Positions 1-51,917 of a stretch of DNA of 51,917 bases are shown here, one piece after another; positions within the stretch are counted from its first letter, which is position 1, and the number at the start of each line of letters is the position of its first letter. A model generated the notes under the pieces. The model was given only the letters and a program-made list of their open reading frames with translations. It had not been told where the DNA came from and did no database searches. The position numbers and the translations under genes are program-made. This DNA is from a virus (lineage: Duplodnaviria > Heunggongvirae > Uroviricota > Caudoviricetes), in the IMG/VR virus record IMGVR_UViG_3300044950_000141, positions 65,670-117,586 of that record. One strand, 5' to 3'.

Positions 1-2
1 TA

Positions 3-3000
3 GCTCCAAAAGGATTTGGTAAATCTTTTGGTTCTATTTCTGCTGCTGAAATATATGCAAACAGACGCTATCCTATCTATGATAGGAACATGCCTGATTT
101 AGAAGATGTATATGCAGAGAACCAACCTTGGTATAAGATATTAGGTAATGGTATTGCTAAGATGGGATTGATAGGAGCTGGAACCTTTGCTCAATCTTTA
201 ACAAACTTTCCTAATGTAGTGGATGCTGCAAGATCAAAAGATCTATCTGAGTTATCAGGAGATCCAGATGGTTATGAAGGATCTATTGATAACTGGATAA
301 AAAATATAAATGAGGATCTTCCTAACTATGCTAGTAAGTATGTTAGAGAGAATCCTTTCTTATCTGCTATTCCTTTTATGAAAGGAAATGCTTATTGGTG
401 GGGAGAGAAGTTTATTCCTAATCTAGGATTTATGTTAGGAGCTGTTGGTGGTGCTGCTGTACAAGATATTGCAATAGGTGCTGTAACAGAAGGTATAGGT
501 GAGATTCCATTATTAGCTAACCAAATTGGTAAGGCTTCATTATATCTAAATAAATTATTTAGTGCTGAGACTGCTGTAGGTAGAGGATTAGGAGCAACAC
601 AACTTTCTAAATTAGGAAGACTTGAACAATTAGGTGAAAGACTTGGTAAGACAGAAGCTCAGATGTTCAAAGTAACTGAACTTGCTCAATTGGCAGCAGC
701 TGCAAAATTAGGAAAAGGATTTAGAACTACCACAGCTATATTAGGTTCTGCTATGACAGAAGCTGGTGTTGAGTCTAGGAATGGATATAGTATGGTTAAA
801 GATGAATTAACTAACCAATACAAACTCACTCATGCAGGAGAAGAGCCTACAGGAGATGATTTACAACAAATAGAAAACCTTTCTACAAATGCTATGAATA
901 CCAGGTTTGGTATTAACATGGCATTACTCACTGTATCTAACTCATTACAGTTCAATAACTTATTTAAAACAATGGTTGGTGTTCCAGGCAGCAGAGCTAT
1001 ATCTGGATCACTTACACAAGAGTTAGAAGGACTTGGTAAAGTAGGATTAAAAGAAGGTAGCTTAGATGTGTTTGAAAAAAAGGTAGCTACATCTGTTTTA
1101 GGAAAGGTATGGGAAAGTGTTAGACCAACAGGTGCTAATGTATTTAGAGAAGGTGTGTTTGAAGAAGGTGGACAGTTTGCAGCTGAGAGAGGAACATATG
1201 ATTATTACACAAGAAAGTACAAGAGTGATAAGTATAAGGAACAATGGAATGGTGTTAATGAATTAATCAATTCTACTGTCTATGGATTGAATGAACAATT
1301 TACTAGCACAGAAGGTCTTGAGAACATGTTGATTGGTGGATTAACAGGTCTTGTTGTTGGTGGTGTACAAAGTGGTATTGATGCTAAGAGAGGATTAAGT
1401 AAAGATGCTAGATTAGCTACAGCAACTAATGTACTTAATCAAGTGGGTATTACTAGTACATTACAGAACAACTATGATAACACTGTAACTTCTGCAGGTA
1501 TTGCAAAAGATATGGAAGAAGCTGCTGCTTCAGGTGATGTGTTTAAATATAAAAACTTACAGGCTGATGAGTTCTTCAACTTTGTAACATCTCGTCTTCC
1601 ATCAGGAATGCATGATGTAACAGTTGAGCAATTGAATATGTTGAAAAACCTATCCAAAGAACAGTTTGAAAGTATGTTCCAATTGGATTTCAATTCTACA
1701 AACAGAGCCACTGTAAGTGAATATGTAGATGGTATGATTGCCAAATCAAATGATATTAAAGATACATATGAAACTGTTAACACTACATTTAAGAATCCAT
1801 TTAAGATAAACTACAATGCTGATAATATAGATAGTATTGTTGAGGCTAACAACTATATTACATTTGAAAAGTATAAGAAAGACTTAACCTATTTTGCTGC
1901 AATGCCAACACTTGCAGATAGTAGAATTCAATCTATTCAAGAGTCTGTCAATAAGATTAATCCTAATATCACTACAGACTTATTATCACAACTTACTAAT
2001 AATCAAGGTCTTGCAGAGTTAGCTAAGTTCTATGAAGAGAAAGCTACATCTTTAAAGAAGACTATTACAGACTACACTACACCTGTAGATAAGAAGAAGA
2101 TAAATGATCAGATCAAAGCATTACGTACAAGATCTGAACTAATTGCTCAATCACTTAATACTGGTAAGGTAGATGATAAAACATTTGATAGCTTATTAAA
2201 CTTTGAGTTGAATGGTCAAGATGCTACACTAGGTAAATCTGTAGCTTCTTTACATGCTCAAGAATTAATGGATTATAGTGTAGATATCAACGCTTTAGAA
2301 AAAAGAAAGAAGGATGCATCTAAGGCTTATGATGAGATGTCTACTAAAGAAGGCTTTGAGAAATACTTCAAAGAGGCAGAAGAAATGGCTTCTGATAAAG
2401 ATGCTGTTGTAAATGAGGAGGAGAAGAAAGAAGAAACTGCTCCTACACCAGAGACACCTAAAGAACCTGTAAAGTTTAGATTCAACAATGCTAATAAACA
2501 AGCTGAGAATCTTGAAGTGGATAGAGAGTATGAGATGGGTAAGGTGTATAAGACAAAGATTAATAAACTTGATGATGATAGATGGCAAGTTGTATCTCCT
2601 GATGGAACATATGAGATACTTCCTAGCAAAGAAAAAGCACAAGAAAGATCTGATGAACTAACTGATGAGTTTAATAACTTACAGAAGATTAAGGTTTTGG
2701 CTCTTAATCCAGATGGTTCAATTAAGATAGAAGATGTTAATGGTGACATCTATAATATTGATCCTAGAAAGCTATCTGGTTTCAGTAGAGTTCAAACAGA
2801 TCAAGAGAAGTTACAGAAGATAGCTAATCAGTTAGGAGCTGCTCAAACTAGAATAGAAATAAAGTCTGGAGCAGTATCTACTGATGACCCAAGCAAAGAG
2901 CAACAAGTAAAAGAACCTAAGAAGAAGAGAGTTGATGTATTCTTTATCTCCACTGTAGACTCAATGGATGATGGTGTTGCTCCTTCTAAGACATATCAAA

Positions 3001-6000
3001 TACGTACAAGACAGTTCTTAAACAATGTTAAGAACTTCCCTAATAGAGACAACATCAAAGTGATGCTTGTCACTCCTAAACAATATAAAGGATTAGGATT
3101 AACCACTCTTGATAATGTAGCTTATGGCCAAGAAACATTTACACCTGAGGAGCAAGCAAAGCTTACTGATGTAGATAATGGATTGGTAACTGCTGTTTAT
3201 GTAGAACAAGATGGTAGCACCCTTTATTATGTTGATAAAGATGGTAAGCGTTTATCTAAAGTAGATGGTACACAAGCAGATGTTAATAGTTTAGTATTTG
3301 CTAATATGCCTACAGCATCATTGTATTATAATTACAAAGATGCTAAGGGCAATCCTGAGCCTAGATTTAAAAAAGGTGAGGAGGCAGAAGCAGAAGCATA
3401 TATGGAGGCTTGGAAGAAAGCAAGGGCAGATGTGTTTGCTTCAGATCCTAACAATCCACAGTTATACAGCTTCTCTATCTCTAGAGGTATGGCTGTTGAA
3501 ACTCCTGTAGATGGTAAGCCTGCAACTAATCATGTTGGTGATAATTTAATCCCTGAAAAGAAGATTAAAAACCAAGCTAATGTAATTGTAGTTTCTACAA
3601 CAGGAACCATTTCTCACAATGGAGAAAACTATAATATCCCTAAAGGAAGACCAATGTTGCAATATGGTGACACATTGCAATGGTTAAATAATAGAAAGTT
3701 CACACAAGATGAAGCTAAAAGTATCTTTGAAGCATTAAGATTGATGTCAGAAGATATTCAAAAGAAAGCTAAAGATGGTAAGGCTGTTGAGTTTAACCCA
3801 TTGTATTCTAACTTCTTACAGAATATATTGTTCTGGAAAAAGGGTGCTGAGACTAAGAACAACCAAATGTATATAGATGATAGAACAATGGATCTATATC
3901 TTGGTGGTAAGAAATATAACTTTGCTAACTTAGCTATCTCTGAGAAAGAAATAGTTAGTCAGCTTCAGAATACATTTAACACAGTTAACAATGACTCTGT
4001 TAAAAAGAATGATGAAGAATTTACAGAACTTTACTTTGAGGATGGATATTTAAAAGATAGACAATGGCCTAATTATCAAAGCTATTTGTTATCTAGTAAA
4101 CTTCCTAATGGTAAAGGAAGATCAATTAAAGATACACCACTATCTACATCTGTAACAAAACCATCTGATCAAGTTCCATATAACTACAGACAGAAGTATG
4201 TAACATTAGGTGGGTTAGAACTTGCTGTACAAAAGGTTACTAAACCTATAGCTCCTGTAGCTAAAGGTGGTGCCACAGAGATTGGTGGATATAAGATGGA
4301 TGGTACAACAACACATACAAGAGAACTTAAAGCTCTTGGTAATGTAACGTTCACAGCTAGATTAAACTCTAATGGTGTTCCAGCAGTTACAGTTGATACA
4401 ATAGAAAACTTAGAATCTATTGTAGCAGACCCAGCTAAGACAGCTCCTTACTTTGACTTCTTAAAGAAGGAGAACTTATTTGATGCTACAAGAAGTGAGC
4501 AAGAGCTAATGTATGATTTTGCATCTATAGCAATTGCTAATCAATTGAATAAGATGAAGAATGCTGAGCCAGCTCCTGCTGCTCCAGTGGCTCCAGCTCC
4601 AGAAGCTGAAGTAGCACCAACTGTTCAAGAGAACGTTGAGAAGTTAGAACAATTAGAAGATACTGTTGATGATGCTGAAGAGAAAGCTCTTGAGGATGAA
4701 ATCAATAAACAAATAGCTGAGAAGGTTAATGCTCTTGGGAAAACAAAAGCACCAAAGAAACGTTATAGAGAGATTGCAGGATTAGATGTTCCTAGAATGA
4801 CTGACGCTGAGCTTCAGTTATTTAAAGAGTGGCATGCTAAGAACGCTGCTGGTATTCCATTTGAAGTGTTACAACGTGTGATGACTACTAATGATGGTAG
4901 ACAATGGGGAGCATTTGAGAATGGTGTAGCTAAGTTTTATAAGTCTGCAGCTAGAGGTACAGAGTATCATGAGATATTCCATGGCATCTTTGATGGTTTC
5001 TTAAGTGCAGAAGAAAGACAACTTATTTTTGATGAGTTTAAATCTAAATCTGGTAAGTTCAAAGATAGAGCTACAGGTAGTATGATCTATTATGAGGAAG
5101 CTACAGATCAACAAGCTGAGGAAAGAATAGCTGATGACTTTGCTGACTTTAGATTAGGTAAGTTACCTGCTAAAAGTATTGGTGAAAGAATATTAAGATT
5201 CTTCAGAAGCATTATACAGTTTGTTAGAGAGTTTGTAAATAAGCCATCTAAGAAAGATGAATTATTCAAAGCTATTGATGCTGGTAAATTTAAAGATACT
5301 AAGTTAAACCCTGCTGTATATAATCAACTTACACAGTGGAGTGTTATCCCTGGTCTTGATGAACCCACTACACACGAGTCAGTTCAGGACGTGGCTGCTA
5401 GATTCTTCTTTGAAGTGTTTAGCAAAAACATGGACTTATATAATCCTAAGTTATTAACTTCTCCTGAGATATTTGATACAATCAAAGAAGAATTTGCTGA
5501 GGAAGGAAAGCTAGATGTGTTAGGTGAAGAAGGTTGGAGTCAATTGGTTAAGAAATCAAGAGAGTTCTTACGTACATTCAAGATTCAATTTGATGAGAAT
5601 AATGTTGTTGTTTTTAATAATGATGATAATACTAATCGTGACTATGCACCAGAACCATTCTCTGTAGACTGGAAGAAACAATCTAGTTTCCCAATTAAGA
5701 TTACTGTAGGGTCACTAGTTTTAACTGTGCCTACTAATCAAGAGAATGCATTGCGTTTACAAATGCCTGATGAGGTAATTTCAGCTAATGCAAAAGGCTT
5801 CATGTTATTGAACTTTAGTAGAGCGTTTGCCACTATATTAAATAAAGTTTCTAATACTTCTGCTGTAGGCAAGGTAGTAGATAAACTACTTACATTAGCT
5901 AAGCAAGATAGTAACTATGTAAGATTATGGTCTAAACTTGGTGGAACTATAGATAAGTTGGATTCTGAGAATAAAGAAACAGCCATGGACTATTCTAAGT

Positions 6001-9000
6001 TCAAAGCTCATGATTGGAGATTGTTTATTAACTTCTACCAAACATTTACTAAGCAACATCCTAATGCACGTATACAATATGTTTCTGATGATGAGGTGTA
6101 TACAGGATCTGCAGAATTATCTGATGCTATAGATGATGTAACAGAAGGATGGATTGAAGGTATCAAAGCTTTATCTAAAGATAGTAAGTCTCTTATTGTT
6201 CTTGATAAACCAAATAAGGTTTATAAGGTGGGTGACCTATCTGATATAAAGATTAAGACACCTGAGCAAATGGTAGAGTTCTTAGGTAAGATAGGTGTAA
6301 TCTTTCCAATTGATGTATACAATAAACTTACCACTAGAGAAAAGAATGTATTTGGTAGATCAGTGGGAGGCCTTTTAACATCTCTTCGTAGTAAGAGTGA
6401 TATACTAAGTAGTATTACTAGTAAGTTATTAGACATCAAGGGACCATTAAATGCCATGGGTGAAATGTTAGTTAGAGTTACTAATCCTAACTTTGATCCT
6501 ACACATACTAATGTAGAGGGAGAGAAAACTAATGGCTATTCAGAAAACAATAACCCTTCTGTATTTGAGAATGAGTGGAGAGAAGCTGGTACATTAGAAA
6601 ACATTAAGGAGGCTAGACCAGAATTAAATGATCCATTCTCTACAAACAGTCTTGTCTTGAAAAAAGATGGATTATATATTGATGAAGATGGTAAAATTAA
6701 GAAAGATCTTAAGATATCATATATTCAAGGTACTAAAGATATTGATACAGATGATGGTACTTCTACAAGTAAACTAACACTTGGTAATAGATATACACAA
6801 GAGATTAATGAGAACGTTAATGGTAGATTCTATATATTACTTCCTGCTGAAAGTAGTACAGAATGGGAAATGGACCTTGGTGTAAATGTTCCATTTAAAC
6901 AATTTGGTACAAAAGTAGGATGGGATAATACATATAAGATATTCCAAGGATACTTGAAAGATGACATAGCTTTAGCTAAAGATGCTGATGTAAGAAAGAA
7001 ACTTAAGAATATAGGTGATAGAGCTTATGATTTACGTTTCTTCAAAGACATTCTATCTGAAGATATGTTAGCTAAGATCAATACTGAATTAGTAATGAAG
7101 TCTGCTTCTGATGTAGAAGTGGCTGCGTTTATAGCTGAGAATGAAGAGGAGATCAATGGTTCTATAAAAGGATATTTTGATGAATATATAAACACTACAA
7201 TTGCTACGCTTAAAGAATATAAGCAAGTAGTTCTCACTGCAAATAAGAAAGCTTGGATGTATCCAATGCTTAATAGTGTATTTGCTAAGAACTCTGGAAT
7301 CAATAGATATGGTCTTACAGATGAGAAGTTAAGAAACCTTATTGAGTATGTAAACATTAACTATGTCATAAGCAATATTGAATTCCATAAGATCTTATTT
7401 GGTGATCCATATCAGTTTGCTTTAAAGGATGGTGAGTCAGAAGAAACTAAACGTATTAAGTCTTTCTTATCTCCAAGAAGAACAACATTTGATAGCCCAG
7501 AATATAATGAGTTCCTTAACAATGAATTTAACAAAGCTGGTGAAATTGAATTAACACCTGATGATCTTGGATACCATGAACATAAGTCTCACACTAACAC
7601 AGTAACTATCAAGGAGATATATGTGGAAGGTAGATTAATGGGCAGAACAAAAGAAGCAGATGCTCAGTCTTGGATTATGGATACTACAAACAGAGAGTTA
7701 AAGTTAAAGAATGCTCAATGGACAGATGAAGCAGAAACATTCCACCAATGGCAAATGGCTTACACTAGAAATAGAATGGCTGCTAAAGGTAAATATACAT
7801 ATACCAATGATATACTTAAAAAACAAGATGCAGCATTAATTGAAACTCCTAGACCTAAATATGGTTTAGAGGTATTGAAGCCTATTGTAACTGGTAATAA
7901 GTTAGGTAAGACATACTTTGACTTAGTATTAGATAAGTTCTCACAAATGCCTTTGTACTATCAAGCTATTGAAGGAACCACATTGGAAGGACTTTATATA
8001 AAGATGTGGGAAGAGAATATTGGTTATGCTATTTTAGAGAGTGGTAGAAAGATGGGTACAACAGAAGCATTTGACTTATATAAAGGTGGTAAGTTAAACC
8101 CAGAACCATTTAACAACTTAGTTCAAGTTCCTTGGAAAGCTTATGGCATCCAGGTAGAAACTAATTATGATGTTATCAAAGCACAAACACGTGGTAGTCA
8201 ACCTACTAAGTTAGTAACTGTAGACTTGTTTGATAATGGTGTTCCTGTTAGTCAAAAAGCTAAAGAAGCAACAGATAGAAACAATAATATATTGGACTTA
8301 ATGCATGAGAATGCATATAATGTTTTGTTAGAAAGATTAGGTATTGAGGATTTAGGCACTGAGTTTATATTAGCAAACAAACAAGCTGTATCTAATACAT
8401 TAGTATATGAGATGCTTAGAAGAGAGTTAGATGAGAATGCTAAGGATACAGTTCAATTAGATAGTAAAGGTGAGTTCCCTATTCCTTTTGAAGCGTCTCC
8501 TTCTTACAAGCAAATTAAAGATATCCTATACTCTGTTGTACAAAAGACTATGGTTTCTCCTAAAGTAAATGGTGGTCCTAAGGTACAGGTGAGTGTTACA
8601 GGATGGGAAAACTTAGAGAAAGGAAGAAGATTAGCTATCAAAACTGAGGATGGATATAAAGAAATATCTAGAGAAGACTATGACAAACTATCTGATGAGG
8701 AGAAGAAGAAGGTAGTATTAACAGATGATACACTTAAGTTTTATACCAAAGATGATCCATACATGGAAATCATGTTACCTCATTGGTTTGGTGATACGCT
8801 TAGAAAGACTACTAAGTATACGACTGATGAAGAAATCATTAACTACTTAAATATTACAGAGGAAGGTAAATCTATCTTAAGAGGTATAGGATTTCGTGTT
8901 CCTGCACAAGAATTAAGCTCTCTGGTAACATTCAGAGTGAAAAAGTTCTTACCTCAATTCATGGGAGAATCTGTTGTTGTACCTTCTGAAATCACTACTC

Positions 9001-12000
9001 TTGCTGGATCTGACTTTGATATAGATAAGTTAAATACATATTTGAAATCTATATACATAGATGTGAATGGTAACATACGTTTAGTAAAGTGGTTAGGTTC
9101 TGAGGAAGCTACAAAAGACTTCTTCAGAGGTGTATATAAAGATACCATCCAAAGAGACATAGATAAAATTGAAGAGTTTGAAGAATTCAGAAGTAAATTA
9201 GTAGATGTATTATCAAAGCTAGAAAGAATAGAAGGTGCTGCCAGTCCAGAATCTTTGGAGAGTGCACTTACTCCTTCTGAGCTTGACTTCTTCTACGATC
9301 GTTTATCTATATTCAAAGCAATCACTGATCAAGCTGCACAAAAAGATCTTACAGCTGTAGATTACATGAATAAGCAAATTGAAGACTTATCTATTAATAA
9401 AGAAAAGCTGACAAAGGATATACTTAGTAATTCTCTTAGAGAAGATTATGTAAAAGATATGTATAAGCGTTCTCTTGAGAATGAGTACTATGATAGCATG
9501 GAAGAGTTGTTAACTCTACCTGAGAACTTTGAAAGACTTATTTCTCCTGTAAATGATGCTGGATTAGAAAAGCTTGCTGATAAAATAGACAAACTAGTTA
9601 ATCCTAAAGGTGATCAAGTTAAGAACAAGATTCTTAACAGAAACTTTATGACTAAGTTGAGACACTATTTTGTAACAGCTAAAAGATGGATAGGTATTGC
9701 TGCTACAAACATTACAAGTCACTCTCTATTCCAAAAGGGTCAGATATATTTGAACCCAGAAAGATTCTTCATGTTACCCCAGCAAGATAGAAAATTTATT
9801 GGAGATGGTAGTATTATCTTACCTCACAATAAAGTGAAGATTGGTGATAAAGAATATGCTTCATTATCAGGAACTAAAACAGCTGATGGTAAAAAACAAT
9901 ACATATCATCTAGATTATCTGGATATGGTACAGCATTTGTGGATGTAGCTAATAAACCATATATTGTTAAACTTGTTACTAGTGACTTATCTGTAGGTAC
10001 CTTTATGTTCTTAGAGAGAATAGGTGCAGGTGAATACACTGGTATATTTATGAGCCAGCCTATTATCAGAGAATACTTAAAGCAACTTGATAGCCAAAAT
10101 AAAAAAGGTCTATTTAGTAAATTTGATATTGATAGTATTAAAAGTAACTTTGTTACAACAAATAAGGCTATTGAGACAGCAAGAATAGATATAAGTAACT
10201 TAGAGGCAAACATTGCTGATTACTATGCAGGTAACGAATTAGGCATTGAAAGAAATGCTGAACAACATGCAATTCTTAATGAGTTCTTGAAATATGCTAA
10301 GTTAGCTGAATATAACTTTGACCTTACACAGGCTATTAACTATGATACCACTAGATATAGAAGTGGTGATACCTTGTTTAAGAAGCAGGTTAGAACTGAT
10401 ATAACCATAGCAAGAAGTCCATTTAGTGGCATTGCTGAACTATTAGATCCTGAGAATCCTAAGATATTTATTGCTAAGCAAAGACATTATCTTGACTTAT
10501 CTATGGAAGGAATGGGAGTAATATTAAAGCTTGAGCAAGATCAATTTAGAATTAATGTAATTGACCCATTATTAAAACCATATGCTAGAAATAAATATGT
10601 TGGTGCAGATGACTTTGAAAGAATAGCTAACAAGTTGAAAGCCAGCTTCTTAGATTATATTATACAAACAAAGACAGGATTTAACTCAGAGATAAATAAA
10701 TTATTTGTAAATCCAAAGACCTCTGTATCTGCTCAATTAGAAGAAGCTAAGAAGATAAGTTCTAATCCTATCTTGAATGATTTTAAGGTGATTAGTTCTC
10801 CAAGACCAGATGGTGTAATGAGTGTTAAGTTAACTGTGAATATTAAAGGAAGTGCATATGATAAGAACTTATACATAGGATATATGAGACAATTAAGAGA
10901 TACTCCTAGTACTAATGCTTTATATAAAGACTTAGTTAAGATGGCTCTCTTACAAGGTACATATGAGAATGGTGTAAGTATTGCTAGCATTATTCCTATT
11001 GAGGATTCTAGTAAGTATGTTGCTCCTATCATGGCACCTTTAGTATATGATGAATCATTAGATGCCTTTGCAGATGGAGGTTTCCAAAGAAACAACTGGA
11101 AAGACAATAAGGTATTTAAGAAGTTTGAACCTAAGTTTTGGTTAGCTGATGAAGCTCCAGTAGATGTACAGGTAAATGACTTTGGTGATATTATTGGTGA
11201 CATTTATCAATATCAATCCTCTGATTATTTCCCTAGCATTGATAAGTTTGGTCTTTCCACAGACAGAAGAATATTAGCATTAAGTGAAGAGTATGATAGT
11301 TTCTATCTTAGCAATGACTACTTGTTAGTACCTAGAGTGGTACAAATAAAAGGTGGTGAAAGAGTAGATATGAAGACAGGATTATCTATTACAAACTACA
11401 GCTATATAGAGAGAAAGAACCAAGGAGATATGTCATTAAAGAATGTATATGGTTATAAGAAGGTATACTATGATGATGGTACTCCTGTAACATATCAAAC
11501 TACAACCTACAAAGGTGAGGTAATTAATAAACATGTTTATAAACTTATTAACTTACGTGGAGATGGTAGATTAGTATCTGAACACTATACTGACACTAGA
11601 AAGTCTGTATTAAATAATGGCACAGAGAAGATTGAGAATGAGATTTCTGACGATGAAATTCGTATATATTTTAATGAATTAGGTGAACAAAATTTTGTAT
11701 CTTCGCAATCAACAGAACCATATATTCAAATTCCAGAATATGTAACAGATGAAAAACTAAAGAATGCTGATGGCACTAAGAGATTTGCACAGGCAAGTAA
11801 GCTTGGTACTATTACAATCAATCCTCCTAAGAGTGTGGATGAGTTCTTTAACTACTTTGAAGGTAAAGAAGGTGGGCCTACCTCTGAACAAAAAGCTAAG
11901 GTTTTAAATAAGTTAGCTGAGAAAGGATATAACCTTGATGTTATTAAAACTATATTAAACAGTGTTGATAAAATTATTAACTTCCTAGTATTACATGAGA

Positions 12001-12215
12001 AAGACCATGTTGAAAATAATGACATAGATGTATATTGGAAGAATGGTAAAAACTTATTAACAGATGATAAAGTTGATATTGAAACTAGAGCTACAATTGC
12101 AGCATTTGAAAAATTAGGTGGCATTCCTAGTGTAATAGATATAGAATTTGAAGATGTTAATACAGATGATACAGAAGGATCTGATAACCCTACCCCTTGT
12201 GGAACAAAACAATAA
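3..12215 (+). CDS. Giant virion-packaged RNA polymerase / DNA-ejection polyprotein (crAss-like, phi14:2 gp66-type); 5' end lies outside the window
   Basis: The frame is open from base 3 (APKGFGKSFG...) into the ATG at 90, so the gene is truncated by the window edge. It has GFRVPAQ followed by the catalytic GSDFDIDK (DFDID at 9012-9026), zincin YHEIFH (4968-4982), a C-terminal LHEKDH (11994-12008) and N-terminal Gly/Ala-rich hydrophobic segments. Confidence 0.85.
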   Translation, partial: APKGFGKSFGSISAAEIYANRRYPIYDRNMPDLEDVYAENQPWYKILGNGIAKMGLIGAGTFAQSLTNFPNVVDAARSKDLSELSGDPDGYEGSIDNWIKNINEDLPNYASKYVRENPFLSAIPFMKGNAYWWGEKFIPNLGFMLGAVGGAAVQDIAIGAVTEGIGEIPLLANQIGKASLYLNKLFSAETAVGRGLGATQLSKLGRLEQLGERLGKTEAQMFKVTELAQLAAAAKLGKGFRTTTAILGSAMTEAGVESRNGYSMVKDELTNQYKLTHAGEEPTGDDLQQIENLSTNAMNTRFGINMALLTVSNSLQFNNLFKTMVGVPGSRAISGSLTQELEGLGKVGLKEGSLDVFEKKVATSVLGKVWESVRPTGANVFREGVFEEGGQFAAERGTYDYYTRKYKSDKYKEQWNGVNELINSTVYGLNEQFTSTEGLENMLIGGLTGLVVGGVQSGIDAKRGLSKDARLATATNVLNQVGITSTLQNNYDNTVTSAGIAKDMEEAAASGDVFKYKNLQADEFFNFVTSRLPSGMHDVTVEQLNMLKNLSKEQFESMFQLDFNSTNRATVSEYVDGMIAKSNDIKDTYETVNTTFKNPFKINYNADNIDSIVEANNYITFEKYKKDLTYFAAMPTLADSRIQSIQESVNKINPNITTDLLSQLTNNQGLAELAKFYEEKATSLKKTITDYTTPVDKKKINDQIKALRTRSELIAQSLNTGKVDDKTFDSLLNFELNGQDATLGKSVASLHAQELMDYSVDINALEKRKKDASKAYDEMSTKEGFEKYFKEAEEMASDKDAVVNEEEKKEETAPTPETPKEPVKFRFNNANKQAENLEVDREYEMGKVYKTKINKLDDDRWQVVSPDGTYEILPSKEKAQERSDELTDEFNNLQKIKVLALNPDGSIKIEDVNGDIYNIDPRKLSGFSRVQTDQEKLQKIANQLGAAQTRIEIKSGAVSTDDPSKEQQVKEPKKKRVDVFFISTVDSMDDGVAPSKTYQIRTRQFLNNVKNFPNRDNIKVMLVTPKQYKGLGLTTLDNVAYGQETFTPEEQAKLTDVDNGLVTAVYVEQDGSTLYYVDKDGKRLSKVDGTQADVNSLVFANMPTASLYYNYKDAKGNPEPRFKKGEEAEAEAYMEAWKKARADVFASDPNNPQLYSFSISRGMAVETPVDGKPATNHVGDNLIPEKKIKNQANVIVVSTTGTISHNGENYNIPKGRPMLQYGDTLQWLNNRKFTQDEAKSIFEALRLMSEDIQKKAKDGKAVEFNPLYSNFLQNILFWKKGAETKNNQMYIDDRTMDLYLGGKKYNFANLAISEKEIVSQLQNTFNTVNNDSVKKNDEEFTELYFEDGYLKDRQWPNYQSYLLSSKLPNGKGRSIKDTPLSTSVTKPSDQVPYNYRQKYVTLGGLELAVQKVTKPIAPVAKGGATEIGGYKMDGTTTHTRELKALGNVTFTARLNSNGVPAVTVDTIENLESIVADPAKTAPYFDFLKKENLFDATRSEQELMYDFASIAIANQLNKMKNAEPAPAAPVAPAPEAEVAPTVQENVEKLEQLEDTVDDAEEKALEDEINKQIAEKVNALGKTKAPKKRYREIAGLDVPRMTDAELQLFKEWHAKNAAGIPFEVLQRVMTTNDGRQWGAFENGVAKFYKSAARGTEYHEIFHGIFDGFLSAEERQLIFDEFKSKSGKFKDRATGSMIYYEEATDQQAEERIADDFADFRLGKLPAKSIGERILRFFRSIIQFVREFVNKPSKKDELFKAIDAGKFKDTKLNPAVYNQLTQWSVIPGLDEPTTHESVQDVAARFFFEVFSKNMDLYNPKLLTSPEIFDTIKEEFAEEGKLDVLGEEGWSQLVKKSREFLRTFKIQFDENNVVVFNNDDNTNRDYAPEPFSVDWKKQSSFPIKITVGSLVLTVPTNQENALRLQMPDEVISANAKGFMLLNFSRAFATILNKVSNTSAVGKVVDKLLTLAKQDSNYVRLWSKLGGTIDKLDSENKETAMDYSKFKAHDWRLFINFYQTFTKQHPNARIQYVSDDEVYTGSAELSDAIDDVTEGWIEGIKALSKDSKSLIVLDKPNKVYKVGDLSDIKIKTPEQMVEFLGKIGVIFPIDVYNKLTTREKNVFGRSVGGLLTSLRSKSDILSSITSKLLDIKGPLNAMGEMLVRVTNPNFDPTHTNVEGEKTNGYSENNNPSVFENEWREAGTLENIKEARPELNDPFSTNSLVLKKDGLYIDEDGKIKKDLKISYIQGTKDIDTDDGTSTSKLTLGNRYTQEINENVNGRFYILLPAESSTEWEMDLGVNVPFKQFGTKVGWDNTYKIFQGYLKDDIALAKDADVRKKLKNIGDRAYDLRFFKDILSEDMLAKINTELVMKSASDVEVAAFIAENEEEINGSIKGYFDEYINTTIATLKEYKQVVLTANKKAWMYPMLNSVFAKNSGINRYGLTDEKLRNLIEYVNINYVISNIEFHKILFGDPYQFALKDGESEETKRIKSFLSPRRTTFDSPEYNEFLNNEFNKAGEIELTPDDLGYHEHKSHTNTVTIKEIYVEGRLMGRTKEADAQSWIMDTTNRELKLKNAQWTDEAETFHQWQMAYTRNRMAAKGKYTYTNDILKKQDAALIETPRPKYGLEVLKPIVTGNKLGKTYFDLVLDKFSQMPLYYQAIEGTTLEGLYIKMWEENIGYAILESGRKMGTTEAFDLYKGGKLNPEPFNNLVQVPWKAYGIQVETNYDVIKAQTRGSQPTKLVTVDLFDNGVPVSQKAKEATDRNNNILDLMHENAYNVLLERLGIEDLGTEFILANKQAVSNTLVYEMLRRELDENAKDTVQLDSKGEFPIPFEASPSYKQIKDILYSVVQKTMVSPKVNGGPKVQVSVTGWENLEKGRRLAIKTEDGYKEISREDYDKLSDEEKKKVVLTDDTLKFYTKDDPYMEIMLPHWFGDTLRKTTKYTTDEEIINYLNITEEGKSILRGIGFRVPAQELSSLVTFRVKKFLPQFMGESVVVPSEITTLAGSDFDIDKLNTYLKSIYIDVNGNIRLVKWLGSEEATKDFFRGVYKDTIQRDIDKIEEFEEFRSKLVDVLSKLERIEGAASPESLESALTPSELDFFYDRLSIFKAITDQAAQKDLTAVDYMNKQIEDLSINKEKLTKDILSNSLREDYVKDMYKRSLENEYYDSMEELLTLPENFERLISPVNDAGLEKLADKIDKLVNPKGDQVKNKILNRNFMTKLRHYFVTAKRWIGIAATNITSHSLFQKGQIYLNPERFFMLPQQDRKFIGDGSIILPHNKVKIGDKEYASLSGTKTADGKKQYISSRLSGYGTAFVDVANKPYIVKLVTSDLSVGTFMFLERIGAGEYTGIFMSQPIIREYLKQLDSQNKKGLFSKFDIDSIKSNFVTTNKAIETARIDISNLEANIADYYAGNELGIERNAEQHAILNEFLKYAKLAEYNFDLTQAINYDTTRYRSGDTLFKKQVRTDITIARSPFSGIAELLDPENPKIFIAKQRHYLDLSMEGMGVILKLEQDQFRINVIDPLLKPYARNKYVGADDFERIANKLKASFLDYIIQTKTGFNSEINKLFVNPKTSVSAQLEEAKKISSNPILNDFKVISSPRPDGVMSVKLTVNIKGSAYDKNLYIGYMRQLRDTPSTNALYKDLVKMALLQGTYENGVSIASIIPIEDSSKYVAPIMAPLVYDESLDAFADGGFQRNNWKDNKVFKKFEPKFWLADEAPVDVQVNDFGDIIGDIYQYQSSDYFPSIDKFGLSTDRRILALSEEYDSFYLSNDYLLVPRVVQIKGGERVDMKTGLSITNYSYIERKNQGDMSLKNVYGYKKVYYDDGTPVTYQTTTYKGEVINKHVYKLINLRGDGRLVSEHYTDTRKSVLNNGTEKIENEISDDEIRIYFNELGEQNFVSSQSTEPYIQIPEYVTDEKLKNADGTKRFAQASKLGTITINPPKSVDEFFNYFEGKEGGPTSEQKAKVLNKLAEKGYNLDVIKTILNSVDKIINFLVLHEKDHVENNDIDVYWKNGKNLLTDDKVDIETRATIAAFEKLGGIPSVIDIEFEDVNTDDTEGSDNPTPCGTKQ

Positions 12216-12218
12216 AGC

Positions 12219-15200
12219 ATGATTTGTAAAGTAAGATACATAGAGAATCAATACAGAAAGAACTATCCTCAATTAGCTGATAGACTTACAACCATCTATA
12301 ACGATGCTTGGAAGGAAATCACTAGCTCTAAGCTATTTAGAAAGTATGGGGATGGTGATGACGCTACCTATTTATTCTCTTCTTCTGGTACAGCACAAAA
12401 TCAAAAGCAAAGAAATCTTATTGATGCTATCAATAAGAAGTATGGTGGAAACATAGTAAAGCTTAAGACCACATCTTCAGGAATGAACTCAAAGGTAACT
12501 ATTGATGTTCACCCTATTGCTGAAAAAGAATTTAATAAACTAAACCCACAGCAAGTATTGTTCTCTAAGAAAGGACAATTAGAAAGCTCTAAAGCTTCTC
12601 CTAAAACATTAGCAGTCATTAAAGACTTCTTAAATAGAATAGGAGTAGACATGCAGACTGTAGATAAGATTGTTGTAGATGGTGTGAGACAAGATGCTAA
12701 TGGTGCTGCATTGGTAATGCAAAAACTATTACAGGTTGTAGAAGGTAAAGATGACATTGCTCTTCCTGAGGAAGCTATGCACTTTGCTGTAGAGATTTTA
12801 GAACAGAAAGATCCTGCATTGTTTAATCAATTATTAAAAGAGATTGGTAGCTATAGAATGTTACAACAAGTAATAGATCAATATGGCTCTGATCCAAATT
12901 ATCAAACTGCTGATGGCAAACCTAACATCAGAAAGTTAAAGAAAGAAGCTATTGGTAAAGTCTTGGCTGAGGTCGTTATTGGTAAAGCTGAAGGTGTTGT
13001 TGAGAAGCCAGAGCTTATGGCTAAAGCAGAAACTTGGTGGCAAAAGATTATTAACCTCTTTAAAAACTTATTTGTAGAAAGTGGATTTGACACAGCTGCA
13101 ATAAAGGTTCTTACAGGAGAAGCTATTGGTACAGCTGAAGATATTAGAGCTGAAGAAGGAGAGTTCTTTTTACAGACTCCTGGTAACTCACAAGCTGCTG
13201 TATATCAAGGAATTAAAAACTTACAGAATCAAGTTACTACTAAAGATGAAGTACAATCTGATGGAACAATAAAAACTTTCTATTATATTAATGGAAAGAA
13301 AGTTCCTAGAAGGGTAAGTGATCTTGTACAAGATTGGTACACTAGAAGATTTAAAGCTAATGATTTAACTAAAAGTGAATATGCTAAGTCATTAGATGAT
13401 TTTAGAATGGAGAAAGGTACAAAAGGACATTCTGATATTCAATATGCATTCAGCAGATTTGTAGATGAGAATGGATACTTACGTCCTAAAATGTTAGATG
13501 ATTCTGATTACACGTCTCAACTTGATCCATACAACAGAGACTACTATGAAATCCTTAGAGATAACTTGGAGGCAAGATTAAATTCTTTCCCTCCAAATAC
13601 AAGATTCATGGCTGAGGTTACAATATATGATGAGAAAAGAGGAATTGCAGGCACAGTGGATTTCTTAGCTATTGAAGAATCAGGTAAGGTAAATATCTTA
13701 GATTGGAAGTTTATGGATATTAATCTTGAAAAATCTAAAGGAGATATTCCTTGGTACAAGGTTAATTCTTGGAACCTACAAATGGACCAATACAAATCTA
13801 TTATTAAAACAATGTTCAGTTTAAAGGATAAAGACTTTAAACAAACAAGAATGATTCCTATCAGAGCAGTATATGAAGGAGGTAGTGCTAAAGAGAATGT
13901 ACTTCCTATATTAACTTCAGTGGAGATTGGAGATGTTAATATACAGAATATACAAGAAAACTATTTAATTCCTGTAGGTCTTGAAAAAGAAGAAACAGGT
14001 AATAAAAAGATTGACAAGTTATTAGAAAAGCTTAACGCTGTATACAAACAGATATCTAATATTAAAGCTCTTCCTTCTCAGAAACTATCTAAAGCTGAAC
14101 AGTTAAACGCATTGTTCTCTGCTATTAGGCAATTACAGATGAAGCAGAACATTGTACCATTGATATATCAAGCTAAGGTATTGAACAAACAGATTCAAAC
14201 TACCATTGATACATATAATAGTAAATGGAAAGGTACAGATCCTAAGTCTTTCTCTATGGAAGAAATAGATGAATTCACTGATTCAATTATAGGAGCACAA
14301 GAAGCTATTCAAACTTATGCTACATTAGATACAGATCTTAAATTCTTATTCCAAGGAGAGTTATCTGAAGAAGATAAGAAATTAAGAGAAGACTTAAGAG
14401 ATGCTGCTGATAATGCTAGGGATCTAAACACAGAACTACTAGAAGTAATGGATGAGTTTGCTGATAAAATTGTTGCTAATAGACAAGGTATATCTGATAT
14501 ACTTAAACCTGAGAAGATTGTTAGAGGGTTTGCCAAGTGGTTTTCTTCTACATCAATAACACAGGTTAAGGCTATACAGGTTTTATATAGAATGGCAAAT
14601 AAAGCATTTGGTATAGGTGCTCAACAAACACTTGATGAAACTAAAAAGTTACAAACTCTTCAAACTGCATATGAAGAATGGGCTAAGTCTAAAGGACTTG
14701 TTCCTAAGAACTACTTTGATATCTTGATGAAGAAAGGAGAGAATAAATTAATTGATCAATATGATCCTCAGTTTTATAAAGAACTTACTAAAAATGTAGG
14801 TGAGAAAAACTTTGATTGGATTAAAGACAATATTGATATTTCTGAATATAATAAGTTCTTAAAAGAAAGACTTGAGAAAGAAACTGAATACATTAATGAA
14901 AAGGCTAGAGTAGAAGAAGGAGAAGCAAGAGAAAAAGCTATTCAGCAAGAGATTACTAAAGCTGAAAGAATGTATGACACTTCTACAACTGAAGGTCTTG
15001 GATGGTTACAATATGAGCTTATTAGGAAATTTCCTAAAGAGAAATGGGAATCTGTTGAATGGAAAGAACTTAAGAACGTTAAACCAGCTAAAGATTTCTA
15101 TGACTACATTATAGAAAGAAATAACTACTACCAATCTATAGGATATATCCACGCAAAAGAAGCAAGGGTGTTCCTTCCTTGGGTTAGAAAAGGAATGATG

Positions 15201-17180
15201 GAGAAGTTAATCTTTGGTGGTAAGATGGCTATAGGTGAACAGTTCTTAAGAAACATATCTGTAGATGAAGGTGATTTAGGATATGGTGAGACTGATCCCC
15301 TAACTGGTAGACCAGTGAACAGAGTTCCAATCTATTTAACTAGGGAACTAGAAAAAGATTATAGTACAGACTTGTTTAGAAACATGGCTCTTTATAATGA
15401 GATGGCTATTAAGTTTAAACAAATGTCTGATATAGAAGCACAAGCTAGATTACTTATTAGTGTAGAAAGAAATAAGAAAGCTATTGCTACATCTAGATAT
15501 GGTAAGACTATAACAAATGAAAAAGGTGAGTTAGAATATACACCAGACAACACTGAGAATACTCAGCTATTAGAAGATATGGTGAAGGGTATTGTGTATG
15601 GACAGAAGTATATAGAAAGCGAAACCTTTGATCAGTTATTAGGTAAGATGGGTAACTTTGGTGAATCGCTTAATAATGGCCTTGCTAAGTTAGGTGTTAA
15701 TAGTAGAATATTTCCAGAGAATATAGCTAGTAGACAGTTCAGCGTAAACAAAGTAATTAATCAAATTAATAATACATATCAAATCAATGCATTAGGATTC
15801 AACGTTCTATCAGCTCTTTCTAACTTATTTGGTGGTACAGCTCAGTCTATTATCAATGCTGGTACATACTTTACACATGAAGAGTTTGCAGCCACTGAGT
15901 ATTGGATGACGTTAGGTAAGATGACTGGTAATGATAAGGATAAAAGAATTGCAGCATTAGAATACTTTCTTCCTTTAACAGATAATTATAATAAAGAAAT
16001 TGCTAAGACATTATCTATTAGTAAGTTAAGTCAGGAGAATGTCCAAGAGTTTTTAATGATCTTAATGAGAAAGTCAGACTTGTATGTACAGTCAGCTAAC
16101 TTCTTTAGCTTCTTAAGTAATACTATTATAGTAGATGGTGAGGTGGTAAATGCTAGAGAGTATTTAAGAAAGCAACCAGACTATCAAAAGAAATATCAAG
16201 GAACAGCTGAAGAACAAAAAGCTTTCAAACAGAAGTTTAACGATGATGTTAAAAAGCTAATTGAAGATAAAGGAATCATGAAGATAGCTACTATTAAAGA
16301 TGGTAGATTAGAAATTCCTGGTGTAGAAAGATCTTCTGATAGCGTATTAGAACTAAGAAGAAAAGTGCAGTCTTTAAGTAAAGCTGCATTAGGTAACTTA
16401 TCTGAAGATGATATTAGAAAGATCAACCTAAATATATATGGTAAGTCTTTTATGTTATTTAAGAACTGGATTCCTAGACTTGTAGATGTAAGATATGGTA
16501 ACTTGAAATTCAACGCTGGATCTGATGCCTATGAGTGGGGAAGAATGAGAAATGTATTTAGAATTATGTCTGAAGATGTAAGAGGTTCATTATCAAATCT
16601 ATACAACACACTACAAGGTAATGAGAAAGGTGTAGACTTTATGAGAAAGCTTTATGAAAAGAAGAAGGCTGACTATGAATCAGATACAGGTAAAGAACTA
16701 GAAATGGATGAAGTGGCATTCATGGATTTAAATGTAAAGAACGTTAAGGCTCAGTTACTTGATACCATCTTCTTATTAACATTAGTTTCTTTATATGCTG
16801 GAGTTAAAGCATACGCTCCAGATGATGATGAGCTTAGCAAAAACCAACACAGATTCTTTGTCAAAGCAACAGATAAACTTAAGGATGAGCTTTTATATTT
16901 CTATAATCCTACAAGCATACTTAATCTAGTTTCACAAGGTTTCTTCCCAGCAAAAGGTCTTATTGAAAACTATGCAAAGTTCTTTAACAATTTCATGTTA
17001 GAAAACTACTACATAGTTACAGGAGATGAAAAAGCTGCAGATAAAAACTTTGTAATCAAGTATGGTATGAAAGCTGTTCCTGGTTTGAATCAGTTTGCAT
17101 CTTGGCTACCAATGTTCTATCCTCAAGCAGCTAAAGACTTAGGAATTAGGGCCCAAGCTCAGTATGGATTTGTTAGGTAG
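12219..17180 (+). CDS. Large virion cargo/ejection protein with a PD-(D/E)XK nuclease-like domain
   Basis: 1653 aa, 3 nt after the RNAP stop. Motif GIAGTVDFLAIEESGKVNILDWK at ~13641-13709, degenerate zincin-like LPEEAMH, long helical C-terminal half. Confidence 0.7.
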   Translation: MICKVRYIENQYRKNYPQLADRLTTIYNDAWKEITSSKLFRKYGDGDDATYLFSSSGTAQNQKQRNLIDAINKKYGGNIVKLKTTSSGMNSKVTIDVHPIAEKEFNKLNPQQVLFSKKGQLESSKASPKTLAVIKDFLNRIGVDMQTVDKIVVDGVRQDANGAALVMQKLLQVVEGKDDIALPEEAMHFAVEILEQKDPALFNQLLKEIGSYRMLQQVIDQYGSDPNYQTADGKPNIRKLKKEAIGKVLAEVVIGKAEGVVEKPELMAKAETWWQKIINLFKNLFVESGFDTAAIKVLTGEAIGTAEDIRAEEGEFFLQTPGNSQAAVYQGIKNLQNQVTTKDEVQSDGTIKTFYYINGKKVPRRVSDLVQDWYTRRFKANDLTKSEYAKSLDDFRMEKGTKGHSDIQYAFSRFVDENGYLRPKMLDDSDYTSQLDPYNRDYYEILRDNLEARLNSFPPNTRFMAEVTIYDEKRGIAGTVDFLAIEESGKVNILDWKFMDINLEKSKGDIPWYKVNSWNLQMDQYKSIIKTMFSLKDKDFKQTRMIPIRAVYEGGSAKENVLPILTSVEIGDVNIQNIQENYLIPVGLEKEETGNKKIDKLLEKLNAVYKQISNIKALPSQKLSKAEQLNALFSAIRQLQMKQNIVPLIYQAKVLNKQIQTTIDTYNSKWKGTDPKSFSMEEIDEFTDSIIGAQEAIQTYATLDTDLKFLFQGELSEEDKKLREDLRDAADNARDLNTELLEVMDEFADKIVANRQGISDILKPEKIVRGFAKWFSSTSITQVKAIQVLYRMANKAFGIGAQQTLDETKKLQTLQTAYEEWAKSKGLVPKNYFDILMKKGENKLIDQYDPQFYKELTKNVGEKNFDWIKDNIDISEYNKFLKERLEKETEYINEKARVEEGEAREKAIQQEITKAERMYDTSTTEGLGWLQYELIRKFPKEKWESVEWKELKNVKPAKDFYDYIIERNNYYQSIGYIHAKEARVFLPWVRKGMMEKLIFGGKMAIGEQFLRNISVDEGDLGYGETDPLTGRPVNRVPIYLTRELEKDYSTDLFRNMALYNEMAIKFKQMSDIEAQARLLISVERNKKAIATSRYGKTITNEKGELEYTPDNTENTQLLEDMVKGIVYGQKYIESETFDQLLGKMGNFGESLNNGLAKLGVNSRIFPENIASRQFSVNKVINQINNTYQINALGFNVLSALSNLFGGTAQSIINAGTYFTHEEFAATEYWMTLGKMTGNDKDKRIAALEYFLPLTDNYNKEIAKTLSISKLSQENVQEFLMILMRKSDLYVQSANFFSFLSNTIIVDGEVVNAREYLRKQPDYQKKYQGTAEEQKAFKQKFNDDVKKLIEDKGIMKIATIKDGRLEIPGVERSSDSVLELRRKVQSLSKAALGNLSEDDIRKINLNIYGKSFMLFKNWIPRLVDVRYGNLKFNAGSDAYEWGRMRNVFRIMSEDVRGSLSNLYNTLQGNEKGVDFMRKLYEKKKADYESDTGKELEMDEVAFMDLNVKNVKAQLLDTIFLLTLVSLYAGVKAYAPDDDELSKNQHRFFVKATDKLKDELLYFYNPTSILNLVSQGFFPAKGLIENYAKFFNNFMLENYYIVTGDEKAADKNFVIKYGMKAVPGLNQFASWLPMFYPQAAKDLGIRAQAQYGFVR

Positions 17181-17210
17181 TTATTGCTATATTATGTAGC
17201 AATAATTTTC
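17181..17210 (+). terminator. Candidate intrinsic terminator after the cargo gene
   Basis: Perfect 9-bp inverted repeat TTATTGCTA / TAGCAATAA followed by TTTTCC, directly after the TAG stop. The stem is AT-rich. Confidence 0.5.
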
Positions 17211-17218
17211 CTAATTCA

Positions 17219-17247
17219 TTGAAAATAAATTAAATTCACTACTTTTG
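17219..17247 (+). promoter_or_regulatory. Bacteroidota sigma-A type promoter for the fibre gene
   Basis: TTG (17219-21) N18 TACTTTTG (17240-47) matches TTG..TAnnTTTG. Confidence 0.65.
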
Positions 17248-17345
17248 CTAATAAGGGTGCATATGCTATAACTAGTTATGCACCTTATTGTATATCATAC
17301 ATATATGTATAGCAAAAAGTTGTTATAACATCACAATATCAAAAC

Positions 17346-20300
17346 ATGAATATATCTTGCACAGAAGAAGTGTGTCCAATAATAATGAATGCTATTTGTG
17401 TATTCTATGAGGGTGCTGATTTAATATATACAGGGATTAATACTAATGATAATCTTCAAACTGCTCTAGAAAAAATAGATGCTAAGTTTGGTGATGCTTC
17501 TATTGGATATATATTTCAAAATGGTGTTATTCAAGCATCTCCAGGTGATCCTGTAAAACTAGGTGGTACATTAAATCAAAATACAGTTATTCTTAGTAGT
17601 GGATATACATTCACTATAACAGACTCTATTGAATCTGCTGCTTTGATAACAACAGGTGGAACATCCTCTGACTTTGTTAAAGGAGATGGCAGTCTTGACA
17701 GTGGCCCATATCAACCTGCAGGTAATTACATATCTTCTCTTTCAGGAGATGGTACTGCTACAGGTCCTGGAGCGTCTACACTAACACTAGCCACAGTAAA
17801 TACTAGTCCTGGTACATATGGATCTAGTACACTAGTTCCTAGGGTGACAGTTAATGGTAAAGGATTAGTGACAAACATCACTCCTGTTACAATAACTGTT
17901 CCTTCTGCTATTCTTATATTTGTAGGAGATGTGACAGGTGCTGGTATAACAGGATCTCCTACAACTCTTACATTACAGACAGTCAATCCTAATGTATATA
18001 GTTCTAATACATTTTTAAAGTTTGGTGTAAATGGAAAAGGTCTTGTAACATCTGCTGCTCCTATCACAGCATTAGATATAACTGGTGTATTAGGTTACAC
18101 TCCTGTACCCACTACAAGAACGCTTACAATTAATGGTTTAACACAAAACCTAGCATCTAATAGAACTTGGTCTGTAGGAACAGTGACAAGCGTAGGAATA
18201 TCTATGCCTTCTGGATTCACTGTAGGACCTCCTGTCACAAGTAGTGGAAACATTAATGTAACAGCTAATGGTACAATCGCTCAATATATAAGAGGTGATG
18301 GATCTATAGGTAGTTTTACAGCATCCACTTCAGGAAGTTCTGGAACATCAGGAACAGATGGTTCTTCTGGTACATCTGGAAGCTCTGGTTCAAGTGGTTC
18401 ATCAGCAACATCAGGTACATCTGCAAGCAGTGGTACTAGTGGTACAAATGGAACAAGTGGAAGCTCTGGTACGTCAGGCTCAAGTGGAACATCAGCAACA
18501 TCAGGCAGTTCAGGAACAGATGGCTCTAGTGGGTCAAGTGGTACATCAGGATCTTCAGGTAGTTCAGGTACATCTGCAAGCTCTGGTTCCTCTGGCTCTA
18601 GTGGAACCTCAGGTTCTTCTGGTTCTTCTGGATCTAGTGCAAGTTCAGGAACCTCTGGCAGCTCAGGTACAGATGGTTCTAGTGGCACTGATGGCTCAAG
18701 TGGTACGTCAGGAAGCTCAGGAACCACTGGTACAAGTGGTACATCAGGGAGTTCTGGTACATCTGGAAGTTCAGGTACAAGTGCTTCCTCAGGAAGTTCA
18801 GGAACAGATGGTTCAAGTGGAACATCTGCAAGCAGTGGAACTAGTGGAACTAGTGGATCTAGTGGTACGAGTGCAAGTTCTGGTTCTTCAGGAACTACTG
18901 GCACAAGTGGAACAGATGGGTCTAGTGGAACTTCAGCTTCTAGTGGGTCAAGTGGAACTAGTGCATCCTCTGGAACCAGTGCGTCATCTGGAACTAGTGG
19001 AACCTCTGGTACTAATGGAACATCAGGTAGTTCAGGAACATCAGCAACTAGTGGTTCATCAGGAACAAGTGCTTCTTCAGGACTATCAGGTGATAGATAT
19101 GCCACAACATCAACAACAACTTTTACTCTTGGTAATGCAGGAACAATAACTGTAGGTACTCAATTAGCATATACAGTGGCTCAATCAATCATTGTAGTGT
19201 ATGATGCTTTGAATTTCCAAGAGTGTGAAGTCTCATCATATAACCCAGCAACAGGCTCTCTATCTTTCTTAGCACCTACTAGAACAGTGGGTGGTGGTAC
19301 TTATTCATCATGGACAGTAAACTTAGATGGTGCTAGTGGAGGAGATGGAAGCTCTGGTACTTCTGGTTCAAGTGGAAGCTCAGCAAGTAGTGGTACAAGT
19401 GGTACGTCTGGAACAAATGGTACAAGTGGAAGCTCTGCAACAAGTGGGTCTTCAGGCACATCAGCTAGTTCTGGTACAAGTGCGTCATCAGGTACATCAG
19501 GAGTAAATGGTACTTCAGGAACTGATGGAAGCTCAGGTACTAGTGGTTCTAGTGGAACATCAGGAACCAATGGTACATCTGGTACTAATGGAACCTCTGG
19601 CTCATCAGGTACATCAGGAAGCAGTGGAAGCTCAGGAACTAGTGCGTCATCTGGTTCTAGTGGTACTAGTGCTTCAAGTGGATCTAGTGGTTCTAGTGGA
19701 AGTTCTGGTACCTCTGGCTCAAGTGGAACAAGTGGAACTAATGGAACATCAGCTTCAAGTGGATCTTCAGGAAGTTCAGGAACAAGTGGTAGCTCTGGAT
19801 CTAGTGGTACGAGTGCTTCATCAGGAAGCTCTGGTTCTAGTGGTACAACAGGAACTAGTGGATCAAGTGGAAGCAGTGGCACCTCTGGAAGTTCAGGTTC
19901 AAGTGGATCTAGTGGAACAAGTGCATCTAGTGGGTCAAGTGGTTCTACTGGAACTAGTGGAACAAGTGGTTCATCAGGAAGCAGTGGAACAAGTGGTAGT
20001 TCAGGAAGTAGTGGAACAGCAGGTTCAAGTGGTTCAAGTGGTGTAGGTGCTGTTATTGTGCTTGGAGCAGGAACATTATCATCTGTTAGATGTGGTGCGA
20101 GTAATAGTGCAACAGGTTCGTACACAGGTAACCTTGCAGGTTCAGGTAATACAATTGGTGGTTCTGCTTACAATACTATAATTGGTGGAGCTATCAATAC
20201 TGCTAGTGGAGCTTATTATGCTCATATAGGTAATGGTGCTAAACACACAGCTAGTGCAAATTTTTCTACTGTAAGTAATGGATATTGCAACATAGCAAGC

Positions 20301-23300
20301 GGTGGTTATTCTTTTATAGGTAGTGGTAATACAAATACAGCATCAGGAGATAAGTCGTTTATAGGTAATGGTCAATCTAATACTGCTTCAGGAGCTTGTT
20401 CAACTGTAGGAGGAGGTAGTAATAATTTAGCTTCAGGAATATTTTCAACTGTAGTAGGAGGTAGTAGTAACACTTCTAATAATACGAGAGCGTTTGTTGG
20501 AGGAGGTATTAGTAACACAGCATCAGCATACAATACAACAGTTGCAGGAGGATATGTTAACTCTGCCACTGTAGGTGGTGCAACAGTTGTGGGAGGTATA
20601 GGTAATACTGCATCAGGTGCTTGTAGCTTTGTAGGTGGAGGTTGTGCAAATTCAGCAACAAGCAATTTTACAACAGTAGGTGGTGGTGTTTGTAACACAG
20701 CAAGCAGTTATGCCAATACAATTGGTGGAGGATTTTATAATTATAGTGTTGGAAATTATAATACAATTTCAGCAGGTTATAAAAACTGTATTTTCTCAAC
20801 AGGCTCATTTATAGGTGGTGGTACTTGTAATTACATTTGTAATGGATTAGCTTTTTCTTGTACATCAAGTACTACAATTGCAGGTGGTGCAGGAAACAAT
20901 ACAAGTGGTGGTACATTTAATCCTACTAGTGGATATTTTAGTGTTGCTCCTACAGCTTTTTATGCAGCAGGACAATTTAGTTTTATAGGTGGAGGATTTC
21001 AGAATAGAGCAACAGGGACAAGTTCTGTTGTAGGAGGAGGTAAATCTAACACATCTTCAGGACTTTATTCAGTTGTTGGAGGAGGGTATCTGAACGTAGC
21101 AAATGGTGATACTTCTGCTGTATTAAGTGGACAACAAAATACATCATCATCTAATCAATCTGTAGTTGCAGGCGGTTATTTAAACACAGCTTCAGCATAT
21201 AGAGCAACTATTGCAGGTGGTCAGTCAAATACAGCATCAGGTAATTGTTCAACAGTTGGAGGAGGTCAAGCAAATCTTGCTTCAGTAGCTCATTCAACAG
21301 TGGCAGGAGGTATATCAAACATAGCTTCAGGGAACTGTTCATTTGTTGGTGGAGGATGTAGAAACTATTCAACAGGTGCTTGGTCTGCAATTGTAGGTGG
21401 CAGTGATAGCTGTGCCACAAGTACAAGAGCTTTTGTTGGTGGAGGTTATAATAATACTGCATCAAGCACATATTCAACAGTATCAGGTGGCTATGTAAAT
21501 GTAGCATCAGGTGGTCGTTCATTTGTAGGTGGAGGAACGAGTAACTTGGCATCAGGAGCAAATTCAACTGTGTCAGGTGGTATATCTAACACAGCTTCAG
21601 GTAACTGCTCTGTAGTTGCAGGGGGTAAAAATAATACAGCTTCTAATGCATATACATTTGTAGGTGGTGGTAATTTTACTATTGCTTGTGGAGTAAGTGC
21701 AACAGCAAGTGGCGGATATGCTTCACACGCTTATGGTAATTATTCAACAGTAGGTGGTGGATGTGGAAACAATGCTTTATCAGCTTGTTCAACTGTTGCA
21801 GGTGGTCGAGGTAATACAGCTAATTTTGCAGGTGCTGCAATAGTAGGAGGTCAATTAAATACAGCTTCTTATTATTTTTCTTTTGTAGGAGCAGGTAATT
21901 CTAATATAGCAAATAATTATGCAAGTGCTGTAGCAGGAGGTAGTAGTAATACAGCATCAGGTTATCGTTCATTTGTAGGGGCAGGTATAAGTAACACAGC
22001 TTCAGGTAATTGTTCTACAGTAGGTGGTGGTGAGAGTAATCAAGCATCAGGTGTATATTCAGCAACAGGGGGAGGAGTTCTTAATATTGCATCAGGAATT
22101 GATTCTGTGGTTGCAGGTGGGCGTTCAAATTCAGTATCAACACTTCGTTCTGCGGTAGGAGGAGGATTCCAAAACACAATTACCACAGGTGGCTATTCTA
22201 CTATTAGTGGCGGTTATGCTAATATTGCTTCAGGTGCAATATCATTTGTTGGTGGTGGATGTAGAAACTGTACAACATCAGCTTATTCTGTAGCTGTTGG
22301 AGGTAGAGCAAATACAGCAGCAGGAAGTGGTTATTCGTTTGTTGGTGGTGGTATAACAAATACAGCAAGTGGTTCATATTATTCTTTTGTGGGTGGTGGT
22401 TCTTCTAACACAGCTTCAGGAATAAGGTCAACTATTAGTGGTGGTGCAGGTAATACAGCATCAGGTGCAATATCATTTGTAGGAGGTGGTCAATCTAACG
22501 CAGCTTCAGGAGCTTGTTCTACTATTGGAGGAGGACAAGGTAATACAGCAACAGGTGCTAAATCATTTGTAGGAGGTGGATATAATAATACTGCTTCAAT
22601 TGCAAATGGAGTTGTAAGTGGTGGTTTAGGTAATACTGCATCAGGTTATTCAGGAACTGTAAGTGGTGGTTATCAAGGATTAAATAACCAAGCCTATGGA
22701 ACTTTAGGTGGTGGTACATTCAATAGTGTTTGCCATTCAGTTAGTGATATATGTGCATTAGGTGCAACAGTAGGTGGCGGTGTAGGTAGCAACTCTACAG
22801 GAGGAACATTTGTAAATGGATGGACAGTTAATCCAACAAGAGTAAACGCAGGTAGATATAGTACAGTAGCAGGTGGATTCCAAAATAAAGCAACAAGCAC
22901 AAGTGCTACAATTGGTGGTGGTTATCAAAACACTGCAAGTAATAGTTATTCTACTGCATCAGGTGGTTATAGAAATACAGCATCAGGAGTAGTATCAACA
23001 ATATCAGGTGGTTCAAATAATTTTGTATCATCAAATTATTCCACTGTAGGTGGAGGTACTTCTAACTGTATAACAGCAGGAAGAAACCACGTAATTGGCG
23101 GTGGTGAAACAAACACTATTAGTGCTAACTATTTTGGTACAGTTGGTGGTGGTGTATCTAATACAGCGTCAGGTTATAAATCTACAGTGGGAGGTGGCAG
23201 AACAAATGTTGCTTCAGCAGAATATTCAACAGCATCAGGAGGGCAAAGCAACACAGCTTCAGGGGTAGGTACATTTGTAGGGAGTGGATTAGGAAATACA

Positions 23301-25241
23301 GCAAATGGTACTCGTTCAGCTGTTGTAGGTGGTTCATCAAATGCAGCATCAGGTGTATGTAGCTTTGTAGGAAGTGGTCAAGGTAACAATTCATTAGCAA
23401 ATGCTTCGTTTATTGGTGGTGGTCAAGCTAATACTGCAAATGCAAACCAATCAACTGTAGTAGGAGGATATGGAAATACAGCTTCAGGTTATCGTTCATT
23501 TGTTGGTGGAGGTATATCAAATACATCTTCAGCATATAGAACAACAGTTTCAGGAGGTGATAGTAATGGTGCAACAGCAAACTATGCTACAGTAGGGGGT
23601 GGTATATCTAATACAGCTAGTTCTACTAATGCATTTGTAGGAGGTGGACAAGCAAACATATCTTCTAACGGAAGTACAACAGTTGCAGGTGGGACAAGTA
23701 ACACAGCTTCAGGATTAAGAGCTACAGTAGGAGGTGGCGATACTAATACAGCTTCAGGTGGACAATCAACAGTAAGTGGTGGTAACACTAACATAGCTTC
23801 AGGTGCTTGTTCATTTGTAGGTGGTGGAACAGGAAATAATGCAGTTAGTTTAGGTTCTTTTGTAGGCGGTGGAAGTATCAATACAGCTTGTGGTCCATAT
23901 AAAGCAGCAGTAGTGGGTGGAGGAAGTAACACTGCTTCAGGATATTATTCATTTATTGGAGCAGGATATGCAAACTGCATTTGCAACGTTTATTCAGGAA
24001 CAATATCAGGAGGTTATCAGAATACAATTTCAGCAGGTTGTCATGGATTTATTGGTGGTGGTAGACAAAACGTAGTTGCAGGTGTTCACGCAGGTGTAGT
24101 GTCAGGTATTTTAAACACAGCTTCAGGCAGTTGTTCATTTGTGGGTGGTGGTAGACTTCATACTGCTGCTGCGGGATTTTCAACTGTATCAGGAGGTTAT
24201 TGTCATACATCAAGTGGATATGGTTCAACAGTTGGTGGTGGCTATAGAAACACTGCAAACAATACCTATTCAACAGTAGCAGGGGGAAGCGGTCAATTAG
24301 CAACAGGAGCTAGATCTGTATTAGGAGGTGGAAGTGATAATATTGCTTCAGGAACTTATGCGTCAGTAATAGGAGGTATTTCAAATACAGCATCAGGACT
24401 TTGTTCAACCGTTGGGGGTGGTCAAGGTAATGTTGCATCAGGATGTTGGAACTTTGTAGGTGGTGGCCTTAGCAATACAGCAAGTGGTCTTTATTATGCA
24501 AGTGTAGTCGGTGGTGTTGGAAACATTGCTTGTTGTTCTTATTCAGCAATTGGTGGAGGATATTATAACTGTACAGGGTTTGTAGCTTCTGTAGGTGGAG
24601 GAGATGGTAACAAAGCTATGGGTAACTATTCAGCTATTGCTGGTGGATATTGTAACTGTGCTTCAGGCGCTTGTTCGTTCATTGGTGGTGGTGGTTCTTT
24701 TGGCGCAGGGGGTAATGTTGCATCAGGAGCTTGGTCAGCTATTTTAGGCGGTTTAAGTAATACAGCATCAGGTGCATTTTCAGGAGCATTTGGTTGTGGG
24801 TTAGCAGCTTCAGCAGCTTGTACATTCTATTCAAACAACTTCTGTGCAACTTCTTGTATAAATGCAGCAAGCAGGGGTACTTTTCTTGGAGCTGTTGACA
24901 ATGCTTTATTTAGTTTAAATAGTGGAGGTACATTGTACACAGTTGGATTTAGTCCAACAGCAAGTGCAAGTAGTACAAATACTTTTACATTAACAAATGG
25001 TACAACTACTTGGATTTACACTGGTAGTGGTGCGGCAACTTGGACACTTCCTAATCCTAGCGGTAATAACCAAATATATTGGATTAAAAACGCTGGCACT
25101 GGTGCAATAACTTTAAATGCTTTTAGTGGTACTAATATAATAAATAATAGTGCGACATCAGTAGGTAGTATTTCAATAGCGGTTGGTGCAACAGCAGTAA
25201 TCGCCCAAGACGGAAACGTAAAATCTTATCAATTACAATAA
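17346..25241 (+). CDS. Giant tail/head fibre or adhesin: N-terminal anchor, two Ser/Thr Gly-X-Y blocks, ~100 15-aa beta-solenoid repeats, C-terminal tip
   Basis: 2631 aa. SSG/TSG/TDG triplets followed by [T/F]VGGGxxNxASGxxS repeats. It lies downstream of the ejection genes. Confidence 0.8.
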   Translation: MNISCTEEVCPIIMNAICVFYEGADLIYTGINTNDNLQTALEKIDAKFGDASIGYIFQNGVIQASPGDPVKLGGTLNQNTVILSSGYTFTITDSIESAALITTGGTSSDFVKGDGSLDSGPYQPAGNYISSLSGDGTATGPGASTLTLATVNTSPGTYGSSTLVPRVTVNGKGLVTNITPVTITVPSAILIFVGDVTGAGITGSPTTLTLQTVNPNVYSSNTFLKFGVNGKGLVTSAAPITALDITGVLGYTPVPTTRTLTINGLTQNLASNRTWSVGTVTSVGISMPSGFTVGPPVTSSGNINVTANGTIAQYIRGDGSIGSFTASTSGSSGTSGTDGSSGTSGSSGSSGSSATSGTSASSGTSGTNGTSGSSGTSGSSGTSATSGSSGTDGSSGSSGTSGSSGSSGTSASSGSSGSSGTSGSSGSSGSSASSGTSGSSGTDGSSGTDGSSGTSGSSGTTGTSGTSGSSGTSGSSGTSASSGSSGTDGSSGTSASSGTSGTSGSSGTSASSGSSGTTGTSGTDGSSGTSASSGSSGTSASSGTSASSGTSGTSGTNGTSGSSGTSATSGSSGTSASSGLSGDRYATTSTTTFTLGNAGTITVGTQLAYTVAQSIIVVYDALNFQECEVSSYNPATGSLSFLAPTRTVGGGTYSSWTVNLDGASGGDGSSGTSGSSGSSASSGTSGTSGTNGTSGSSATSGSSGTSASSGTSASSGTSGVNGTSGTDGSSGTSGSSGTSGTNGTSGTNGTSGSSGTSGSSGSSGTSASSGSSGTSASSGSSGSSGSSGTSGSSGTSGTNGTSASSGSSGSSGTSGSSGSSGTSASSGSSGSSGTTGTSGSSGSSGTSGSSGSSGSSGTSASSGSSGSTGTSGTSGSSGSSGTSGSSGSSGTAGSSGSSGVGAVIVLGAGTLSSVRCGASNSATGSYTGNLAGSGNTIGGSAYNTIIGGAINTASGAYYAHIGNGAKHTASANFSTVSNGYCNIASGGYSFIGSGNTNTASGDKSFIGNGQSNTASGACSTVGGGSNNLASGIFSTVVGGSSNTSNNTRAFVGGGISNTASAYNTTVAGGYVNSATVGGATVVGGIGNTASGACSFVGGGCANSATSNFTTVGGGVCNTASSYANTIGGGFYNYSVGNYNTISAGYKNCIFSTGSFIGGGTCNYICNGLAFSCTSSTTIAGGAGNNTSGGTFNPTSGYFSVAPTAFYAAGQFSFIGGGFQNRATGTSSVVGGGKSNTSSGLYSVVGGGYLNVANGDTSAVLSGQQNTSSSNQSVVAGGYLNTASAYRATIAGGQSNTASGNCSTVGGGQANLASVAHSTVAGGISNIASGNCSFVGGGCRNYSTGAWSAIVGGSDSCATSTRAFVGGGYNNTASSTYSTVSGGYVNVASGGRSFVGGGTSNLASGANSTVSGGISNTASGNCSVVAGGKNNTASNAYTFVGGGNFTIACGVSATASGGYASHAYGNYSTVGGGCGNNALSACSTVAGGRGNTANFAGAAIVGGQLNTASYYFSFVGAGNSNIANNYASAVAGGSSNTASGYRSFVGAGISNTASGNCSTVGGGESNQASGVYSATGGGVLNIASGIDSVVAGGRSNSVSTLRSAVGGGFQNTITTGGYSTISGGYANIASGAISFVGGGCRNCTTSAYSVAVGGRANTAAGSGYSFVGGGITNTASGSYYSFVGGGSSNTASGIRSTISGGAGNTASGAISFVGGGQSNAASGACSTIGGGQGNTATGAKSFVGGGYNNTASIANGVVSGGLGNTASGYSGTVSGGYQGLNNQAYGTLGGGTFNSVCHSVSDICALGATVGGGVGSNSTGGTFVNGWTVNPTRVNAGRYSTVAGGFQNKATSTSATIGGGYQNTASNSYSTASGGYRNTASGVVSTISGGSNNFVSSNYSTVGGGTSNCITAGRNHVIGGGETNTISANYFGTVGGGVSNTASGYKSTVGGGRTNVASAEYSTASGGQSNTASGVGTFVGSGLGNTANGTRSAVVGGSSNAASGVCSFVGSGQGNNSLANASFIGGGQANTANANQSTVVGGYGNTASGYRSFVGGGISNTSSAYRTTVSGGDSNGATANYATVGGGISNTASSTNAFVGGGQANISSNGSTTVAGGTSNTASGLRATVGGGDTNTASGGQSTVSGGNTNIASGACSFVGGGTGNNAVSLGSFVGGGSINTACGPYKAAVVGGGSNTASGYYSFIGAGYANCICNVYSGTISGGYQNTISAGCHGFIGGGRQNVVAGVHAGVVSGILNTASGSCSFVGGGRLHTAAAGFSTVSGGYCHTSSGYGSTVGGGYRNTANNTYSTVAGGSGQLATGARSVLGGGSDNIASGTYASVIGGISNTASGLCSTVGGGQGNVASGCWNFVGGGLSNTASGLYYASVVGGVGNIACCSYSAIGGGYYNCTGFVASVGGGDGNKAMGNYSAIAGGYCNCASGACSFIGGGGSFGAGGNVASGAWSAILGGLSNTASGAFSGAFGCGLAASAACTFYSNNFCATSCINAASRGTFLGAVDNALFSLNSGGTLYTVGFSPTASASSTNTFTLTNGTTTWIYTGSGAATWTLPNPSGNNQIYWIKNAGTGAITLNAFSGTNIINNSATSVGSISIAVGATAVIAQDGNVKSYQLQ
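18327..19092 (+). repeat. Gly-X-Y (Ser/Thr) 9-nt period repeat block 1
   Basis: Roughly 85 triplets TSG/SSG/TDG/TNG, with occasional Ala in place of Gly. Confidence 0.9.
19340..20043 (+). repeat. Gly-X-Y (Ser/Thr) 9-nt period repeat block 2
   Basis: Roughly 78 triplets, separated from block 1 by an ~80 aa globular spacer (DRYATTS...WTVNLDG). Confidence 0.9.
20130..24800 (+). repeat. 15-residue (45-nt) degenerate tandem repeat array
   Basis: Consecutive units such as TVGGGSNNLASGIFS / TVVGGSSNTSNNTRA / FVGGGISNTASAYNT. Confidence 0.9.
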
Positions 25242-25242
25242 T

Positions 25243-25563
25243 ATGAAAACAATAACCCCACAACCAATTTGGATTGACGGTATGTCAAAATTAGCAACTG
25301 TAATATATTCGCAAGTTAATAGCGATAATATGAAAGACACTGCAACTTTCTATTTTCAATTATATGAACAAGTTGAACATAACATAATGCCATTAGTTAA
25401 TGGTAAAATTGATATGACTGGTGCTAATTATATTACCTATAATAGTGCAACTGATGCTAACGCTTATGCTTGGCAGTGGATTGCAACTACATTAGGTTTA
25501 ACAATTACTGGCGAATATATCCCTCCACCAACACCAGCAGAATTAAAACAAGGAGTTTCTTAA
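25243..25563 (+). CDS. Putative fibre assembly/chaperone or tip-associated protein
   Basis: 106 aa, starts 1 nt after the fibre stop. The function is inferred from position only. Confidence 0.5.
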   Translation: MKTITPQPIWIDGMSKLATVIYSQVNSDNMKDTATFYFQLYEQVEHNIMPLVNGKIDMTGANYITYNSATDANAYAWQWIATTLGLTITGEYIPPPTPAELKQGVS

Positions 25564-25570
25564 AATTTAG

Positions 25571-25578
25571 TATATTTG
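25571..25578 (+). promoter_or_regulatory. Candidate -7 element (TATATTTG)
   Basis: TAnnTTTG 27 nt before ATG 25606. No clear -33 TTG. Confidence 0.45.
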
Positions 25579-25605
25579 TAAATTAAAAAATAAAAACAAA
25601 CAATT

Positions 25606-25929
25606 ATGGCAAACTTATGGAACACAATCCACATCTTTGGATTTGGAACAGTTCAGGCAATATCTGACACACAAAATGTACAAGCACCAATAGCTGCTTT
25701 CCAAGCAGAAGTGGATGCTGTGGTAGATGATGTATGGGCAGGCAAACCAGCAGATTACACAGGTCCAAAGACCTATCATGCTATTAACAACTTCAACACT
25801 TTGTTTAGTGACTGGTTACCTAATAGCCCAGACGCACAATCATTTAGAGTGGAAGCTGCTAATCTTGATCAAACTTTATTGGACACTTTGGCAGCATCTG
25901 TATTAGCATATGTTCCCCCTACAAATTAA
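25606..25929 (+). CDS. Hypothetical protein (possibly virion-associated)
   Basis: 107 aa ORF with an A-rich start context (aattATGG). Confidence 0.7.
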   Translation: MANLWNTIHIFGFGTVQAISDTQNVQAPIAAFQAEVDAVVDDVWAGKPADYTGPKTYHAINNFNTLFSDWLPNSPDAQSFRVEAANLDQTLLDTLAASVLAYVPPTN

Positions 25930-25958
25930 ATTAATTTTTTAATTTAATTAATTATTCA

Positions 25959-25966
25959 TAACTTTG
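25959..25966 (+). promoter_or_regulatory. Candidate -7 element (TAACTTTG) for the GT9/sulfotransferase operon
   Basis: TAnnTTTG overlaps the TTG that the ORF track took as start, which favours ATG 25982. Confidence 0.5.
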
Positions 25967-25981
25967 AGCAAAACTCATAGT

Positions 25982-26851
25982 ATGAATATAATATTCCAAA
26001 TCAATGGTGGTATTGGCAAAGTTATTGCTAGTACTGCCATTTGTGCTTCTATAAAGGCACAGTATCCTGACGCTAAACTTATTGTTGTTAGTGGTTATCC
26101 AGATGTATTTTTAGGTAATAAGAATGTTGATAGAGCATATGTCTTTGGTCAACAAGCTTATTTTTATAAGGAATACATTGAGAATCAAGAAGTTATAGTG
26201 TTTGGACATGATCCTTACTTAGAGGCAAAGCATATTAAGCAAGAAGAACACCTTATTGAAACATGGTGTAAATTGTATGGTTTACCAGTTACAAAAACTG
26301 CTGGAGAGTTATTTCTAACACAAAGAGAAATAGATTTCTTTAGTCAAAAGTTTGTATCTGATAAGCCTATTTTTTTGATGCAAACTAATGGTGGTGCTGA
26401 ATCTGATATCAAATACTCATGGGCTAGAGATATTCCTAGCTATGTTGTAGAGAATGTCATCCATGAATTTAGAGAGCAATATAACATTGTACATATAAGA
26501 AGAGATGACCAAATTAAATATGATGGAACGTTTGGTGTATCAGATACATTCAGATCTTTGCTTGTTCTTGTAGGTATAAGTGAGAAAAGATTATTTATGG
26601 ATAGCTTTGCACAACATGCTGCAGCTGCTTTAAATAAACCATCCACTGTATTATGGGTTGTAAATAGTCCTAAAGTATTTGGTTATAACATACACAGTAA
26701 TATCACAGCTAATCCAGAAACCACTACACCAGAATTGCGTAATGCATATCTTGGGAAATACAATATTGCAGGTGATCCTCTTGAGTTTCCTTACAACAAT
26801 GAGTCTGAAATATTTAATGTAGATGCTGTTATTAAATCTTTAAAATCTTAA
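25982..26851 (+). CDS. Glycosyltransferase family 9-like (heptosyltransferase-like, GT-B)
   Basis: N-terminal NGGIGKVIAST..IKAQYPDAKL and C-terminal DSFAQHAAAALNKPSTVLW resemble GT9 motifs. Confidence 0.75.
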   Translation: MNIIFQINGGIGKVIASTAICASIKAQYPDAKLIVVSGYPDVFLGNKNVDRAYVFGQQAYFYKEYIENQEVIVFGHDPYLEAKHIKQEEHLIETWCKLYGLPVTKTAGELFLTQREIDFFSQKFVSDKPIFLMQTNGGAESDIKYSWARDIPSYVVENVIHEFREQYNIVHIRRDDQIKYDGTFGVSDTFRSLLVLVGISEKRLFMDSFAQHAAAALNKPSTVLWVVNSPKVFGYNIHSNITANPETTTPELRNAYLGKYNIAGDPLEFPYNNESEIFNVDAVIKSLKS

Positions 26852-26852
26852 T

Positions 26853-27671
26853 ATGGAAAAGATATTCTATCAAAGTTCTTTACCAAGAGCAGGTTCAACA
26901 TTGTTACAAAACATATTAGCACAAAACTCAGACATCTATGCTACACCAACTAGTGGTGTTCTTGAGTTAGTGTTTGCAGCTAGAGGAAACTATACAGATA
27001 GTCCTGAGTTCCAAGCTCAAGATCCTGAGATAATGAAGACAGCATTCCAAGCTTTCTGTAGATTTGGTATGGAGGCTTATTACAATGCTATTACAAATAA
27101 GAAATACATTGTAGATAAATCTAGAGGATGGGGAATACATTATGACTTCCTAAACTTTGTTCACCCAGAGCCAAAGATTATATGCATGGTGAGAGACTTA
27201 AGAGATGTATTTGCATCAATGGAAAACAACTATAGAAAGAATCCTGACAAAGCAAATGCCATCCTTAATTGGGCACAGATGCAAGGCACAACAGTTCCAA
27301 AGCGTGTAGACATTTGGGCACAGGGTCAACCTGTAGGACTTGCTATTGAAAGGTTGCAAGAGTTGTTTAGATTAGGCATAGACAAGCATGTTTTATTTGT
27401 AAAGTTTGAAGACTTATGTTTATATCCTGATAGCACAATGGTAAAAATATACGAGTATTTAGGCATACCATATTACCAACATGATTGGGATAACATAGAG
27501 CAAGTAACTAAAGAAGATGATGAAGTGTATGGAAGCTTTGGTGACCATGTAATTCGTACAAAACTTGAACCTGTAAGAAGTAAAGCAAAAGAACTATTAG
27601 GTAAAGATGTTACAGATTGGATTTGGAATAATTATGAATGGTTTTTTAAACAATTTAGATATACAAAATGA
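26853..27671 (+). CDS. PAPS-dependent sulfotransferase
   Basis: 5'-PSB loop SLPRAGSTLL and 3'-PB motif RDLRDVFAS. Confidence 0.85.
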   Translation: MEKIFYQSSLPRAGSTLLQNILAQNSDIYATPTSGVLELVFAARGNYTDSPEFQAQDPEIMKTAFQAFCRFGMEAYYNAITNKKYIVDKSRGWGIHYDFLNFVHPEPKIICMVRDLRDVFASMENNYRKNPDKANAILNWAQMQGTTVPKRVDIWAQGQPVGLAIERLQELFRLGIDKHVLFVKFEDLCLYPDSTMVKIYEYLGIPYYQHDWDNIEQVTKEDDEVYGSFGDHVIRTKLEPVRSKAKELLGKDVTDWIWNNYEWFFKQFRYTK

Positions 27672-28105
27672 TAATAGTTATTTTTGGACAGCCTGCATCA
27701 GGCAAGACAACCCTAGCTAAAAAGTTTATAGAAGAGGGATTCCACCACATAGATGGTGATGAACTAAGAGAGACATTTAAGAACAGTGATTATAGCAGAG
27801 AAGGTAGAATTAAAAATCTAAATAGAGCTAGTGACATAGCTCATTACTTAGATAAGATAAAAGGCTATAATGTAGTGCTTTCATTAGTATATCCTTATGA
27901 AGAAGCTAGACAATACTTTATTAAATTAAACAGAAGTGTTAAATGGATATATCTTATATATCAAGAAGATAGAGGTAGAGATGAATTTAAAGTGGCAGAC
28001 TTTGAGCTTCCACATATGGATAATGTAGAGTTAATTTTAAATACTTCAGTTGATTCAATAGATGTATGTACTGATAAAATTAAAAATGTATGCAGAATAT
28101 TTTAA
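27668..28105 (+). CDS. cysC: Adenylyl-sulfate (APS) kinase, compact
   Basis: P-loop GQPASGKTT, then DGDELR and YSREGRIKN, typical of CysC. Overlaps the sulfotransferase stop (ATGA). Confidence 0.75.
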   Translation: MIIVIFGQPASGKTTLAKKFIEEGFHHIDGDELRETFKNSDYSREGRIKNLNRASDIAHYLDKIKGYNVVLSLVYPYEEARQYFIKLNRSVKWIYLIYQEDRGRDEFKVADFELPHMDNVELILNTSVDSIDVCTDKIKNVCRIF

Positions 28106-28476
28106 CTGAAGGCAATCGTAAGACAGATGGTTATGCTATGTTCATTGGAAGATGGCAACCATGGCACGCTGGACACAGGTGGTTAATTGATCAACAATTG
28201 AACCAGGGAAAGAAGGTGTTACTGTGTATAAGAGATGTTAAGCAGGATGAAAAGAACCCATGGTCTGCTTGGCAGATAATGATGAATCTATCAGAAGAAC
28301 TAATAGATCTTATAGAAGATAACAAAGTGAGACTTATGATTATCCCTGATATTGAGTCTATTAACTTTGGTAGAGGGGTAGGATATGATGTTGTTGAACA
28401 CGTTCCACCACAAGAGATACATGACATCTCAGCTACTCAAATTAGAGAACAAATGAAAGCAGAAGGTAAGTTATGA
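28090..28476 (+). CDS. HxGH class I nucleotidyltransferase (cytidylyltransferase-like); candidate minimal sulfate adenylyltransferase
   Basis: FIGRWQPWHAGH and C-terminal ISATQIRE motifs. Confidence 0.75.
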   Translation: MQNILTEGNRKTDGYAMFIGRWQPWHAGHRWLIDQQLNQGKKVLLCIRDVKQDEKNPWSAWQIMMNLSEELIDLIEDNKVRLMIIPDIESINFGRGVGYDVVEHVPPQEIHDISATQIREQMKAEGKL

Positions 28477-28682
28477 TAGTAGAACGTAAAAGACACATAG
28501 CTAAGACAATCAGTTATAGATTGATAAGCACCCTTATAGGATTTGCTGCAATGCTTGTTGTTACAGGCTCTGTAAAAGCAGGAGCAGCGTTTGGTATAGC
28601 TGAATTACTTTGGAAACCAATACAATATTATTTCCATGAACGTATATGGTATAGATGGATTAAGTATGGACTAAAGCCTTAA
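28473..28682 (+). CDS. DUF2061-like small membrane protein
   Basis: RHIAKTISYRLIST...YYFHERIW pattern with two hydrophobic segments. Confidence 0.75.
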   Translation: MIVERKRHIAKTISYRLISTLIGFAAMLVVTGSVKAGAAFGIAELLWKPIQYYFHERIWYRWIKYGLKP

Positions 28683-29763
28683 CTGCCATAGCAACATCAT
28701 TAACAGAAATACTCTTATGACATTCAAACTGTCTAGGAGTATTTTCATTTTCAGGACACCAGTTCCAATCTCCTTTGTTAAACTTGAACATAGGATTATT
28801 CCAACATCCATTACACACTTCTTTATTAGTTATACGTGTACAATCTTCTTGAAACTCATGGTCTTCTGTAGTGAAGTTAGAGATCATTACAGTGTGCTTA
28901 CATATAGCCCAGTTCAACCAACTGATACCACTAGACAGTCCTATGAACAAATCTGCATGATGTAGATAGTTCATAACGTTCTGTAAACTAGTATCGTCTA
29001 GTTTCTCTGCACCATAGTCATCAGCTTCTTGAGACATCTCAAACACTCTGTATCCCCAGCTTTTTAGTTGCTGAATTAACTCTGGCCAGTAGTACCAATG
29101 TTTACACTGTGCTGTAGATTTTGTAGATATACATATGTATTCATTCACTACAGGTCTTTCTTCTAGTGTAAATGCTATTCTAGGATGTATCTCTTTAAAT
29201 GGTAGGGCTAATATGTTACTTGCTGATTGTTGTAATGGTATAGTGGCAGGATGTGTAGGTTCTTTTTCCTTATCCCAAAACCAACCTAGTTCAACCCTAG
29301 CTTTGATATTCTGTACTATTGTTCCTCTACCTGAAAACTCTAGTTCAGGATATGCACTCTCAAACAAGTCATTCTTGAATGTAGACACAATCACTTTACA
29401 TTTATAAACTTCCTGAAATTGTAAACAGTATGGTATCCAAGCTATGCTATCACCAAGACTCTTAGACTCAAATACAATAAACACCCTCTCACCTTTAAAC
29501 TCATCTAGTAAGTTCACTTGTTTAATTGTACGTCCTTCATACTTAATGAATATAGCTATATCAGATATATACTTTCTACTAAGTCTAGCCCACGCACCTG
29601 GCTTTAGTTTTGTTTCATAGATAGTTACATGTTGATCTGTAAGCATGCCTTCCACCTTACCCTTTCTATCTACAAACTGTATATCATATTCTCTGTTCTT
29701 ACCACCATCCTCTATTAGTTCAAAGAACAAACCATCAACATGGTTTAATTTATATGTTATCAT
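28660..29763 (-). CDS. TibC/Aah-like (autotransporter O-heptosyltransferase family) glycosyltransferase
   Basis: SLGDSIAWIPYCLQFQEVYKCK plus the C-terminal four-Cys motif CNGCWN..WCP..RQFEC of bacterial autotransporter heptosyltransferases. Confidence 0.75.
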   Translation of the reverse strand: MITYKLNHVDGLFFELIEDGGKNREYDIQFVDRKGKVEGMLTDQHVTIYETKLKPGAWARLSRKYISDIAIFIKYEGRTIKQVNLLDEFKGERVFIVFESKSLGDSIAWIPYCLQFQEVYKCKVIVSTFKNDLFESAYPELEFSGRGTIVQNIKARVELGWFWDKEKEPTHPATIPLQQSASNILALPFKEIHPRIAFTLEERPVVNEYICISTKSTAQCKHWYYWPELIQQLKSWGYRVFEMSQEADDYGAEKLDDTSLQNVMNYLHHADLFIGLSSGISWLNWAICKHTVMISNFTTEDHEFQEDCTRITNKEVCNGCWNNPMFKFNKGDWNWCPENENTPRQFECHKSISVNDVAMAVKALVHT

Positions 29764-30763
29764 ATGCGTTTATATATAATTGTTTTGTCTTTTCTGATGT
29801 ATATCCTTCATTGATCTTCAACACATTTTCATAGTATTTATGTAATGTCTTAGCTACATTGTCCCAGCTATAACTATTACGTACAGTTAGCATCTCTTGT
29901 CTTCTATGTTCATATGTCTTAATTGTCTCTGTAATGCCATGCATTACACTCTCTGTGCTAATGTTTGGTAACACCCACATACCAGGGAAGTGTTTAGATC
30001 CTCTATAAGTTCCTACAATAGGAATACATACACTAGCTGCTTCACATAATGTTAGATTGGGATGTCCTGCTTCTAGCATAGATGGATGTAAGAAGATGCT
30101 ATGATCCTGATACAGTTCTTTCATTTCTTCATCTGTAGGATTTGTTAACTTTAAAGTTAACTTTTTATAATTCAATAACTCTATATGGATATCAAAGAAC
30201 TTCTGATTGTCAGTATGTCCAGCAATAGTGATAGGTAGATCTAATTCTCTAGCTGCTTCTATACCATATCTAAATCCTTTTCTATCAAACCCTGAGTCAC
30301 CTGCTAATCCATTGTTAGCTATCATCAATAGTTTATGTGGACCCATTCTATAGTCTGGTGTAAAGAATTCTGTGTTAGCCCCATGTCTTAGATAGAACAA
30401 CTTATCAGTCTCACTGAAGTAGTCTATTAGATACTCAGCATGTGTAAAAGATATAATGCTATTCTTCATAGCCTCTAGATTTTGCTTATACACCCAGCTA
30501 TCTTTACCATACCATTCTGTATGATGATCATGTAGAGAGTATACATAAGGTATACCTTTGTCTCTACAATACAAAGCCTGGTTAGCTAGATGTGTATGTA
30601 CAATTGTATCTGGCCATTTCTCTAGCTCATTCATATATTTGATGTCTACAACATCTCCTAGCTTTTCAAGGGATTGTTTATATTCCCATGTAAGTCTTTC
30701 TACAGCTCCCCATCCATTTGGTGGTATAGTTATAAGCCCTGTAGCTACGTGTACTATTCTCAT
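29750..30763 (-). CDS. Glycosyltransferase family 4 (GT-B)
   Basis: IPPNGWGAVE N-terminal motif and FLHPSMLEAGHPNLTLCEA (E-x7-E-like). Confidence 0.8.
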   Translation of the reverse strand: MRIVHVATGLITIPPNGWGAVERLTWEYKQSLEKLGDVVDIKYMNELEKWPDTIVHTHLANQALYCRDKGIPYVYSLHDHHTEWYGKDSWVYKQNLEAMKNSIISFTHAEYLIDYFSETDKLFYLRHGANTEFFTPDYRMGPHKLLMIANNGLAGDSGFDRKGFRYGIEAARELDLPITIAGHTDNQKFFDIHIELLNYKKLTLKLTNPTDEEMKELYQDHSIFLHPSMLEAGHPNLTLCEAASVCIPIVGTYRGSKHFPGMWVLPNISTESVMHGITETIKTYEHRRQEMLTVRNSYSWDNVAKTLHKYYENVLKINEGYTSEKTKQLYINAYDNI

Positions 30764-33414
30764 TTTCTAAATGTTTTTTGCATGTTGTCTATTAAGGAAA
30801 ATCCATCTGCTTGTGTGGTAAGTCTCTTCTTCACAATACCCATTCTATCTCCTGCAAAGATATTATTAAAATACATATCAGCAGCATCCCACTTGTGCAT
30901 TCTTAAAGTTTCTTTTAACCATGGAGCTACATGTGCAGGGAACATGATACATTGTAAACCTATAATATGATTTGTAACATACATGTCATTGTTCACTTCT
31001 TTGACAACAGGACTTTGTGGCCAGCCATATTCTAATGTATCTTTATCTCCAAAGGACATGTATTCTATTCCATTCTCTATAAGCTTAGTTGCACACTCTT
31101 CTACAGTCTTAATGAACTCTTCAATAGGTGCCTCAATGATACAATCACCTTCACACACTATCAAGTAGTCACAGTTATTGAATTCACTCAAGATAGCATT
31201 CTTGAATGCTTCATAGCATCCATAATGTGCTGGGGTAAGTGCAGTGCCATGTTGTTGAACTTGTTGTTCATTGAAGAGTTCCATTGAAACACAACTGGGT
31301 CTGAGACAGTTATATGATGGTGGTAATGATTTATAGGGCTCGTTAATGTGTAACTTATATTCCCATCCATGGTTGATAACTTCAATAAGGGAGTCTCTGC
31401 TAGCTTTTTCTCTTTCATCATTTAATGTGGTTTGTATGTGAACTAATTTAATCTTTGGTCTATCTTTCTTCTTCCATTCAAATTTACCAGTTTTCTGATA
31501 TTTATGAATAGTATCTGCATTCATTTCAAACTTTTCTTTCTTATATATTCTATCTCCATCATAACATGACATTTCTATTACATTATTTCCTGTGTATTCA
31601 AACTCATGTTTAAATTCTCTTGTTGTAGAAATATCTATCTTCATCATATATTCTCCAATCTTAACCCAAAATATTCTATCATCTACATTATATGTAAAGA
31701 AATAGAACATATACCAATCAGGCTTTCCAGTAACAGGAAGTATAGAATAATACTCGCTATTAGATGCAACACCTAATCCACTGTGTATCAACAATGTTTG
31801 ATCAGCATTAGTAACTAATTGTATATCATTTGGATTGAAACTAAATACCACCTTAGCTAAATAGTCTTCTAGATAGTTCTCACACTTTCTTCTCTTACAT
31901 ACAGCATCCCATTCATCAGGTGTACGTACATCATCAAATTCTTTTACAAAGAAGTCTACATCAAACATCATTCCATTGGTTTGAATTCCTTTTCCTTGAG
32001 ATGTATTAACTATACCTAAATAAGCTTTCTTGTCTGTATTAAAGGATTCATTAATAACACCTAAGTCTTTCTCATTTACAACTACATCATATGTGTTATA
32101 GAATGCACGTTTGTATCCTAGATCTTGAGCAGCTTTGAATCCATTATATAAGTTAGTAAGTACAGTGAGAGACTGATTACTATATTTCAATCCATTGATA
32201 TTCACCTCAGCATAATAGTCATCTGTATGTCTATAGAATCTGCTGTAATAAGAATGATGTGTTAATGGATTATGTGCATCGTACACATAGTGATCCACCA
32301 TACGTTGTATCTCCTCGTCCACAGGATAGTGACTGATTAACATGATGTTTCTACCTAAGGCTTTCATAGAGTTGATAGTATCCTTAGTTAATTGTGCACG
32401 AGATTTTAAATTAGGATAGGTGCCTATGATGATAAGTTCTTCATCTTTCTTATCAAGGTTTAATTTTTTGATGATATTAGTAGCATCACTACCAATATCT
32501 CCAGTTAAATAAACCATATTCTCTGCATCATTATACTTGTTACAATATACATCTAGGTTGTACATTACTTTGATCAAGTCATCATATTCCATAGCTTCTT
32601 TAATAGCAATAGGATTTAACTCCTTGTTACCTCTGTCTCCTTTAGATGGGAAGAAGAATACATCAGAAGCTTCTAAGAACATGTCTACATCATCTCGCTC
32701 ACCCCACACAACACAGTTGTCTGGTTTGTTAGCCATCAAGGGCTTCCAATATGATTCAAAGTTACCAGCTTGGTTACCTAGGAAATGAAACTTAACCTTG
32801 TAGTTCTTAAGTCTTTCTGCTAGTTGGAATGCATAAGCTTGATTCTTTCTAGGTGTAAACAACCCTACAGTTACAAAGTGTTTATAGTCATGCTCTAATC
32901 CTAACTTTTCTCTTATAGCATACTGGTTTCTTTCTTTCTTGTTTACAGGATACTCAATCACTTCTGTAGGTACATTTAATGTAATGTATTGAAATGAATT
33001 ATATGAGCTAACAAATATAAACTTGTCAGGCAAATAGTATTTGTTTTTAGGATTGAATGAACTATCATGTGTAGTTTCTACAATCTTCCATGGCTTCTCT
33101 GCATCGTATAGATAGTCAGCACATTCTTCATTCATAAACATCTCTGGAAACTCTTCCATAGAGATTACATCTGGTTTGAACTCTTGCAGAACTTGCAACA
33201 GTTCATCATATTTATTCTCTCCTAGTGAATGGAAGTTCTGATCTCCCACTAGTTTAATTATTCTATTTCTTTGCACAACAAACTGCCATGCTAGGAATGC
33301 ATACTCTACCACCTTGATATCAAAGTCATTCTGTAGTAGTTCTACTTTGTTTACTGTTACCTGGGGTGCTCCTCCTGTTGATAGATGAGGAGTGATGATT
33401 AATAGTTTCTTCAT
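30760..33414 (-). CDS. Multidomain glycosyltransferase (N-terminal GT4, central unknown domain, C-terminal GT-A/GT25-like)
   Basis: ITPHLSTGGAPQ, VGLFTPRKNQ and SDVFFFPS..ELNPIAIKEA; C-terminal HYGCYEAF..LIVCEGDC. Confidence 0.75.
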   Translation of the reverse strand: MKKLLIITPHLSTGGAPQVTVNKVELLQNDFDIKVVEYAFLAWQFVVQRNRIIKLVGDQNFHSLGENKYDELLQVLQEFKPDVISMEEFPEMFMNEECADYLYDAEKPWKIVETTHDSSFNPKNKYYLPDKFIFVSSYNSFQYITLNVPTEVIEYPVNKKERNQYAIREKLGLEHDYKHFVTVGLFTPRKNQAYAFQLAERLKNYKVKFHFLGNQAGNFESYWKPLMANKPDNCVVWGERDDVDMFLEASDVFFFPSKGDRGNKELNPIAIKEAMEYDDLIKVMYNLDVYCNKYNDAENMVYLTGDIGSDATNIIKKLNLDKKDEELIIIGTYPNLKSRAQLTKDTINSMKALGRNIMLISHYPVDEEIQRMVDHYVYDAHNPLTHHSYYSRFYRHTDDYYAEVNINGLKYSNQSLTVLTNLYNGFKAAQDLGYKRAFYNTYDVVVNEKDLGVINESFNTDKKAYLGIVNTSQGKGIQTNGMMFDVDFFVKEFDDVRTPDEWDAVCKRRKCENYLEDYLAKVVFSFNPNDIQLVTNADQTLLIHSGLGVASNSEYYSILPVTGKPDWYMFYFFTYNVDDRIFWVKIGEYMMKIDISTTREFKHEFEYTGNNVIEMSCYDGDRIYKKEKFEMNADTIHKYQKTGKFEWKKKDRPKIKLVHIQTTLNDEREKASRDSLIEVINHGWEYKLHINEPYKSLPPSYNCLRPSCVSMELFNEQQVQQHGTALTPAHYGCYEAFKNAILSEFNNCDYLIVCEGDCIIEAPIEEFIKTVEECATKLIENGIEYMSFGDKDTLEYGWPQSPVVKEVNNDMYVTNHIIGLQCIMFPAHVAPWLKETLRMHKWDAADMYFNNIFAGDRMGIVKKRLTTQADGFSLIDNMQKTFRK

Positions 33415-34340
33415 ATGTTATTGTTAATTGCGTGAATCACCTGCTCTACAGATGGATGACACTCATAAGCTTCTTTCTTCTCTAAGCATCCAATCAGTGG
33501 CTGTACAGAGTCTATTGTAGGCCAATACTCAAGAGCATATTTCATATTGGATGAACAGTGTAATCCACATGCTCCTCTTACGTATATATGTTTGCTAGTC
33601 TTTCTACGTGGTCTACGAAACTCTGGGTTGATAGGAGATCCTAATTCAATTATAGGTGTTTCTGTTGTACCTGCTAAATGTAGGATACCTGAGTCCATTG
33701 TAATTACAACTGCAGCATCGTTAATCAGATGCCAGCTCTCAGAGATAGATGTTTGATTCATTAGATTGATAACATTTTGATTATCAATATCATGTACAGG
33801 TTTGTTTACATTAAAGAATCCTGTCTCAGAACTATCCTTACCTATAGCCACCACTTTGTATCCCCACTTCACTAACTCTTCAGATAGCTTTAGCCAGTTC
33901 TCTTGTGACCATGTTCTATTAGGCCAGCTGTTAACAGGATGTATTACAGCATACTTCTCATGTACAAAGTTCTTCTTAGGTTCTGTAGGTTTGTAATAAC
34001 ATTCTAGTTCATCTTCTCCAAGCATAAAGCCTAGGTGTATGGCATGAAACTGTCTGATGTCCATCATGTTATGCTTCATCTCCACACCACGCTCGTCCTT
34101 CTTACCTACTAGATAGAATGAATTATGTACAATGTAATTACTTTGTATGTACGTCATGTCTATAGAACTAGCTTTATAGCTCTTCTCTACATAGGGATTC
34201 GTTTTAAATAGCTCAGGCATCTGAGAGATGACAGTAATCTTTCTTTGATATGCATCATGTAGTTTCTTAATGGTGGGGGTGGCACATATCAGGTCTCCCA
34301 AACCATTACATTCTTCTAAGTTTAAGCAAACTGGTTTCAT
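33411..34340 (-). CDS. Glycosyltransferase family 9-like with C-terminal Cys cluster
   Basis: GLGDLICATPTIKKL, DSGILHLAG and CGLHC..C..EC. Confidence 0.8.
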   Translation of the reverse strand: MKPVCLNLEECNGLGDLICATPTIKKLHDAYQRKITVISQMPELFKTNPYVEKSYKASSIDMTYIQSNYIVHNSFYLVGKKDERGVEMKHNMMDIRQFHAIHLGFMLGEDELECYYKPTEPKKNFVHEKYAVIHPVNSWPNRTWSQENWLKLSEELVKWGYKVVAIGKDSSETGFFNVNKPVHDIDNQNVINLMNQTSISESWHLINDAAVVITMDSGILHLAGTTETPIIELGSPINPEFRRPRRKTSKHIYVRGACGLHCSSNMKYALEYWPTIDSVQPLIGCLEKKEAYECHPSVEQVIHAINNNI

Positions 34341-34981
34341 TGTATTGACATTAAAAAATCAGGAGTTGTATAGTCTCTTTTAACTGTTGTATATCCTAGT
34401 CTAGCTAAGAAATTTACAGCTGTACTTGTATTGTCCTCTAACCATATTAGAGGCTTATCTCTTTGTATTAATTTTATCATTCCTTCAAAAGCAGACATCT
34501 CATGACCCTCAATATCTATCTTGATAAACTTAACAGGCTCATCAAACCATACATCATCTAGAGCTAAGACAATGTTCTTATGTGCTCCATTAGGTACAAT
34601 CTTTACCACACCACTGTTGGAACCATGTCCATCATCAAATGAAACAATAGATGTTCTACTACCCACTCCTACATTTATTGCAGATACATCCTTGTATCTT
34701 TTTGTGTTTTGCTTTAGAACAGAATAGTTATCTGGATGTGGTTCAAATGCTATAATCTTTAAGTTAGGGAAGTGGTGTTTAAATTGTACACAATGTCCTC
34801 CTATATTAGCCCCAATATCTAACATTAGTCCTGTAGAAGGGAAATGTTCTTTCCAATCATTAAATAACTGAAATTCCCAGAAATCATTGTATTTAACTAT
34901 GTCATCTGAGATACATTCAGGACTCTCAAATATAACCATAGGTGTATTGTGAATACTTACTATCCTAGTTTCTCGTTTCAT
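34337..34981 (-). CDS. FkbM-family SAM-dependent methyltransferase
   Basis: LDIGANIGGH, FEPHP and IKIDIEGHE. Confidence 0.9.
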   Translation of the reverse strand: MKRETRIVSIHNTPMVIFESPECISDDIVKYNDFWEFQLFNDWKEHFPSTGLMLDIGANIGGHCVQFKHHFPNLKIIAFEPHPDNYSVLKQNTKRYKDVSAINVGVGSRTSIVSFDDGHGSNSGVVKIVPNGAHKNIVLALDDVWFDEPVKFIKIDIEGHEMSAFEGMIKLIQRDKPLIWLEDNTSTAVNFLARLGYTTVKRDYTTPDFLMSIQ

Positions 34982-34984
34982 TTG

Positions 34985-35014
34985 TTGGTTATTTCCACAA
35001 ATATACTATCTTTG
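34985..35014 (+). promoter_or_regulatory. Promoter for the DUF6165-like gene
   Basis: TTG (34985-87) N19 TATCTTTG (35007-14). Confidence 0.7.
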
Positions 35015-35028
35015 CTCAAAATAACAAA
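34998..35028 (-). promoter_or_regulatory. Promoter for the minus-strand glycosyltransferase operon
   Basis: On the minus strand, TTTG (35028-35025) N19 TATATTTG (35005-34998). Confidence 0.7.
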
Positions 35029-35038
35029 ACGTTTTGCT

Positions 35039-35407
35039 ATGAAAATTGAAGTTTCTGTAGGAGAAGTAGTAGATAAATGGACTATACTTTCCATCAAAGC
35101 CCTGAACATTACAGACAAAGACAAACTAGTTAATGTTTTCAAAGAAAGAAATTATCTGAATGATGCTGTACATCCTGAGATCTTACATGACCCTATGACT
35201 GATGAACTTCTTAAGGTGAACCAGTTTCTTTGGAAGGTGGAAGATCTTCTAAGAGACTTTGAAAGAGCTAGTAGCTTTGGAGAAGAGTTTGTTGACTTAG
35301 CTAGATCTGTCTACAAATTAAATGATCAAAGAGCACATATTAAAAAAGAAATTAATATTAAGTATGGCTCTGACTTTGTAGAGGAAAAGTCCTACCAGCC
35401 CTACTAA
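35039..35407 (+). CDS. DUF6165-like helical protein
   Basis: MKIEVSVGEVVDKWTILSIK...LWKVEDLLR...LARSVYKLNDQRAHIKKEIN...EEKSY. The start is reassigned to ATG 35039, downstream of the promoter. Confidence 0.75.
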   Translation: MKIEVSVGEVVDKWTILSIKALNITDKDKLVNVFKERNYLNDAVHPEILHDPMTDELLKVNQFLWKVEDLLRDFERASSFGEEFVDLARSVYKLNDQRAHIKKEINIKYGSDFVEEKSYQPY

Positions 35408-35414
35408 AAAAATA

Positions 35415-35446
35415 TTTGGTAGTTTCAACTTTTTTACCTAGTTTTG
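35415..35446 (+). promoter_or_regulatory. Promoter of the lysis operon
   Basis: Exact consensus TTTG (35415-18) N20 TAGTTTTG (35439-46). Confidence 0.75.
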
Positions 35447-35537
35447 CAATGAAGTAGAATTTAACCTAAATAGGTCAATCTGACCATGTTATACATCCAT
35501 GTCCTGGGTGTATTTTTATTTACACTCCTTTAAGAAA

Positions 35538-35840
35538 ATGATAAAAAGTAACCCTACACTTGAGGCTTTTAAAGTTTGGACATTCCCAACCTTAGTTTCT
35601 ATATTAGCTATGATGATATGGAATGATGTAAACGAAATCAAAAGTGACGTCAAAGTCTTAATGGCTCAGTCCAATGTAGACAAGACACGTATAGACAACT
35701 TGGAAAGAGTAGTCTATAAAACAGCTGCTTCCTTTCCTACTAGAATTCCTATAGAAACAGCAGTATTTAGAGAGATGGCTATACTTCCTAATAACAAATT
35801 AATTATAAAAAATGAAAAAGTTCTTTTCAGATCTATTTGA
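35538..35840 (+). CDS. Single-TM coiled-coil protein (holin/antiholin-like)
   Basis: TM segment FPTLVSILAMMIW followed by heptads. The start with an A-rich context is at 35538. Confidence 0.55.
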   Translation: MIKSNPTLEAFKVWTFPTLVSILAMMIWNDVNEIKSDVKVLMAQSNVDKTRIDNLERVVYKTAASFPTRIPIETAVFREMAILPNNKLIIKNEKVLFRSI

Positions 35841-36054
35841 TGATAGCAACTCAATTAATGAGAAAGCTATAATTGGTTTCGCTTCTTTTATAATCATGAT
35901 CATTTTTGCAATAGTGGACATCATCACTGGCACTATGCATAAAGAGTTGGTTGTCAATGAGTTCATATATGATTCATTCAAAATATTAACTATAGCTTGT
36001 TTTGGTATTGCTTCTGTAGACAAATGGATAAACAAAATAAAAGGTAATGAATAA
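35812..36054 (+). CDS. Putative holin
   Basis: 80 aa with two hydrophobic helices and a basic C-terminus, upstream of the endolysin. Confidence 0.6.
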   Translation: MKKFFSDLFDDSNSINEKAIIGFASFIIMIIFAIVDIITGTMHKELVVNEFIYDSFKILTIACFGIASVDKWINKIKGNE

Positions 36055-36643
36055 AATTCTAGTATTTGTTGTAATGGTTTTACTGTTTACAGTGACTCTT
36101 CAACATAAAGGATGCGTTAGCTCTCAGATAAAAGCTGATACTGTAACGTTACACGATACAACCTGGCAAGTTCATGACTCATTGATTGTCAAGAAGTTAA
36201 AGGTTAAAGAGATAATACATGACACACTACCTGCAGAATATATTGCAGACACAAACTACCCTAAGCTAAAAGCACAATATGATGCTTTAGTCTTTGCTCA
36301 TTTAGCAAAGAAAGTCTATACTGACACTGTCAAGATAGATACCTTAGGCTATGTAGCTGTAGCTGATACAGTACATAAAAACGAGCTACAGAACAGATCT
36401 TATAAATACAACTATAAGATCCCAACAATTACTGTGACAACCATCATCACTAAGCAAGCTCCTCCTAAGGGAGCTCTATTTATTGGTGGTGGATTCACTA
36501 ACACAAAACAACTAGAACTTCAAACCATACAGGGGGGAGTGCTTTACAAGACTAAGAAAGATAAGATATTTGGTTTACATATTGGAATAAACAACAATAG
36601 TCAAGTTATATATGGGGTGAGTAGCTATTGGAAAATTAAATAA
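36047..36643 (+). CDS. Membrane-anchored/secreted spanin-like protein
   Basis: N-terminal hydrophobic signal, DT-rich segments and an aromatic beta-rich C-terminus (YGVSSYWKIK). Located in the lysis cassette. Confidence 0.5.
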   Translation: MNKILVFVVMVLLFTVTLQHKGCVSSQIKADTVTLHDTTWQVHDSLIVKKLKVKEIIHDTLPAEYIADTNYPKLKAQYDALVFAHLAKKVYTDTVKIDTLGYVAVADTVHKNELQNRSYKYNYKIPTITVTTIITKQAPPKGALFIGGGFTNTKQLELQTIQGGVLYKTKKDKIFGLHIGINNNSQVIYGVSSYWKIK

Positions 36644-36645
36644 CT

Positions 36646-37251
36646 ATGAACGTTGATAAATTAAAAGGGCACATTCCTGATGGGGTGATTGCTCAAATCC
36701 CTAGTGTAGTAGATAAGTTTGAGATCAATACACCTTTACGTTTAGCCCATTTTCTAGCACAAACAGGACATGAATCTGGCGGATTCAAAGCTGTTACAGA
36801 AAACTTAAACTATGGAGCTGCAGGTCTTTCAAGTATCTTTAAGAAATACTTTACACCTGAAAGTGCTAAAGAGTATGAACGCAAACCTGAAAAAATAGCA
36901 AATATAGTATATGCAAACAGAATGGGGAATGGTAACCAGGCTTCTGGTGAAGGTTATAAATTTCGTGGAAGGGGTTTTATCCAACTAACAGGAAAGGATA
37001 ACTACGCTGCTTTTGACAAGACAGTTGATGATGATATCATAGCTAACCCAGATCTTGTAGCTACAAAGTACCCACTTTTATCTGCAGCTTGGTTCTTCCA
37101 TAAGAATGGATTACACAAGATTGCTGACGAGGGGGCTACAGATGCAGTGGTAACCAAGGTAACCAAGCGTGTTAATGGTGGAACAATTGGTCTACCAGAT
37201 CGTATTAAACACTTTAATGAATACAATAATCTTTTAAATGGTAGTATATAA
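36646..37251 (+). CDS. Glycoside hydrolase family 19 endolysin
   Basis: AHFLAQTGHESGGF, ENLNY and YKFRGRGFIQLTGKDNY. Confidence 0.9.
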   Translation: MNVDKLKGHIPDGVIAQIPSVVDKFEINTPLRLAHFLAQTGHESGGFKAVTENLNYGAAGLSSIFKKYFTPESAKEYERKPEKIANIVYANRMGNGNQASGEGYKFRGRGFIQLTGKDNYAAFDKTVDDDIIANPDLVATKYPLLSAAWFFHKNGLHKIADEGATDAVVTKVTKRVNGGTIGLPDRIKHFNEYNNLLNGSI

Positions 37252-37553
37252 TGGCAGCGAAAAAAGAAACAAATATATCAGCAAACCCTTTACCTATATC
37301 GTTTAAGGAGTTTGCTAAAAACCCAATAGTGGGCACCCTTTTCTTGGTGCTCATTGCTATTTCATACCTATACGTAGATGTTCGTACAACATTTAAAGAG
37401 CAGGCAACTTCTCAAAACGTACGTATAGATAAGGTAGAAACTAGATTAGATAAGGTACAGGAAGCTTTGAGAGTTAGCGATAGCACTAAAGCTGTGACTA
37501 CCACTCAGTTACAAACATTACAACAATTAGGGGCCATAAAAAAGTTACACTAA
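37251..37553 (+). CDS. Single-TM coiled-coil protein (i-spanin-like)
   Basis: One TM helix followed by heptad repeats. Follows the endolysin. Confidence 0.5.
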   Translation: MAAKKETNISANPLPISFKEFAKNPIVGTLFLVLIAISYLYVDVRTTFKEQATSQNVRIDKVETRLDKVQEALRVSDSTKAVTTTQLQTLQQLGAIKKLH

Positions 37554-37882
37554 TGAGAACATTAGCATTTTTAATATTAATAAGTCTATATGGATGTCAA
37601 TATACCACAGCTCAGCACGTTGATGAAACAGTTAAAGAAGATAAAGAGTTTGAACTTCTACTTAACAAAGTTTCAGAAAATAATAAAAATAGTGCAGCTA
37701 TACAAGAAGGTGCTACCAAAGCCCAAACAAAAATAGTAAACCAAGCTGTTAACCAAATTGTATCGTTAAAAGCAGAAGTTAGTTCATTAAAATCTGAATT
37801 AAATGATGTTAAAAGTAAACTTGATAGTAATCTTACTGACACTGGTGTCAAATTTAAGTTATTGCCAGTATCCAATCGTTAA
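37553..37882 (+). CDS. Lipoprotein with coiled coil (o-spanin-like)
   Basis: Signal peptide ending in the lipobox-like LYGC. Confidence 0.55.
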   Translation: MRTLAFLILISLYGCQYTTAQHVDETVKEDKEFELLLNKVSENNKNSAAIQEGATKAQTKIVNQAVNQIVSLKAEVSSLKSELNDVKSKLDSNLTDTGVKFKLLPVSNR

Positions 37883-38192
37883 GAAAATAGGCAATGACTC
37901 TGTTGTAATAATGACCTTAAAACAGGCAACAACTATAAATAGTACGTTTCAATCTAATCAAAATACAATTGATTCGTTGAAAACACATGTCTATATAAAA
38001 GATAGCATTATAAATAATAAAAAAACAACATATGATAGCTTATACAAAATTACAGATCAGTATAAGATAAGATATGATGAAAGACTAAACATGCGTATTC
38101 CTGTTCCTAAAGATAATAGTGGATGGGACTTTGCTCAAAAAATGGTATTGATTTTTGTTATAATATTACAATTCTCCACTATAAAACAATAA
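37803..38192 (+). CDS. Membrane/secreted protein of the lysis region
   Basis: N-terminal signal-like segment and a C-terminal hydrophobic helix. Overlaps the previous gene in another frame. Confidence 0.5.
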   Translation: MMLKVNLIVILLTLVSNLSYCQYPIVKKIGNDSVVIMTLKQATTINSTFQSNQNTIDSLKTHVYIKDSIINNKKTTYDSLYKITDQYKIRYDERLNMRIPVPKDNSGWDFAQKMVLIFVIILQFSTIKQ

Positions 38193-38193
38193 A

Positions 38194-38316
38194 ATGGCAA
38201 AAGCAGTAGGTAACTCAAGAAAAATCTCCTTTGGAAAACGTAAAAGAGGCAAAGCTTCTAAGTTTAAAGGTCCTAAGGACAAGGCTACTAAGCCTTACAA
38301 CAGGCAGGGTAAGTAA
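38194..38316 (+). CDS. Small basic protein, 40 aa (not in ORF track)
   Basis: Hand translation MAKAVGNSRKISFGKRKRGKASKFKGPKDKATKPYNRQGK, with aaaATGG start context. Confidence 0.7.
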   Translation: MAKAVGNSRKISFGKRKRGKASKFKGPKDKATKPYNRQGK

Positions 38317-38375
38317 TAACTAAAAAAGTTAAAACACATATAACTAAAATTGTTATTGTAAATTATTGACACTCA

Positions 38376-38405
38376 TTGTTAATATTAAAAAGTAACATAT
38401 CTTTG
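38376..38405 (+). promoter_or_regulatory. Promoter of the poly-Thr / glycosyltransferase operon
   Basis: TTG (38376-78) N19 TATCTTTG (38398-405). Confidence 0.7.
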
Positions 38406-38424
38406 AACATTAATTTTTTATATC

Positions 38425-38595
38425 ATGGCAATACCATCAAGACAGATAGGTTGGAGTACAACAGATAACTTGCTTTGGCAGATATCTAAGCAATTAGAAT
38501 ATTTGACACAAGTAACAGCTAATTGTTGTCCTACAACAACTACCACAACTACAGTAGCACCAACAACTACTACTACGACTACACCTGCTCCTTAA
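38425..38595 (+). CDS. Small protein with CC motif and poly-Thr tail, 56 aa (not in ORF track)
   Basis: Hand translation MAIPSRQIGWSTTDNLLWQISKQLEYLTQVTANCCPTTTTTTTVAPTTTTTTTPAP. First gene after the promoter. Confidence 0.8.
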   Translation: MAIPSRQIGWSTTDNLLWQISKQLEYLTQVTANCCPTTTTTTTVAPTTTTTTTPAP

Positions 38596-38621
38596 TAAAG
38601 AGAAACCAACAAACTACATAT

Positions 38622-39638
38622 ATGAAGGATCTTAAATTTATCTGTGCACAGCCAGATGATGTATACTACACATGGCAGGTACATCTATGGTTGGAAAGTT
38701 TAAAGAAGCTTGGGCACTCAGACAAAGCAATTGTTTTAGTGTACACACCTAGTTTCAGAGAATATAATGGTAAATGGGAGAAGATAATGGAGCTGTATCC
38801 AGAAGCACAATTTGCTTTCTACAAGGATACAGGAGATGTTAGTCAGTATTTAGGAGTATATATTCCTATTCTACGTCCTTATTGCTTAATGAGATATTTC
38901 CAGGACAATCCTGAGATGGTATCCAAAGCAGTTTTTTATTGTGATTGTGATGTAATCTTCACAGAAAAGTTTGATATAGATAAATTTAAAGATGATGATA
39001 TAAACTACTTGTCTGATACAAACAGTTATATCAACGCTTCATATTTTGATAGTAAAGACAGAGATGTTCTACCAGACAAACTGGAAGAGTATAAGACTAG
39101 AGATGTCTTAGCTGAGCTTACAAGCTTAGTGGGTATAACAAGAGAGATAGCTGAAGCTAACAATGATCATTCAGGAGGAGCTCAATACTTCCTTAAAAAT
39201 ATAGACAGTGAGTTTTGGAAGAAGGTGATGAATGACTGTATATTAATACGTGTCTACCTTCAGAATATAAACAAACAGTTCTTCAAAAATGAAGACAAAG
39301 GGTTCCAAAGCTGGTGTGCAGATATGTGGGCTGTGCTATGGAACGTTTGGCTTAGAGAGAAAGAAACAAAGAACATTCCTGAATTGGAATTCTGTTGGTC
39401 TTCAGATCCTATAGAGAAGCTAGATAGAACAACATTGTTACATAATGCAGGGATTACAGGACAGAACACAATGGGTTATCCTGCCTTTTATAAAGGAGCA
39501 TATCACGCTGGTAAAGATCCTTTTAAAGATACACAACTATATGTAGTACGCACTGATGAGAAGTCTAAGAAATATGCAACTCATTACTATGTAAAACAAC
39601 TATTAGAAATAAAAAACAAATATAATATAAATTATTAA
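38622..39638 (+). CDS. GT-A glycosyltransferase resembling peptidyl-Hyp/Ser O-glycosyltransferases (HPAT GT95 / SERGT1 GT96-like)
   Basis: DDVYYTWQVHLW, YIPILRPYCLMRYF and DxD motif DCD (38943-38951). The start is reassigned from 38523 to 38622. Confidence 0.6.
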   Translation: MKDLKFICAQPDDVYYTWQVHLWLESLKKLGHSDKAIVLVYTPSFREYNGKWEKIMELYPEAQFAFYKDTGDVSQYLGVYIPILRPYCLMRYFQDNPEMVSKAVFYCDCDVIFTEKFDIDKFKDDDINYLSDTNSYINASYFDSKDRDVLPDKLEEYKTRDVLAELTSLVGITREIAEANNDHSGGAQYFLKNIDSEFWKKVMNDCILIRVYLQNINKQFFKNEDKGFQSWCADMWAVLWNVWLREKETKNIPELEFCWSSDPIEKLDRTTLLHNAGITGQNTMGYPAFYKGAYHAGKDPFKDTQLYVVRTDEKSKKYATHYYVKQLLEIKNKYNINY

Positions 39639-39640
39639 TT

Positions 39641-39928
39641 ATGGCCCAGAATACTAATCGCCCTCTCAAAGCTTATGTACGCTTTGATGGTACTGGAAGA
39701 ATCGTTCCAAGCAGCCTAATCTTAAGAAGAAAGAAACCCAAGGTTGGTAAGTGGGTAGAGATCCCAGCTTATGAATGTTGCAATTACGTTCCTACAACAA
39801 CTACTACAACCAGTAGTACAAGCACTAGCACAACTACTAGTACATCTACTAGCACAAGTACAAGTACAACAACAACTACTACGACTGCTACTCCAACAAC
39901 AACAACAACAACAACTCCTGCACCTTAA
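39641..39928 (+). CDS. Small protein with ECC motif and long poly-Thr/Ser tail
   Basis: N-terminal ~50 aa domain paralogous to the next gene, then a ~45-residue T/S tail ending PAP. Confidence 0.85.
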   Translation: MAQNTNRPLKAYVRFDGTGRIVPSSLILRRKKPKVGKWVEIPAYECCNYVPTTTTTTSSTSTSTTTSTSTSTSTSTTTTTTTATPTTTTTTTPAP

Positions 39929-39940
39929 AATTAAATAAAC

Positions 39941-40747
39941 ATGGCAAATAGCAACAATAGATTAAAAGCATATGTACGTTACGATGGTACAGGACGTGTC
40001 ATAGCAGGTAGCTTGATCTTACAAAGATTCAAACCACAAGTGGGTAATTGGGTGGAGATAGATGCAAATGAGTGTTGTAATTATGTTCCAACAACCACTA
40101 CAACTACGTCTTCTACTAGTACTAGTACAAGCACTTCTACAAGCACTTCTACAAGTACTACAACAAGTACATCTACTTCTACAAGTACAAGCACTTCTAC
40201 AAGTACAACAACAACAACAACAACAGCTGCACCAGCAGAATGTCCTGAAGATTATACAATTGGTCAAGCTGCATTAGGTGGTAAAATTGCATACATCCTA
40301 CAATCAGGTGACCCAGGATATGATTCAAATTTACAACAAGGATTAGTAGCTACAATAGCAGATATTTCAACAGGTGCACAGTGGGGATGTTTTGGAACAG
40401 CAATTGCAGGAGCAGATGGTACAGCTATTGGTACTGGTAATCAAAATACTATAGATATTATGGCTGGTTGTGCTACAGCAGGTATTGCAGCTAGACTTTG
40501 TGGTGATTTAGTTCAGGGAGGATATTCTGATTGGTATTTACCTAGTCAAGATGAATTAAATAAATTATACCTAAATAGAGTAGCTATTGGTGGTTTTACG
40601 AATAACGGCTATTGGAGTTCTACGGAGTACGCCACCATCTTCGCGTGGGACCAGAATTTCCTCACTGGCAGTCAGGACGGCAGCGATAAGACCTTCCCAA
40701 ACTATGTTCGCGCCATTAGGGCTTTTGCATGTACAATTCCTAGATAA
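39941..40747 (+). CDS. Anchor domain + poly-Thr/Ser stalk + DUF1566 (Lcl/C-type-lectin-fold) domain; putative DGR target
   Basis: GYSDWYLPSQDELNKLY..YWSSTE..AW..NF..YVRAIRAF is the DUF1566/CLec pattern. Confidence 0.8.
   Translation: MANSNNRLKAYVRYDGTGRVIAGSLILQRFKPQVGNWVEIDANECCNYVPTTTTTTSSTSTSTSTSTSTSTSTTTSTSTSTSTSTSTSTTTTTTTAAPAECPEDYTIGQAALGGKIAYILQSGDPGYDSNLQQGLVATIADISTGAQWGCFGTAIAGADGTAIGTGNQNTIDIMAGCATAGIAARLCGDLVQGGYSDWYLPSQDELNKLYLNRVAIGGFTNNGYWSSTEYATIFAWDQNFLTGSQDGSDKTFPNYVRAIRAFACTIPR
40598..40726 (+). other. Putative diversity-generating retroelement variable region (VR)
   Basis: About 52% GC with 10 CpG in 129 nt (hand count) in an AT-rich, CpG-poor genome. NNC/NNT codons occur at the positions that are AAY in canonical TRs. 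Confidence 0.7.
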
Positions 40748-40762
40748 TAAAACTAAAACAGC

Positions 40763-41167
40763 ATGGCAAAATCATTATTCCCTGATGAGATGATGAAATC
40801 AGGAGAATTAAACTTGGAAACAATAGCTGGGAAGCTTACATATTTCCATGAGCAACTACATCTATTGCATTGGCAGACAACTAGTTATGCACAGCACAAG
40901 GCTCTTGGAAAGTTATATGAATATGTACAAGATTTTAAAGATGGTGTTGTTGAGAAGCTTATGGGTTATACAGGTAAACGTCCTGGTGCAATTAAACTAG
41001 AACAATTAACAGCTACAGATCCTAATGCAGTTGTCACAGCACTAATGGACTTCTCTAGTAACTTAAAAGCATATGGTGAGACTAATAAATTTCATGATAT
41101 AGCTAATTTAGCTGATGCCTTAAGTGGTGAAGCTGCAAAAACTAAATACTTATTAACCTTGTCTTAA
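40763..41167 (+). CDS. Ferritin/Dps-like four-helix protein (DUF5856-like)
   Basis: HEQLHLLHWQTTSYAQHKALGKLYE..D..VEKLMG. Confidence 0.8.
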   Translation: MAKSLFPDEMMKSGELNLETIAGKLTYFHEQLHLLHWQTTSYAQHKALGKLYEYVQDFKDGVVEKLMGYTGKRPGAIKLEQLTATDPNAVVTALMDFSSNLKAYGETNKFHDIANLADALSGEAAKTKYLLTLS

Positions 41168-41457
41168 TGCAAATTAACAAGAAATTCTTTCCTGAGGTGA
41201 TGCAAGATAATGAACTTGCTTATTTTGCTCACCTTGAAGGAATTATATCATCAGTTGATGAACTTTCTACGTTAGAGGTCACTAAGAACCCTCTATCGTA
41301 TCACTTTAGATTAGCTCCATCATTGCCTATGTATAATGAGATGTTGTTACAGGAGATATTAAAACTACACAACCTGTTCAAGATTAAGCTAAACTTAAGT
41401 AAAAGTATTAAGAGTTCTGCAACTATAACATTTGAAATAAATTTGGAGGATACGTAA
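41167..41457 (+). CDS. Hypothetical protein
   Basis: 96 aa, coupled to the previous gene through TAATG. Confidence 0.7.
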   Translation: MQINKKFFPEVMQDNELAYFAHLEGIISSVDELSTLEVTKNPLSYHFRLAPSLPMYNEMLLQEILKLHNLFKIKLNLSKSIKSSATITFEINLEDT

Positions 41458-41473
41458 AACATACATATCTTCG
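41442..41473 (+). promoter_or_regulatory. Candidate promoter upstream of the basic-protein array
   Basis: TTTG (41442-45) N20 TATCTTCG (41466-73), one mismatch to consensus. Confidence 0.55.
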
Positions 41474-41497
41474 TGACTAAACCAAAAATATAATTAT

Positions 41498-41770
41498 ATG
41501 GCAGAGATTATCAATTTCGAAGACGTTGCTAACCAAGCATCTCAAGGTCCTAAGTTTGATCCAAAAAAGAAGTACACATGGTCTCCAGAGACAGTGTTTA
41601 CAATTAATGGTCATGAATTTGGACTGTTATTGAACACATTACGTTCTATTACAAGCACAAAGGAAGCACAGACTATTATCCTAGCACATGAAGCTGGTGA
41701 TGCTCTTGAAAAGACATTATCAAGTGCAGTTGAAACAGGTATAGTGGTTGAACTTCCAGAAAACAAATAA
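41498..41770 (+). CDS. Hypothetical protein
   Basis: 90 aa with an A/T-rich start context. Confidence 0.7.
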   Translation: MAEIINFEDVANQASQGPKFDPKKKYTWSPETVFTINGHEFGLLLNTLRSITSTKEAQTIILAHEAGDALEKTLSSAVETGIVVELPENK

Positions 41771-41774
41771 GATT

Positions 41775-42140
41775 ATGGCAACAATTAAAAAAGCTCAATC
41801 TGGTATTACAAAAAGAGGAATGGCAGGTATGAAAAAACTTCCTTCTCTTAATCCTAAAATGGTTCCAGGTGAAATGACTGGTAAAATGTACAAGAAGTCT
41901 GAACTTGATGAGATTGGTAGAAAACAAGCTGCAGAATTAGATAAAGTTTCTATGCTTGGTAAAGCTGCTATGGCTAAGAAGAAGGCTCCTAAAGCTAAGA
42001 ATGGTATGTTAAAGCGTGCTGATGGTTCATATTCTAAAAGAGGATTATGGGATAATATCAGGAATGCTAAAGGATCTGGAAAGAAGCCTACAGCTGCCAT
42101 GTTAAAACAAGAGAAGAAAATTAAAGCTAAAACAAAATAA
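41775..42140 (+). CDS. Lys/Met-rich basic protein
   Basis: KKAQSG and KAKNG motifs; C-terminal KRGLWDNIRNAKGSGKKPT. Start reassigned to 41775. Confidence 0.75.
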   Translation: MATIKKAQSGITKRGMAGMKKLPSLNPKMVPGEMTGKMYKKSELDEIGRKQAAELDKVSMLGKAAMAKKKAPKAKNGMLKRADGSYSKRGLWDNIRNAKGSGKKPTAAMLKQEKKIKAKTK

Positions 42141-42142
42141 TA

Positions 42143-42487
42143 ATGGCAAAGATTAAAAAATCTGGTATGGGTAGCATGTCAGGCTTAGATGCTTCTGATA
42201 AGCGTGTAGGTCCTATTGACCCACAAGGTGCTTGGACTAAAGTTCAAGAGGCTACTTTAGCAGGTGCTAGAATGAAAGCTACTTTAAAGAGAGATAAAGA
42301 ACTAGGTGCTACTAAGATGGCAAAGAATGGACGTTCTGAAATGCAATTTGGTCTTAACAAGAAACAAAAAGCATCAAAAGAAGTTAATCCAGCAGGTTTT
42401 AGAAAAGCAGCATTAAAGCGTGAATCTGAACTAGTTGAGAAGCGTAGTGGTGAAATGGCTCCTAAGTTGAAATCTAAAAAGAAGTAA
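42143..42487 (+). CDS. Lys-rich basic protein
   Basis: 114 aa with a KMAKNG motif. Confidence 0.75.
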   Translation: MAKIKKSGMGSMSGLDASDKRVGPIDPQGAWTKVQEATLAGARMKATLKRDKELGATKMAKNGRSEMQFGLNKKQKASKEVNPAGFRKAALKRESELVEKRSGEMAPKLKSKKK

Positions 42488-42490
42488 GAT

Positions 42491-42643
42491 ATGGCAACAG
42501 CTAAAAAGAATTGGATACAAGATGCTGTTAACCCTAAGCATAAAGGTTATTGCACTCCTATGACCAAAGCTACATGTACTCCTAAGCGTAAAGCTTTAGC
42601 TAAGACATTCAAAGCAATGGGTAGAGCTAGAAAAGGAAAATAA
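42491..42643 (+). CDS. Small basic protein, 50 aa (not in ORF track)
   Basis: Hand translation MATAKKNWIQDAVNPKHKGYCTPMTKATCTPKRKALAKTFKAMGRARKGK fills the gap exactly. Confidence 0.75.
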   Translation: MATAKKNWIQDAVNPKHKGYCTPMTKATCTPKRKALAKTFKAMGRARKGK

Positions 42644-42644
42644 T

Positions 42645-43082
42645 ATGGCTAAGATACCTAAGACAAAAGTATATAATCCACAGAAGGCTGAAGCCTATGT
42701 AGGTAAAGATGTTCTCAGAAATGGAGATACATTAAGTCCTATCAAAGGATCTATAACACCTGTTCCTAATGGTCATCTAATTAAAAAAGATGGTACATCG
42801 TTAAAGAATGGTGGTAAAACACCAGCCTGGACTCGTTCTGAAGGGAAAGATCCAAAAGGTGGTCTTAATAGAAAAGGTGTAGCTTCTTATAGAAGAGCTA
42901 ATCCAGGATCTAAATTAAAGATGGCTGTTACAACCAAACCTTCTAAACTTAAAGCTGGTTCTAAAGCAGCAGGTAGACGTAAGTCTTTTTGTGCTCGTAT
43001 GTCAGGAGTCAAGGGTCCTGCAAAGAAACCTAATGGTGAACCAACAAGAAAAACGTTAGCATTAAGAAAATGGAATTGTTAA
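42645..43082 (+). CDS. Basic protein with DUF6321-like C-terminal domain
   Basis: AWTRSEGKDPKGGLNRKG..RRKSFCARM..LALRKWNC. Confidence 0.7.
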   Translation: MAKIPKTKVYNPQKAEAYVGKDVLRNGDTLSPIKGSITPVPNGHLIKKDGTSLKNGGKTPAWTRSEGKDPKGGLNRKGVASYRRANPGSKLKMAVTTKPSKLKAGSKAAGRRKSFCARMSGVKGPAKKPNGEPTRKTLALRKWNC

Positions 43083-43102
43083 AAAATTAAAATTATAATA
43101 AG

Positions 43103-43471
43103 ATGGCAAAGATGGTAAAAAAAGCTCAAGATGGTATGGAATCTCCTTTAAAATCAAGGATTGCACCAAAAGGACCAGCTTTAAGAGAAGGTCAAATAAA
43201 GCGTATGGATAGAATCTATAAATCTAATCCTGATAGAGCTATTAAAGTAGGTAAAAGAATGTTAAAAAGAGCTAATGCTAAAGCTGAACCTATTATGAAA
43301 AAAGGTGGTAAAGCTAAGAATGGTACATCATTTGGTATGTTATCAGTGAAAGCTGGTATTGACAAAAACCCAAAACCTACAGCAGCAGATAGAATTGCAG
43401 GTGCTAAGAAACAAGCTAAGTCTGGTACAAAAATGATGAAAAAAGGTGGCAAATGTAAAAATGGTTGCTAA
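43103..43471 (+). CDS. Lys-rich basic protein
   Basis: KKAQDG, MKKGG (twice), AKNG and AKSG motifs. Confidence 0.75.
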   Translation: MAKMVKKAQDGMESPLKSRIAPKGPALREGQIKRMDRIYKSNPDRAIKVGKRMLKRANAKAEPIMKKGGKAKNGTSFGMLSVKAGIDKNPKPTAADRIAGAKKQAKSGTKMMKKGGKCKNGC

Positions 43472-43677
43472 TGAAATCAGCTAAAGTAAGCAGCAAACAA
43501 GCAAAGTCAGTAAAGCCAATGACTGCAGGGAAAGCTAAAGGATCAGGTACACCAAGACCAGCTCCAAAGGTGGCTCCTCCTAAACCAGTCAATGGTAATT
43601 ATATGAAGGAAGCTGATACACCTCTTAGATTAAAAAGTAAGAATTGGCCTCTTAAACAAAAGAGGTTATCAAAATAA
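43471..43677 (+). CDS. Small Lys/Pro-rich basic protein
   Basis: TAATG coupling to the previous gene places the start at 43471. Confidence 0.7.
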   Translation: MKSAKVSSKQAKSVKPMTAGKAKGSGTPRPAPKVAPPKPVNGNYMKEADTPLRLKSKNWPLKQKRLSK

Positions 43678-43787
43678 CTGTCTTCTCCTGCATCCCTCGC
43701 TCTGCACGCTCAGGTTGTGGTAACTCAGTCTAGAATGAGCCCCTTAAAGAAGAATTTTCCCCCCTATAGTCTCAGTATTATAGGTCT

Positions 43788-43821
43788 AAAAAAGCCTCCC
43801 TTAAAAAAGGAGGCTTTTTTT
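43788..43821. terminator. Bidirectional intrinsic terminator at the convergence of the two genome arms
   Basis: A6-GCCTCC-loop-GGAGGC-T7. Confidence 0.9.
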
Positions 43822-44356
43822 ATGATACTAATGAATTGTATACAGATAGTATCTTGTTTATGTAATGTTTATTCTTTGCTTTTTTATAACAGTTCTCAGC
43901 AAATACACCATCAGCATCTCTCCTTGATAGAACAAATCTTTCTTGATTCACTATAGATGTATGTACAATGAAGTTATGGCTATCTACATAGCTTAACTTA
44001 ATTATGTTTCCATACAATCTATGTACACCACTGTTCCACAGTTGATCAAATGATATAAAATCATTGTTTAAGTCTTTGATATTGTCCCACAACTCTGGAT
44101 GCATAGTTGTATCATCATCGTTGAAATATATCCAACCCTCTGTTACTAGATTAATTGCTAGGTTTCTTTGTGCATTTCCACATACGCTTTTTACATCCTT
44201 TATACAATAAGCTTCACATTCAGGAATATCAGTTGGAATAGTCTCTGAATCAAACACAACAATCCATCTGTAATTTTCTTTAGGTATGTTAATGCTTTCT
44301 GCAATTCTATGTAAAAAATGAGGTCTACTACAAGGAGTGATAATATTTAAGAACAT
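43820..44356 (-). CDS. GT-A fold glycosyltransferase (family 2-like), short
   Basis: IITPCSR, GNAQRNLAIN and YFNDDD. Confidence 0.75.
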   Translation of the reverse strand: MFLNIITPCSRPHFLHRIAESINIPKENYRWIVVFDSETIPTDIPECEAYCIKDVKSVCGNAQRNLAINLVTEGWIYFNDDDTTMHPELWDNIKDLNNDFISFDQLWNSGVHRLYGNIIKLSYVDSHNFIVHTSIVNQERFVLSRRDADGVFAENCYKKAKNKHYINKILSVYNSLVS

Positions 44357-45000
44357 GGTTTGTCATTTCTATGTAAAACTAAAAGCTTATCATTGTCCCA
44401 ACCTGGAGAAAACTTTAACTCATGATTAGCCATAATAAATGTAGCAGATGAGAAGTATTCTTTAATGTGATCCATGGCTTCCATGTATCTGTTTTCATCT
44501 TCTCTAAGGAAGATATCTTCGATGATGATTATACCTCCTGGCTTAACACATTTGTATGCTATGTTTAAAAATCTAATCTGATCTTCAAACACGTGTGTAG
44601 AATCTTCTATGATTATGTCAAAGAAGTTATTTTTGTTGAACACATTGTTAAGAGACTGTTCACTGGTAACATCTACATGAGTGTATGTAGCATTGTTAAG
44701 ATTATCACGTATTCCTTTTTGCAACTTATCATCATGATATTCATAACCAAACAATGTTGCATTAGGGAAGTACTCTCTCCAACATAACATAGAATGATTA
44801 TCTAATATACCCACTTCACCTATTGTAATCTCTTTGTAACGAAGATTTGAAAACAATAAGTTATATATGGAAGTGTAAGCATGTCTATGTAAATGAGGAT
44901 GGTTATGATAAGGACACTTGTCTGTAGGATACTTAACAGCAAGTTTACACAAGTCTGTATTAGAATGTGTAGAGTCAATACTTAGTCTATTTATTTGCAT
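44347..45000 (-). CDS. Class I SAM-dependent methyltransferase (sugar O-methyltransferase-like)
   Basis: EVGI..S...WREYFPNA, FDIIIEDSTH and KPGGIIIIEDI. Confidence 0.8.
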   Translation of the reverse strand: MQINRLSIDSTHSNTDLCKLAVKYPTDKCPYHNHPHLHRHAYTSIYNLLFSNLRYKEITIGEVGILDNHSMLCWREYFPNATLFGYEYHDDKLQKGIRDNLNNATYTHVDVTSEQSLNNVFNKNNFFDIIIEDSTHVFEDQIRFLNIAYKCVKPGGIIIIEDIFLREDENRYMEAMDHIKEYFSSATFIMANHELKFSPGWDNDKLLVLHRNDKPCS

Positions 45001-45742
45001 TGATAAAATCTTTTAACAATTCTGAATAATCTTTATCCCAATGAGGATTTAGTTTAACTTCTCCTGTAGGAATCTTTCCTAAACGTCTTTCAGATTCAAT
45101 GTGAGCACTGTGTCTTTGTATAGCATTGAGTTTTTTAGGATGGTCTGTACCTTCTCCACTCATGTGGTATCCTCTTCCTCCCCACATGTAAAACCAGCTA
45201 GCTTCTTCTTTAGGTGGAGTAGCAAATAGTCTACCTCCATGTTTATGTAGTCTTTCAATGAAAGTCATATCATATCCAGCATTTTCAAGAGGATGTCCCC
45301 CTATTGCTTTCCAAGCTGCTTTTCTAAACACAAGACCAGAATTACCTATCCAACCAACTTGCTCAATACCTGTAATGTGACACAACACACCTATTTGCCA
45401 ATGAAGTATGTTAACTTCTTCTGTCATGTATTTAGCTACATTCTTTAAATGGTGTGGTAGAGCTACGTCATCATCGTCCCATTGACATATAATATCTCCT
45501 TGACACAGTTCTGTAGCAAAGTTTTCTTTCTCTCCTATGGTCTCAAAGGTCTTAACTAGGTTAACTATCTTAACTTGAGGATGCTCAAATATAAGAGTTT
45601 GTAAGGCATAGTCATTTACTATGATAAGTTCGCACTTATCTGCAGGGTAGTCCTGCTTGAGGAAAGACTCAATGCTCTCCTCAAGCGTACTAACCCTTCC
45701 ATAAGTTATACACTTACATGATATAAATGGATGTGAGTTCAT
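44987..45742 (-). CDS. Glycosyltransferase family 2
   Basis: ITYGR..LEESIESFLKQDY..ELIIVND and QWDDDD. Confidence 0.85.
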   Translation of the reverse strand: MNSHPFISCKCITYGRVSTLEESIESFLKQDYPADKCELIIVNDYALQTLIFEHPQVKIVNLVKTFETIGEKENFATELCQGDIICQWDDDDVALPHHLKNVAKYMTEEVNILHWQIGVLCHITGIEQVGWIGNSGLVFRKAAWKAIGGHPLENAGYDMTFIERLHKHGGRLFATPPKEEASWFYMWGGRGYHMSGEGTDHPKKLNAIQRHSAHIESERRLGKIPTGEVKLNPHWDKDYSELLKDFINANK

Positions 45743-45743
45743 A

Positions 45744-46025
45744 TTACCAGATCATTATTACATCAAATGGAGATACTAATAGAACTTGCTCAGTTTCTGA
45801 TAAGTCTACTAATGGAGCTTTTGCTAAAACACCTGGATCTACCAACACTACATCTCCTGCTTTTATAGTTGATATAGTATCACCCACTGTGTGTACAGTT
45901 AACTTAGAGAACGTCTTAAGCATTTCTCTTTGTAATGATTCTTTTGTGTTCTCATCTACAACAATCTTGTTTTCTTCATTTTGCTTTGGCATCTCTAAAT
46001 AGATGCGATTTCCTAATAGTTTCAT
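45744..46025 (-). CDS. GroES-like co-chaperonin
   Basis: MKLLGNRIYL, V..VG....IKAGDVVLV and D(V)IM. 93 aa. Confidence 0.65.
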   Translation of the reverse strand: MKLLGNRIYLEMPKQNEENKIVVDENTKESLQREMLKTFSKLTVHTVGDTISTIKAGDVVLVDPGVLAKAPLVDLSETEQVLLVSPFDVIMIW

Positions 46026-46026
46026 G

Positions 46027-46290
46027 TTATTTATTTGCTAGGTTATGGAATCTTTCAATGTCGTTACCACTTAATGTGATTTCTGTTTGGAAAGTGTTAC
46101 GTTCCCTTTTGGAACCAACCACTTTACCATTTTTAACATCAGGTACTTGTTCAGAACGCTCATGTATGTCATCTAATACAAGGATTACTTTGTTTTCATC
46201 TATTTGCATAGACCTAACTACCTTGTTAATGTTAAAACTGTCTGTGTAGATCTTTCCATCTACTTCTCTTGTGTAAAAGAATAAATTCAT
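46027..46290 (-). CDS. Hypothetical protein
   Basis: 87 aa ORF in a tightly packed operon. Confidence 0.7.
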   Translation of the reverse strand: MNLFFYTREVDGKIYTDSFNINKVVRSMQIDENKVILVLDDIHERSEQVPDVKNGKVVGSKRERNTFQTEITLSGNDIERFHNLANK

Positions 46291-46291
46291 G

Positions 46292-46552
46292 TTAATTTTG
46301 ATTTGGGTTATTTAATATTGCCATTCTTTGGACTAAAACACCTTCATACATTTGCATAGATGCTAATTGCTCTTCTAGTAAACGTGAATGTCTGTAGTTT
46401 AATGCTTTAAATTCAGAATTCATTGTTATGAAGATTTTTAACTTTTCAATCTTCTCTGATAATTGAAGTCTTTCAATGTGAAGTTTAGATTGTAAAGGTA
46501 AATCTACTTCTTGTTTTTCTTCTGGAACATTATCCCATTCTGATGCAATCAT
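46292..46552 (-). CDS. Coiled-coil hypothetical protein (crAss001_48-like)
   Basis: ERLQLSEKIEKLKIFI..LLEEQL..M..Y..VL..R pattern. Confidence 0.6.
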   Translation of the reverse strand: MIASEWDNVPEEKQEVDLPLQSKLHIERLQLSEKIEKLKIFITMNSEFKALNYRHSRLLEEQLASMQMYEGVLVQRMAILNNPNQN

Positions 46553-47004
46553 TTGGTTATATTTATTTGGTTATAAAAAGAATTTGTTAAATGTTGCACT
46601 TCATATGCAAACGCTTCCTCTGTATCTGAATTAAGTCCCATACCTACCCAGTACATTATGTTCAAAGTTGTATGAAATATCTCATGTGCTATGACACCTT
46701 GATCTTCTGTGTTAGCCATCCATATGATAGGAGACTTACCATCTATTGTAGAAAATGATACAGCTCTAGCATCAAAGTCTGCAGATGTCACTGTACTATC
46801 TAAGTTCTCACGTACATATTTAGTGGCAAATGCTATGTCTTCTGTAATAAGAACTTTGACATCAAGATCAAACGTGTCTCCTTTTAATATAAAGAGTTGA
46901 TACTTAGTAGTTAGTTCAGATGGTGCAATCTCTGTAAGTTTAAATACAGTAAATATTACCACTCCTGCTAATGTTAGACCAATTGCCCAATTAACTAATT
47001 TCAT
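46549..47004 (-). CDS. Membrane-anchored putative zincin metallopeptidase
   Basis: N-terminal TM segment, IAHEIFH and downstream EEAFAY. Confidence 0.65.
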   Translation of the reverse strand: MKLVNWAIGLTLAGVVIFTVFKLTEIAPSELTTKYQLFILKGDTFDLDVKVLITEDIAFATKYVRENLDSTVTSADFDARAVSFSTIDGKSPIIWMANTEDQGVIAHEIFHTTLNIMYWVGMGLNSDTEEAFAYEVQHLTNSFYNQINITK

Positions 47005-47419
47005 ATTTCTTTTTTAATAGTTCACGTCTTTTGTTTACTTCTTCATATCTTGTTGGGTCCATCTCTACCTGGTCATGTTCTTCCCATGTCAAAAGTATAA
47101 TATTTTCTTCATCTAAACTAGCTTCAGGATATTTTTCTTTTGGTAAAATGTGATGGAAATAAACTGAAAGGGGCTCCCCAACTAAAGGGAGTCCACTAAC
47201 TTCAGATAAATGTAGTCTCTTCTTCCATATTTGTAAGAAAAACTCTCTCATTTCTTTAATTCTATCAGCCATCATTTCATCATATATCTCTTTAGCAACC
47301 CCAGATAGTTTTACCTTTCTCATGGGTTTACCATTTGACATAAGTTGTTTTCTAGGCTTGTGCTTAAAACAGTATTCTCCCTCACAGTTTTTACCACATG
47401 TCTTACATTGTGCTTTCAT
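46991..47419 (-). CDS. HNH-type nuclease (NinG/recombination-endonuclease-like)
   Basis: N-terminal CxxC..CxxH, then FHHILPK..NIILLT..EH. Confidence 0.6.
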   Translation of the reverse strand: MKAQCKTCGKNCEGEYCFKHKPRKQLMSNGKPMRKVKLSGVAKEIYDEMMADRIKEMREFFLQIWKKRLHLSEVSGLPLVGEPLSVYFHHILPKEKYPEASLDEENIILLTWEEHDQVEMDPTRYEEVNKRRELLKKKYEIS

Positions 47420-47597
47420 TACATTGTTGATGCTGTAGTTAATGTATATGAGTTAGATGTAGGAGCACTGCTAGCTGTAAATGTATTTATTACATTATTT
47501 GTACTATAAGTGCCTCCACATACGTATTGTCCAACATTAGTTCCATTCTTGAGGTATCTATCGCTAGATCCCCTGTTGGTGTAATAAGATGGAACAT

Positions 47598-47798
47598 TTA
47601 AAAATTTCTTACCAAGATTTGAACGTTATCTGAGTTCTCAGCAAACTCTTCAGGAATTTCTCTAGTAATTTTAAACACAAGGTCTTTCTCTGATTTTGCT
47701 AAGGCAAACTTAGGTTCAATGATAATTTGTGAATCTACATAATTGTCATCTGTGTCATGCTTGTGAAAAAGCACTGTGTACTGGAATAAACTTTTCAT
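47598..47798 (-). CDS. Hypothetical protein
   Basis: 66 aa ORF in the operon. Confidence 0.6.
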   Translation of the reverse strand: MKSLFQYTVLFHKHDTDDNYVDSQIIIEPKFALAKSEKDLVFKITREIPEEFAENSDNVQILVRNF

Positions 47799-47816
47799 TT
47801 TTGTTTATTTTAATTG

Positions 47817-48269
47817 TTATTTAATACCTGTTGATCCAAAGCCTCCCTCACCTCTTTCAGAGTTCTCTAGCTCAGGCACCACTTCAAAAGCTATAGGTAT
47901 TACAGGTTCAAAAAATATTTGACCCACTCTATCACCTACATTATAAGGAAATGATGTAAAACCATTATGAGATCCTAAAGGAACAGGGATTTGTGTAAAG
48001 ATTGCCATCCACTCTCCTCTATAATCAGCATCAATTATACCAAAGGAGTTATTCATCATCCAGAAATGTTTAGTTAAGTTACTGCGTGGAACTAGGATGC
48101 CTTTATATCCCTTAGGGATTTCAGTTTTAAATCCAAGTCCTACAGCCACCTTACCTTCTTCTTTACTTGTGATGCTATGTGCGTATACATCATAGCAAGC
48201 AGCATCAGAGGATGCCTTAAATGGCATGTTTGCATCCTCTGTTGTCTTTTGTAGTTTAATTTTCAACAT
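47817..48269 (-). CDS. dut: Trimeric dUTPase
   Basis: All five motifs: ACYDV, PRSNL, GIIDADYRGE, RVGQ and RGEGGFGSTG. Confidence 0.95.
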   Translation of the reverse strand: MLKIKLQKTTEDANMPFKASSDAACYDVYAHSITSKEEGKVAVGLGFKTEIPKGYKGILVPRSNLTKHFWMMNNSFGIIDADYRGEWMAIFTQIPVPLGSHNGFTSFPYNVGDRVGQIFFEPVIPIAFEVVPELENSERGEGGFGSTGIK

Positions 48270-49293
48270 CTGCTAATTCAATTTTAGGTTCTTCAACTTG
48301 TTTAATTTTGTTTACAATACTATTTCTAATATCATTATAAAACTCTTCATTATCTAATAACATGCGTTTGAATTCTTCAAGGTTGTATTTAACATCATTG
48401 AACGTCATTGTCTGGCCATACTTTCTACCAAGTTCAAACTCATTAAGAAGGTCCATGATTTCTTTCACTTTATCAATACCTACACCATACACAATCTCAA
48501 ATGTAGTCATTCTAAATGGAGGACTCATTCTATTCTTAGCACACTTCACTTTAGTAATATTACCATAAGTTACATCACCATCTTTAGCAGCTGACTTACT
48601 GACTTCTATACGAGCATCAGATGCAAACTTTAATGCATGTCCACCTTGTGTTGTAGTTGGATTACCAAACATCACACCAATCTTCTCACGATATTGAGAG
48701 ATGACAATAACACATGTATTGTGTATGGATATTGCAGATTTTAGTTTTGAATACACACTGCTATTCAATCTAGCTTTCAAACCAATTGATGAATCACCCA
48801 CTTCACCATCTAATACCTTCTTAGGAATTAATGATGAGTCTGAGTCAATGATTACAAGATCCACTTCATTAGTCTTAATCATTTCTAATGCAATATTAAA
48901 TCCTTCTTCACCACAACTTGGTTGAGAGATTAACATGTCTGCAGTGTTTACACCAATTGCTTCAAAGTAATTTTTATCTACAGCATGTTCGCCATCAATG
49001 TAAACCACTTTACCTCCTGCCTTCTGACATTCAGCAACAGCATGACCACATATAGTAGACTTACCTGAACCTTCCCATCCCATCAATTCATATAATTTTC
49101 CTTTAACAAATCCACCAGTACCTAATGTAATCCAATCAAATCCAATTGAACCTGTACTAATAATGTCATAGTGACCATCTGTTTTGGAATCTAGTGCAAG
49201 AACTGTTCCTACACCATATGCTTTGTTTAATTTATCCAAAGCGTCTTGGAGTTTAGAGACACCACTGTCTGTTTGTTTTACTGCTTTCGCCAT
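48256..49293 (-). CDS. recA: RecA-family recombinase
   Basis: GWEGSGKS, IDGEHA, IIDSDS and GGHALKFASD. Start reassigned to MAKAVK (49293), downstream of a promoter and terminator. Confidence 0.92.
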   Translation of the reverse strand: MAKAVKQTDSGVSKLQDALDKLNKAYGVGTVLALDSKTDGHYDIISTGSIGFDWITLGTGGFVKGKLYELMGWEGSGKSTICGHAVAECQKAGGKVVYIDGEHAVDKNYFEAIGVNTADMLISQPSCGEEGFNIALEMIKTNEVDLVIIDSDSSLIPKKVLDGEVGDSSIGLKARLNSSVYSKLKSAISIHNTCVIVISQYREKIGVMFGNPTTTQGGHALKFASDARIEVSKSAAKDGDVTYGNITKVKCAKNRMSPPFRMTTFEIVYGVGIDKVKEIMDLLNEFELGRKYGQTMTFNDVKYNLEEFKRMLLDNEEFYNDIRNSIVNKIKQVEEPKIELADVEN

Positions 49294-49311
49294 AATTGTT
49301 AATTTTGTATA

Positions 49312-49319
49312 CAAATTTA
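49312..49319 (-). promoter_or_regulatory. Candidate -7 element for the recA operon
   Basis: Minus-strand TAAATTTG 18 nt before the recA ATG. The -33 element is weak. Confidence 0.55.
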
Positions 49320-49353
49320 CTATTTTTCTCTGATATTTCCATACTTTTTCGTT

Positions 49354-49390
49354 AAAAAATAAAGCCCCCAAGATAGAAATCCCAGGGGCT
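49354..49390 (-). terminator. Intrinsic terminator after the RNR operon
   Basis: Minus-strand 12-bp stem AGCCCCUGGGAU/AUCUUGGGGGCU (with GU pairs) followed by UUAUUUUUU. Confidence 0.85.
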
Positions 49391-49455
49391 GACACAATTA
49401 ACGAAAAACAGAGATGCAAACATACGCATATAAATGCATACACACGCAAAATATT

Positions 49456-49635
49456 TTATCCTTTATTATCATCTGCTATCATTTGGTTACCCTTGATAAC
49501 AGGTTTTTCATATGGACAGTGTCTGCAGTTATTACCACAGCACTCTCCTTTCTCTCTGAGATAGCTTTCTGTAAAGATTACAAAACCATCTTCCAGATAG
49601 TAATCAATGTCTTTTATAAAATCTTTCTTTTCCAT
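49456..49635 (-). CDS. DUF5522-like Cys-rich small protein
   Basis: DYYLEDG..IFT..YL..KG.CCGNNCRHCPY. Start reassigned to 49635. Confidence 0.75.
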   Translation of the reverse strand: MEKKDFIKDIDYYLEDGFVIFTESYLREKGECCGNNCRHCPYEKPVIKGNQMIADDNKG

Positions 49636-49636
49636 A

Positions 49637-51634
49637 TTATTGTATTTCACAAGCACCACCAGCACAAGCTGCCACTTGACTAAATTCAACATTGTCATCT
49701 ATTTCCATCACCTTGTTTAAGTCTATGGCTTTCAATGTGTTAATGCGTACATTGTATTCATCTTCTGTAATGTCTTCAAAAGGAGCTTGCTTATATGTAT
49801 GATCAAATGCTGGTAATACAGAAAGACCATTATAGAATTCTCTATTCTCCCACATCCATTGACCTACAGCATCCCACTCATCATAGTTATAATTAGCCAA
49901 ATCATGTTTCATTACATCTGACGCACTATGTCCTTCTGATAAATAACCATTTTCATCACCAATGTCATACCTTTCTTTTACTGTTTCTAGAGAAAGAAAT
50001 TGATCCATTTTATAAGTTCTATTTTTATCAATTGATATTGTAGCACTTACGTTATGTGTATTAGGACCATTTACATGGCCTGCTCTCACCCATTCTGTAG
50101 AGAATCTCTTAACACGCTCTAATGTATCAATTGCTGTCTCTGTTCTCAAGATAGATCCTTCTGGAGCCTTAACAGGAATTCTTACACATATTGTATCTTT
50201 AGGACGTAACACATCATCTTCAACTAGTTCAGGATGGTTAATCTCTAAGTATAAAGCTAAGTCTTCTGTCTTGTTAAATCTCATTGTTCTTAAGTAGTGT
50301 GGAGCATGCCAAGCATGAATACCACTTGCTGTACCTAAAACTAATGATGTAGTTCCTGAAGGTTTGATACATGTAATACGAGCTGCTTCGTTGGTGCCAA
50401 TAATCTCAGTGATTAATTGGTTTGTCTTCTTAGCAATAGCTGCTGCCACTTCTAGATTGTATTTCAATACTTCACCAGAAGCAATACCAGTCATTCCTAT
50501 GCCTAATAGAGCGTCTCTGAAGGTTGTCATCTTCCATACGTCACGTAGATAATGAAAGTCTGTAAAACCTGCCTGCAATGTACCAAAGAATGCAGCTGCT
50601 GTCACTCTATCATTAAGATCTTCTTGACATGTGATGTCAGATACATTCACTTCACATAGGTTACAGAACTGATAGGGTCTCAAAGCAATCTCACAACAAG
50701 GATTAGTTCCCCAATCTCTATCATTAGTCCAATAGATACCTGGTTCACCAGAACCAGAAGCTTCAATTCTTTTCCATAGAGCGTTAAACTCTTCTTCACC
50801 TACTGATTCTCTCTCTAACACTGCAGAGTTATTAGCTCTACCTCTTTGTTCATTTAGTTCCCACCAGTTACCATACTTACATGTAATCATCTCTTCATCG
50901 TCATGGCTGAATAGAGCAATCATTGCTGATCTTCTAATACCACCAGCTAACACAGAGTTTGCAATGTAACATAAGATGTCATGAGACTCTAATGGTGTAA
51001 GCTTTGATCCATGTTCTTTACGCTCCATAATAGCATCAATGTGTGCTAAACAGATCTTTAATGGTTCTGGACCAGGTGCTTTACCTCCTGCAGTCACTAA
51101 TCTAGCTCCTTTGTGTCTAATAGCTCTAAAGTCAAACTTAGGCTTAAGACCTCCCTCAAAGTAAAACTTCATCAAGACCTTCACAGCATCAGCCCAGCCC
51201 ATAATACTGTCTTCAATAAGCCAGTTTCTGTGCTTGTAACGCTCATGCTTAATAATTGTAGGTAGTTGGTCTACGTGGTGCTTTTGTACAGAATAACCTA
51301 CACCTGTACCTCCTAATAATAGAAACATAGTCTCACTGAAGCTATGAACACTATCAATTGGTAGGAAACAACAGTTGTAGATACGTGAGTTGTTCACTTC
51401 AGCTGCAGGTCCTGCAAACTGTAGAGCTCTCATAGAAGGAAGGACTTTCTTCTTTCTGATAAATGTAGCACTGTCTTTGATTTCTTGTTCTAGATTAGGA
51501 TACTTCTTAACCATCATGTTCTCATATCTGTCTACTATCTCGTCCCAGGTCTCTCTTCTTTTTAGTTCAGGGATGTACTTTGCGTACTTACTAAAAATGG
51601 TAATTTTGCTCAAGGCTTCTAATCCTAAATCCAT
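49637..51634 (-). CDS. nrdJ: Class II (adenosylcobalamin-dependent) ribonucleotide reductase
   Basis: YNC, TNPCCEI, KPSGTTSLV and C-terminal ACAGGAC. No beta-subunit gene is adjacent. Confidence 0.88.
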   Translation of the reverse strand: MDLGLEALSKITIFSKYAKYIPELKRRETWDEIVDRYENMMVKKYPNLEQEIKDSATFIRKKKVLPSMRALQFAGPAAEVNNSRIYNCCFLPIDSVHSFSETMFLLLGGTGVGYSVQKHHVDQLPTIIKHERYKHRNWLIEDSIMGWADAVKVLMKFYFEGGLKPKFDFRAIRHKGARLVTAGGKAPGPEPLKICLAHIDAIMERKEHGSKLTPLESHDILCYIANSVLAGGIRRSAMIALFSHDDEEMITCKYGNWWELNEQRGRANNSAVLERESVGEEEFNALWKRIEASGSGEPGIYWTNDRDWGTNPCCEIALRPYQFCNLCEVNVSDITCQEDLNDRVTAAAFFGTLQAGFTDFHYLRDVWKMTTFRDALLGIGMTGIASGEVLKYNLEVAAAIAKKTNQLITEIIGTNEAARITCIKPSGTTSLVLGTASGIHAWHAPHYLRTMRFNKTEDLALYLEINHPELVEDDVLRPKDTICVRIPVKAPEGSILRTETAIDTLERVKRFSTEWVRAGHVNGPNTHNVSATISIDKNRTYKMDQFLSLETVKERYDIGDENGYLSEGHSASDVMKHDLANYNYDEWDAVGQWMWENREFYNGLSVLPAFDHTYKQAPFEDITEDEYNVRINTLKAIDLNKVMEIDDNVEFSQVAACAGGACEIQ

Positions 51635-51654
51635 GTTAATTTGTGTTTTATTAG

Positions 51655-51691
51655 TTAAAAAATGAAGGGCTGCAAATCTACTGCAACCCTT
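51655..51691 (-). terminator. Terminator-like hairpin upstream of nrdJ
   Basis: Minus-strand AAGGGUUGCA-GUAGAUU-UGCAGCCCUU followed by CAUUUUUU. Confidence 0.65.
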
Positions 51692-51703
51692 CTAATAAAC
51701 CAA
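51673..51703 (-). promoter_or_regulatory. Promoter for nrdJ
   Basis: Minus-strand TTG (51703-01) N20 TAGATTTG (51680-73). Confidence 0.65.
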
Positions 51704-51718
51704 GAGAATTTGAAAATT

Positions 51719-51916
51719 CTAACTAACTAAATTTCTTATTTTCATTCCTAATTCTGCATTGTTTGGATGGTCTCTAACTAATTTAGTTAGTTCCTTGTCT
51801 AAGCTCATTAATTTCTGTAAATAGAGCGTAGCATCCATCAATTCTTCCTGTAGATGCTTAAGATAATTATCCTTATTGTTAGTCTCTAGAGTGGTGCCAT
51901 ACTTGGTAATCCCTAT
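51719..51916 (-). CDS. MazG-like / dNTP diphosphohydrolase-like protein, 5' end outside the window
   Basis: Hand translation IGITKYGTTLE..YLKHLQEELMDATLYLQK.. has the acidic EExxD helix of all-alpha NTP pyrophosphatases. Confidence 0.55.
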   Translation of the reverse strand: MGITKYGTTLETNNKDNYLKHLQEELMDATLYLQKLMSLDKELTKLVRDHPNNAELGMKIRNLVS

Positions 51917-51917
51917 T

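Follow-up and report, generated by a model that had tools for sequence, protein, structure and literature searches.

To our knowledge, Sat and CysDN are the only recognised families of ATP sulfurylase. Adenylyl transfer is the established chemistry of the HxGH superfamily, and APS kinase and APS reductase share a single metabolite, APS. An HxxH transferase fused to, or paired with, an APS kinase is familiar from the bifunctional PAPS synthases (human PAPSS, Aquifex Sat-CysC), and APS kinase and pyrophosphatase together pull the endergonic synthesis of APS (PMC3734648). Viral cysC genes are widely described as auxiliary and metabolic (PMC13584214, for example); in the available parts of such reports cysC is read in terms of sulfate-reduction metabolism and no HxGH partner is mentioned. 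The system described here likewise couples a transferase to a kinase, but in a smaller format: where the two are fused, the protein measures about 245-330 aa, against about 550-620 for PAPSS and the Aquifex enzyme, and the lid of the phage kinase is shortened.

The window (the whole stretch of DNA analysed, 51,917 nucleotides) makes up the final 52 kb of a virus record of 117,586 bp, a phage genome rated 100% complete by CheckV, with terminase, portal and capsid genes. (The phage looks crAss-like, judged informally by its terminase, portal and capsid PHROGs and its giant proteins.) The five-gene block also occurs in lake metagenomes that carry no mark as a possible source of this genome. The initial annotation had described a coupled five-gene cassette, and all five ORFs are indeed found between 25982 and 28682 on the plus strand, tightly packed (the first two are 1 nt apart, and the remaining junctions overlap by 4, 16 and 4 nt; Table 1), and the last ORF shares 23 nt with the convergent Aah/TibC-type gene. 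The reported absence of sat and cysDN from the window also holds, and can be extended to the whole 117,586-bp genome, in which neither Sat (PF01747) nor CysD/PAPS-reductase (PF01507) has any match. Among the gene identities proposed, there is good support for the sulfotransferase and the APS kinase, but only weak support for GT9, which lacks a Pfam match. Two other statements have to be toned down: the cassette does not follow immediately on the fibre gene, two small genes (25243-25563 and 25606-25929) lying in between, and "self-contained" is an overstatement, since neither a CysQ-type phosphatase gene nor a sugar epimerase gene was found anywhere in the phage genome.

Table 1. Features of the sulfation locus and its surroundings (positions in the window)
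Feature	Position	Strand	Remarks
Ser/Gly/Thr-rich fibre, 2631 aa; candidate carrier of a sulfated glycan (inference)	17346..25241	+	
GT9-like (GT-B type) glycosyltransferase candidate, 289 aa	25982..26851	+	ATG start; tool start TTG 25964
PAPS-dependent sulfotransferase, 272 aa	26853..27671	+	PF13469 1.5e-20
Short-lid APS kinase, 145 aa	27668..28105	+	PF01583 1.1e-8, above cut-off
NadM-like HxGH nucleotidyltransferase, 128 aa; candidate minimal ATP sulfurylase	28090..28476	+	PF01467 at cut-off
DUF2061 small membrane protein, 69 aa	28473..28682	+	PF09834 1.3e-14
Convergent glycosylation operon	28660..34981	-	TIGR04414 235 bits vs cut-off 200; PF00534; PF01075; TIGR01444

The 128-aa protein belongs to the HxGH class I nucleotidyltransferase superfamily by its HxGH motif (H26-A-G-H29), its SxT-x-x-R motif and its fold, the model being confident (pLDDT 94) and Rossmann-like. 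Its family is large (6301 near-length candidate proteins at E <= 0.001; 449 representatives at E <= 1e-10), and a dN/dS of 0.05-0.10 indicates purifying selection on the gene. Conserved among 142 homologues are R21, H26, H29, R48, G94-R95-x-V-G98-Y99 and S114-x-T116-x-I-R119, with H26 present in 142/142, H29 in 141/142 and both S114 and R119 in 140/142; R48 and R95 are nearly invariant. Foldseek returned no match to the model at E <= 0.001. When folds are ranked, NadM comes first (Z 10.1), followed by phosphopantetheine adenylyltransferase (Z 9.8) and Sat (Z 7.7), and NadM is also the best match by sequence (1f9a, E 2e-11).

The likeness to NadM (M. jannaschii MJ0541, 1f9a; M. thermautotrophicus, 1ej2) extends to GRxQPxHxGH, the NPF/W loop, SxT-x-x-R and the Rossmann core; the VIA Z is 10.1, with an rmsd of 2.8 across 112 residues, and hhalign gives 98.7%. 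Compared with a true NadM, however, the protein has deletions of 17 and 8 residues (about 25 in total) that remove the NMN-binding helix, which we take to be the one stacking on nicotinamide in 1ej2; it also lacks the C-terminal helices, reads RD and FGR where NadM has GSA and SGN, scores far below the NadM cut-offs (34 bits where 127 are required, 30 where 181 are) and is set apart by its sulfur-gene context. Sat (T. thermophilus 1v47; yeast Met3; PF01747) has the same HxxH superfamily fold (rmsd 3.5 over 115 residues) and, we propose, the same reaction, and its ISGT resembles the ISAT of the phage protein; matched by eye, a Gly-Arg appears to end the same strand in both (FGRGVG vs VGRDHAG). 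Yet the protein is about one third as long as Sat and has no N-terminal domain, hhalign aligns only the C-terminal motif, and in place of QxRN, the sulfate/phosphosulfate-binding motif of Sat (PMC6607087), it has IGRWQPWH. As for the VGRDHAG loop, which hhalign leaves unaligned, G94-R95-G-V-G98-Y99 is conserved among the 142 homologues, with Asp in 17/142 and His in none. The score against PF01747 is 11.7 bits (cut-off 24.3), the best family member reaching E 2.3e-5. The catalytic subunit CysD is unrelated, there being no PF01507 match, and the phage protein has no GTPase partner.

We reject a miniature Sat by descent, an amendment to the reading of the initial annotation: by sequence, profile and fold alike the protein is nearer to NadM than to Sat, and would be a separate recruit. 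Because it fails the membership tests of both, we suggest filing it as an unassigned HxGH family and as a candidate third ATP sulfurylase. The family tree is poorly resolved and NadM forms a long branch in it; we therefore claim neither an origin nor a donor.

Conservation of the gene's neighbourhood with cysC in other phages had been proposed as a check, and it is met at 81/82 viral loci, where an APS kinase (counted by HMM) lies near the HxGH gene; cellular loci give 71/80, hence 152/162 altogether. The cellular loci include fusions in both orders (14 kinase-first, 7 transferase-first), and most of the 107 longer HxGH homologues carry PF01583. Some kinase partners are full-length CysC proteins above the NCBIfam cut-offs (loci L145, L137 and L160), and CysQ and sulfotransferases neighbour the gene at L145 and L147. 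Kinase-transferase fusions also make up PHROG 10255 ("kinase") and occur in cultured Xylella, Xanthomonas and Stenotrophomonas phages, among them gene 35 of Xylella phage Sano, two genes upstream of which lies a weak sulfotransferase-like gene; database records name these phage fusions hypothetical, kinase or cytidyltransferase-like. DUF2061 was found at 38/82 viral loci.

That the 145-aa protein is a member of the APS kinase family is well supported, its activity being inferred. The model (pLDDT 95) has A. fulgidus APS kinase as its top fold match (7yq1, E 2.6e-9), and the protein retains the P-loop, D29-G-D31, R34, Y42, R47 and N50; K13, D29, D31, R34 and R47 are invariant among its homologues, and Y42 nearly so. 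Judged against the phosphosulfate-binding arginines and stacking aromatics defined on M. tuberculosis CysC (PMC4373884), both arginines and the first aromatic are kept. The second stacking Phe (FTG) and the RDPK lid lysine are missing, the lid is about 19-24 residues shorter than in CysC (its Arg, R102, is kept), and the score against TIGR00455 (32.8 bits) does not reach the cut-off of 138.7.

In four Nitrospirales genomes, sulfite reductase is followed by an APS reductase that passes the TIGR02055 cut-off and then by the HxGH gene, with no kinase nearby, whereas 24 of 26 other Nitrospirales loci have CysD at that position or one gene further on; none of the 26 has the HxGH gene within the locus, and the remaining two break off before the position can be judged. 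For two of these sister loci CysD was confirmed, and in L230 a CysN-type GTPase follows; CysD has no match in the four carrier genomes. CysDN and the HxGH gene thus occupy the same operon position, and their product would be the same, APS. The four carriers do possess a Sat-kinase fusion elsewhere in the genome; its Sat site is decayed in three of them (QTRN replaced by QTRH or QTQS, VGRDHAG by GWDY, EPNY or GQDY) and intact in the fourth. An inactive Sat domain fused to APS kinase is reported from Thiobacillus denitrificans, by the title of a work cited in PMC3734648.

Distribution points the same way. Of the 50 cellular carriers, 14 have a Sat or CysD match and the other 36 lack both. The Marinimicrobia class that includes genome G012 comprises 151 genomes, 104 of them with an APS kinase; nine of these 104 have the HxGH gene without Sat/CysD, one has it together with Sat, 92 have Sat/CysD without it, and two have none of the three, so that 9 of the 11 kinase-positive genomes lacking Sat and CysD carry the HxGH gene. 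These counts, like the Nitrospirales ones, probably reflect a single lineage each, and most of the genomes are incomplete; the Fisher P of 2e-10 is therefore not a probability for independent samples, and we treat the nine Marinimicrobia carriers as one strong case. Two single-contig chromosomes (G012 and G031) have a single APS kinase, adjoining the HxGH gene, and no Sat/CysD match. SAR11 has been described as lacking cysDN and sat, most listed strains having cysC and cysQ, and also as possessing AprBA, a possible second source of APS (PMC5069961). The HxGH gene is present in 29/61 sampled genomes of the SAR11 family, visibly beside a short kinase in 17, and absent from four with kinase frames of 614-617 aa (CysNC by size only); this count took in the HxGH gene and kinase frames and left out Sat/CysD.

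The inference of the initial annotation that the small protein makes APS thus gains support, without any activity data, from the fusions in both orders, the CysD position beside APS reductase, the CysQ neighbours and the complementarity with Sat/CysD, and we consider ATP sulfurylase activity, inferred from this context, to be quite probable. The protein is compatible, by inference, with adenylyl transfer to an acceptor that is small and anionic: it would be a NadM-type core minus the NMN-binding helix plus two conserved arginines, and R48 and R95 could hold sulfate, an inference for which there is no ligand model. On our proposal the whole block may be a module for the supply and use of PAPS, in which the 128-aa enzyme would transfer AMP from ATP to sulfate, giving APS (again judged from context), and the overlapping kinase, whose activity is inferred, would phosphorylate APS, yielding PAPS, and would pull the unfavourable first step together with a pyrophosphatase of the host. 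Counting against ATP sulfurylase are the lack of biochemical data, the absence of QxRN, the PF01747 score below its cut-off, NMN adenylyltransferases as nearest kin, the co-occurrence with Sat/CysD in 14/50 carriers, the intact Sat site of one Nitrospirales carrier, and the phage kinase's want of the lid Lys and second Phe.

These weaknesses leave room for other functions. The pair might activate a group other than sulfate (phosphoramidate or phosphonate, for example) in the manner of Campylobacter Cj1415-Cj1418: the transferase would make a nucleotide adduct, the CysC-like kinase would phosphorylate it at the 3' position and an enzyme of sulfotransferase fold would transfer the group. The short kinase lid and the missing QxRN would suit such a pathway, as would the best NCBIfam match of the phage kinase, PRK05541 (1e-11, below cut-off), presumably a model of Cj1415 type. 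The Campylobacter pathway yields CDP-phosphoramidate 3'-phosphate (PMC11800397); the phage kinase, however, retains both phosphosulfate-binding arginines, and HxGH orthologues lie beside CysQ, are fused to full-length CysC and, without a kinase, take the CysD position next to APS reductase and sulfite reductase, so that we hold this explanation to be improbable. We give still less weight to an NMN/NaMN or sugar-phosphate adenylyl- or cytidylyltransferase, with PAPS coming from host Sat or CysDN. Such an enzyme would agree with the NadM matches in sequence and fold, the NadM-like GRxQPxHxGH, the JGI product names (NMN adenylyltransferase and cytidyltransferase-like among them) and a neighbourhood rich in glycosyltransferases, but not with the scores far under the NadM cut-offs or the loss of the NMN-binding helix; moreover, NadD- or NadM-type genes, identified by motif, are found separately in carrier genomes, and linkage to both APS kinase and APS reductase would go unexplained. 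Finally, the very small size, the missing Sat motifs and the fact that some genomes also have Sat or CysD intact could indicate a non-catalytic or recycling partner of the kinase (a module binding or stabilising APS, or one working only in reverse). The near invariance of the catalytic HxGH and SxT-x-x-R residues, and kinase-less genes beside APS reductase where any other APS source looks absent or decayed, make this the hardest of the three to credit.

If the transferase is indeed an ATP sulfurylase, there remains the question of what is sulfated. The sulfotransferase is clear (PF13469, 74.8 bits vs cut-off 27), its 5'-PSB (PRAGSTLL) and 3'-PB (MVRDLRD..AS) motifs being invariant across 16 homologues, and it would move the sulfuryl group onto an acceptor, likeliest a sugar added by the putative GT9-like enzyme. 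The assignment of the latter to GT9 is weak to moderate and rests on sequence comparisons: neither the protein nor its 16 homologues have a Pfam match, and a PDB search with its alignment returned nothing; it matches RfaQ at E 0.009 and the GT9 gene at 33411-34340 with an hhalign probability of 81% over 192 columns, and falls in an Atlas cluster with 15% PF01075. The sulfated sugar would sit on the Ser/Thr-rich fibre or on another virion protein. The fibre has collagen-type repeats and contains 20% Ser and 12% Thr (58% Ser+Thr over residues 330-900), with a homologue at 11/82 related loci, and the convergent operon encodes an Aah/TibC-type heptosyltransferase, two GT4-type enzymes, a GT9 and an FkbM methyltransferase.

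A virion glycan as the acceptor is nevertheless inferred from gene neighbourhood alone, and the case for it is evenly poised. Granted that PAPS is made as proposed, sulfate might instead end up on tyrosines of proteins, on the host surface or on some other molecule, a possibility that competes with the acceptor step only and that we rate somewhat short of even. The nearest solved structure to the sulfotransferase is a tyrosylprotein sulfotransferase (human TPST1, E 8e-10), but this match is weak and the likeness confined mainly to the PAPS-binding core. In many phages the kinase pair has DNA methylase or DNA-metabolism genes as neighbours and a glycosyltransferase is lacking from the vicinity; against this, the sulfotransferase adjoins the GT9-like gene in 17/21 viral loci, and the same gene set stands beside a fibre-like gene on a 328-kb contig that is unrelated and encodes sheath and terminase. 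A single purpose is also argued against by several large or complete phages that have the kinase pair and, elsewhere, only weak sulfotransferase matches or none.

Returning to the virion-glycan reading and the sulfurylase together, the composite proposal, that a family of 110-130 residues is a third, independently recruited ATP sulfurylase which replaces CysDN/Sat in some Nitrospirales, Marinimicrobia and marine archaea and is present in about half of SAR11, and that phages sulfate their own virion glycans, has in our opinion about the same chance of being right as wrong. We found no paper in the full-text literature describing the HxGH family as an ATP sulfurylase; most subscription journals were outside the scope of that search, and novelty is unproven. 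If true, a third ATP sulfurylase would change which organisms are called sulfate activators from their genomes (SAR11, for example), an orphan viral cysC would be part of a PAPS donor module and not a boost to host sulfate reduction, and sulfated phage coats would be suggested; a PAPS synthase of about 250 residues might also find use in engineered sulfation. Expression of the cassette is not shown, because almost nothing of the stretch is present in the RNA runs. The cassette itself was detected in many lake-water metagenomes.

The small HxGH transferase is found in 29 of 61 sampled SAR11-family genomes (G195-G254 among the family), and in genomes of this family a short APS kinase gene overlaps that of the transferase, as at locus L203. 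Three Nitrospiraceae genomes that each possess the small transferase (G032, G038 and G030) encode Sat-APS kinase fusions (L170, L180 and L181) from whose Sat domain residues of QTRN and VGRDHAG have disappeared; the Sat domain copy at L237 (G295) is intact.

Other arrangements occur as well. In marine group III archaea (L120, L125), the pair is flanked by metK/ahcY-type genes and a glyA-like gene, which is a methionine and one-carbon context (metK identified by Pfam, the other genes by eye). In Marinoscillum (L102, L104, L107), the transferase gene follows an unknown 138-aa gene, and no APS kinase is present within 6 kb of it at these loci. A Marinimicrobia single-cell genome (L116) contains the transferase gene twice, as convergent copies, a duplication that could be an assembly artefact. 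Finally, in one homologue (P0126) the transferase is joined to an FeS assembly domain (PF01883).

In three phages, an insertion of ~2.3-2.4 kb separates the kinase from the transferase. The cultured Xylella phage Sano, which is amenable to testing, harbours, in this order, a weak sulfotransferase-like gene, a 147-aa gene and a kinase-transferase fusion.

Around the cassette, the very AT-rich gap immediately 5' of it includes a self-complementary-looking stretch, possibly a terminator or promoter. The glycosylation block is bordered by DUF2061, found together with the kinase pair at 38 of 82 viral loci, and by DUF6165. In related phages, a single protein of about 1140-1180 aa combines the Aah/TibC-type heptosyltransferase with part of the 884-aa glycosyltransferase.

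Coordinates of the features discussed
Feature	Position
Overlapping SAR11-family pair	L203:1486-2267
Archaeal pair and flanking genes	L120, L125: 1-7600
Marinoscillum arrangement	L102, L104, L107: about 5550-6333
Doubled transferase	L116:6001-6772
Kinase/transferase insertion	L022:3518-5962; L037:889-3333; L046:3699-5971
Sano genes	L081:6555-8324
AT-rich gap	window 25930-25981
DUF2061	window 28473-28682
DUF6165	window 34949-35407
Heptosyltransferase/glycosyltransferase, joined or split	window 28660-33414; L001:2085-5582

Follow-up and report, generated by a model that had tools for sequence, protein, structure and literature searches.

Known systems for glycosylating repetitive surface proteins

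Protein heptosylation by TibC and Aah has so far been regarded as a special virulence trait of a small number of Proteobacteria. In the E. coli reference pairings, TibC of ETEC H10407 and Aah/AAH of the AIDA-I system are partnered with AIDA-type autotransporters carrying 19-residue beta-helix repeats. TibC acts on folded beta-helix repeats and modifies Ser only (PMC4358343). Its Asp-110 is the catalytic base, Thr-226 and Lys-230 hold the beta-phosphate and Trp-305 contacts heptose O4; an iron finger of the 1Fe-0S type, with four Cys, contacts the protein substrate (PMC4358343). A thumb with a hydrophobic tip (Phe-265, Val-266) is needed for the dodecamer and for activity. Arg-286 contacts adenine N1, which is given as the basis of ADP-sugar specificity, and its hydrogen bond is called weak; activity was abolished or largely diminished in the F265D, V266D and R286A variants (PMC4358343). 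Aah takes both ADP-heptose epimers (PMC4358343).

Collagen-like acceptors are known from a different system. In Clostridioides difficile, the gene of a dedicated transferase, SgtA, lies beside that of the collagen-like glycoprotein BclA3, and SgtA starts O-glycans on Thr/Ser inside the Gly-X-Y repeats, which other enzymes extend (PMC7157674). BclA3 and BclA of Bacillus anthracis are O-glycosylated collagen-like proteins of the spore surface, whereas the fibre described below belongs to a virion.

A TibC-like enzyme encoded by a crAss-type phage

The DNA analysed here (the window, 51,917 nucleotides) corresponds to bases 65670-117586 of an IMG/VR virus record that is 117,586 bases long and has a completeness rating of 100%. 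The phage is crAss-type, and its record also holds an endolysin, a UvsX-like recombinase and a ribonucleotide reductase, which bears out the earlier statement that the enzyme is phage-encoded. A megablast search with window positions 26-36 kb against 50,697 phage genomes returned no match. The gene of interest is the following:

28660 to 29763, minus strand: TibC/Aah-like (BAHT-like) glycosyltransferase, 367 aa, an open ORF recognised by TIGR04414, its match to TibC and AlphaFold/Foldseek

Homology places the predicted product in the TibC/Aah protein O-glycosyltransferase lineage (inverting GT-B, CAZy GT9), as a phage-type member. The first-pass annotation had proposed this family from the motifs LGD..AW.PY and CxxC..WCP..RQFEC. 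Both are present in the ORF, as LGDSIAWIPY at aa 103-112 and as C317-NG-C320 ... W-C336-P ... RQFE-C348, and the family assignment holds: the ORF scores 235.4 bits (E 9.8e-70) on NCBIfam TIGR04414 hepto_Aah_TibC, an equivalog model with a curated cut-off of 200 bits, and TibC is its top structural match. The alignment spans profile positions 24-373 of 374, and the search of the genome gave 234.2 bits. By sequence, the enzyme matches the TibC structures 4RAP/4RB4 with E 6.6e-46, at an identity to TibC/Aah enzymes of 29-31%. The AlphaFold model (pLDDT 86.6) has seven N-terminal strands; in Foldseek against the PDB it finds TibC on top (E 4e-27, TM 0.78), and the top 21 matches are all TibC chains, whereas the LPS heptosyltransferases WaaC and WaaF reach E about 1e-6 only. 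The enzyme shares family GT9 and the GT-B core with WaaC/WaaF (Pfam PF01075 26 bits), but these have neither the N-terminal barrel nor the iron finger and use a lipid-linked acceptor.

Fold, domain order, the catalytic Asp, Thr, Lys and Trp and the four Cys are common to the phage enzyme and TibC/Aah. The predicted domains are an N-terminal beta-barrel, a GT-B catalytic core and a four-Cys iron-finger motif, with no beta-hairpin thumb. D105 (the catalytic base), T217, K221 and W282 align to TibC Asp-110, Thr-226, Lys-230 and Trp-305, and the D, K and W are invariant over 16 aligned phage and bacterial sequences. C317, C320, C336 and C348 are likewise invariant and match TibC Cys-339, 342, 358 and 370; the metal finger is, as judged from the alignment, intact. 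At the position of TibC Pro-300 the phage enzyme has Ser, as in Aah. An identity as LPS heptosyltransferase was considered for the ORF and rejected (TIGR02193, 23 bits against a cut-off of 185.3; RfaQ, 16 bits against 467).

Loss of TibC hallmarks in the phage clade

The phage enzyme is unlike TibC/Aah in having no thumb and no Arg-286, and in being coupled or, elsewhere, fused to a GT4. Its thumb segment is four residues long (ADDY), compared with 13-14 residues in all 75 bacterial sequences (consensus xxHGxGhVWNHIPH), and the hairpin is deleted throughout the phage clade. The equivalent of Arg-286 is Val263; V, A, T, I or L stands here in 36 of 38 phage-type sequences, Arg in 75/75 bacterial ones. 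The chemistry of the phage enzyme therefore cannot simply be read from TibC. Since the thumb is absent, a monomer or an iron-finger dimer is the probable working form, and a dodecamer ring around beta-helices is unlikely. These changes also make it doubtful that the phage applies the same logic as TibC-TibA to its own fibre, as had been suggested.

A long, fully supported branch separates the phage-type enzymes from the 75 classical bacterial ones sampled. The viral branch comprises 1,270 clusters at 50% identity, and most of the 150 best of the 1,270 cluster representatives are fusions of 600-2,000 aa. At least four other lineages have a GT4 and a TibC-like domain joined in a single protein, of 700 aa in IMG/VR, of 738 aa in a 735-kb phage and of 1,227 aa in Microcystis phage Mel-JY01; the fourth form is a 932-aa GT2-GT4-TibC protein.

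A glycosyltransferase operon facing the fibre gene

The TibC-like gene is the last of a translationally coupled five-gene operon, in which successive ORFs overlap by 4, 4, 4 and 14 bases and which faces the 3' end of a giant fibre gene in convergent orientation. The other genes, from the first to the fourth, and the genes around them are:

34337 to 34981, minus strand: FkbM-family methyltransferase, 214 aa, first gene of the operon (Pfam Methyltransf_21, E 3.9e-16)
33411 to 34340, minus strand: second GT9-family glycosyltransferase, 309 aa (Pfam Glyco_transf_9, E 4.2e-17)
30760 to 33414, minus strand: multidomain glycosyltransferase, 884 aa (Pfam Glycos_transf_1, E 8.6e-10, aa 166-277)
29750 to 30763, minus strand: GT4-type glycosyltransferase, 337 aa (Pfam Glycos_transf_1, E 5e-7)
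34949 to 35407, plus strand: DUF6165 protein, divergent from the operon (Pfam DUF6165, E 1.2e-11)
26853 to 28682, plus strand: sulfation-type genes between fibre and operon (Pfam and NCBIfam matches)

The 14-base overlap lies between the stop of the GT4 gene and the start of the TibC-like gene. Across 44 related viral loci, the GT4 recurs in 37, the 884-aa protein in 39, the second GT9 in 32, DUF6165, which is thus co-conserved with the operon, in 30, and the methyltransferase in 12. The methyltransferase scores 77.7 bits on TIGR01444 (cut-off 37.7). The second GT9 resembles LPS heptosyltransferases and falls below every curated cut-off, including that of NCBIfam heptosyltransferase II (54 bits against 134.6). 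The N-terminal part of the 884-aa protein is GT4-like, and its C-terminal 245 aa may, as a lead only, be GT25-like; a protein atlas feature search linked aa 640-884 to GT25 clusters at a score of 0.96, and a PDB sequence search with the protein gave no match. PHROGs holds no family for the TibC-like enzyme or the 884-aa protein.

The sulfation-type set consists of a sulfotransferase, an APS-kinase-like P-loop kinase, a 128-aa nucleotidyltransferase and a DUF2061 protein. It occurs in only 4-8 of the 44 loci and is a variable accessory that could cap the glycan. The 128-aa protein was also considered as a heptose-1-phosphate adenylyltransferase and rejected, as models of NMN-adenylyltransferase type match weakly and rfaE domain II does not match. 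A scan of 28.3-35.6 kb for promoters and terminators gave counts equal to those in shuffled sequence.

The giant fibre and its collagen-like tracts

The gene that faces the operon encodes a protein of several repetitive parts:

17346 to 25241, plus strand: giant fibre protein, 2,631 aa (ORF and translation; Pfam Collagen, E 6e-47; composition and periodicity)
18309 to 19097, plus strand: collagen-like tract 1, fibre aa 322-584, 87 triplets, proposed acceptor
19314 to 20066, plus strand: collagen-like tract 2, fibre aa 657-907, 83 triplets, proposed acceptor
20241 to 24725, plus strand: about 90 tandem 15-residue repeats, fibre aa 966-2460, presumed beta-solenoid

The protein is 20% Ser, and 3,419 bases separate the end of its gene from the enzyme ORF. 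Every third residue of tract 1 is Gly (or Ala), and the tract counts 118 Ser, 46 Thr and no Pro; tract 2 has 111 Ser, 37 Thr and again no Pro. Ala replaces Gly in 23 of the 170 collagen-like triplets, so that a regular triple helix is not certain. The 15-residue repeats have the consensus TASGxxS(T/F)VGGGxSN, and the autocorrelation of the fibre peaks at lag 15 (0.37). The first-pass annotation had described a giant Ser-rich beta-solenoid fibre 3.4 kb from the enzyme. The fibre, its composition and its distance are confirmed; the solenoid stays presumptive. The tandem repeats are there, and a structure predicted for aa 1040-1400 from the single sequence is strand-rich, at a pLDDT of 44 that is too low to confirm a solenoid. 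The fibre holds no autotransporter domain.

The two collagen-like tracts are not mentioned in the first-pass annotation.

As in TibC/Aah, the phage transferase gene adjoins that of a long, Ser-rich repetitive surface protein; unlike their secreted autotransporter, the partner is a fibre with collagen-like tracts and 15-residue repeats. The arrangement also resembles SgtA-BclA3, in that a transferase gene lies 3.4 kb from, and convergent with, a gene of Ser/Thr-rich Gly-X-Y repeats. The enzymes themselves are analogues and not homologues, SgtA being a GT-A that uses UDP-GlcNAc and the phage enzyme a GT-B of TibC type. Further, the BclA3 repeats are Gly-Pro-Thr, while the phage tracts are almost pure Ser/Thr and free of proline.

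Co-occurrence of the enzyme with Ser/Thr-saturated collagen

A Ser/Thr-saturated Gly-X-Y run lies within 10 kb of the enzyme in 30 of the 44 related viral loci, usually in a convergent giant ORF. The fibres of these loci have the collagen-like tract in common but not the end domains: the N-domain recurs in 7 loci, the C-domain in none. In a reverse test, viral records were chosen solely by the DNA pattern (GGN WSN WSN)x8. TIGR04414 matched in 23 of 72 such records, compared with 0/46 records with ordinary collagen tracts (Fisher p = 2.4e-6, on co-occurrence counts in which related phages are non-independent samples). The median distance from tract to enzyme was 8.5 kb; the two lie 5 kb apart in one genome of 548 kb and 2.9 kb apart in one contig of 121 kb. 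Around the classical bacterial enzymes, such runs were found in 0/74 loci (about 1.25 Mb of flanks).

The association has exceptions on both sides. About two thirds of the Ser/Thr-collagen records are without the enzyme; many of these are small fragments, but the enzyme is missing also in 5 of the 11 records that are at least 90% complete, and it is therefore not obligatory for such fibres. Conversely, some enzyme loci (L028/L029/L046 and L042/L044) have no such tract within 10 kb. The earlier view of enzyme and fibre as a linked pair thus stands as a functional link supported by comparative genomics, while the linked part is a different one: across phages the partner is the proline-free Gly-Ser/Thr-Ser/Thr tract, and the 15-residue repeats occur only here and in locus L019.

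Which acceptor and which donor

From the gene-neighbourhood statistics, we consider it probable that the enzyme glycosylates the proline-free Ser/Thr collagen-like tracts of the fibre and that the operon extends and caps the glycan. That it heptosylates Ser of the 15-residue repeats, in the manner of TibC on the 19-residue TibA repeats, is unlikely, although this would be compatible with modification of the tracts. The repeats do form about 90 regular units with Ser conserved at positions 3 and 7, by Gly-rich turns; they bear a superficial likeness to the autotransporter repeats in which TibC modifies Ser, and the BAHT acceptors known so far are beta-helical passengers. Against this, among the related loci only L019 has the repeats besides the window, the other fibres having a collagen-like tract and unrelated domains; the dodecamer thumb, which rings beta-helices, is deleted, and the solenoid fold is unconfirmed. 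Virion proteins glycosylated on Ser/Thr-rich tails have been reported for mycobacteriophages, and the first-pass annotation listed more glycosyltransferases and Thr/Ser-rich proteins in the window; published papers, too, suggest capsid glycosylation from glycosyltransferase genes. The operon might act on other phage proteins, for example on components of the capsid or tail or on the poly-Thr/Ser proteins encoded at about 38.4-40.7 kb. This is quite improbable, as it is the Gly-X-Y Ser/Thr tracts that go statistically with the enzyme, at close range and over unrelated genome types. Very unlikely is an acceptor other than protein, with remodelling of host LPS or envelope glycan, for example as a superinfection block. 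Phage-encoded envelope-modifying transferases are well known, most GT9 enzymes are LPS-core heptosyltransferases and a second, LPS-type GT9 lies within the same operon. Yet the enzyme reaches 235 bits on the protein-heptosyltransferase model and 23 bits on LPS heptosyltransferase I (cut-off 185), it keeps the iron finger that in TibC touches the protein substrate, and the specific association with Ser/Thr collagen would be left unexplained.

The donor is a separate matter. The earlier proposal that the sugar is heptose is not supported as stated, and heptose is a candidate sugar only. Domain searches for GmhA SIS and for HldE domains I and II found none in the phage genome. The collagen-like tracts could receive a different sugar, for instance one activated by GDP or UDP, in which case 'heptosyltransferase' would be a misnomer for the clade. 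We regard this as possible but rather doubtful. The loss of Arg-286 from the phage-type sequences speaks for it, as do the missing GmhA and HldE genes and the presence of the clade in a Microcystis phage. Cyanobacterial LPS is usually without heptose. It is opposed by the invariant Trp that contacts heptose O4 and the phosphate-binding Thr and Lys, by the Ser at the Pro-300 position, shared with the epimer-tolerant Aah, and by the weakness ascribed to the Arg hydrogen bond (PMC4358343). Further, the Bacteroidota genome bins with the nearest copies of the enzyme, which are candidate hosts, carry strong GmhA-like and HldE-kinase-like genes.

Proposed pathway and implications

If the collagen-like tracts are the acceptor, the enzyme would add the first sugar to their Ser (possibly Thr) hydroxyls in the host cytoplasm late in infection. 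The donor would be host-made ADP-heptose if the behaviour of the family holds, which is uncertain because the adenine-contacting Arg is replaced. The GT4, which in other phages is fused to the enzyme, and the other transferases would lengthen the sugar chain; the methyltransferase, and here perhaps also the sulfotransferase, would cap it. The outcome would be a virion with a glycan-coated stalk. A likely benefit is that such glycans may lend stability or protection to a triple helix with neither proline nor hydroxyproline. It counts against this pathway that TibC modifies only Ser, in folded beta-helix repeats; acceptors of collagen type would form a class of substrate that is new. More tentatively, and perhaps somewhat against the odds, the enzymes without thumb and Arg might form a separate, widespread viral subfamily of dedicated collagen O-glycosyltransferases, which would start, on nearly all Ser and Thr of proline-free, triple-helical phage fibres, an oligosaccharide that is methylated and here perhaps sulfated, with the glycan taking over the stabilising role of proline and hydroxyproline.

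A literature search found no publication on a phage TibC-like heptosyltransferase with a collagen-like fibre, and the papers on TibC, heptosyltransferases and phage together describe, by title and abstract, no phage-encoded enzyme. A large viral branch, in which the ring-forming thumb is gone and the linked protein is of another repeat type, now also belongs to the TibC lineage. Should the fibre prove to be glycosylated, phages of aquatic and gut type would offer a direct, testable example of virion O-glycosylation by enzymes of the phage itself. This would also account for the existence of a collagen-like helix that has no proline, and densely glycosylated collagen-like materials could be made with a new enzyme-substrate pair. 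The comparison also corrects an automatic annotation, as the name 'Autotransporter O-heptosyltransferase' has been carried over to phage genes by the hundred, none with an autotransporter as partner.

Family assignment and catalytic residues

The open minus-strand ORF at 28660-29763 encodes a 367-residue protein whose translation carries both motifs named in the first-pass annotation, LGDSIAWIPY and C317-x-x-C320 ... W-C336-P ... RQFE-C348. NCBIfam's equivalog model for the TibC/Aah autotransporter O-heptosyltransferases (TIGR04414) matches the protein at 235.4 bits (cut-off 200), bearing out the family proposed from the motifs. Models for LPS heptosyltransferases give only 16–23 bits against cut-offs of 185–467, and that identity was rejected. 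Its sequence also matches those of the TibC structures 4RAP and 4RB4 (E 6.6e-46). When an AlphaFold model built on an alignment of 17 homologues (pLDDT 86.6, pTM 0.88) was compared with the PDB, the top 21 matches were all TibC chains (E 4e-27, TM 0.78), and WaaC and WaaF came next at E ~1e-6. Membership of the TibC/Aah family is solid.

In TibC, Asp-110 is the catalytic base, Thr-226 and Lys-230 lie on the beta-phosphate, Arg-286 contacts adenine N1, Trp-305 contacts heptose O4, residue 300 selects D,D versus L,D, and Cys-339, 342, 358 and 370 make up the iron finger; without its beta-hairpin thumb (Phe-265, Val-266) TibC is a dimer and inactive (PMC4358343). In alignments, D105, T217, K221 and W282 of the phage enzyme are the conserved equivalents of Asp-110, Thr-226, Lys-230 and Trp-305, all four iron-finger cysteines are conserved as C317, C320, C336 and C348, and S277 occupies the residue-300 position, as in Aah. 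Unlike TibC, the phage enzyme has Val263 at the Arg-286 position, so that its donor may carry another nucleotide, and its thumb is deleted.

These differences recur in an alignment of 115 sequences from related viral loci, phage records, bacterial genomes and an E. coli aah-aidA plasmid. Each of the 75 enzymes from bacterial chromosomes or plasmids has a thumb of 13–14 residues and the arginine. The 38 phage-type sequences have 4–5 residues at the thumb position; where TibC has Arg-286 they carry V, A, T, I or L, except for two with arginine. Intermediates with 11 thumb residues occur in Microcystis phage Mel-JY01 and one Pseudobdellovibrionaceae contig. In a maximum-likelihood tree, a long, fully supported branch divides bacterial from phage-type enzymes.

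Genomic context

The window is the final 51.9 kb of a 117.6-kb IMG/VR virus record rated complete, and also encodes an endolysin, a UvsX-like recombinase and a ribonucleotide reductase. The TibC-like gene is the last of a five-gene minus-strand operon, in which successive ORFs overlap by 4, 4, 4 and 14 bases.

The operon and its neighbours, assigned by domain search or domain matches except for the fibre ORF
34949-35407, divergent from operon: DUF6165 protein, with the cassette in 30/44 related loci
34337-34981, minus: FkbM methyltransferase
33411-34340, minus: GT9 enzyme
30760-33414, minus: 884-aa transferase, N-terminal part GT4-like
29750-30763, minus: GT4, overlapping the TibC-like ORF
28660-29763, minus: TibC-like enzyme
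26853-28682, plus: sulfotransferase, APS-kinase-like kinase, 128-aa HxGH-type nucleotidyltransferase and DUF2061, between fibre and TibC-like gene
17346-25241, plus: giant fibre, 2,631 aa, with 3,419 bases between its stop and the TibC-like ORF

The operon converges with a plus-strand block comprising the fibre, two small ORFs, a 295-aa ORF and then the sulfation-type genes. The GT4, 884-aa transferase, GT9 and DUF6165 genes are each found in 30–39 of 44 related IMG/VR loci; since the sulfotransferase-to-DUF2061 genes occur in just 4–8 of them, they are a variable add-on to a conserved glycosyltransferase cassette.

Pfam returned no match for the last 245 residues of the 884-aa transferase. 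In a feature search, aa 640-884 (30760-31494) fell with GT25-family viral clusters (score 0.96, 93 of 100 matches), so that a GT25-like C-terminal part is a possible lead. Animal collagen galactosyltransferases also belong to GT25.

In other lineages, GT4 and the TibC-like domain form a single protein (700, 738, 932 and 1,227 aa), which assigns both enzymes to a single pathway. The best 150 of 1,270 cluster representatives are mostly proteins of 600–2,000 aa whose TibC-like domain sits at the C-terminal end or close to it. One GT4/TibC-like fusion, at 4750-8430 of Mel-JY01 (1,226 aa), is annotated just as 'methyltransferase FkbM'.

The fibre

Parts of the fibre
aa 1-321: N-terminal domain
aa 322-584 and 657-907: collagen-like tracts 1 and 2 (18309-20066 spans both)
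aa 966-2460: ~90 tandem 15-residue units, consensus TASGxxS(T/F)VGGGxSN
after the repeats: C-terminal domain

The collagen-like tracts jointly comprise 170 triplets, with Gly first in 143 and Ala in 23, and contain 229 Ser and 83 Thr; Pro, Lys and Glu are absent. Their only charged residues are 10 Asp and one Arg. The giant Ser-rich fibre of the first-pass annotation is thus present with its tandem units, while the beta-solenoid ascribed to it is suggested by periodicity, the predicted fold of part of the region being strand-rich at low confidence.

Co-occurrence of enzyme and fibre

Among the 44 loci, whose enzymes are 47–83% identical to that of the window, most with enough flank have a convergent giant ORF of 50–89% Ser+Gly+Thr, and in 30 a Gly-X-Y run saturated with Ser/Thr lies no more than 10 kb from the enzyme. 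The element common to these fibres is the proline-free collagen-like tract (Ser+Thr 0.47–0.63 of residues); the 15-residue repeats are limited to the window and one other locus (L019). The N-terminal domain of the window fibre recurs in seven loci and its C-terminal domain in none.

In the reverse direction, IMG/VR was scanned with the enzyme-blind DNA pattern (GGN WSN WSN)x8. TIGR04414 matched in 12 of 44 and 11 of 28 searchable records so picked, many of them fragments in which absence is not absence from the phage, and in 6 of the 11 that are ≥90% complete. The median distance from tract to enzyme is 8.5 kb (≤10 kb in 13/23); it is 5 kb in a 548-kb genome, 8.5 kb in a 249-kb record and 2.9 kb in a 121-kb contig. 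None of 46 control records, picked by a Gly-every-third-codon pattern and with tracts below 30% Ser+Thr, had the enzyme (Fisher p = 2.4e-6; all the counts in this section are raw, kinship among phages being ignored). The enzyme is rare in a curated phage collection (4/50,697 genomes). No Ser/Thr Gly-X-Y run was found around 74 classical thumb-bearing enzyme loci (~1.25 Mb), and in bacterial genomes such runs accompany only enzymes that group with the phage-type clade.

Independent lineages show the same pattern. Mel-JY01 (L047, PP395634.1) has a single open frame of >1,000 aa (2-3052; 66% Ser+Gly+Thr) just upstream of its fusion enzyme, and a 735-kb phage has a Ser/Thr Gly-X-Y run near its TibC-like enzyme. 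The linked pair that had been claimed is supported by co-occurrence in both directions, with the collagen-like tract as its common element in place of the 15-residue repeats.

The Mel-JY01 frame is annotated as several small ORFs, some on the opposite strand. Phage-type TibC-like genes with runs nearby also occur in a Pseudobdellovibrionaceae MAG (L285, 238-kb contig) and an Ignavibacteriaceae MAG (L286); these bacteria-assigned contigs may contain prophages, or the bacteria may themselves use such a pair. In the record of locus L124, G067:C1:4622-6558 contains two head-to-tail TibC-like matches with one in-frame TAA in the second; the gene may have been duplicated and one copy disrupted, or the stop may be recoded.

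Proposed role and sugar donor

The operon is best read as a module for virion glycosylation. Family assignment, conserved catalytic residues, operon layout, fusions and association statistics are observed; acceptor, sugar, oligomeric state and benefit to the fibre are inferred. The TibC-like enzyme would initiate O-glycosylation of the collagen-like stalk, with the methyltransferase and the remaining transferases adding to the glycans it starts. Homology search found no HldE or GmhA homologue in the phage genome. The nearest enzyme copies in bacterial assemblies (46–61% identity, on short contigs) are binned with Bacteroides, Sediminibacterium, Chitinophaga and a gammaproteobacterium. As the tested Bacteroidota and other bins carry strong GmhA-like (196–234 bits) and HldE-kinase-like (309–380 bits) genes, host supply of activated heptose is plausible, host assignment from binning being weak evidence.

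A precedent exists in C. difficile, where the dedicated transferase SgtA is encoded beside the gene of the collagen-like glycoprotein BclA3 and adds O-GlcNAc to Thr, with Ser also accepted, within Gly-Pro-Thr repeats (PMC7157674). The folds of SgtA and the phage enzyme are unrelated; the likeness lies in a transferase adjoining a collagen-like gene. A literature search turned up no publication that describes TibC-like enzymes encoded by phages or their association with collagen-like fibres. Automatic pipelines already label many such genes 'autotransporter strand-loop-strand O-heptosyltransferase'.

What the first reader, a model, noticed from the sequence alone, without database searches (positions are those of the whole stretch)
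38376..40747. Candidate phage mucin-type O-glycosylation operon: an HPAT/SERGT1-like transferase sandwiched between three poly-Thr/Ser proteins
Seen: one promoter (38376-405) drives a 56-aa CC-poly-Thr protein missed by the ORF track, a DxD glycosyltransferase, and two paralogous ECC-poly-Thr/Ser proteins. All three tails follow a Cys-Cys pair and end in PAP/AAPA. Recalled similarity: YYTWQ and LRPY..F resemble YNTWQ and NRPW..W of plant hydroxyproline O-arabinosyltransferases and peptidyl-Ser galactosyltransferases (GT95/GT96). Inference: a dedicated priming protein O-glycosyltransferase with its substrates, probably capsid or neck decoration proteins carrying bottle-brush glycan stalks. I know of no described phage system of this type.
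Basis: partly seen in the sequence, partly recalled or inferred. Interest (0 to 1): 0.9.

Follow-up and report, generated by a model that had tools for sequence, protein, structure and literature searches.

The report
Phage sugar-transferase flanked by poly-threonine proteins
A 118-kb phage of Flavobacterium-type bacteria encodes an unannotated sugar-adding enzyme, folded most like the plant enzymes that glycosylate cell-wall proteins. It sits between three small proteins with poly-threonine/serine stalks, so it very probably sugar-coats those stalks, though no sugar has been shown.

Summary
Four tightly packed + strand genes encode a 56-aa poly-Thr protein, a 338-aa enzyme with an invariant DxD motif, and two paralogous poly-Thr/Ser proteins. 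The second paralogue carries a C-terminal Lcl_C lectin-like domain.

The enzyme has no Pfam family and belongs to phrog_4417 (unknown function). It folds with pLDDT 97 into a GT-A glycosyltransferase. Its best named structural matches are plant SGT1 (GT96) and HPAT1-3 (GT95), ahead of GT8. The Pfam HPAT model does not match it, so the likeness is of fold, not family membership.

The link between enzyme and tracts holds in every test:
- All 80 related metagenomic loci keep poly-Thr genes beside the enzyme.
- In nine distant phage lineages the gene just upstream carries a poly-Thr tract, usually on capsid or tail-tube proteins.
- In two matched comparisons, relatives without the enzyme also lack the tails.
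- 9 of 118 random viral poly-Thr loci carry the enzyme next door.

Best reading (about 0.7): a phage-encoded priming protein O-glycosyltransferase with its acceptors. Sugar transfer and virion location are untested. The nearest described system is mycobacteriophage virion glycosylation. This scan has flagged the same enzyme/poly-Thr pairing before on other phage DNA. I class it as a new variant of a known kind.

The parts
38376..38405 (+). Promoter-like motif of the Bacteroidota type (TTG-N19-TATCTTTG), 20 nt upstream of the first gene
   Evidence: Pattern scan: one of nine + strand matches in 52 kb, lying in the 108-nt intergenic gap. The sigma-70 scan shows no enrichment. Function not tested.
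38425..38595 (+). 56-aa protein: about 35-residue N-terminal segment, then TTTTTTTVAPTTTTTTTPAP (tract about 38530-38583). Candidate acceptor.
   Evidence: The family is conserved upstream of the enzyme in relatives, with 60 unique variants sharing the motif SKQLEYLTQVTAN followed by a Thr run. It falls in virus-only unnamed clusters.
38622..39638 (+). 338-aa soluble GT-A glycosyltransferase (DCD at residues 108-110). Candidate priming protein O-glycosyltransferase.
   Evidence: phrog_4417, E 6e-56. No Pfam family. AlphaFold2 pLDDT 97.3. Foldseek top hits are SGT1 and HPAT, then GT8. D108, D110, H274 and K291 are invariant. No hydrophobic segment. In other proteins the domain is fused to GT2, GT32, GT6, methyltransferase and radical-SAM domains.
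39641..39928 (+). 95-aa protein: 50-residue N-terminal domain ending ECCNYVP, then a 42-residue Thr/Ser tract (about 39791-39916) ending PAP. Candidate acceptor.
   Evidence: Paralogue of the next gene. The W.EI.A.ECCN motif is conserved in 58 of 73 unique downstream variants. The tract is built of imperfect 6-24-nt repeats.
39941..40747 (+). 268-aa protein: the same N-terminal domain (39941-40090), a 46-residue Thr/Ser stalk (about 40088-40225), and a C-terminal Lcl_C/DUF1566 lectin-like domain (about 40352-40720). Candidate acceptor carrying a binding payload.
   Evidence: Pfam PF07603 Lcl_C, E 4.2e-11, 43.6 bits against a cut-off of 34.9. phrog_4245, E 8.5e-26. Paralogy.
28660..34981 (-). 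Five-gene minus-strand cluster: GT9-like, GT4, an 883-aa GT4-containing protein, GT9, and an FkbM methyltransferase. Candidate glycan-extending and capping enzymes; the link to this system is inferred only.
   Evidence: Pfam. Content varies among five complete relatives while the HPAT-like enzyme is present in all five (they were fetched through it): GT9 is clearly present in 2 of 5, and the 883-aa protein keeps only its N-terminal 290 residues in 3 of 5.
26853..28476 (+). Sulfotransferase, APS-kinase-like and nucleotidyltransferase-like genes. Possible sulfate capping; accessory.
   Evidence: Pfam. The sulfotransferase is present in only 2 of 5 complete relatives.

Best explanation
The 338-aa protein is a soluble, cytoplasmic GT-A glycosyltransferase with a DxD motif, probably metal-dependent and retaining. 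It transfers a first sugar from a nucleotide sugar, most likely a UDP-hexose, onto the hydroxyl groups of the dense Thr/Ser tracts. The acceptors are the three proteins encoded on either side of it and the poly-Thr tracts of a 1583-aa virion structural protein elsewhere in the genome.

The other glycosyltransferases, methyltransferases and the sulfotransferase of the genome may then extend and cap the sugars. The products would be stiff, hydrophilic glycosylated stalks. Two proteins are stalk only. One displays an Lcl_C lectin-like domain at the stalk's end. They are probably exposed on the virion.

Shown here: the genes, the fold, the invariant catalytic-type residues, and the tight, repeated coupling between enzyme and poly-Thr tracts. 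Inferred: that the tracts are the acceptors, the sugar and its linkage, extension by the other enzymes, and the virion location of the small proteins.
For: Fold:
- pLDDT 97.3.
- Nearest named structures are the peptide O-glycosyltransferases SGT1 and HPAT.
- Next come retaining GT-A enzymes, including the protein-glycosylating glycogenin and UGGT.
- D108, D110, H274 and K291 are invariant in 64 homologues.
- The domain is fused in other proteins to GT2, GT32, GT6 and methyltransferase domains.
- No membrane segment.

Coupling of enzyme and tracts:
- In the complete genome, poly-Thr runs occur in only four ORFs. Three abut the enzyme; the fourth is a virion structural protein (phrog_37948, E 7e-103), homologous to proteins annotated as structural or virion structural proteins in the Cellulophaga phage records.
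- All 80 related loci (enzyme 67-97% identical) keep poly-Thr ORFs on the same strand beside the enzyme. Only two tracts lie more than 1.5 kb away in the 6-kb flanks.
- In nine distant lineages the gene immediately upstream has a poly-Thr tract in 9 of 9. These are phages of Enterococcus, Staphylococcus, Lacticaseibacillus, Lactobacillus, Clostridium, Arcanobacterium and Chryseobacterium. Further tracts sit at the C-termini of capsid, tail-tube, protease and portal proteins.
- Matched contrasts. Streptococcus phages Javan570, P9 and Javan46 have capsid proteins 60-69% identical to phiFL1A's in a syntenic module, but no enzyme and no poly-Thr tails. phiFL1A has the enzyme and tails on both capsid and tail tube. 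Latilactobacillus phage TMW 1.1447 P1 compared with phage PLE3 shows the same.
- Reverse test. 9 of 118 viral loci (about 1 Mb) picked only for a 9xACN run carry the enzyme in the fetched flank. In the five checked in detail it lies directly beside the tract on the same strand. The base rate is 77 of 50,697 phage records.
Against: - No biochemical evidence exists here or, as far as I could find, for any member of this enzyme family.
- The Pfam HPAT model does not match the protein, so homology to the plant peptide O-glycosyltransferases is not established.
- Most random poly-Thr loci (109 of 118) have no such enzyme in the fetched flank. Poly-Thr tracts therefore also exist without it, or with the enzyme encoded far away.
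- The three small proteins have no known family and no evidence of being virion components.
- The 80 related loci are one lineage and not independent of each other.
Confidence: 0.7

Rival explanations
1. The enzyme glycosylates a non-protein acceptor, such as host cell-wall polysaccharide, lipid-linked sugars or phage DNA. On this view the poly-Thr/Ser tracts are simply unmodified flexible linkers, and the adjacency reflects shared late expression.
For: Many phage glycosyltransferases act on DNA or host surface glycans (review text in PMC12619734). The window holds seven other glycosyltransferase-like genes whose targets are unknown. GT8-like folds include LPS glycosyltransferases such as WaaO.
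Against: This does not explain why poly-Thr tails on capsid and tail-tube proteins appear and disappear together with the enzyme in matched phages. It also does not explain why the enzyme sits directly beside a poly-Thr gene in ten unrelated genomic contexts. The best fold matches are peptide-directed enzymes.
Confidence: 0.1
2. The enzyme does glycosylate the tracts, but the three small proteins are not virion decorations. They could be assembly chaperones, soluble decoys, or proteins acting on or at the host surface during infection.
For: They have no recognisable capsid- or tail-binding domain and no proteomic evidence. They lie just after the lysis genes rather than inside the head or tail module.
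Against: In every other lineage examined, the tracts found are on proteins annotated as virion or head-assembly proteins (capsid, tail tube, portal, head maturation protease, Ig-like 'major tail protein'). In this genome the fourth tract-bearing protein is a virion structural protein. The lectin-like payload suits an exposed position.
Confidence: 0.15
3. The protein is a catalytically inactive glycosyltransferase-fold protein that binds poly-Thr tails, for example as a chaperone, without transferring sugar.
For: No activity has been shown. The family has no curated annotation.
Against: The DxD aspartates, H274 and K291 are invariant across homologues down to about 31% identity. The domain is repeatedly fused to other sugar-modifying enzyme domains.
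Confidence: 0.04

Closest known systems
Mycobacteriophage virion glycosylation (Freeman et al. 2023, Cell Host Microbe; known to me through citing papers PMC12619734 and PMC13313380, since the paper itself was not held)
   Same: Phage-encoded glycosyltransferases modify the phage's own proteins. Glycans are attached at C-terminal extensions of capsid and tail-tube subunits. The Firmicutes relatives of this enzyme sit beside exactly such capsid and tail-tube tails.
   Different: The hosts differ (Bacteroidota-type and Firmicutes phages rather than Actinobacteria). The enzyme family is phrog_4417 with an HPAT/SGT1-like fold; its relation to the mycobacteriophage enzymes was not tested. The acceptors are near-pure poly-Thr runs. 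In this window they are not on capsid or tail tube but on dedicated small stalk proteins and one large structural protein. No glycan has been demonstrated.
Plant and algal hydroxyproline O-arabinosyltransferases (HPAT1-3, RDN, PLENTY; CAZy GT95) and peptidyl-serine alpha-galactosyltransferase SGT1/SERGT1 (GT96)
   Same: These are the best named structural matches (E 1.5e-9 to 1e-6, TM 0.58-0.62, over residues 2-332). They are GT-A enzymes that put the first sugar on hydroxy-amino acids of repetitive, low-complexity proteins (the enzymology is from my own knowledge).
   Different: Identity is 12-14%. The Pfam HPAT model does not match. There is no membrane anchor. The acceptors are poly-Thr/Ser, not Ser-Hyp4 extensin motifs. 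The enzyme would act in a cytoplasmic bacterial setting.
GT8-type retaining GT-A enzymes (glycogenin, LgtC/WaaO, GAUT, galactinol synthase), also GT6 and the UGGT catalytic domain
   Same: These are the top solved-structure matches (WbbM, glycogenin, alpha-1,3-galactosyltransferase, UGGT; E about 5e-6). The protein also has a DxD motif plus a conserved downstream His. Glycogenin and UGGT act on proteins or glycoproteins.
   Different: TM is only 0.40-0.46. No Pfam Glyco_transf_8 match. These rank below HPAT/SGT1 in the Swiss-Prot model search.
Serine-rich-repeat adhesin glycosylation in Gram-positive bacteria (GtfA/GtfB plus extending glycosyltransferases; from my own knowledge), and Ser/Thr-rich disordered-region glycosylation in streptococci (PMC12041528, listed)
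   Same: The logic is the same: a priming glycosyltransferase encoded beside its Ser/Thr-rich repeat substrate, followed by variable extending enzymes.
   Different: Those priming enzymes are GT-B (GT4) or membrane-bound GT-C/GT2 systems of the cell. This one is a phage GT-A of a different family.

Membership tests
CAZy GT95/GT96 (HPAT, SGT1/SERGT1; Pfam PF23452 HPAT) | Significant sequence match to the family model | tested here: not met
   No Pfam hit for this protein at E<=1. PF23452 matches only 2 of 64 homologues, best E 0.012. No PF23452 match at E<=10 in this genome or in four GT-positive phage records; that search's controls did not ring either, so it is weak on its own.
CAZy GT95/GT96 (HPAT, SGT1/SERGT1; Pfam PF23452 HPAT) | GT-A fold with a DxD motif, closest in structure to family members | tested here: met
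   Model pLDDT 97.3. SGT1 and HPATs are the top Swiss-Prot model hits. HPAT-like domain proteins dominate the named AlphaFold cluster hits. D108 and D110 are invariant.
CAZy GT95/GT96 (HPAT, SGT1/SERGT1; Pfam PF23452 HPAT) | Type II membrane (Golgi) anchor | tested here: not met
   Maximum 19-residue hydropathy is 0.71, so there is no transmembrane segment. The structural alignment starts after the plant enzymes' N-terminal 60-70 residues.
CAZy GT95/GT96 (HPAT, SGT1/SERGT1; Pfam PF23452 HPAT) | Transfers arabinofuranose to Hyp or galactose to Ser of extensin-type motifs | not testable with these tools
   The candidate acceptors here are poly-Thr/Ser without Ser-Pro4 motifs. Enzyme activity needs experiment.
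Mycobacteriophage-type virion glycosylation | Phage-encoded glycosyltransferase together with Ser/Thr-rich extensions on virion proteins | tested here: met
   The enzyme plus four tract-bearing proteins, one of them a virion structural protein. In relatives the tails are on capsid and tail-tube proteins.
Mycobacteriophage-type virion glycosylation | The tails are on the major capsid and tail-tube subunits of this phage | tested here: not met
   The genome-wide scan finds poly-Thr runs in only four ORFs: three small proteins of 56 to 268 aa and one 1583-aa structural protein. The capsid gene itself was not identified.
Mycobacteriophage-type virion glycosylation | Glycans detected on virion proteins | not testable with these tools
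   Needs glycoprotein staining or mass spectrometry.
PHROG phrog_4417 (unknown function) | Full-length match to the family profile | tested here: met
   E 6.4e-56; residues 4-321 match profile positions 1-287 of 293.
Pfam PF07603 Lcl_C (for the C-terminal domain of the 268-aa protein) | Score above the curated cut-off | tested here: met
   43.6 bits against a cut-off of 34.9, residues 138-260.

The most novel reading that the evidence does not exclude
This phage lineage uses a modular 'glyco-stalk' display platform. Small proteins are built as anchor domain, then poly-Thr/Ser stalk, then an optional payload (here a lectin-like Lcl_C domain). The constant HPAT/SGT1-like enzyme primes them. A strain-variable set of glycosyltransferases, methyltransferases and, in some strains, a PAPS-dependent sulfotransferase then elaborates the sugars. 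The result would be a mucin-like, possibly sulfated, coat on the virion that differs between closely related phages. That would be the first mucin-like glycoprotein layer, and the first sulfated glycoprotein, described for a bacteriophage.
Probability: 0.2. Interest if true: 0.85.

Novelty: new variant of a known kind. Interest (0 to 1): 0.72.

Why it matters

If this enzyme family does what its context implies, then many phages make their own O-glycoproteins using one small, easily recognised enzyme and a simple genetic tag, a run of threonines. These include phages of Enterococcus, Staphylococcus, lactic acid bacteria, Clostridium and freshwater Bacteroidota.

That would matter in four ways:
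- for phage therapy, through clearance and antibody recognition;
- for dairy phage biology;
- for annotation of thousands of 'hypothetical' genes;
- as a compact cytoplasmic O-glycosylation tool (enzyme plus tag) for glyco-engineering.

The present window adds a variant in which the tags sit on dedicated stalk proteins, one of which carries a lectin-like head, alongside a variable set of glycan-modifying enzymes.

Tried and rejected
- Single-sequence AlphaFold2 of the enzyme gave an unusable model (pLDDT 37.7). The run with a 64-sequence alignment replaced it.
- The search for related loci with the alignment failed because there was no conserved stretch. The single protein was used instead.
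- A profile search of PDB sequences found nothing meaningful.
- Pfam gave no family for the enzyme, and the HPAT model did not match.
- Atlas look-ups of the 56-aa protein and of the 50-residue N-terminal domain gave only unnamed virus clusters.
- Literature searches found no description of this family or of poly-Thr tags in phages. They covered phage with glycosyltransferase and tail or capsid glycosylation, HPAT with phage, 'prophage pi2 protein 34', poly-threonine, and glycosylated capsid, tail or virion. The Freeman et al. 2023 paper was not held, so its enzyme families could not be compared.
- The idea that the GC-rich end of the Lcl_C domain is an active diversity-generating retroelement target was tested and not supported. 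The complete genome has no second copy of the segment and no reverse transcriptase.
- 'All tails follow Cys-Cys' is rejected as a general rule.
- I did not run complex prediction. An enzyme-substrate pair is a poor use of it, and I make no claim of stable binding.
Full report
WHAT IS THERE. On the + strand four genes follow one another with gaps of 26, 2 and 12 nt:
- 38425-38595 encodes 56 aa, ending NCCPTTTTTTTVAPTTTTTTTPAP.
- 38622-39638 encodes 338 aa.
- 39641-39928 encodes 95 aa.
- 39941-40747 encodes 268 aa.

The 95- and 268-aa proteins share a 48-residue N-terminal domain that is 71% identical. It ends in ECCNYVP and runs straight into Thr/Ser tracts of 42 and 46 residues, built from imperfect 6-24-nt repeats. 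The 95-aa protein stops after the tract (…TTTTTTTPAP). The 268-aa protein continues through AAPAECPEDY into an Lcl_C/DUF1566 lectin-like domain (PF07603, 43.6 bits against a cut-off of 34.9).

A Bacteroidota-style promoter motif, TTG-N19-TATCTTTG, lies at 38376-38405, 20 nt before the first ATG. No terminator-like site follows, and the next gene starts 15 nt after 40747.

THE GENOME. The window is bases 65670-117586 of a complete 117,586-bp virus record. A large structural protein of this genome is homologous to proteins annotated as structural or virion structural proteins in the Cellulophaga and Flavobacterium phage records. Together with the promoter type, this points to a Flavobacteriia-type host. 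The enzyme's closest relatives (67-97% identical) lie on metagenomic viral contigs of 100-119 kb.

THE ENZYME. It has no Pfam family and belongs to phrog_4417, of unknown function (E 6e-56).
- The family is large. At least 774 cluster representatives match at E<=0.001 among 1.84 billion proteins.
- In longer proteins the domain is fused to GT2, GT32, GT6, methyltransferase and radical-SAM domains.
- In 64 homologues D108 and D110 (the DCD motif), H274, K291 and a few aromatic residues are invariant.
- A single-sequence fold failed. With the alignment the model reached pLDDT 97.3 and pTM 0.93.
- Among Swiss-Prot models the best matches are Arabidopsis peptidyl-serine alpha-galactosyltransferase (E 1.5e-9) and the hydroxyproline O-arabinosyltransferases HPAT1-3, PLENTY, RDN1/2 and NOD3 (TM 0.58-0.62). 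These come ahead of GT8 enzymes.
- Among AlphaFold clusters, direct homologues come first, then HPAT-like domain proteins, GT8 and DUF7164.
- Among solved structures the best are WbbM, glycogenin, alpha-1,3-galactosyltransferase and UGGT.
- There is no hydrophobic segment.

At the level of sequence it is not. The Pfam HPAT model misses this protein and touches only 2 of 64 relatives, at E 0.012. I file it as 'folds and probably works like' these enzymes, not as a member of their families.

IS THE ENZYME TIED TO POLY-THR TRACTS? Five tests say yes.

(1) Within the genome. Runs of six or more Thr codons occur in only four ORFs of 117.6 kb. Three flank the enzyme. The fourth is a 1583-aa virion structural protein (phrog_37948, E 7e-103) with an internal tract and two tracts near its C-terminus.

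(2) Within the lineage. All 80 fetched loci keep poly-Thr ORFs on the same strand, typically one just upstream and one or two just downstream. Only two tracts in all the 6-kb flanks lie more than 1.5 kb away. Tract length, number of acceptor genes and payload domains vary freely.

(3) Across lineages. Homologues at 22-36% identity occur in 77 of 50,697 phage records. I examined nine lineages:
- Enterococcus phiFL1A and Planchet
- Staphylococcus PMBT8
- Lacticaseibacillus R3.3
- Lactobacillus PLE3 and Semele
- Clostridium phiCTP1
- Arcanobacterium TPWB06
- Chryseobacterium MA9V-3

In all nine the gene immediately upstream carries a poly-Thr tract. Further tracts sit at the C-termini of major capsid, major tail, portal or protease proteins.

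(4) Matched contrasts.
- Streptococcus phages Javan570, P9 and Javan46 have a structural module syntenic with phiFL1A and capsid proteins 60-69% identical. They lack the enzyme. Their capsid and tail-tube proteins align up to the point where phiFL1A's poly-Thr tails begin, then end in short Gly-rich tails.
- Latilactobacillus phage TMW 1.1447 P1 has a capsid 53% identical to PLE3's. It has no enzyme in its 17-kb module and lacks the TTTTTTTSK tails that end both the capsid and the tail-tube protein of PLE3.

(5) Reverse direction. I picked 118 viral contigs (about 1 Mb) solely for a run of nine ACN codons. Nine carry the enzyme in the fetched flank. In the five checked in detail it lies directly beside the tract on the same strand. 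That is roughly two orders of magnitude above the base rate in the phage collection.

MECHANISM. I think the most likely reading, at about 0.7, is as follows.
- The enzyme is a cytoplasmic priming protein O-glycosyltransferase. It uses a nucleotide sugar to decorate the Thr/Ser tracts of the neighbouring proteins and of the large structural protein.
- The donor and linkage are unknown. By analogy with its structural neighbours, a UDP-hexose and retention of configuration are plausible (inference from general knowledge of GT8, GT95 and GT96).
- The window also holds two GT9-like genes, two GT4-type genes, an FkbM methyltransferase, a sulfotransferase with an APS-kinase-like and a nucleotidyltransferase-like gene, and a GT2-methyltransferase-GT2 trio.
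- All five complete relatives I compared carry the HPAT-like enzyme (they were fetched through it), but these accessory genes vary. The sulfotransferase is present in 2 of 5. One GT9 is clearly present in 2 of 5. The 883-aa protein keeps only its first 290 residues in 3 of 5.
- This fits a fixed priming step with variable extension, as in surface-polysaccharide loci. No result here links those genes to the tracts.
- The small proteins' N-terminal domains have no known family. That they anchor the stalks to the virion is inference.

RIVALS.
- A non-protein acceptor with the tracts as bare linkers (about 0.1) does not explain the joint gain and loss of enzyme and tails.
- Glycosylated proteins that are not virion decorations (about 0.15) cannot be excluded for the three small proteins.
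- An inactive tail-binding protein (about 0.04) is unlikely, given the invariant catalytic-type residues and the enzyme-domain fusions.

COMPARISON AND NOVELTY. The nearest described system is mycobacteriophage virion glycosylation, in which glycans sit at the C-termini of capsid and tail-tube subunits (Freeman et al. 2023, as cited in PMC12619734, and PMC13313380). The paper itself was not available.

This case differs in four ways:
- the enzyme family;
- the near-pure poly-Thr tag;
- the host range;
- in this window, the use of dedicated stalk proteins, one with a lectin-like head.

Eight full-text searches found no description of this enzyme family or of poly-Thr tags in phages. Subscription literature is mostly not covered.

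Earlier notes of this scan, which I read only after my own tests, show that the same pairing has been flagged and followed up on other phage genomes, with the same conclusion. I class the finding as a new variant of a known kind.

VERDICT. The novelty claim narrows to 'undescribed enzyme family and tag, and a distinctive stalk-protein variant'. Biochemical proof is lacking.

Noticed in passing
window 40598-40739: The last 40-odd codons of the Lcl_C domain jump to 52.5% G+C against about 35-40% around them. The complete genome holds no second copy of the segment and no reverse transcriptase, so an active DGR is not supported. The origin of the patch is unexplained.
   Followed up: partly
own genome 50712-55463 (L092:2713-7464), outside the window: A 1583-aa virion structural protein (phrog_37948) carries an internal TTTTTSSTT tract and two poly-Thr tracts near its C-terminus, the last one preceded by CTDC. 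It is the only other poly-Thr protein in the genome and a likely fourth acceptor.
   Followed up: partly
window 26853-34981 and 43820-45742: The window holds a dense set of glycan-related genes: sulfotransferase, APS-kinase-like, nucleotidyltransferase-like, two GT9-like, two GT4-type, an FkbM methyltransferase, and a GT2-methyltransferase-GT2 trio. Their presence varies among five complete relatives, all of which carry the HPAT-like enzyme.
   Followed up: partly
L211 20040-20924 and 22308-22910; L212 20046-20933; L213 19998-20894 and 22261-22893: The Streptococcus phages that lack the enzyme have short Pro/Gly-rich C-termini. All three capsid proteins end this way (…PGVGG, …PGIGG, …PGAVPGG). 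So does the Javan570 tail-tube protein (…PGVGG). The Javan46 tail tube carries SSPGAVPE near its end, and the P9 tail tube does not end this way. A similar C-terminal tag shared by two structural proteins may mark a different modification or processing step.
   Followed up: no
window 3-25241: Three very large + strand ORFs (at least 4070, 1653 and 2631 aa) precede the glycosylation genes. The 2631-aa one has weak tail-fibre matches.
   Followed up: no
window 40763-41167: The gene 15 nt after the 268-aa protein is a DUF5856 / Dps-like (phrog_858) protein, probably in the same transcription unit.
   Followed up: no
L094, L120, L138, L144, L165 (IMG/VR contigs): In other viral contigs the same enzyme family sits directly downstream of very large (558-2069 aa) proteins that carry several poly-Thr tracts. 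The acceptors therefore range from 45-aa peptides to giant fibre-like proteins.
   Followed up: no

Follow-up and report, generated by a model that had tools for sequence, protein, structure and literature searches.

The locus described here belongs to a lake phage whose genome of 117,586 bp (IMG/VR virus record IMGVR_UViG_3300044950_000141) consists of a linear contig devoid of terminal repeats, to which CheckV assigns a completeness of 100%; the stretch analysed, hereafter the window, corresponds to its last 51.9 kb (51,917 nucleotides). The giant virion protein of the phage, whose ORF exceeds 4,070 aa, contains a DFDID RNA polymerase motif (nt 9012), the one crAss-like marker tested, which points to a place for this phage among the crAss-like phages. 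Phages of this group infect Bacteroidota. The gene of interest codes for a lectin-like protein built from successive domains (Table 1) and is located directly after the endolysin gene (36646-37251), outside the tail-fibre module. The upstream segment 38425-39928 encodes two further proteins which combine Cys-Cys and poly-Thr features and are devoid of any lectin domain, in addition to a phrog_4417 protein of unknown function. According to the translations, the N-terminal ECC domain is shared with the paralogue encoded at 39641-39928, in which the stalk is present and the lectin absent.

The lectin domain is recognized by the PF07603 Lcl_C/DUF1566 profile (E 4e-11, 43.6 bits against a cut-off of 34.9), and its AF2 model, with a pLDDT of 95.8, finds its best PDB match by Foldseek in the C-terminal domain of the Legionella Lcl protein (8q4e_A; E 8.9e-9, TM 0.74 normalised by target length). 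The putative variable region (VR) occupies the last 47 of the 268 codons of the ORF, inside the DUF1566 fold and at the 3' end position expected of DGR targets.

Table 1. Features of the lectin gene and of its predicted variable region.
Feature	Position in the window	Strand	Basis
Predicted DGR target gene, 268 aa: N-terminal domain, poly-Thr/Ser stalk, DUF1566/Lcl_C domain with C-terminal VR	39941..40747	+	ORF; Pfam; phrog_4245 (unknown function); syntenic orthologues L040-L045
N-terminal domain of ~50 aa, ending in ECC	39941..40090	+	Translations
Poly-Thr/Ser stalk, residues 51-99	40091..40237	+	Translation; repeat families D8 and D11
DUF1566/Lcl_C C-type-lectin-like domain	40238..40747	+	AF2 model, Foldseek match
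Span homologous to the 140-nt template of a Sediminibacterium MAG: VR and IMH-like end	40587..40726	+	Alignment with G039:C8:7788-7927
Mutated VR core, 22 adenine-site substitutions	40607..40697	+	Position list against the template
IMH-like 3' end, 24 nt, identical to the VR end of the target of the likely host	40703..40726	+	Alignment
ACTIPR tail, found in this phage lineage only, with its stop codon	40727..40747	+	Alignment of relatives

The 3' end of the gene, which the initial annotation had singled out for a switch in GC and CpG content, for its NNC/NNT codons and for a short ACTIPR tail, forms a compositional island in the phage genome. Over 40598-40726, i.e., about the last 43 codons, the GC content reaches 0.519 (window: 0.354) and CpG occurs 10 times, a number attained at this locus only among all 129-nt windows of the 117,586 bp (mean 0.75); an equally high GC content is found at only 5 places in the whole genome. 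The GC3 rises from 7% over the 120 upstream codons to 67% in the VR and IMH, where the variable NNC/NNT codons are separated by the fixed motifs YWSSTE, AW, QNF, G, Q, K and YVRAIRAF. Both the sequence and the codons were confirmed, and the tail proved to be real and lineage-specific; at the corresponding place the ORF of cellular targets terminates, and a GC hairpin and an AT-rich element of the TAACAATTTAAC type are present.

Some 3,200 homologues possess this domain in a highly conserved form, and their differences accumulate at the same C-terminal positions. In 55 homologues aligned without gaps, 97.1% of the residues found at 18 variable positions can be reached from AAY codons by changing the first two bases (88.5% expected), and the residues K, E, Q, M and W account for only 2.9%, as against 11.5% in the upstream parts. 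The family as a whole thus has the appearance of a DGR product.

DGR machinery is missing from the phage genome itself. When the whole genome was searched on both strands for a template (TR), with any change permitted at adenines, none was found in cis; the best candidate exhibits 34 non-adenine mismatches over 129 nt. The RVT_1 profile gave no match in the 117.6-kb genome, nor did tblastn with the reverse transcriptase (RT) and Avd of the donor DGR described below; the SQ...YxDD motif is absent from all long ORFs, and no integrase was found. The initial annotation had seen no TR, RT or downstream hairpin in the window and had recommended that the full genome be searched for a TR homolog and an RT: this absence is upheld, for the TR and the RT now over the whole genome. 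Downstream of the phage VR, the only foldable element is an interrupted, AT-rich stem that closes a loop of 28 nt, which is not significant (z = +0.74); both the GC-rich GRNA-loop hairpin and the AT-rich element of cellular VRs are absent 3' of it. The viral relatives are similarly deprived, since no RT occurs in any of the 38 viral contigs that share the VR scaffold or possess a relative of the DUF1566 gene, including a 114-kb relative which is 99% complete. When 34 related viral loci were compared with themselves by BLAST, up to a distance of 10 kb, in search of TR/VR pairs, only short chance matches away from the VR were obtained.

The nucleotide scaffold of the VR was searched as an exact pattern consisting of the YWSSTE codons, N15, GCGTGG, NNN and CAGAAYTTC. 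It matches four viral contigs only in IMG/VR, all of them fragments with a completeness of only 8-27%, together with 49 bacterial genome contigs, mostly from Bacteroidota, and at least 120 metagenome contigs. Many of the contigs bear two copies located 590-720 nt apart, which are evident VR/TR pairs, and Avd and RT adjoin the TR in all 17 TR-bearing loci tested, with RTs sharing 59-70% identity within the lineage. TRs built on the same nucleotide scaffold also occur outside the Bacteroidota, in a Nitrosomonas MAG (L061) and in Chlorobiaceae MAGs (L056, L078, L089); in L061, the only one of these tested, Avd and RT adjoin the TR. Such a distribution suggests that this DGR lineage may have spread horizontally. 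In the cellular VRs of the lineage (L047, L054, L065, L071, L092 and L055), conserved AT-rich units of the TTATTTAA/CAATTTA type are followed by a GC hairpin, such as for example CCGCGTAAGCGG, about 25-45 nt past the stop codon, and the AT-rich run and the hairpin may constitute a lineage-specific target-recognition element.

All scaffold copies, comprising about 46 TRs, were ranked as candidate templates for the phage VR. The top-ranked TR occupies positions 7788-7927 on contig 8 of a Sediminibacterium MAG (JBBAJV010000008.1, hereafter G039:C8), and the second-best among the ~46 displays 17 non-adenine mismatches to the phage VR. The DGR of G039:C8 is complete and canonical, organized in the order target, GC hairpin (GTCCGC/GCGGAC), bAvd, TR and RT, with profile matches of 2e-20 for bAvd and 1e-18 for RVT_1, the latter with IGNLTSQ and YVDD motifs; its target is a secreted Lcl_C protein of 590 aa that contains its own VR. 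Integrases lie upstream and the genes era, der and lon downstream, which identifies this DGR as a chromosomal island. The VR of the bacterial target (7104-7241; L216) lacks 2 nt that the TR contains, so that the 590-aa ORF ends in ...GKLHRLCSRH instead of ...YVRAIRAF; the deletion corresponds either to a real frameshift or to the assembly collapse of a mixed VR population.

When the 140-nt TR is aligned with the phage sequence, 25 mismatches are counted, of which 23 fall on the 53 TR adenines and only 2 on the 87 other bases (Fisher p 8e-10). The substitutions of the mutated core affect codon position 1 in 10 cases and codon position 2 in 12, with five double hits within a single codon. Of the two non-adenine mismatches, one (40598) lies at the 5' edge of the TR span; at the other (40722) the TR has a T, and a C is found in the bacterium's own VR as well as in all three phage VRs available from the window and its relatives, a difference which reads as the distinction between IMH and IMH*. 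Outside the VR, the lectin domains of the phage protein and of the bacterial target are no more than 34% identical at the protein level and differ by large indels, and the likeness at the nucleotide level is thus confined to the span that a TR cDNA is able to replace. The initial annotation had anticipated a template peptide resembling NNYWSSTENNNNNAW.QNFNNGNQNNNNKNN; the Sediminibacterium TR encodes ANNNYWSSTENDNNNAWNQNFNNGNQNNNNKNNTNYVRAIRVF, beside bAvd and RT, and the proposal of an orphan VR served by a remote or trans-acting DGR is supported by a TR which differs almost only at its adenines. The other possibility it had raised, a VR captured from another DGR phage, finds no support, this TR being present in no IMG/VR contig and an RT in none of the 38 related viral contigs. 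Judging from these alignments, the span homologous to the TR is a genuine DGR variable region, borne at the tip of the lectin of a phage that lacks the DGR machinery.

A search of 200 further genomes of the family failed to recover this TR, the only matches being VR-like with 74-76% identity, and it is absent from the two Sediminibacterium MAGs containing fragments of related phages (G244 and G333). For a MAG contig which contains a cellular VR with the same IMH (L055), BLAST detected no TR within 8 kb.

Other observations bear on the identity of the host. Sediminibacterium is a member of the Chitinophagaceae, in the phylum Bacteroidota, and the GC content of the MAG contig (35.1%) is close to that of the phage (35.4%). 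Fragments of related phages, colinear and with 65-76% nucleotide identity, are binned in 2 of 101 Sediminibacterium MAGs: the entire contig G244:C14 (59,453 bp; L231, L239) corresponds to a piece of a related crAss-like phage, colinear with ~24-86 kb of the phage genome, and G333:C10 is another such piece. Searched for a spacer-type host link, positions 1-20000 of the window gave short matches of 23-40 nt to the 101 Sediminibacterium genomes (E 1e-3 to 1e-5), on which no claim is based. A lake Sediminibacterium is the likely host of the phage, an assignment that rests on one MAG.

The variation of the VR among related phages offers a second line of evidence. Two groups of relatives, L040-43 and L044-45, agree with the window in their neighbouring genes and in their ACTIPR tail. 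Compared to the window, they differ upstream of the VR at 30 of 360 nt, with 22 of the 30 at codon position 3, and within the VR at 33 of 105 nt, with 29-32 of the 33 at codon positions 1-2. Between L040 and L044 there is not one difference in the 360 nt upstream, against 17 in the VR, 15 of which fall on TR adenines. Pairwise, the VRs of the window, L040 and L044 thus differ at 33, 33 and 17 positions, with 29, 31 and 15 of these differences at TR adenines, and the internal non-adenine mismatches to the Sediminibacterium TR amount to none in L044 and two in L040. The adenine-specific variation among related genomes, the lack of which, along with that of any TR/RT in genome or host, the initial annotation would have taken as the mark of a fossil, is therefore present. 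The difference between L040 and L044 is patchy, consisting of two separate clusters with some mutated codons in common. All three lineages share one VR/ACTIPR junction located exactly at the end of the IMH, which argues for a single origin, and these comparisons argue that the VR has been altered after the gene entered the phage lineage.

An orthologue from another related phage (L240, 361-1035, with a FACATP tail) possesses a VR which fits the TR of a Ferruginibacter MAG (L069 3527), with 6 non-adenine and 22 adenine mismatches, and not the Sediminibacterium TR (16 non-adenine mismatches), so that orthologous phage genes carry VRs derived from different TR lineages. As far as sequences can tell, these data indicate that the phage gene has been repeatedly rewritten, in a DGR-dependent way, from cellular templates. 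A second DUF1566 paralogue found in a related phage (L242 727-1428) exhibits drifted codons, a GC content of 0.45 and 3 CpG, and the equivalent of its VR is nearly invariant among six database homologues; it represents the contrasting case of a fossil VR. Among the contigs assembled by Logan, the exact allele of the window recurs in many lake-water runs from 2020-2025; alleles of the relatives recur as well, that of P0008 in 6 contigs and that of P0007 in 4, and this recurrence of the same alleles across samples and years implies that VR turnover is slow. The VR-length pieces of Logan contigs with about 24 differences are indistinguishable among host TRs or VRs and other phages, and are uninformative on minority variants.

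Owing to the absence of an RT from the phage and to a VR that differs from the Sediminibacterium TR almost only at adenines, the binding tip of the lectin is seemingly diversified by the likely host. The account that we regard as probable, albeit with a good deal of room for doubt, is that the phage VR was written in trans by the chromosomal DGR of a lake Sediminibacterium, the likely host. The phage would replicate inside a DGR-positive Sediminibacterium cell, in which the TR RNA would be reverse-transcribed with misincorporation opposite adenines, and the cDNA would then replace the phage VR, guided by the common IMH end and by the homology of the 5' scaffold. We infer both the direct homing of the cDNA into phage DNA and the role of the MAG species as host. 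Homing into the phage VR would be expected to be rare because the downstream GC hairpin is absent, and such rarity would explain that alleles last for years and yet differ between lineages.

The DGR of BPP-1 (mtd VR - avd - TR - brt) resembles the present one by its adenine-specific flow from TR to VR, by a VR at the 3' end of a phage receptor-binding gene with a lectin fold, and by an IMH and IMH* that differ by a few bases. However, target, Avd, TR and RT are all carried by the BPP-1 phage, with a GC hairpin 3' of the VR, whereas the present phage carries only VR and IMH, the remainder being located in the bacterial chromosome. Supplied with these functions in trans, a BPP-1 phage deleted for avd-TR-brt was diversified (Guo et al. 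2011, PMC3240598); when the hairpin was lost, tropism switching fell by more than 1000-fold, with residual homing (PMC3240598). This trans-complemented BPP-1 and the associated heterologous targeting, for which IMH and hairpin suffice as a target, show the same rewriting of a phage VR by functions from another replicon; they were engineered, whereas the case described here is natural and devoid of a hairpin (PMC3240598). With respect to its class, the VR resembles that of the Legionella pneumophila DGR (LdtA) and of the DUF1566/CLec2 class, with an integrative island and a surface-protein target, and the Sediminibacterium donor counts among the ordinary representatives of that class, the targets described there sharing, unlike ours, a cellular genome with their RT (Wu et al. 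2017, PMC5758913).

Remote targets are equally documented in cells: Treponema denticola has up to seven of them, located more than 100 kb away (PMC5758913, PMC4891356). In both situations one TR and RT would serve distant VRs, recognized through VR and IMH homology, but the remote targets of those systems are chromosomal and the present one is phage-borne. Wu et al. (2017, PMC5758913) argued that remote targets make sense only for DGRs that are not associated with phages; the converse, in which a cellular DGR has its target on a phage, is not considered by these authors. The crAss-like phage LMMB similarly possesses a fibre-type protein diversified by a DGR, with RT, TR and target all reported to be self-encoded (PMC7290462). 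In large surveys VRs are sought only beside the RT, as stated by Roux et al. (2021), in whose own survey remote targets were undetectable. A literature search of partial coverage yielded no paper in which a cellular DGR serves a target located on a phage.

The main rival of trans homing assumes that the host DGR diversifies the bacterial target only, and that the phage acquires pieces of host VRs by homologous recombination or gene conversion through the scaffold, with no cDNA homing. The two-patch difference between L040 and L044 is unlike one whole-VR replacement and counts against trans homing: the two clusters and the common mutated codons resemble conversion tracts, and recombination accommodates them at least as well. 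The two internal non-adenine mismatches of L040, the missing hairpin and AT-rich element and the slow turnover of the alleles likewise speak against trans homing. The phage VR also lacks the hairpin required for efficient homing, and host and phage VRs share, besides their 24-nt 3' end, several stretches of the scaffold, 6 to 18 nt long, that contain no mismatch. Such homology arms are nevertheless very short, the flanks beyond the TR span being unrelated (34% protein identity), the three phage lineages all have their junction precisely where the IMH ends, and no phage allele equals the single host VR allele available; we consider recombination unlikely, with perhaps one chance in a handful.

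Still less probable is a fossil, i.e., a VR once written by a DGR, whether that of a cellular donor or an element of an ancestral phage, which now persists as a static coding sequence. The lack of machinery and hairpin in the phage, and the occurrence of the same alleles over many samples and years, would be in keeping with it. However, the non-adenine positions, all but two and including 33 third-codon positions, still match the TR, at a time when the flanks of the relatives differ at 18% of third positions; the true fossil paralogue L242 has acquired drifted codons, a GC content of 0.45 and near-invariance; and L040 and L044 differ at 17 VR positions between identical flanks. It is very improbable that the phage has, or recently had, its own RT/TR cassette, missed by the assembly or carried by a co-infecting phage or satellite: the linear contig without terminal repeats and the fragmentary state (8-27% complete) of the four viral contigs with the same scaffold leave some place for it, against which stand the CheckV completeness of 100%, the absence of RT from the 114-kb relative that is 99% complete, and a TR which is absent from the viral contigs of IMG/VR and whose sole exact copy adjoins era, der and lon. 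Finally, ordinary mutation with diversifying selection on binding-site codons, in the absence of any DGR, would account for variable residues that face the ligand in the lectin fold, where positive selection is expected, but has hardly any credibility left, as it is already contradicted by the TR match (identity at all non-adenine sites but two), by the residue statistics (97.1% of AAY-reachable residues against 88.5%) and by the codon-position data (five within-codon double substitutions, no synonymous drift in the VR, and a GC3 of 67% in a genome of 35% GC).

For the VRs of four other RT-less viral fragments (L002-L005), only 8-27% complete, fitting TRs exist in MAGs of Flavobacteriales and Crocinitomicaceae; the mismatches number 14-28 at adenines and 2-5 elsewhere. 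One of them, L004 (IMGVR_UViG_3300020185_000312), contains at 2896-4009 three tandem mini DUF1566 genes of 141, 107 and 107 aa, each terminated by a VR; the TRs that fit these VRs come from MAGs of Crocinitomicaceae and Flavobacteriaceae, with 14-23 mismatches at adenines and 2-3 at other bases, and the TAACAATTTAAC-type element is retained past the stop codon. No RT occurs on this contig, which is only 11% complete. A broader reading, to which we give slightly less than an even chance, is that crAss-like and other Bacteroidota phages of lakes routinely carry RT-less DUF1566 targets, which would be rewritten by any cellular DGR that they meet.

DGRs have been treated as self-contained elements, with RT, template and targets travelling in one genome, and the present case is that of a complete phage genome which keeps the target alone, the match to its template being found in a bacterial chromosome. 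Should homing across replicons be true, phages could leave it to the host to diversify their binding proteins, the RT-less orphan VRs encountered in viromes would not necessarily be fossils, and the matching of TRs with VRs would link uncultured phages to their hosts. In this respect, a phage, a DGR-positive host and the sequencing of a 140-nt amplicon would make up a simple experimental system. If, in addition, such rewriting were routine, the host retroelement would act as a shared generator of diversity for phage adhesins, representing a new kind of exploitation of the host machinery, and the synonymous scaffold of a VR would record the last DGR lineage that templated it, hence the host, as a new linkage signal.
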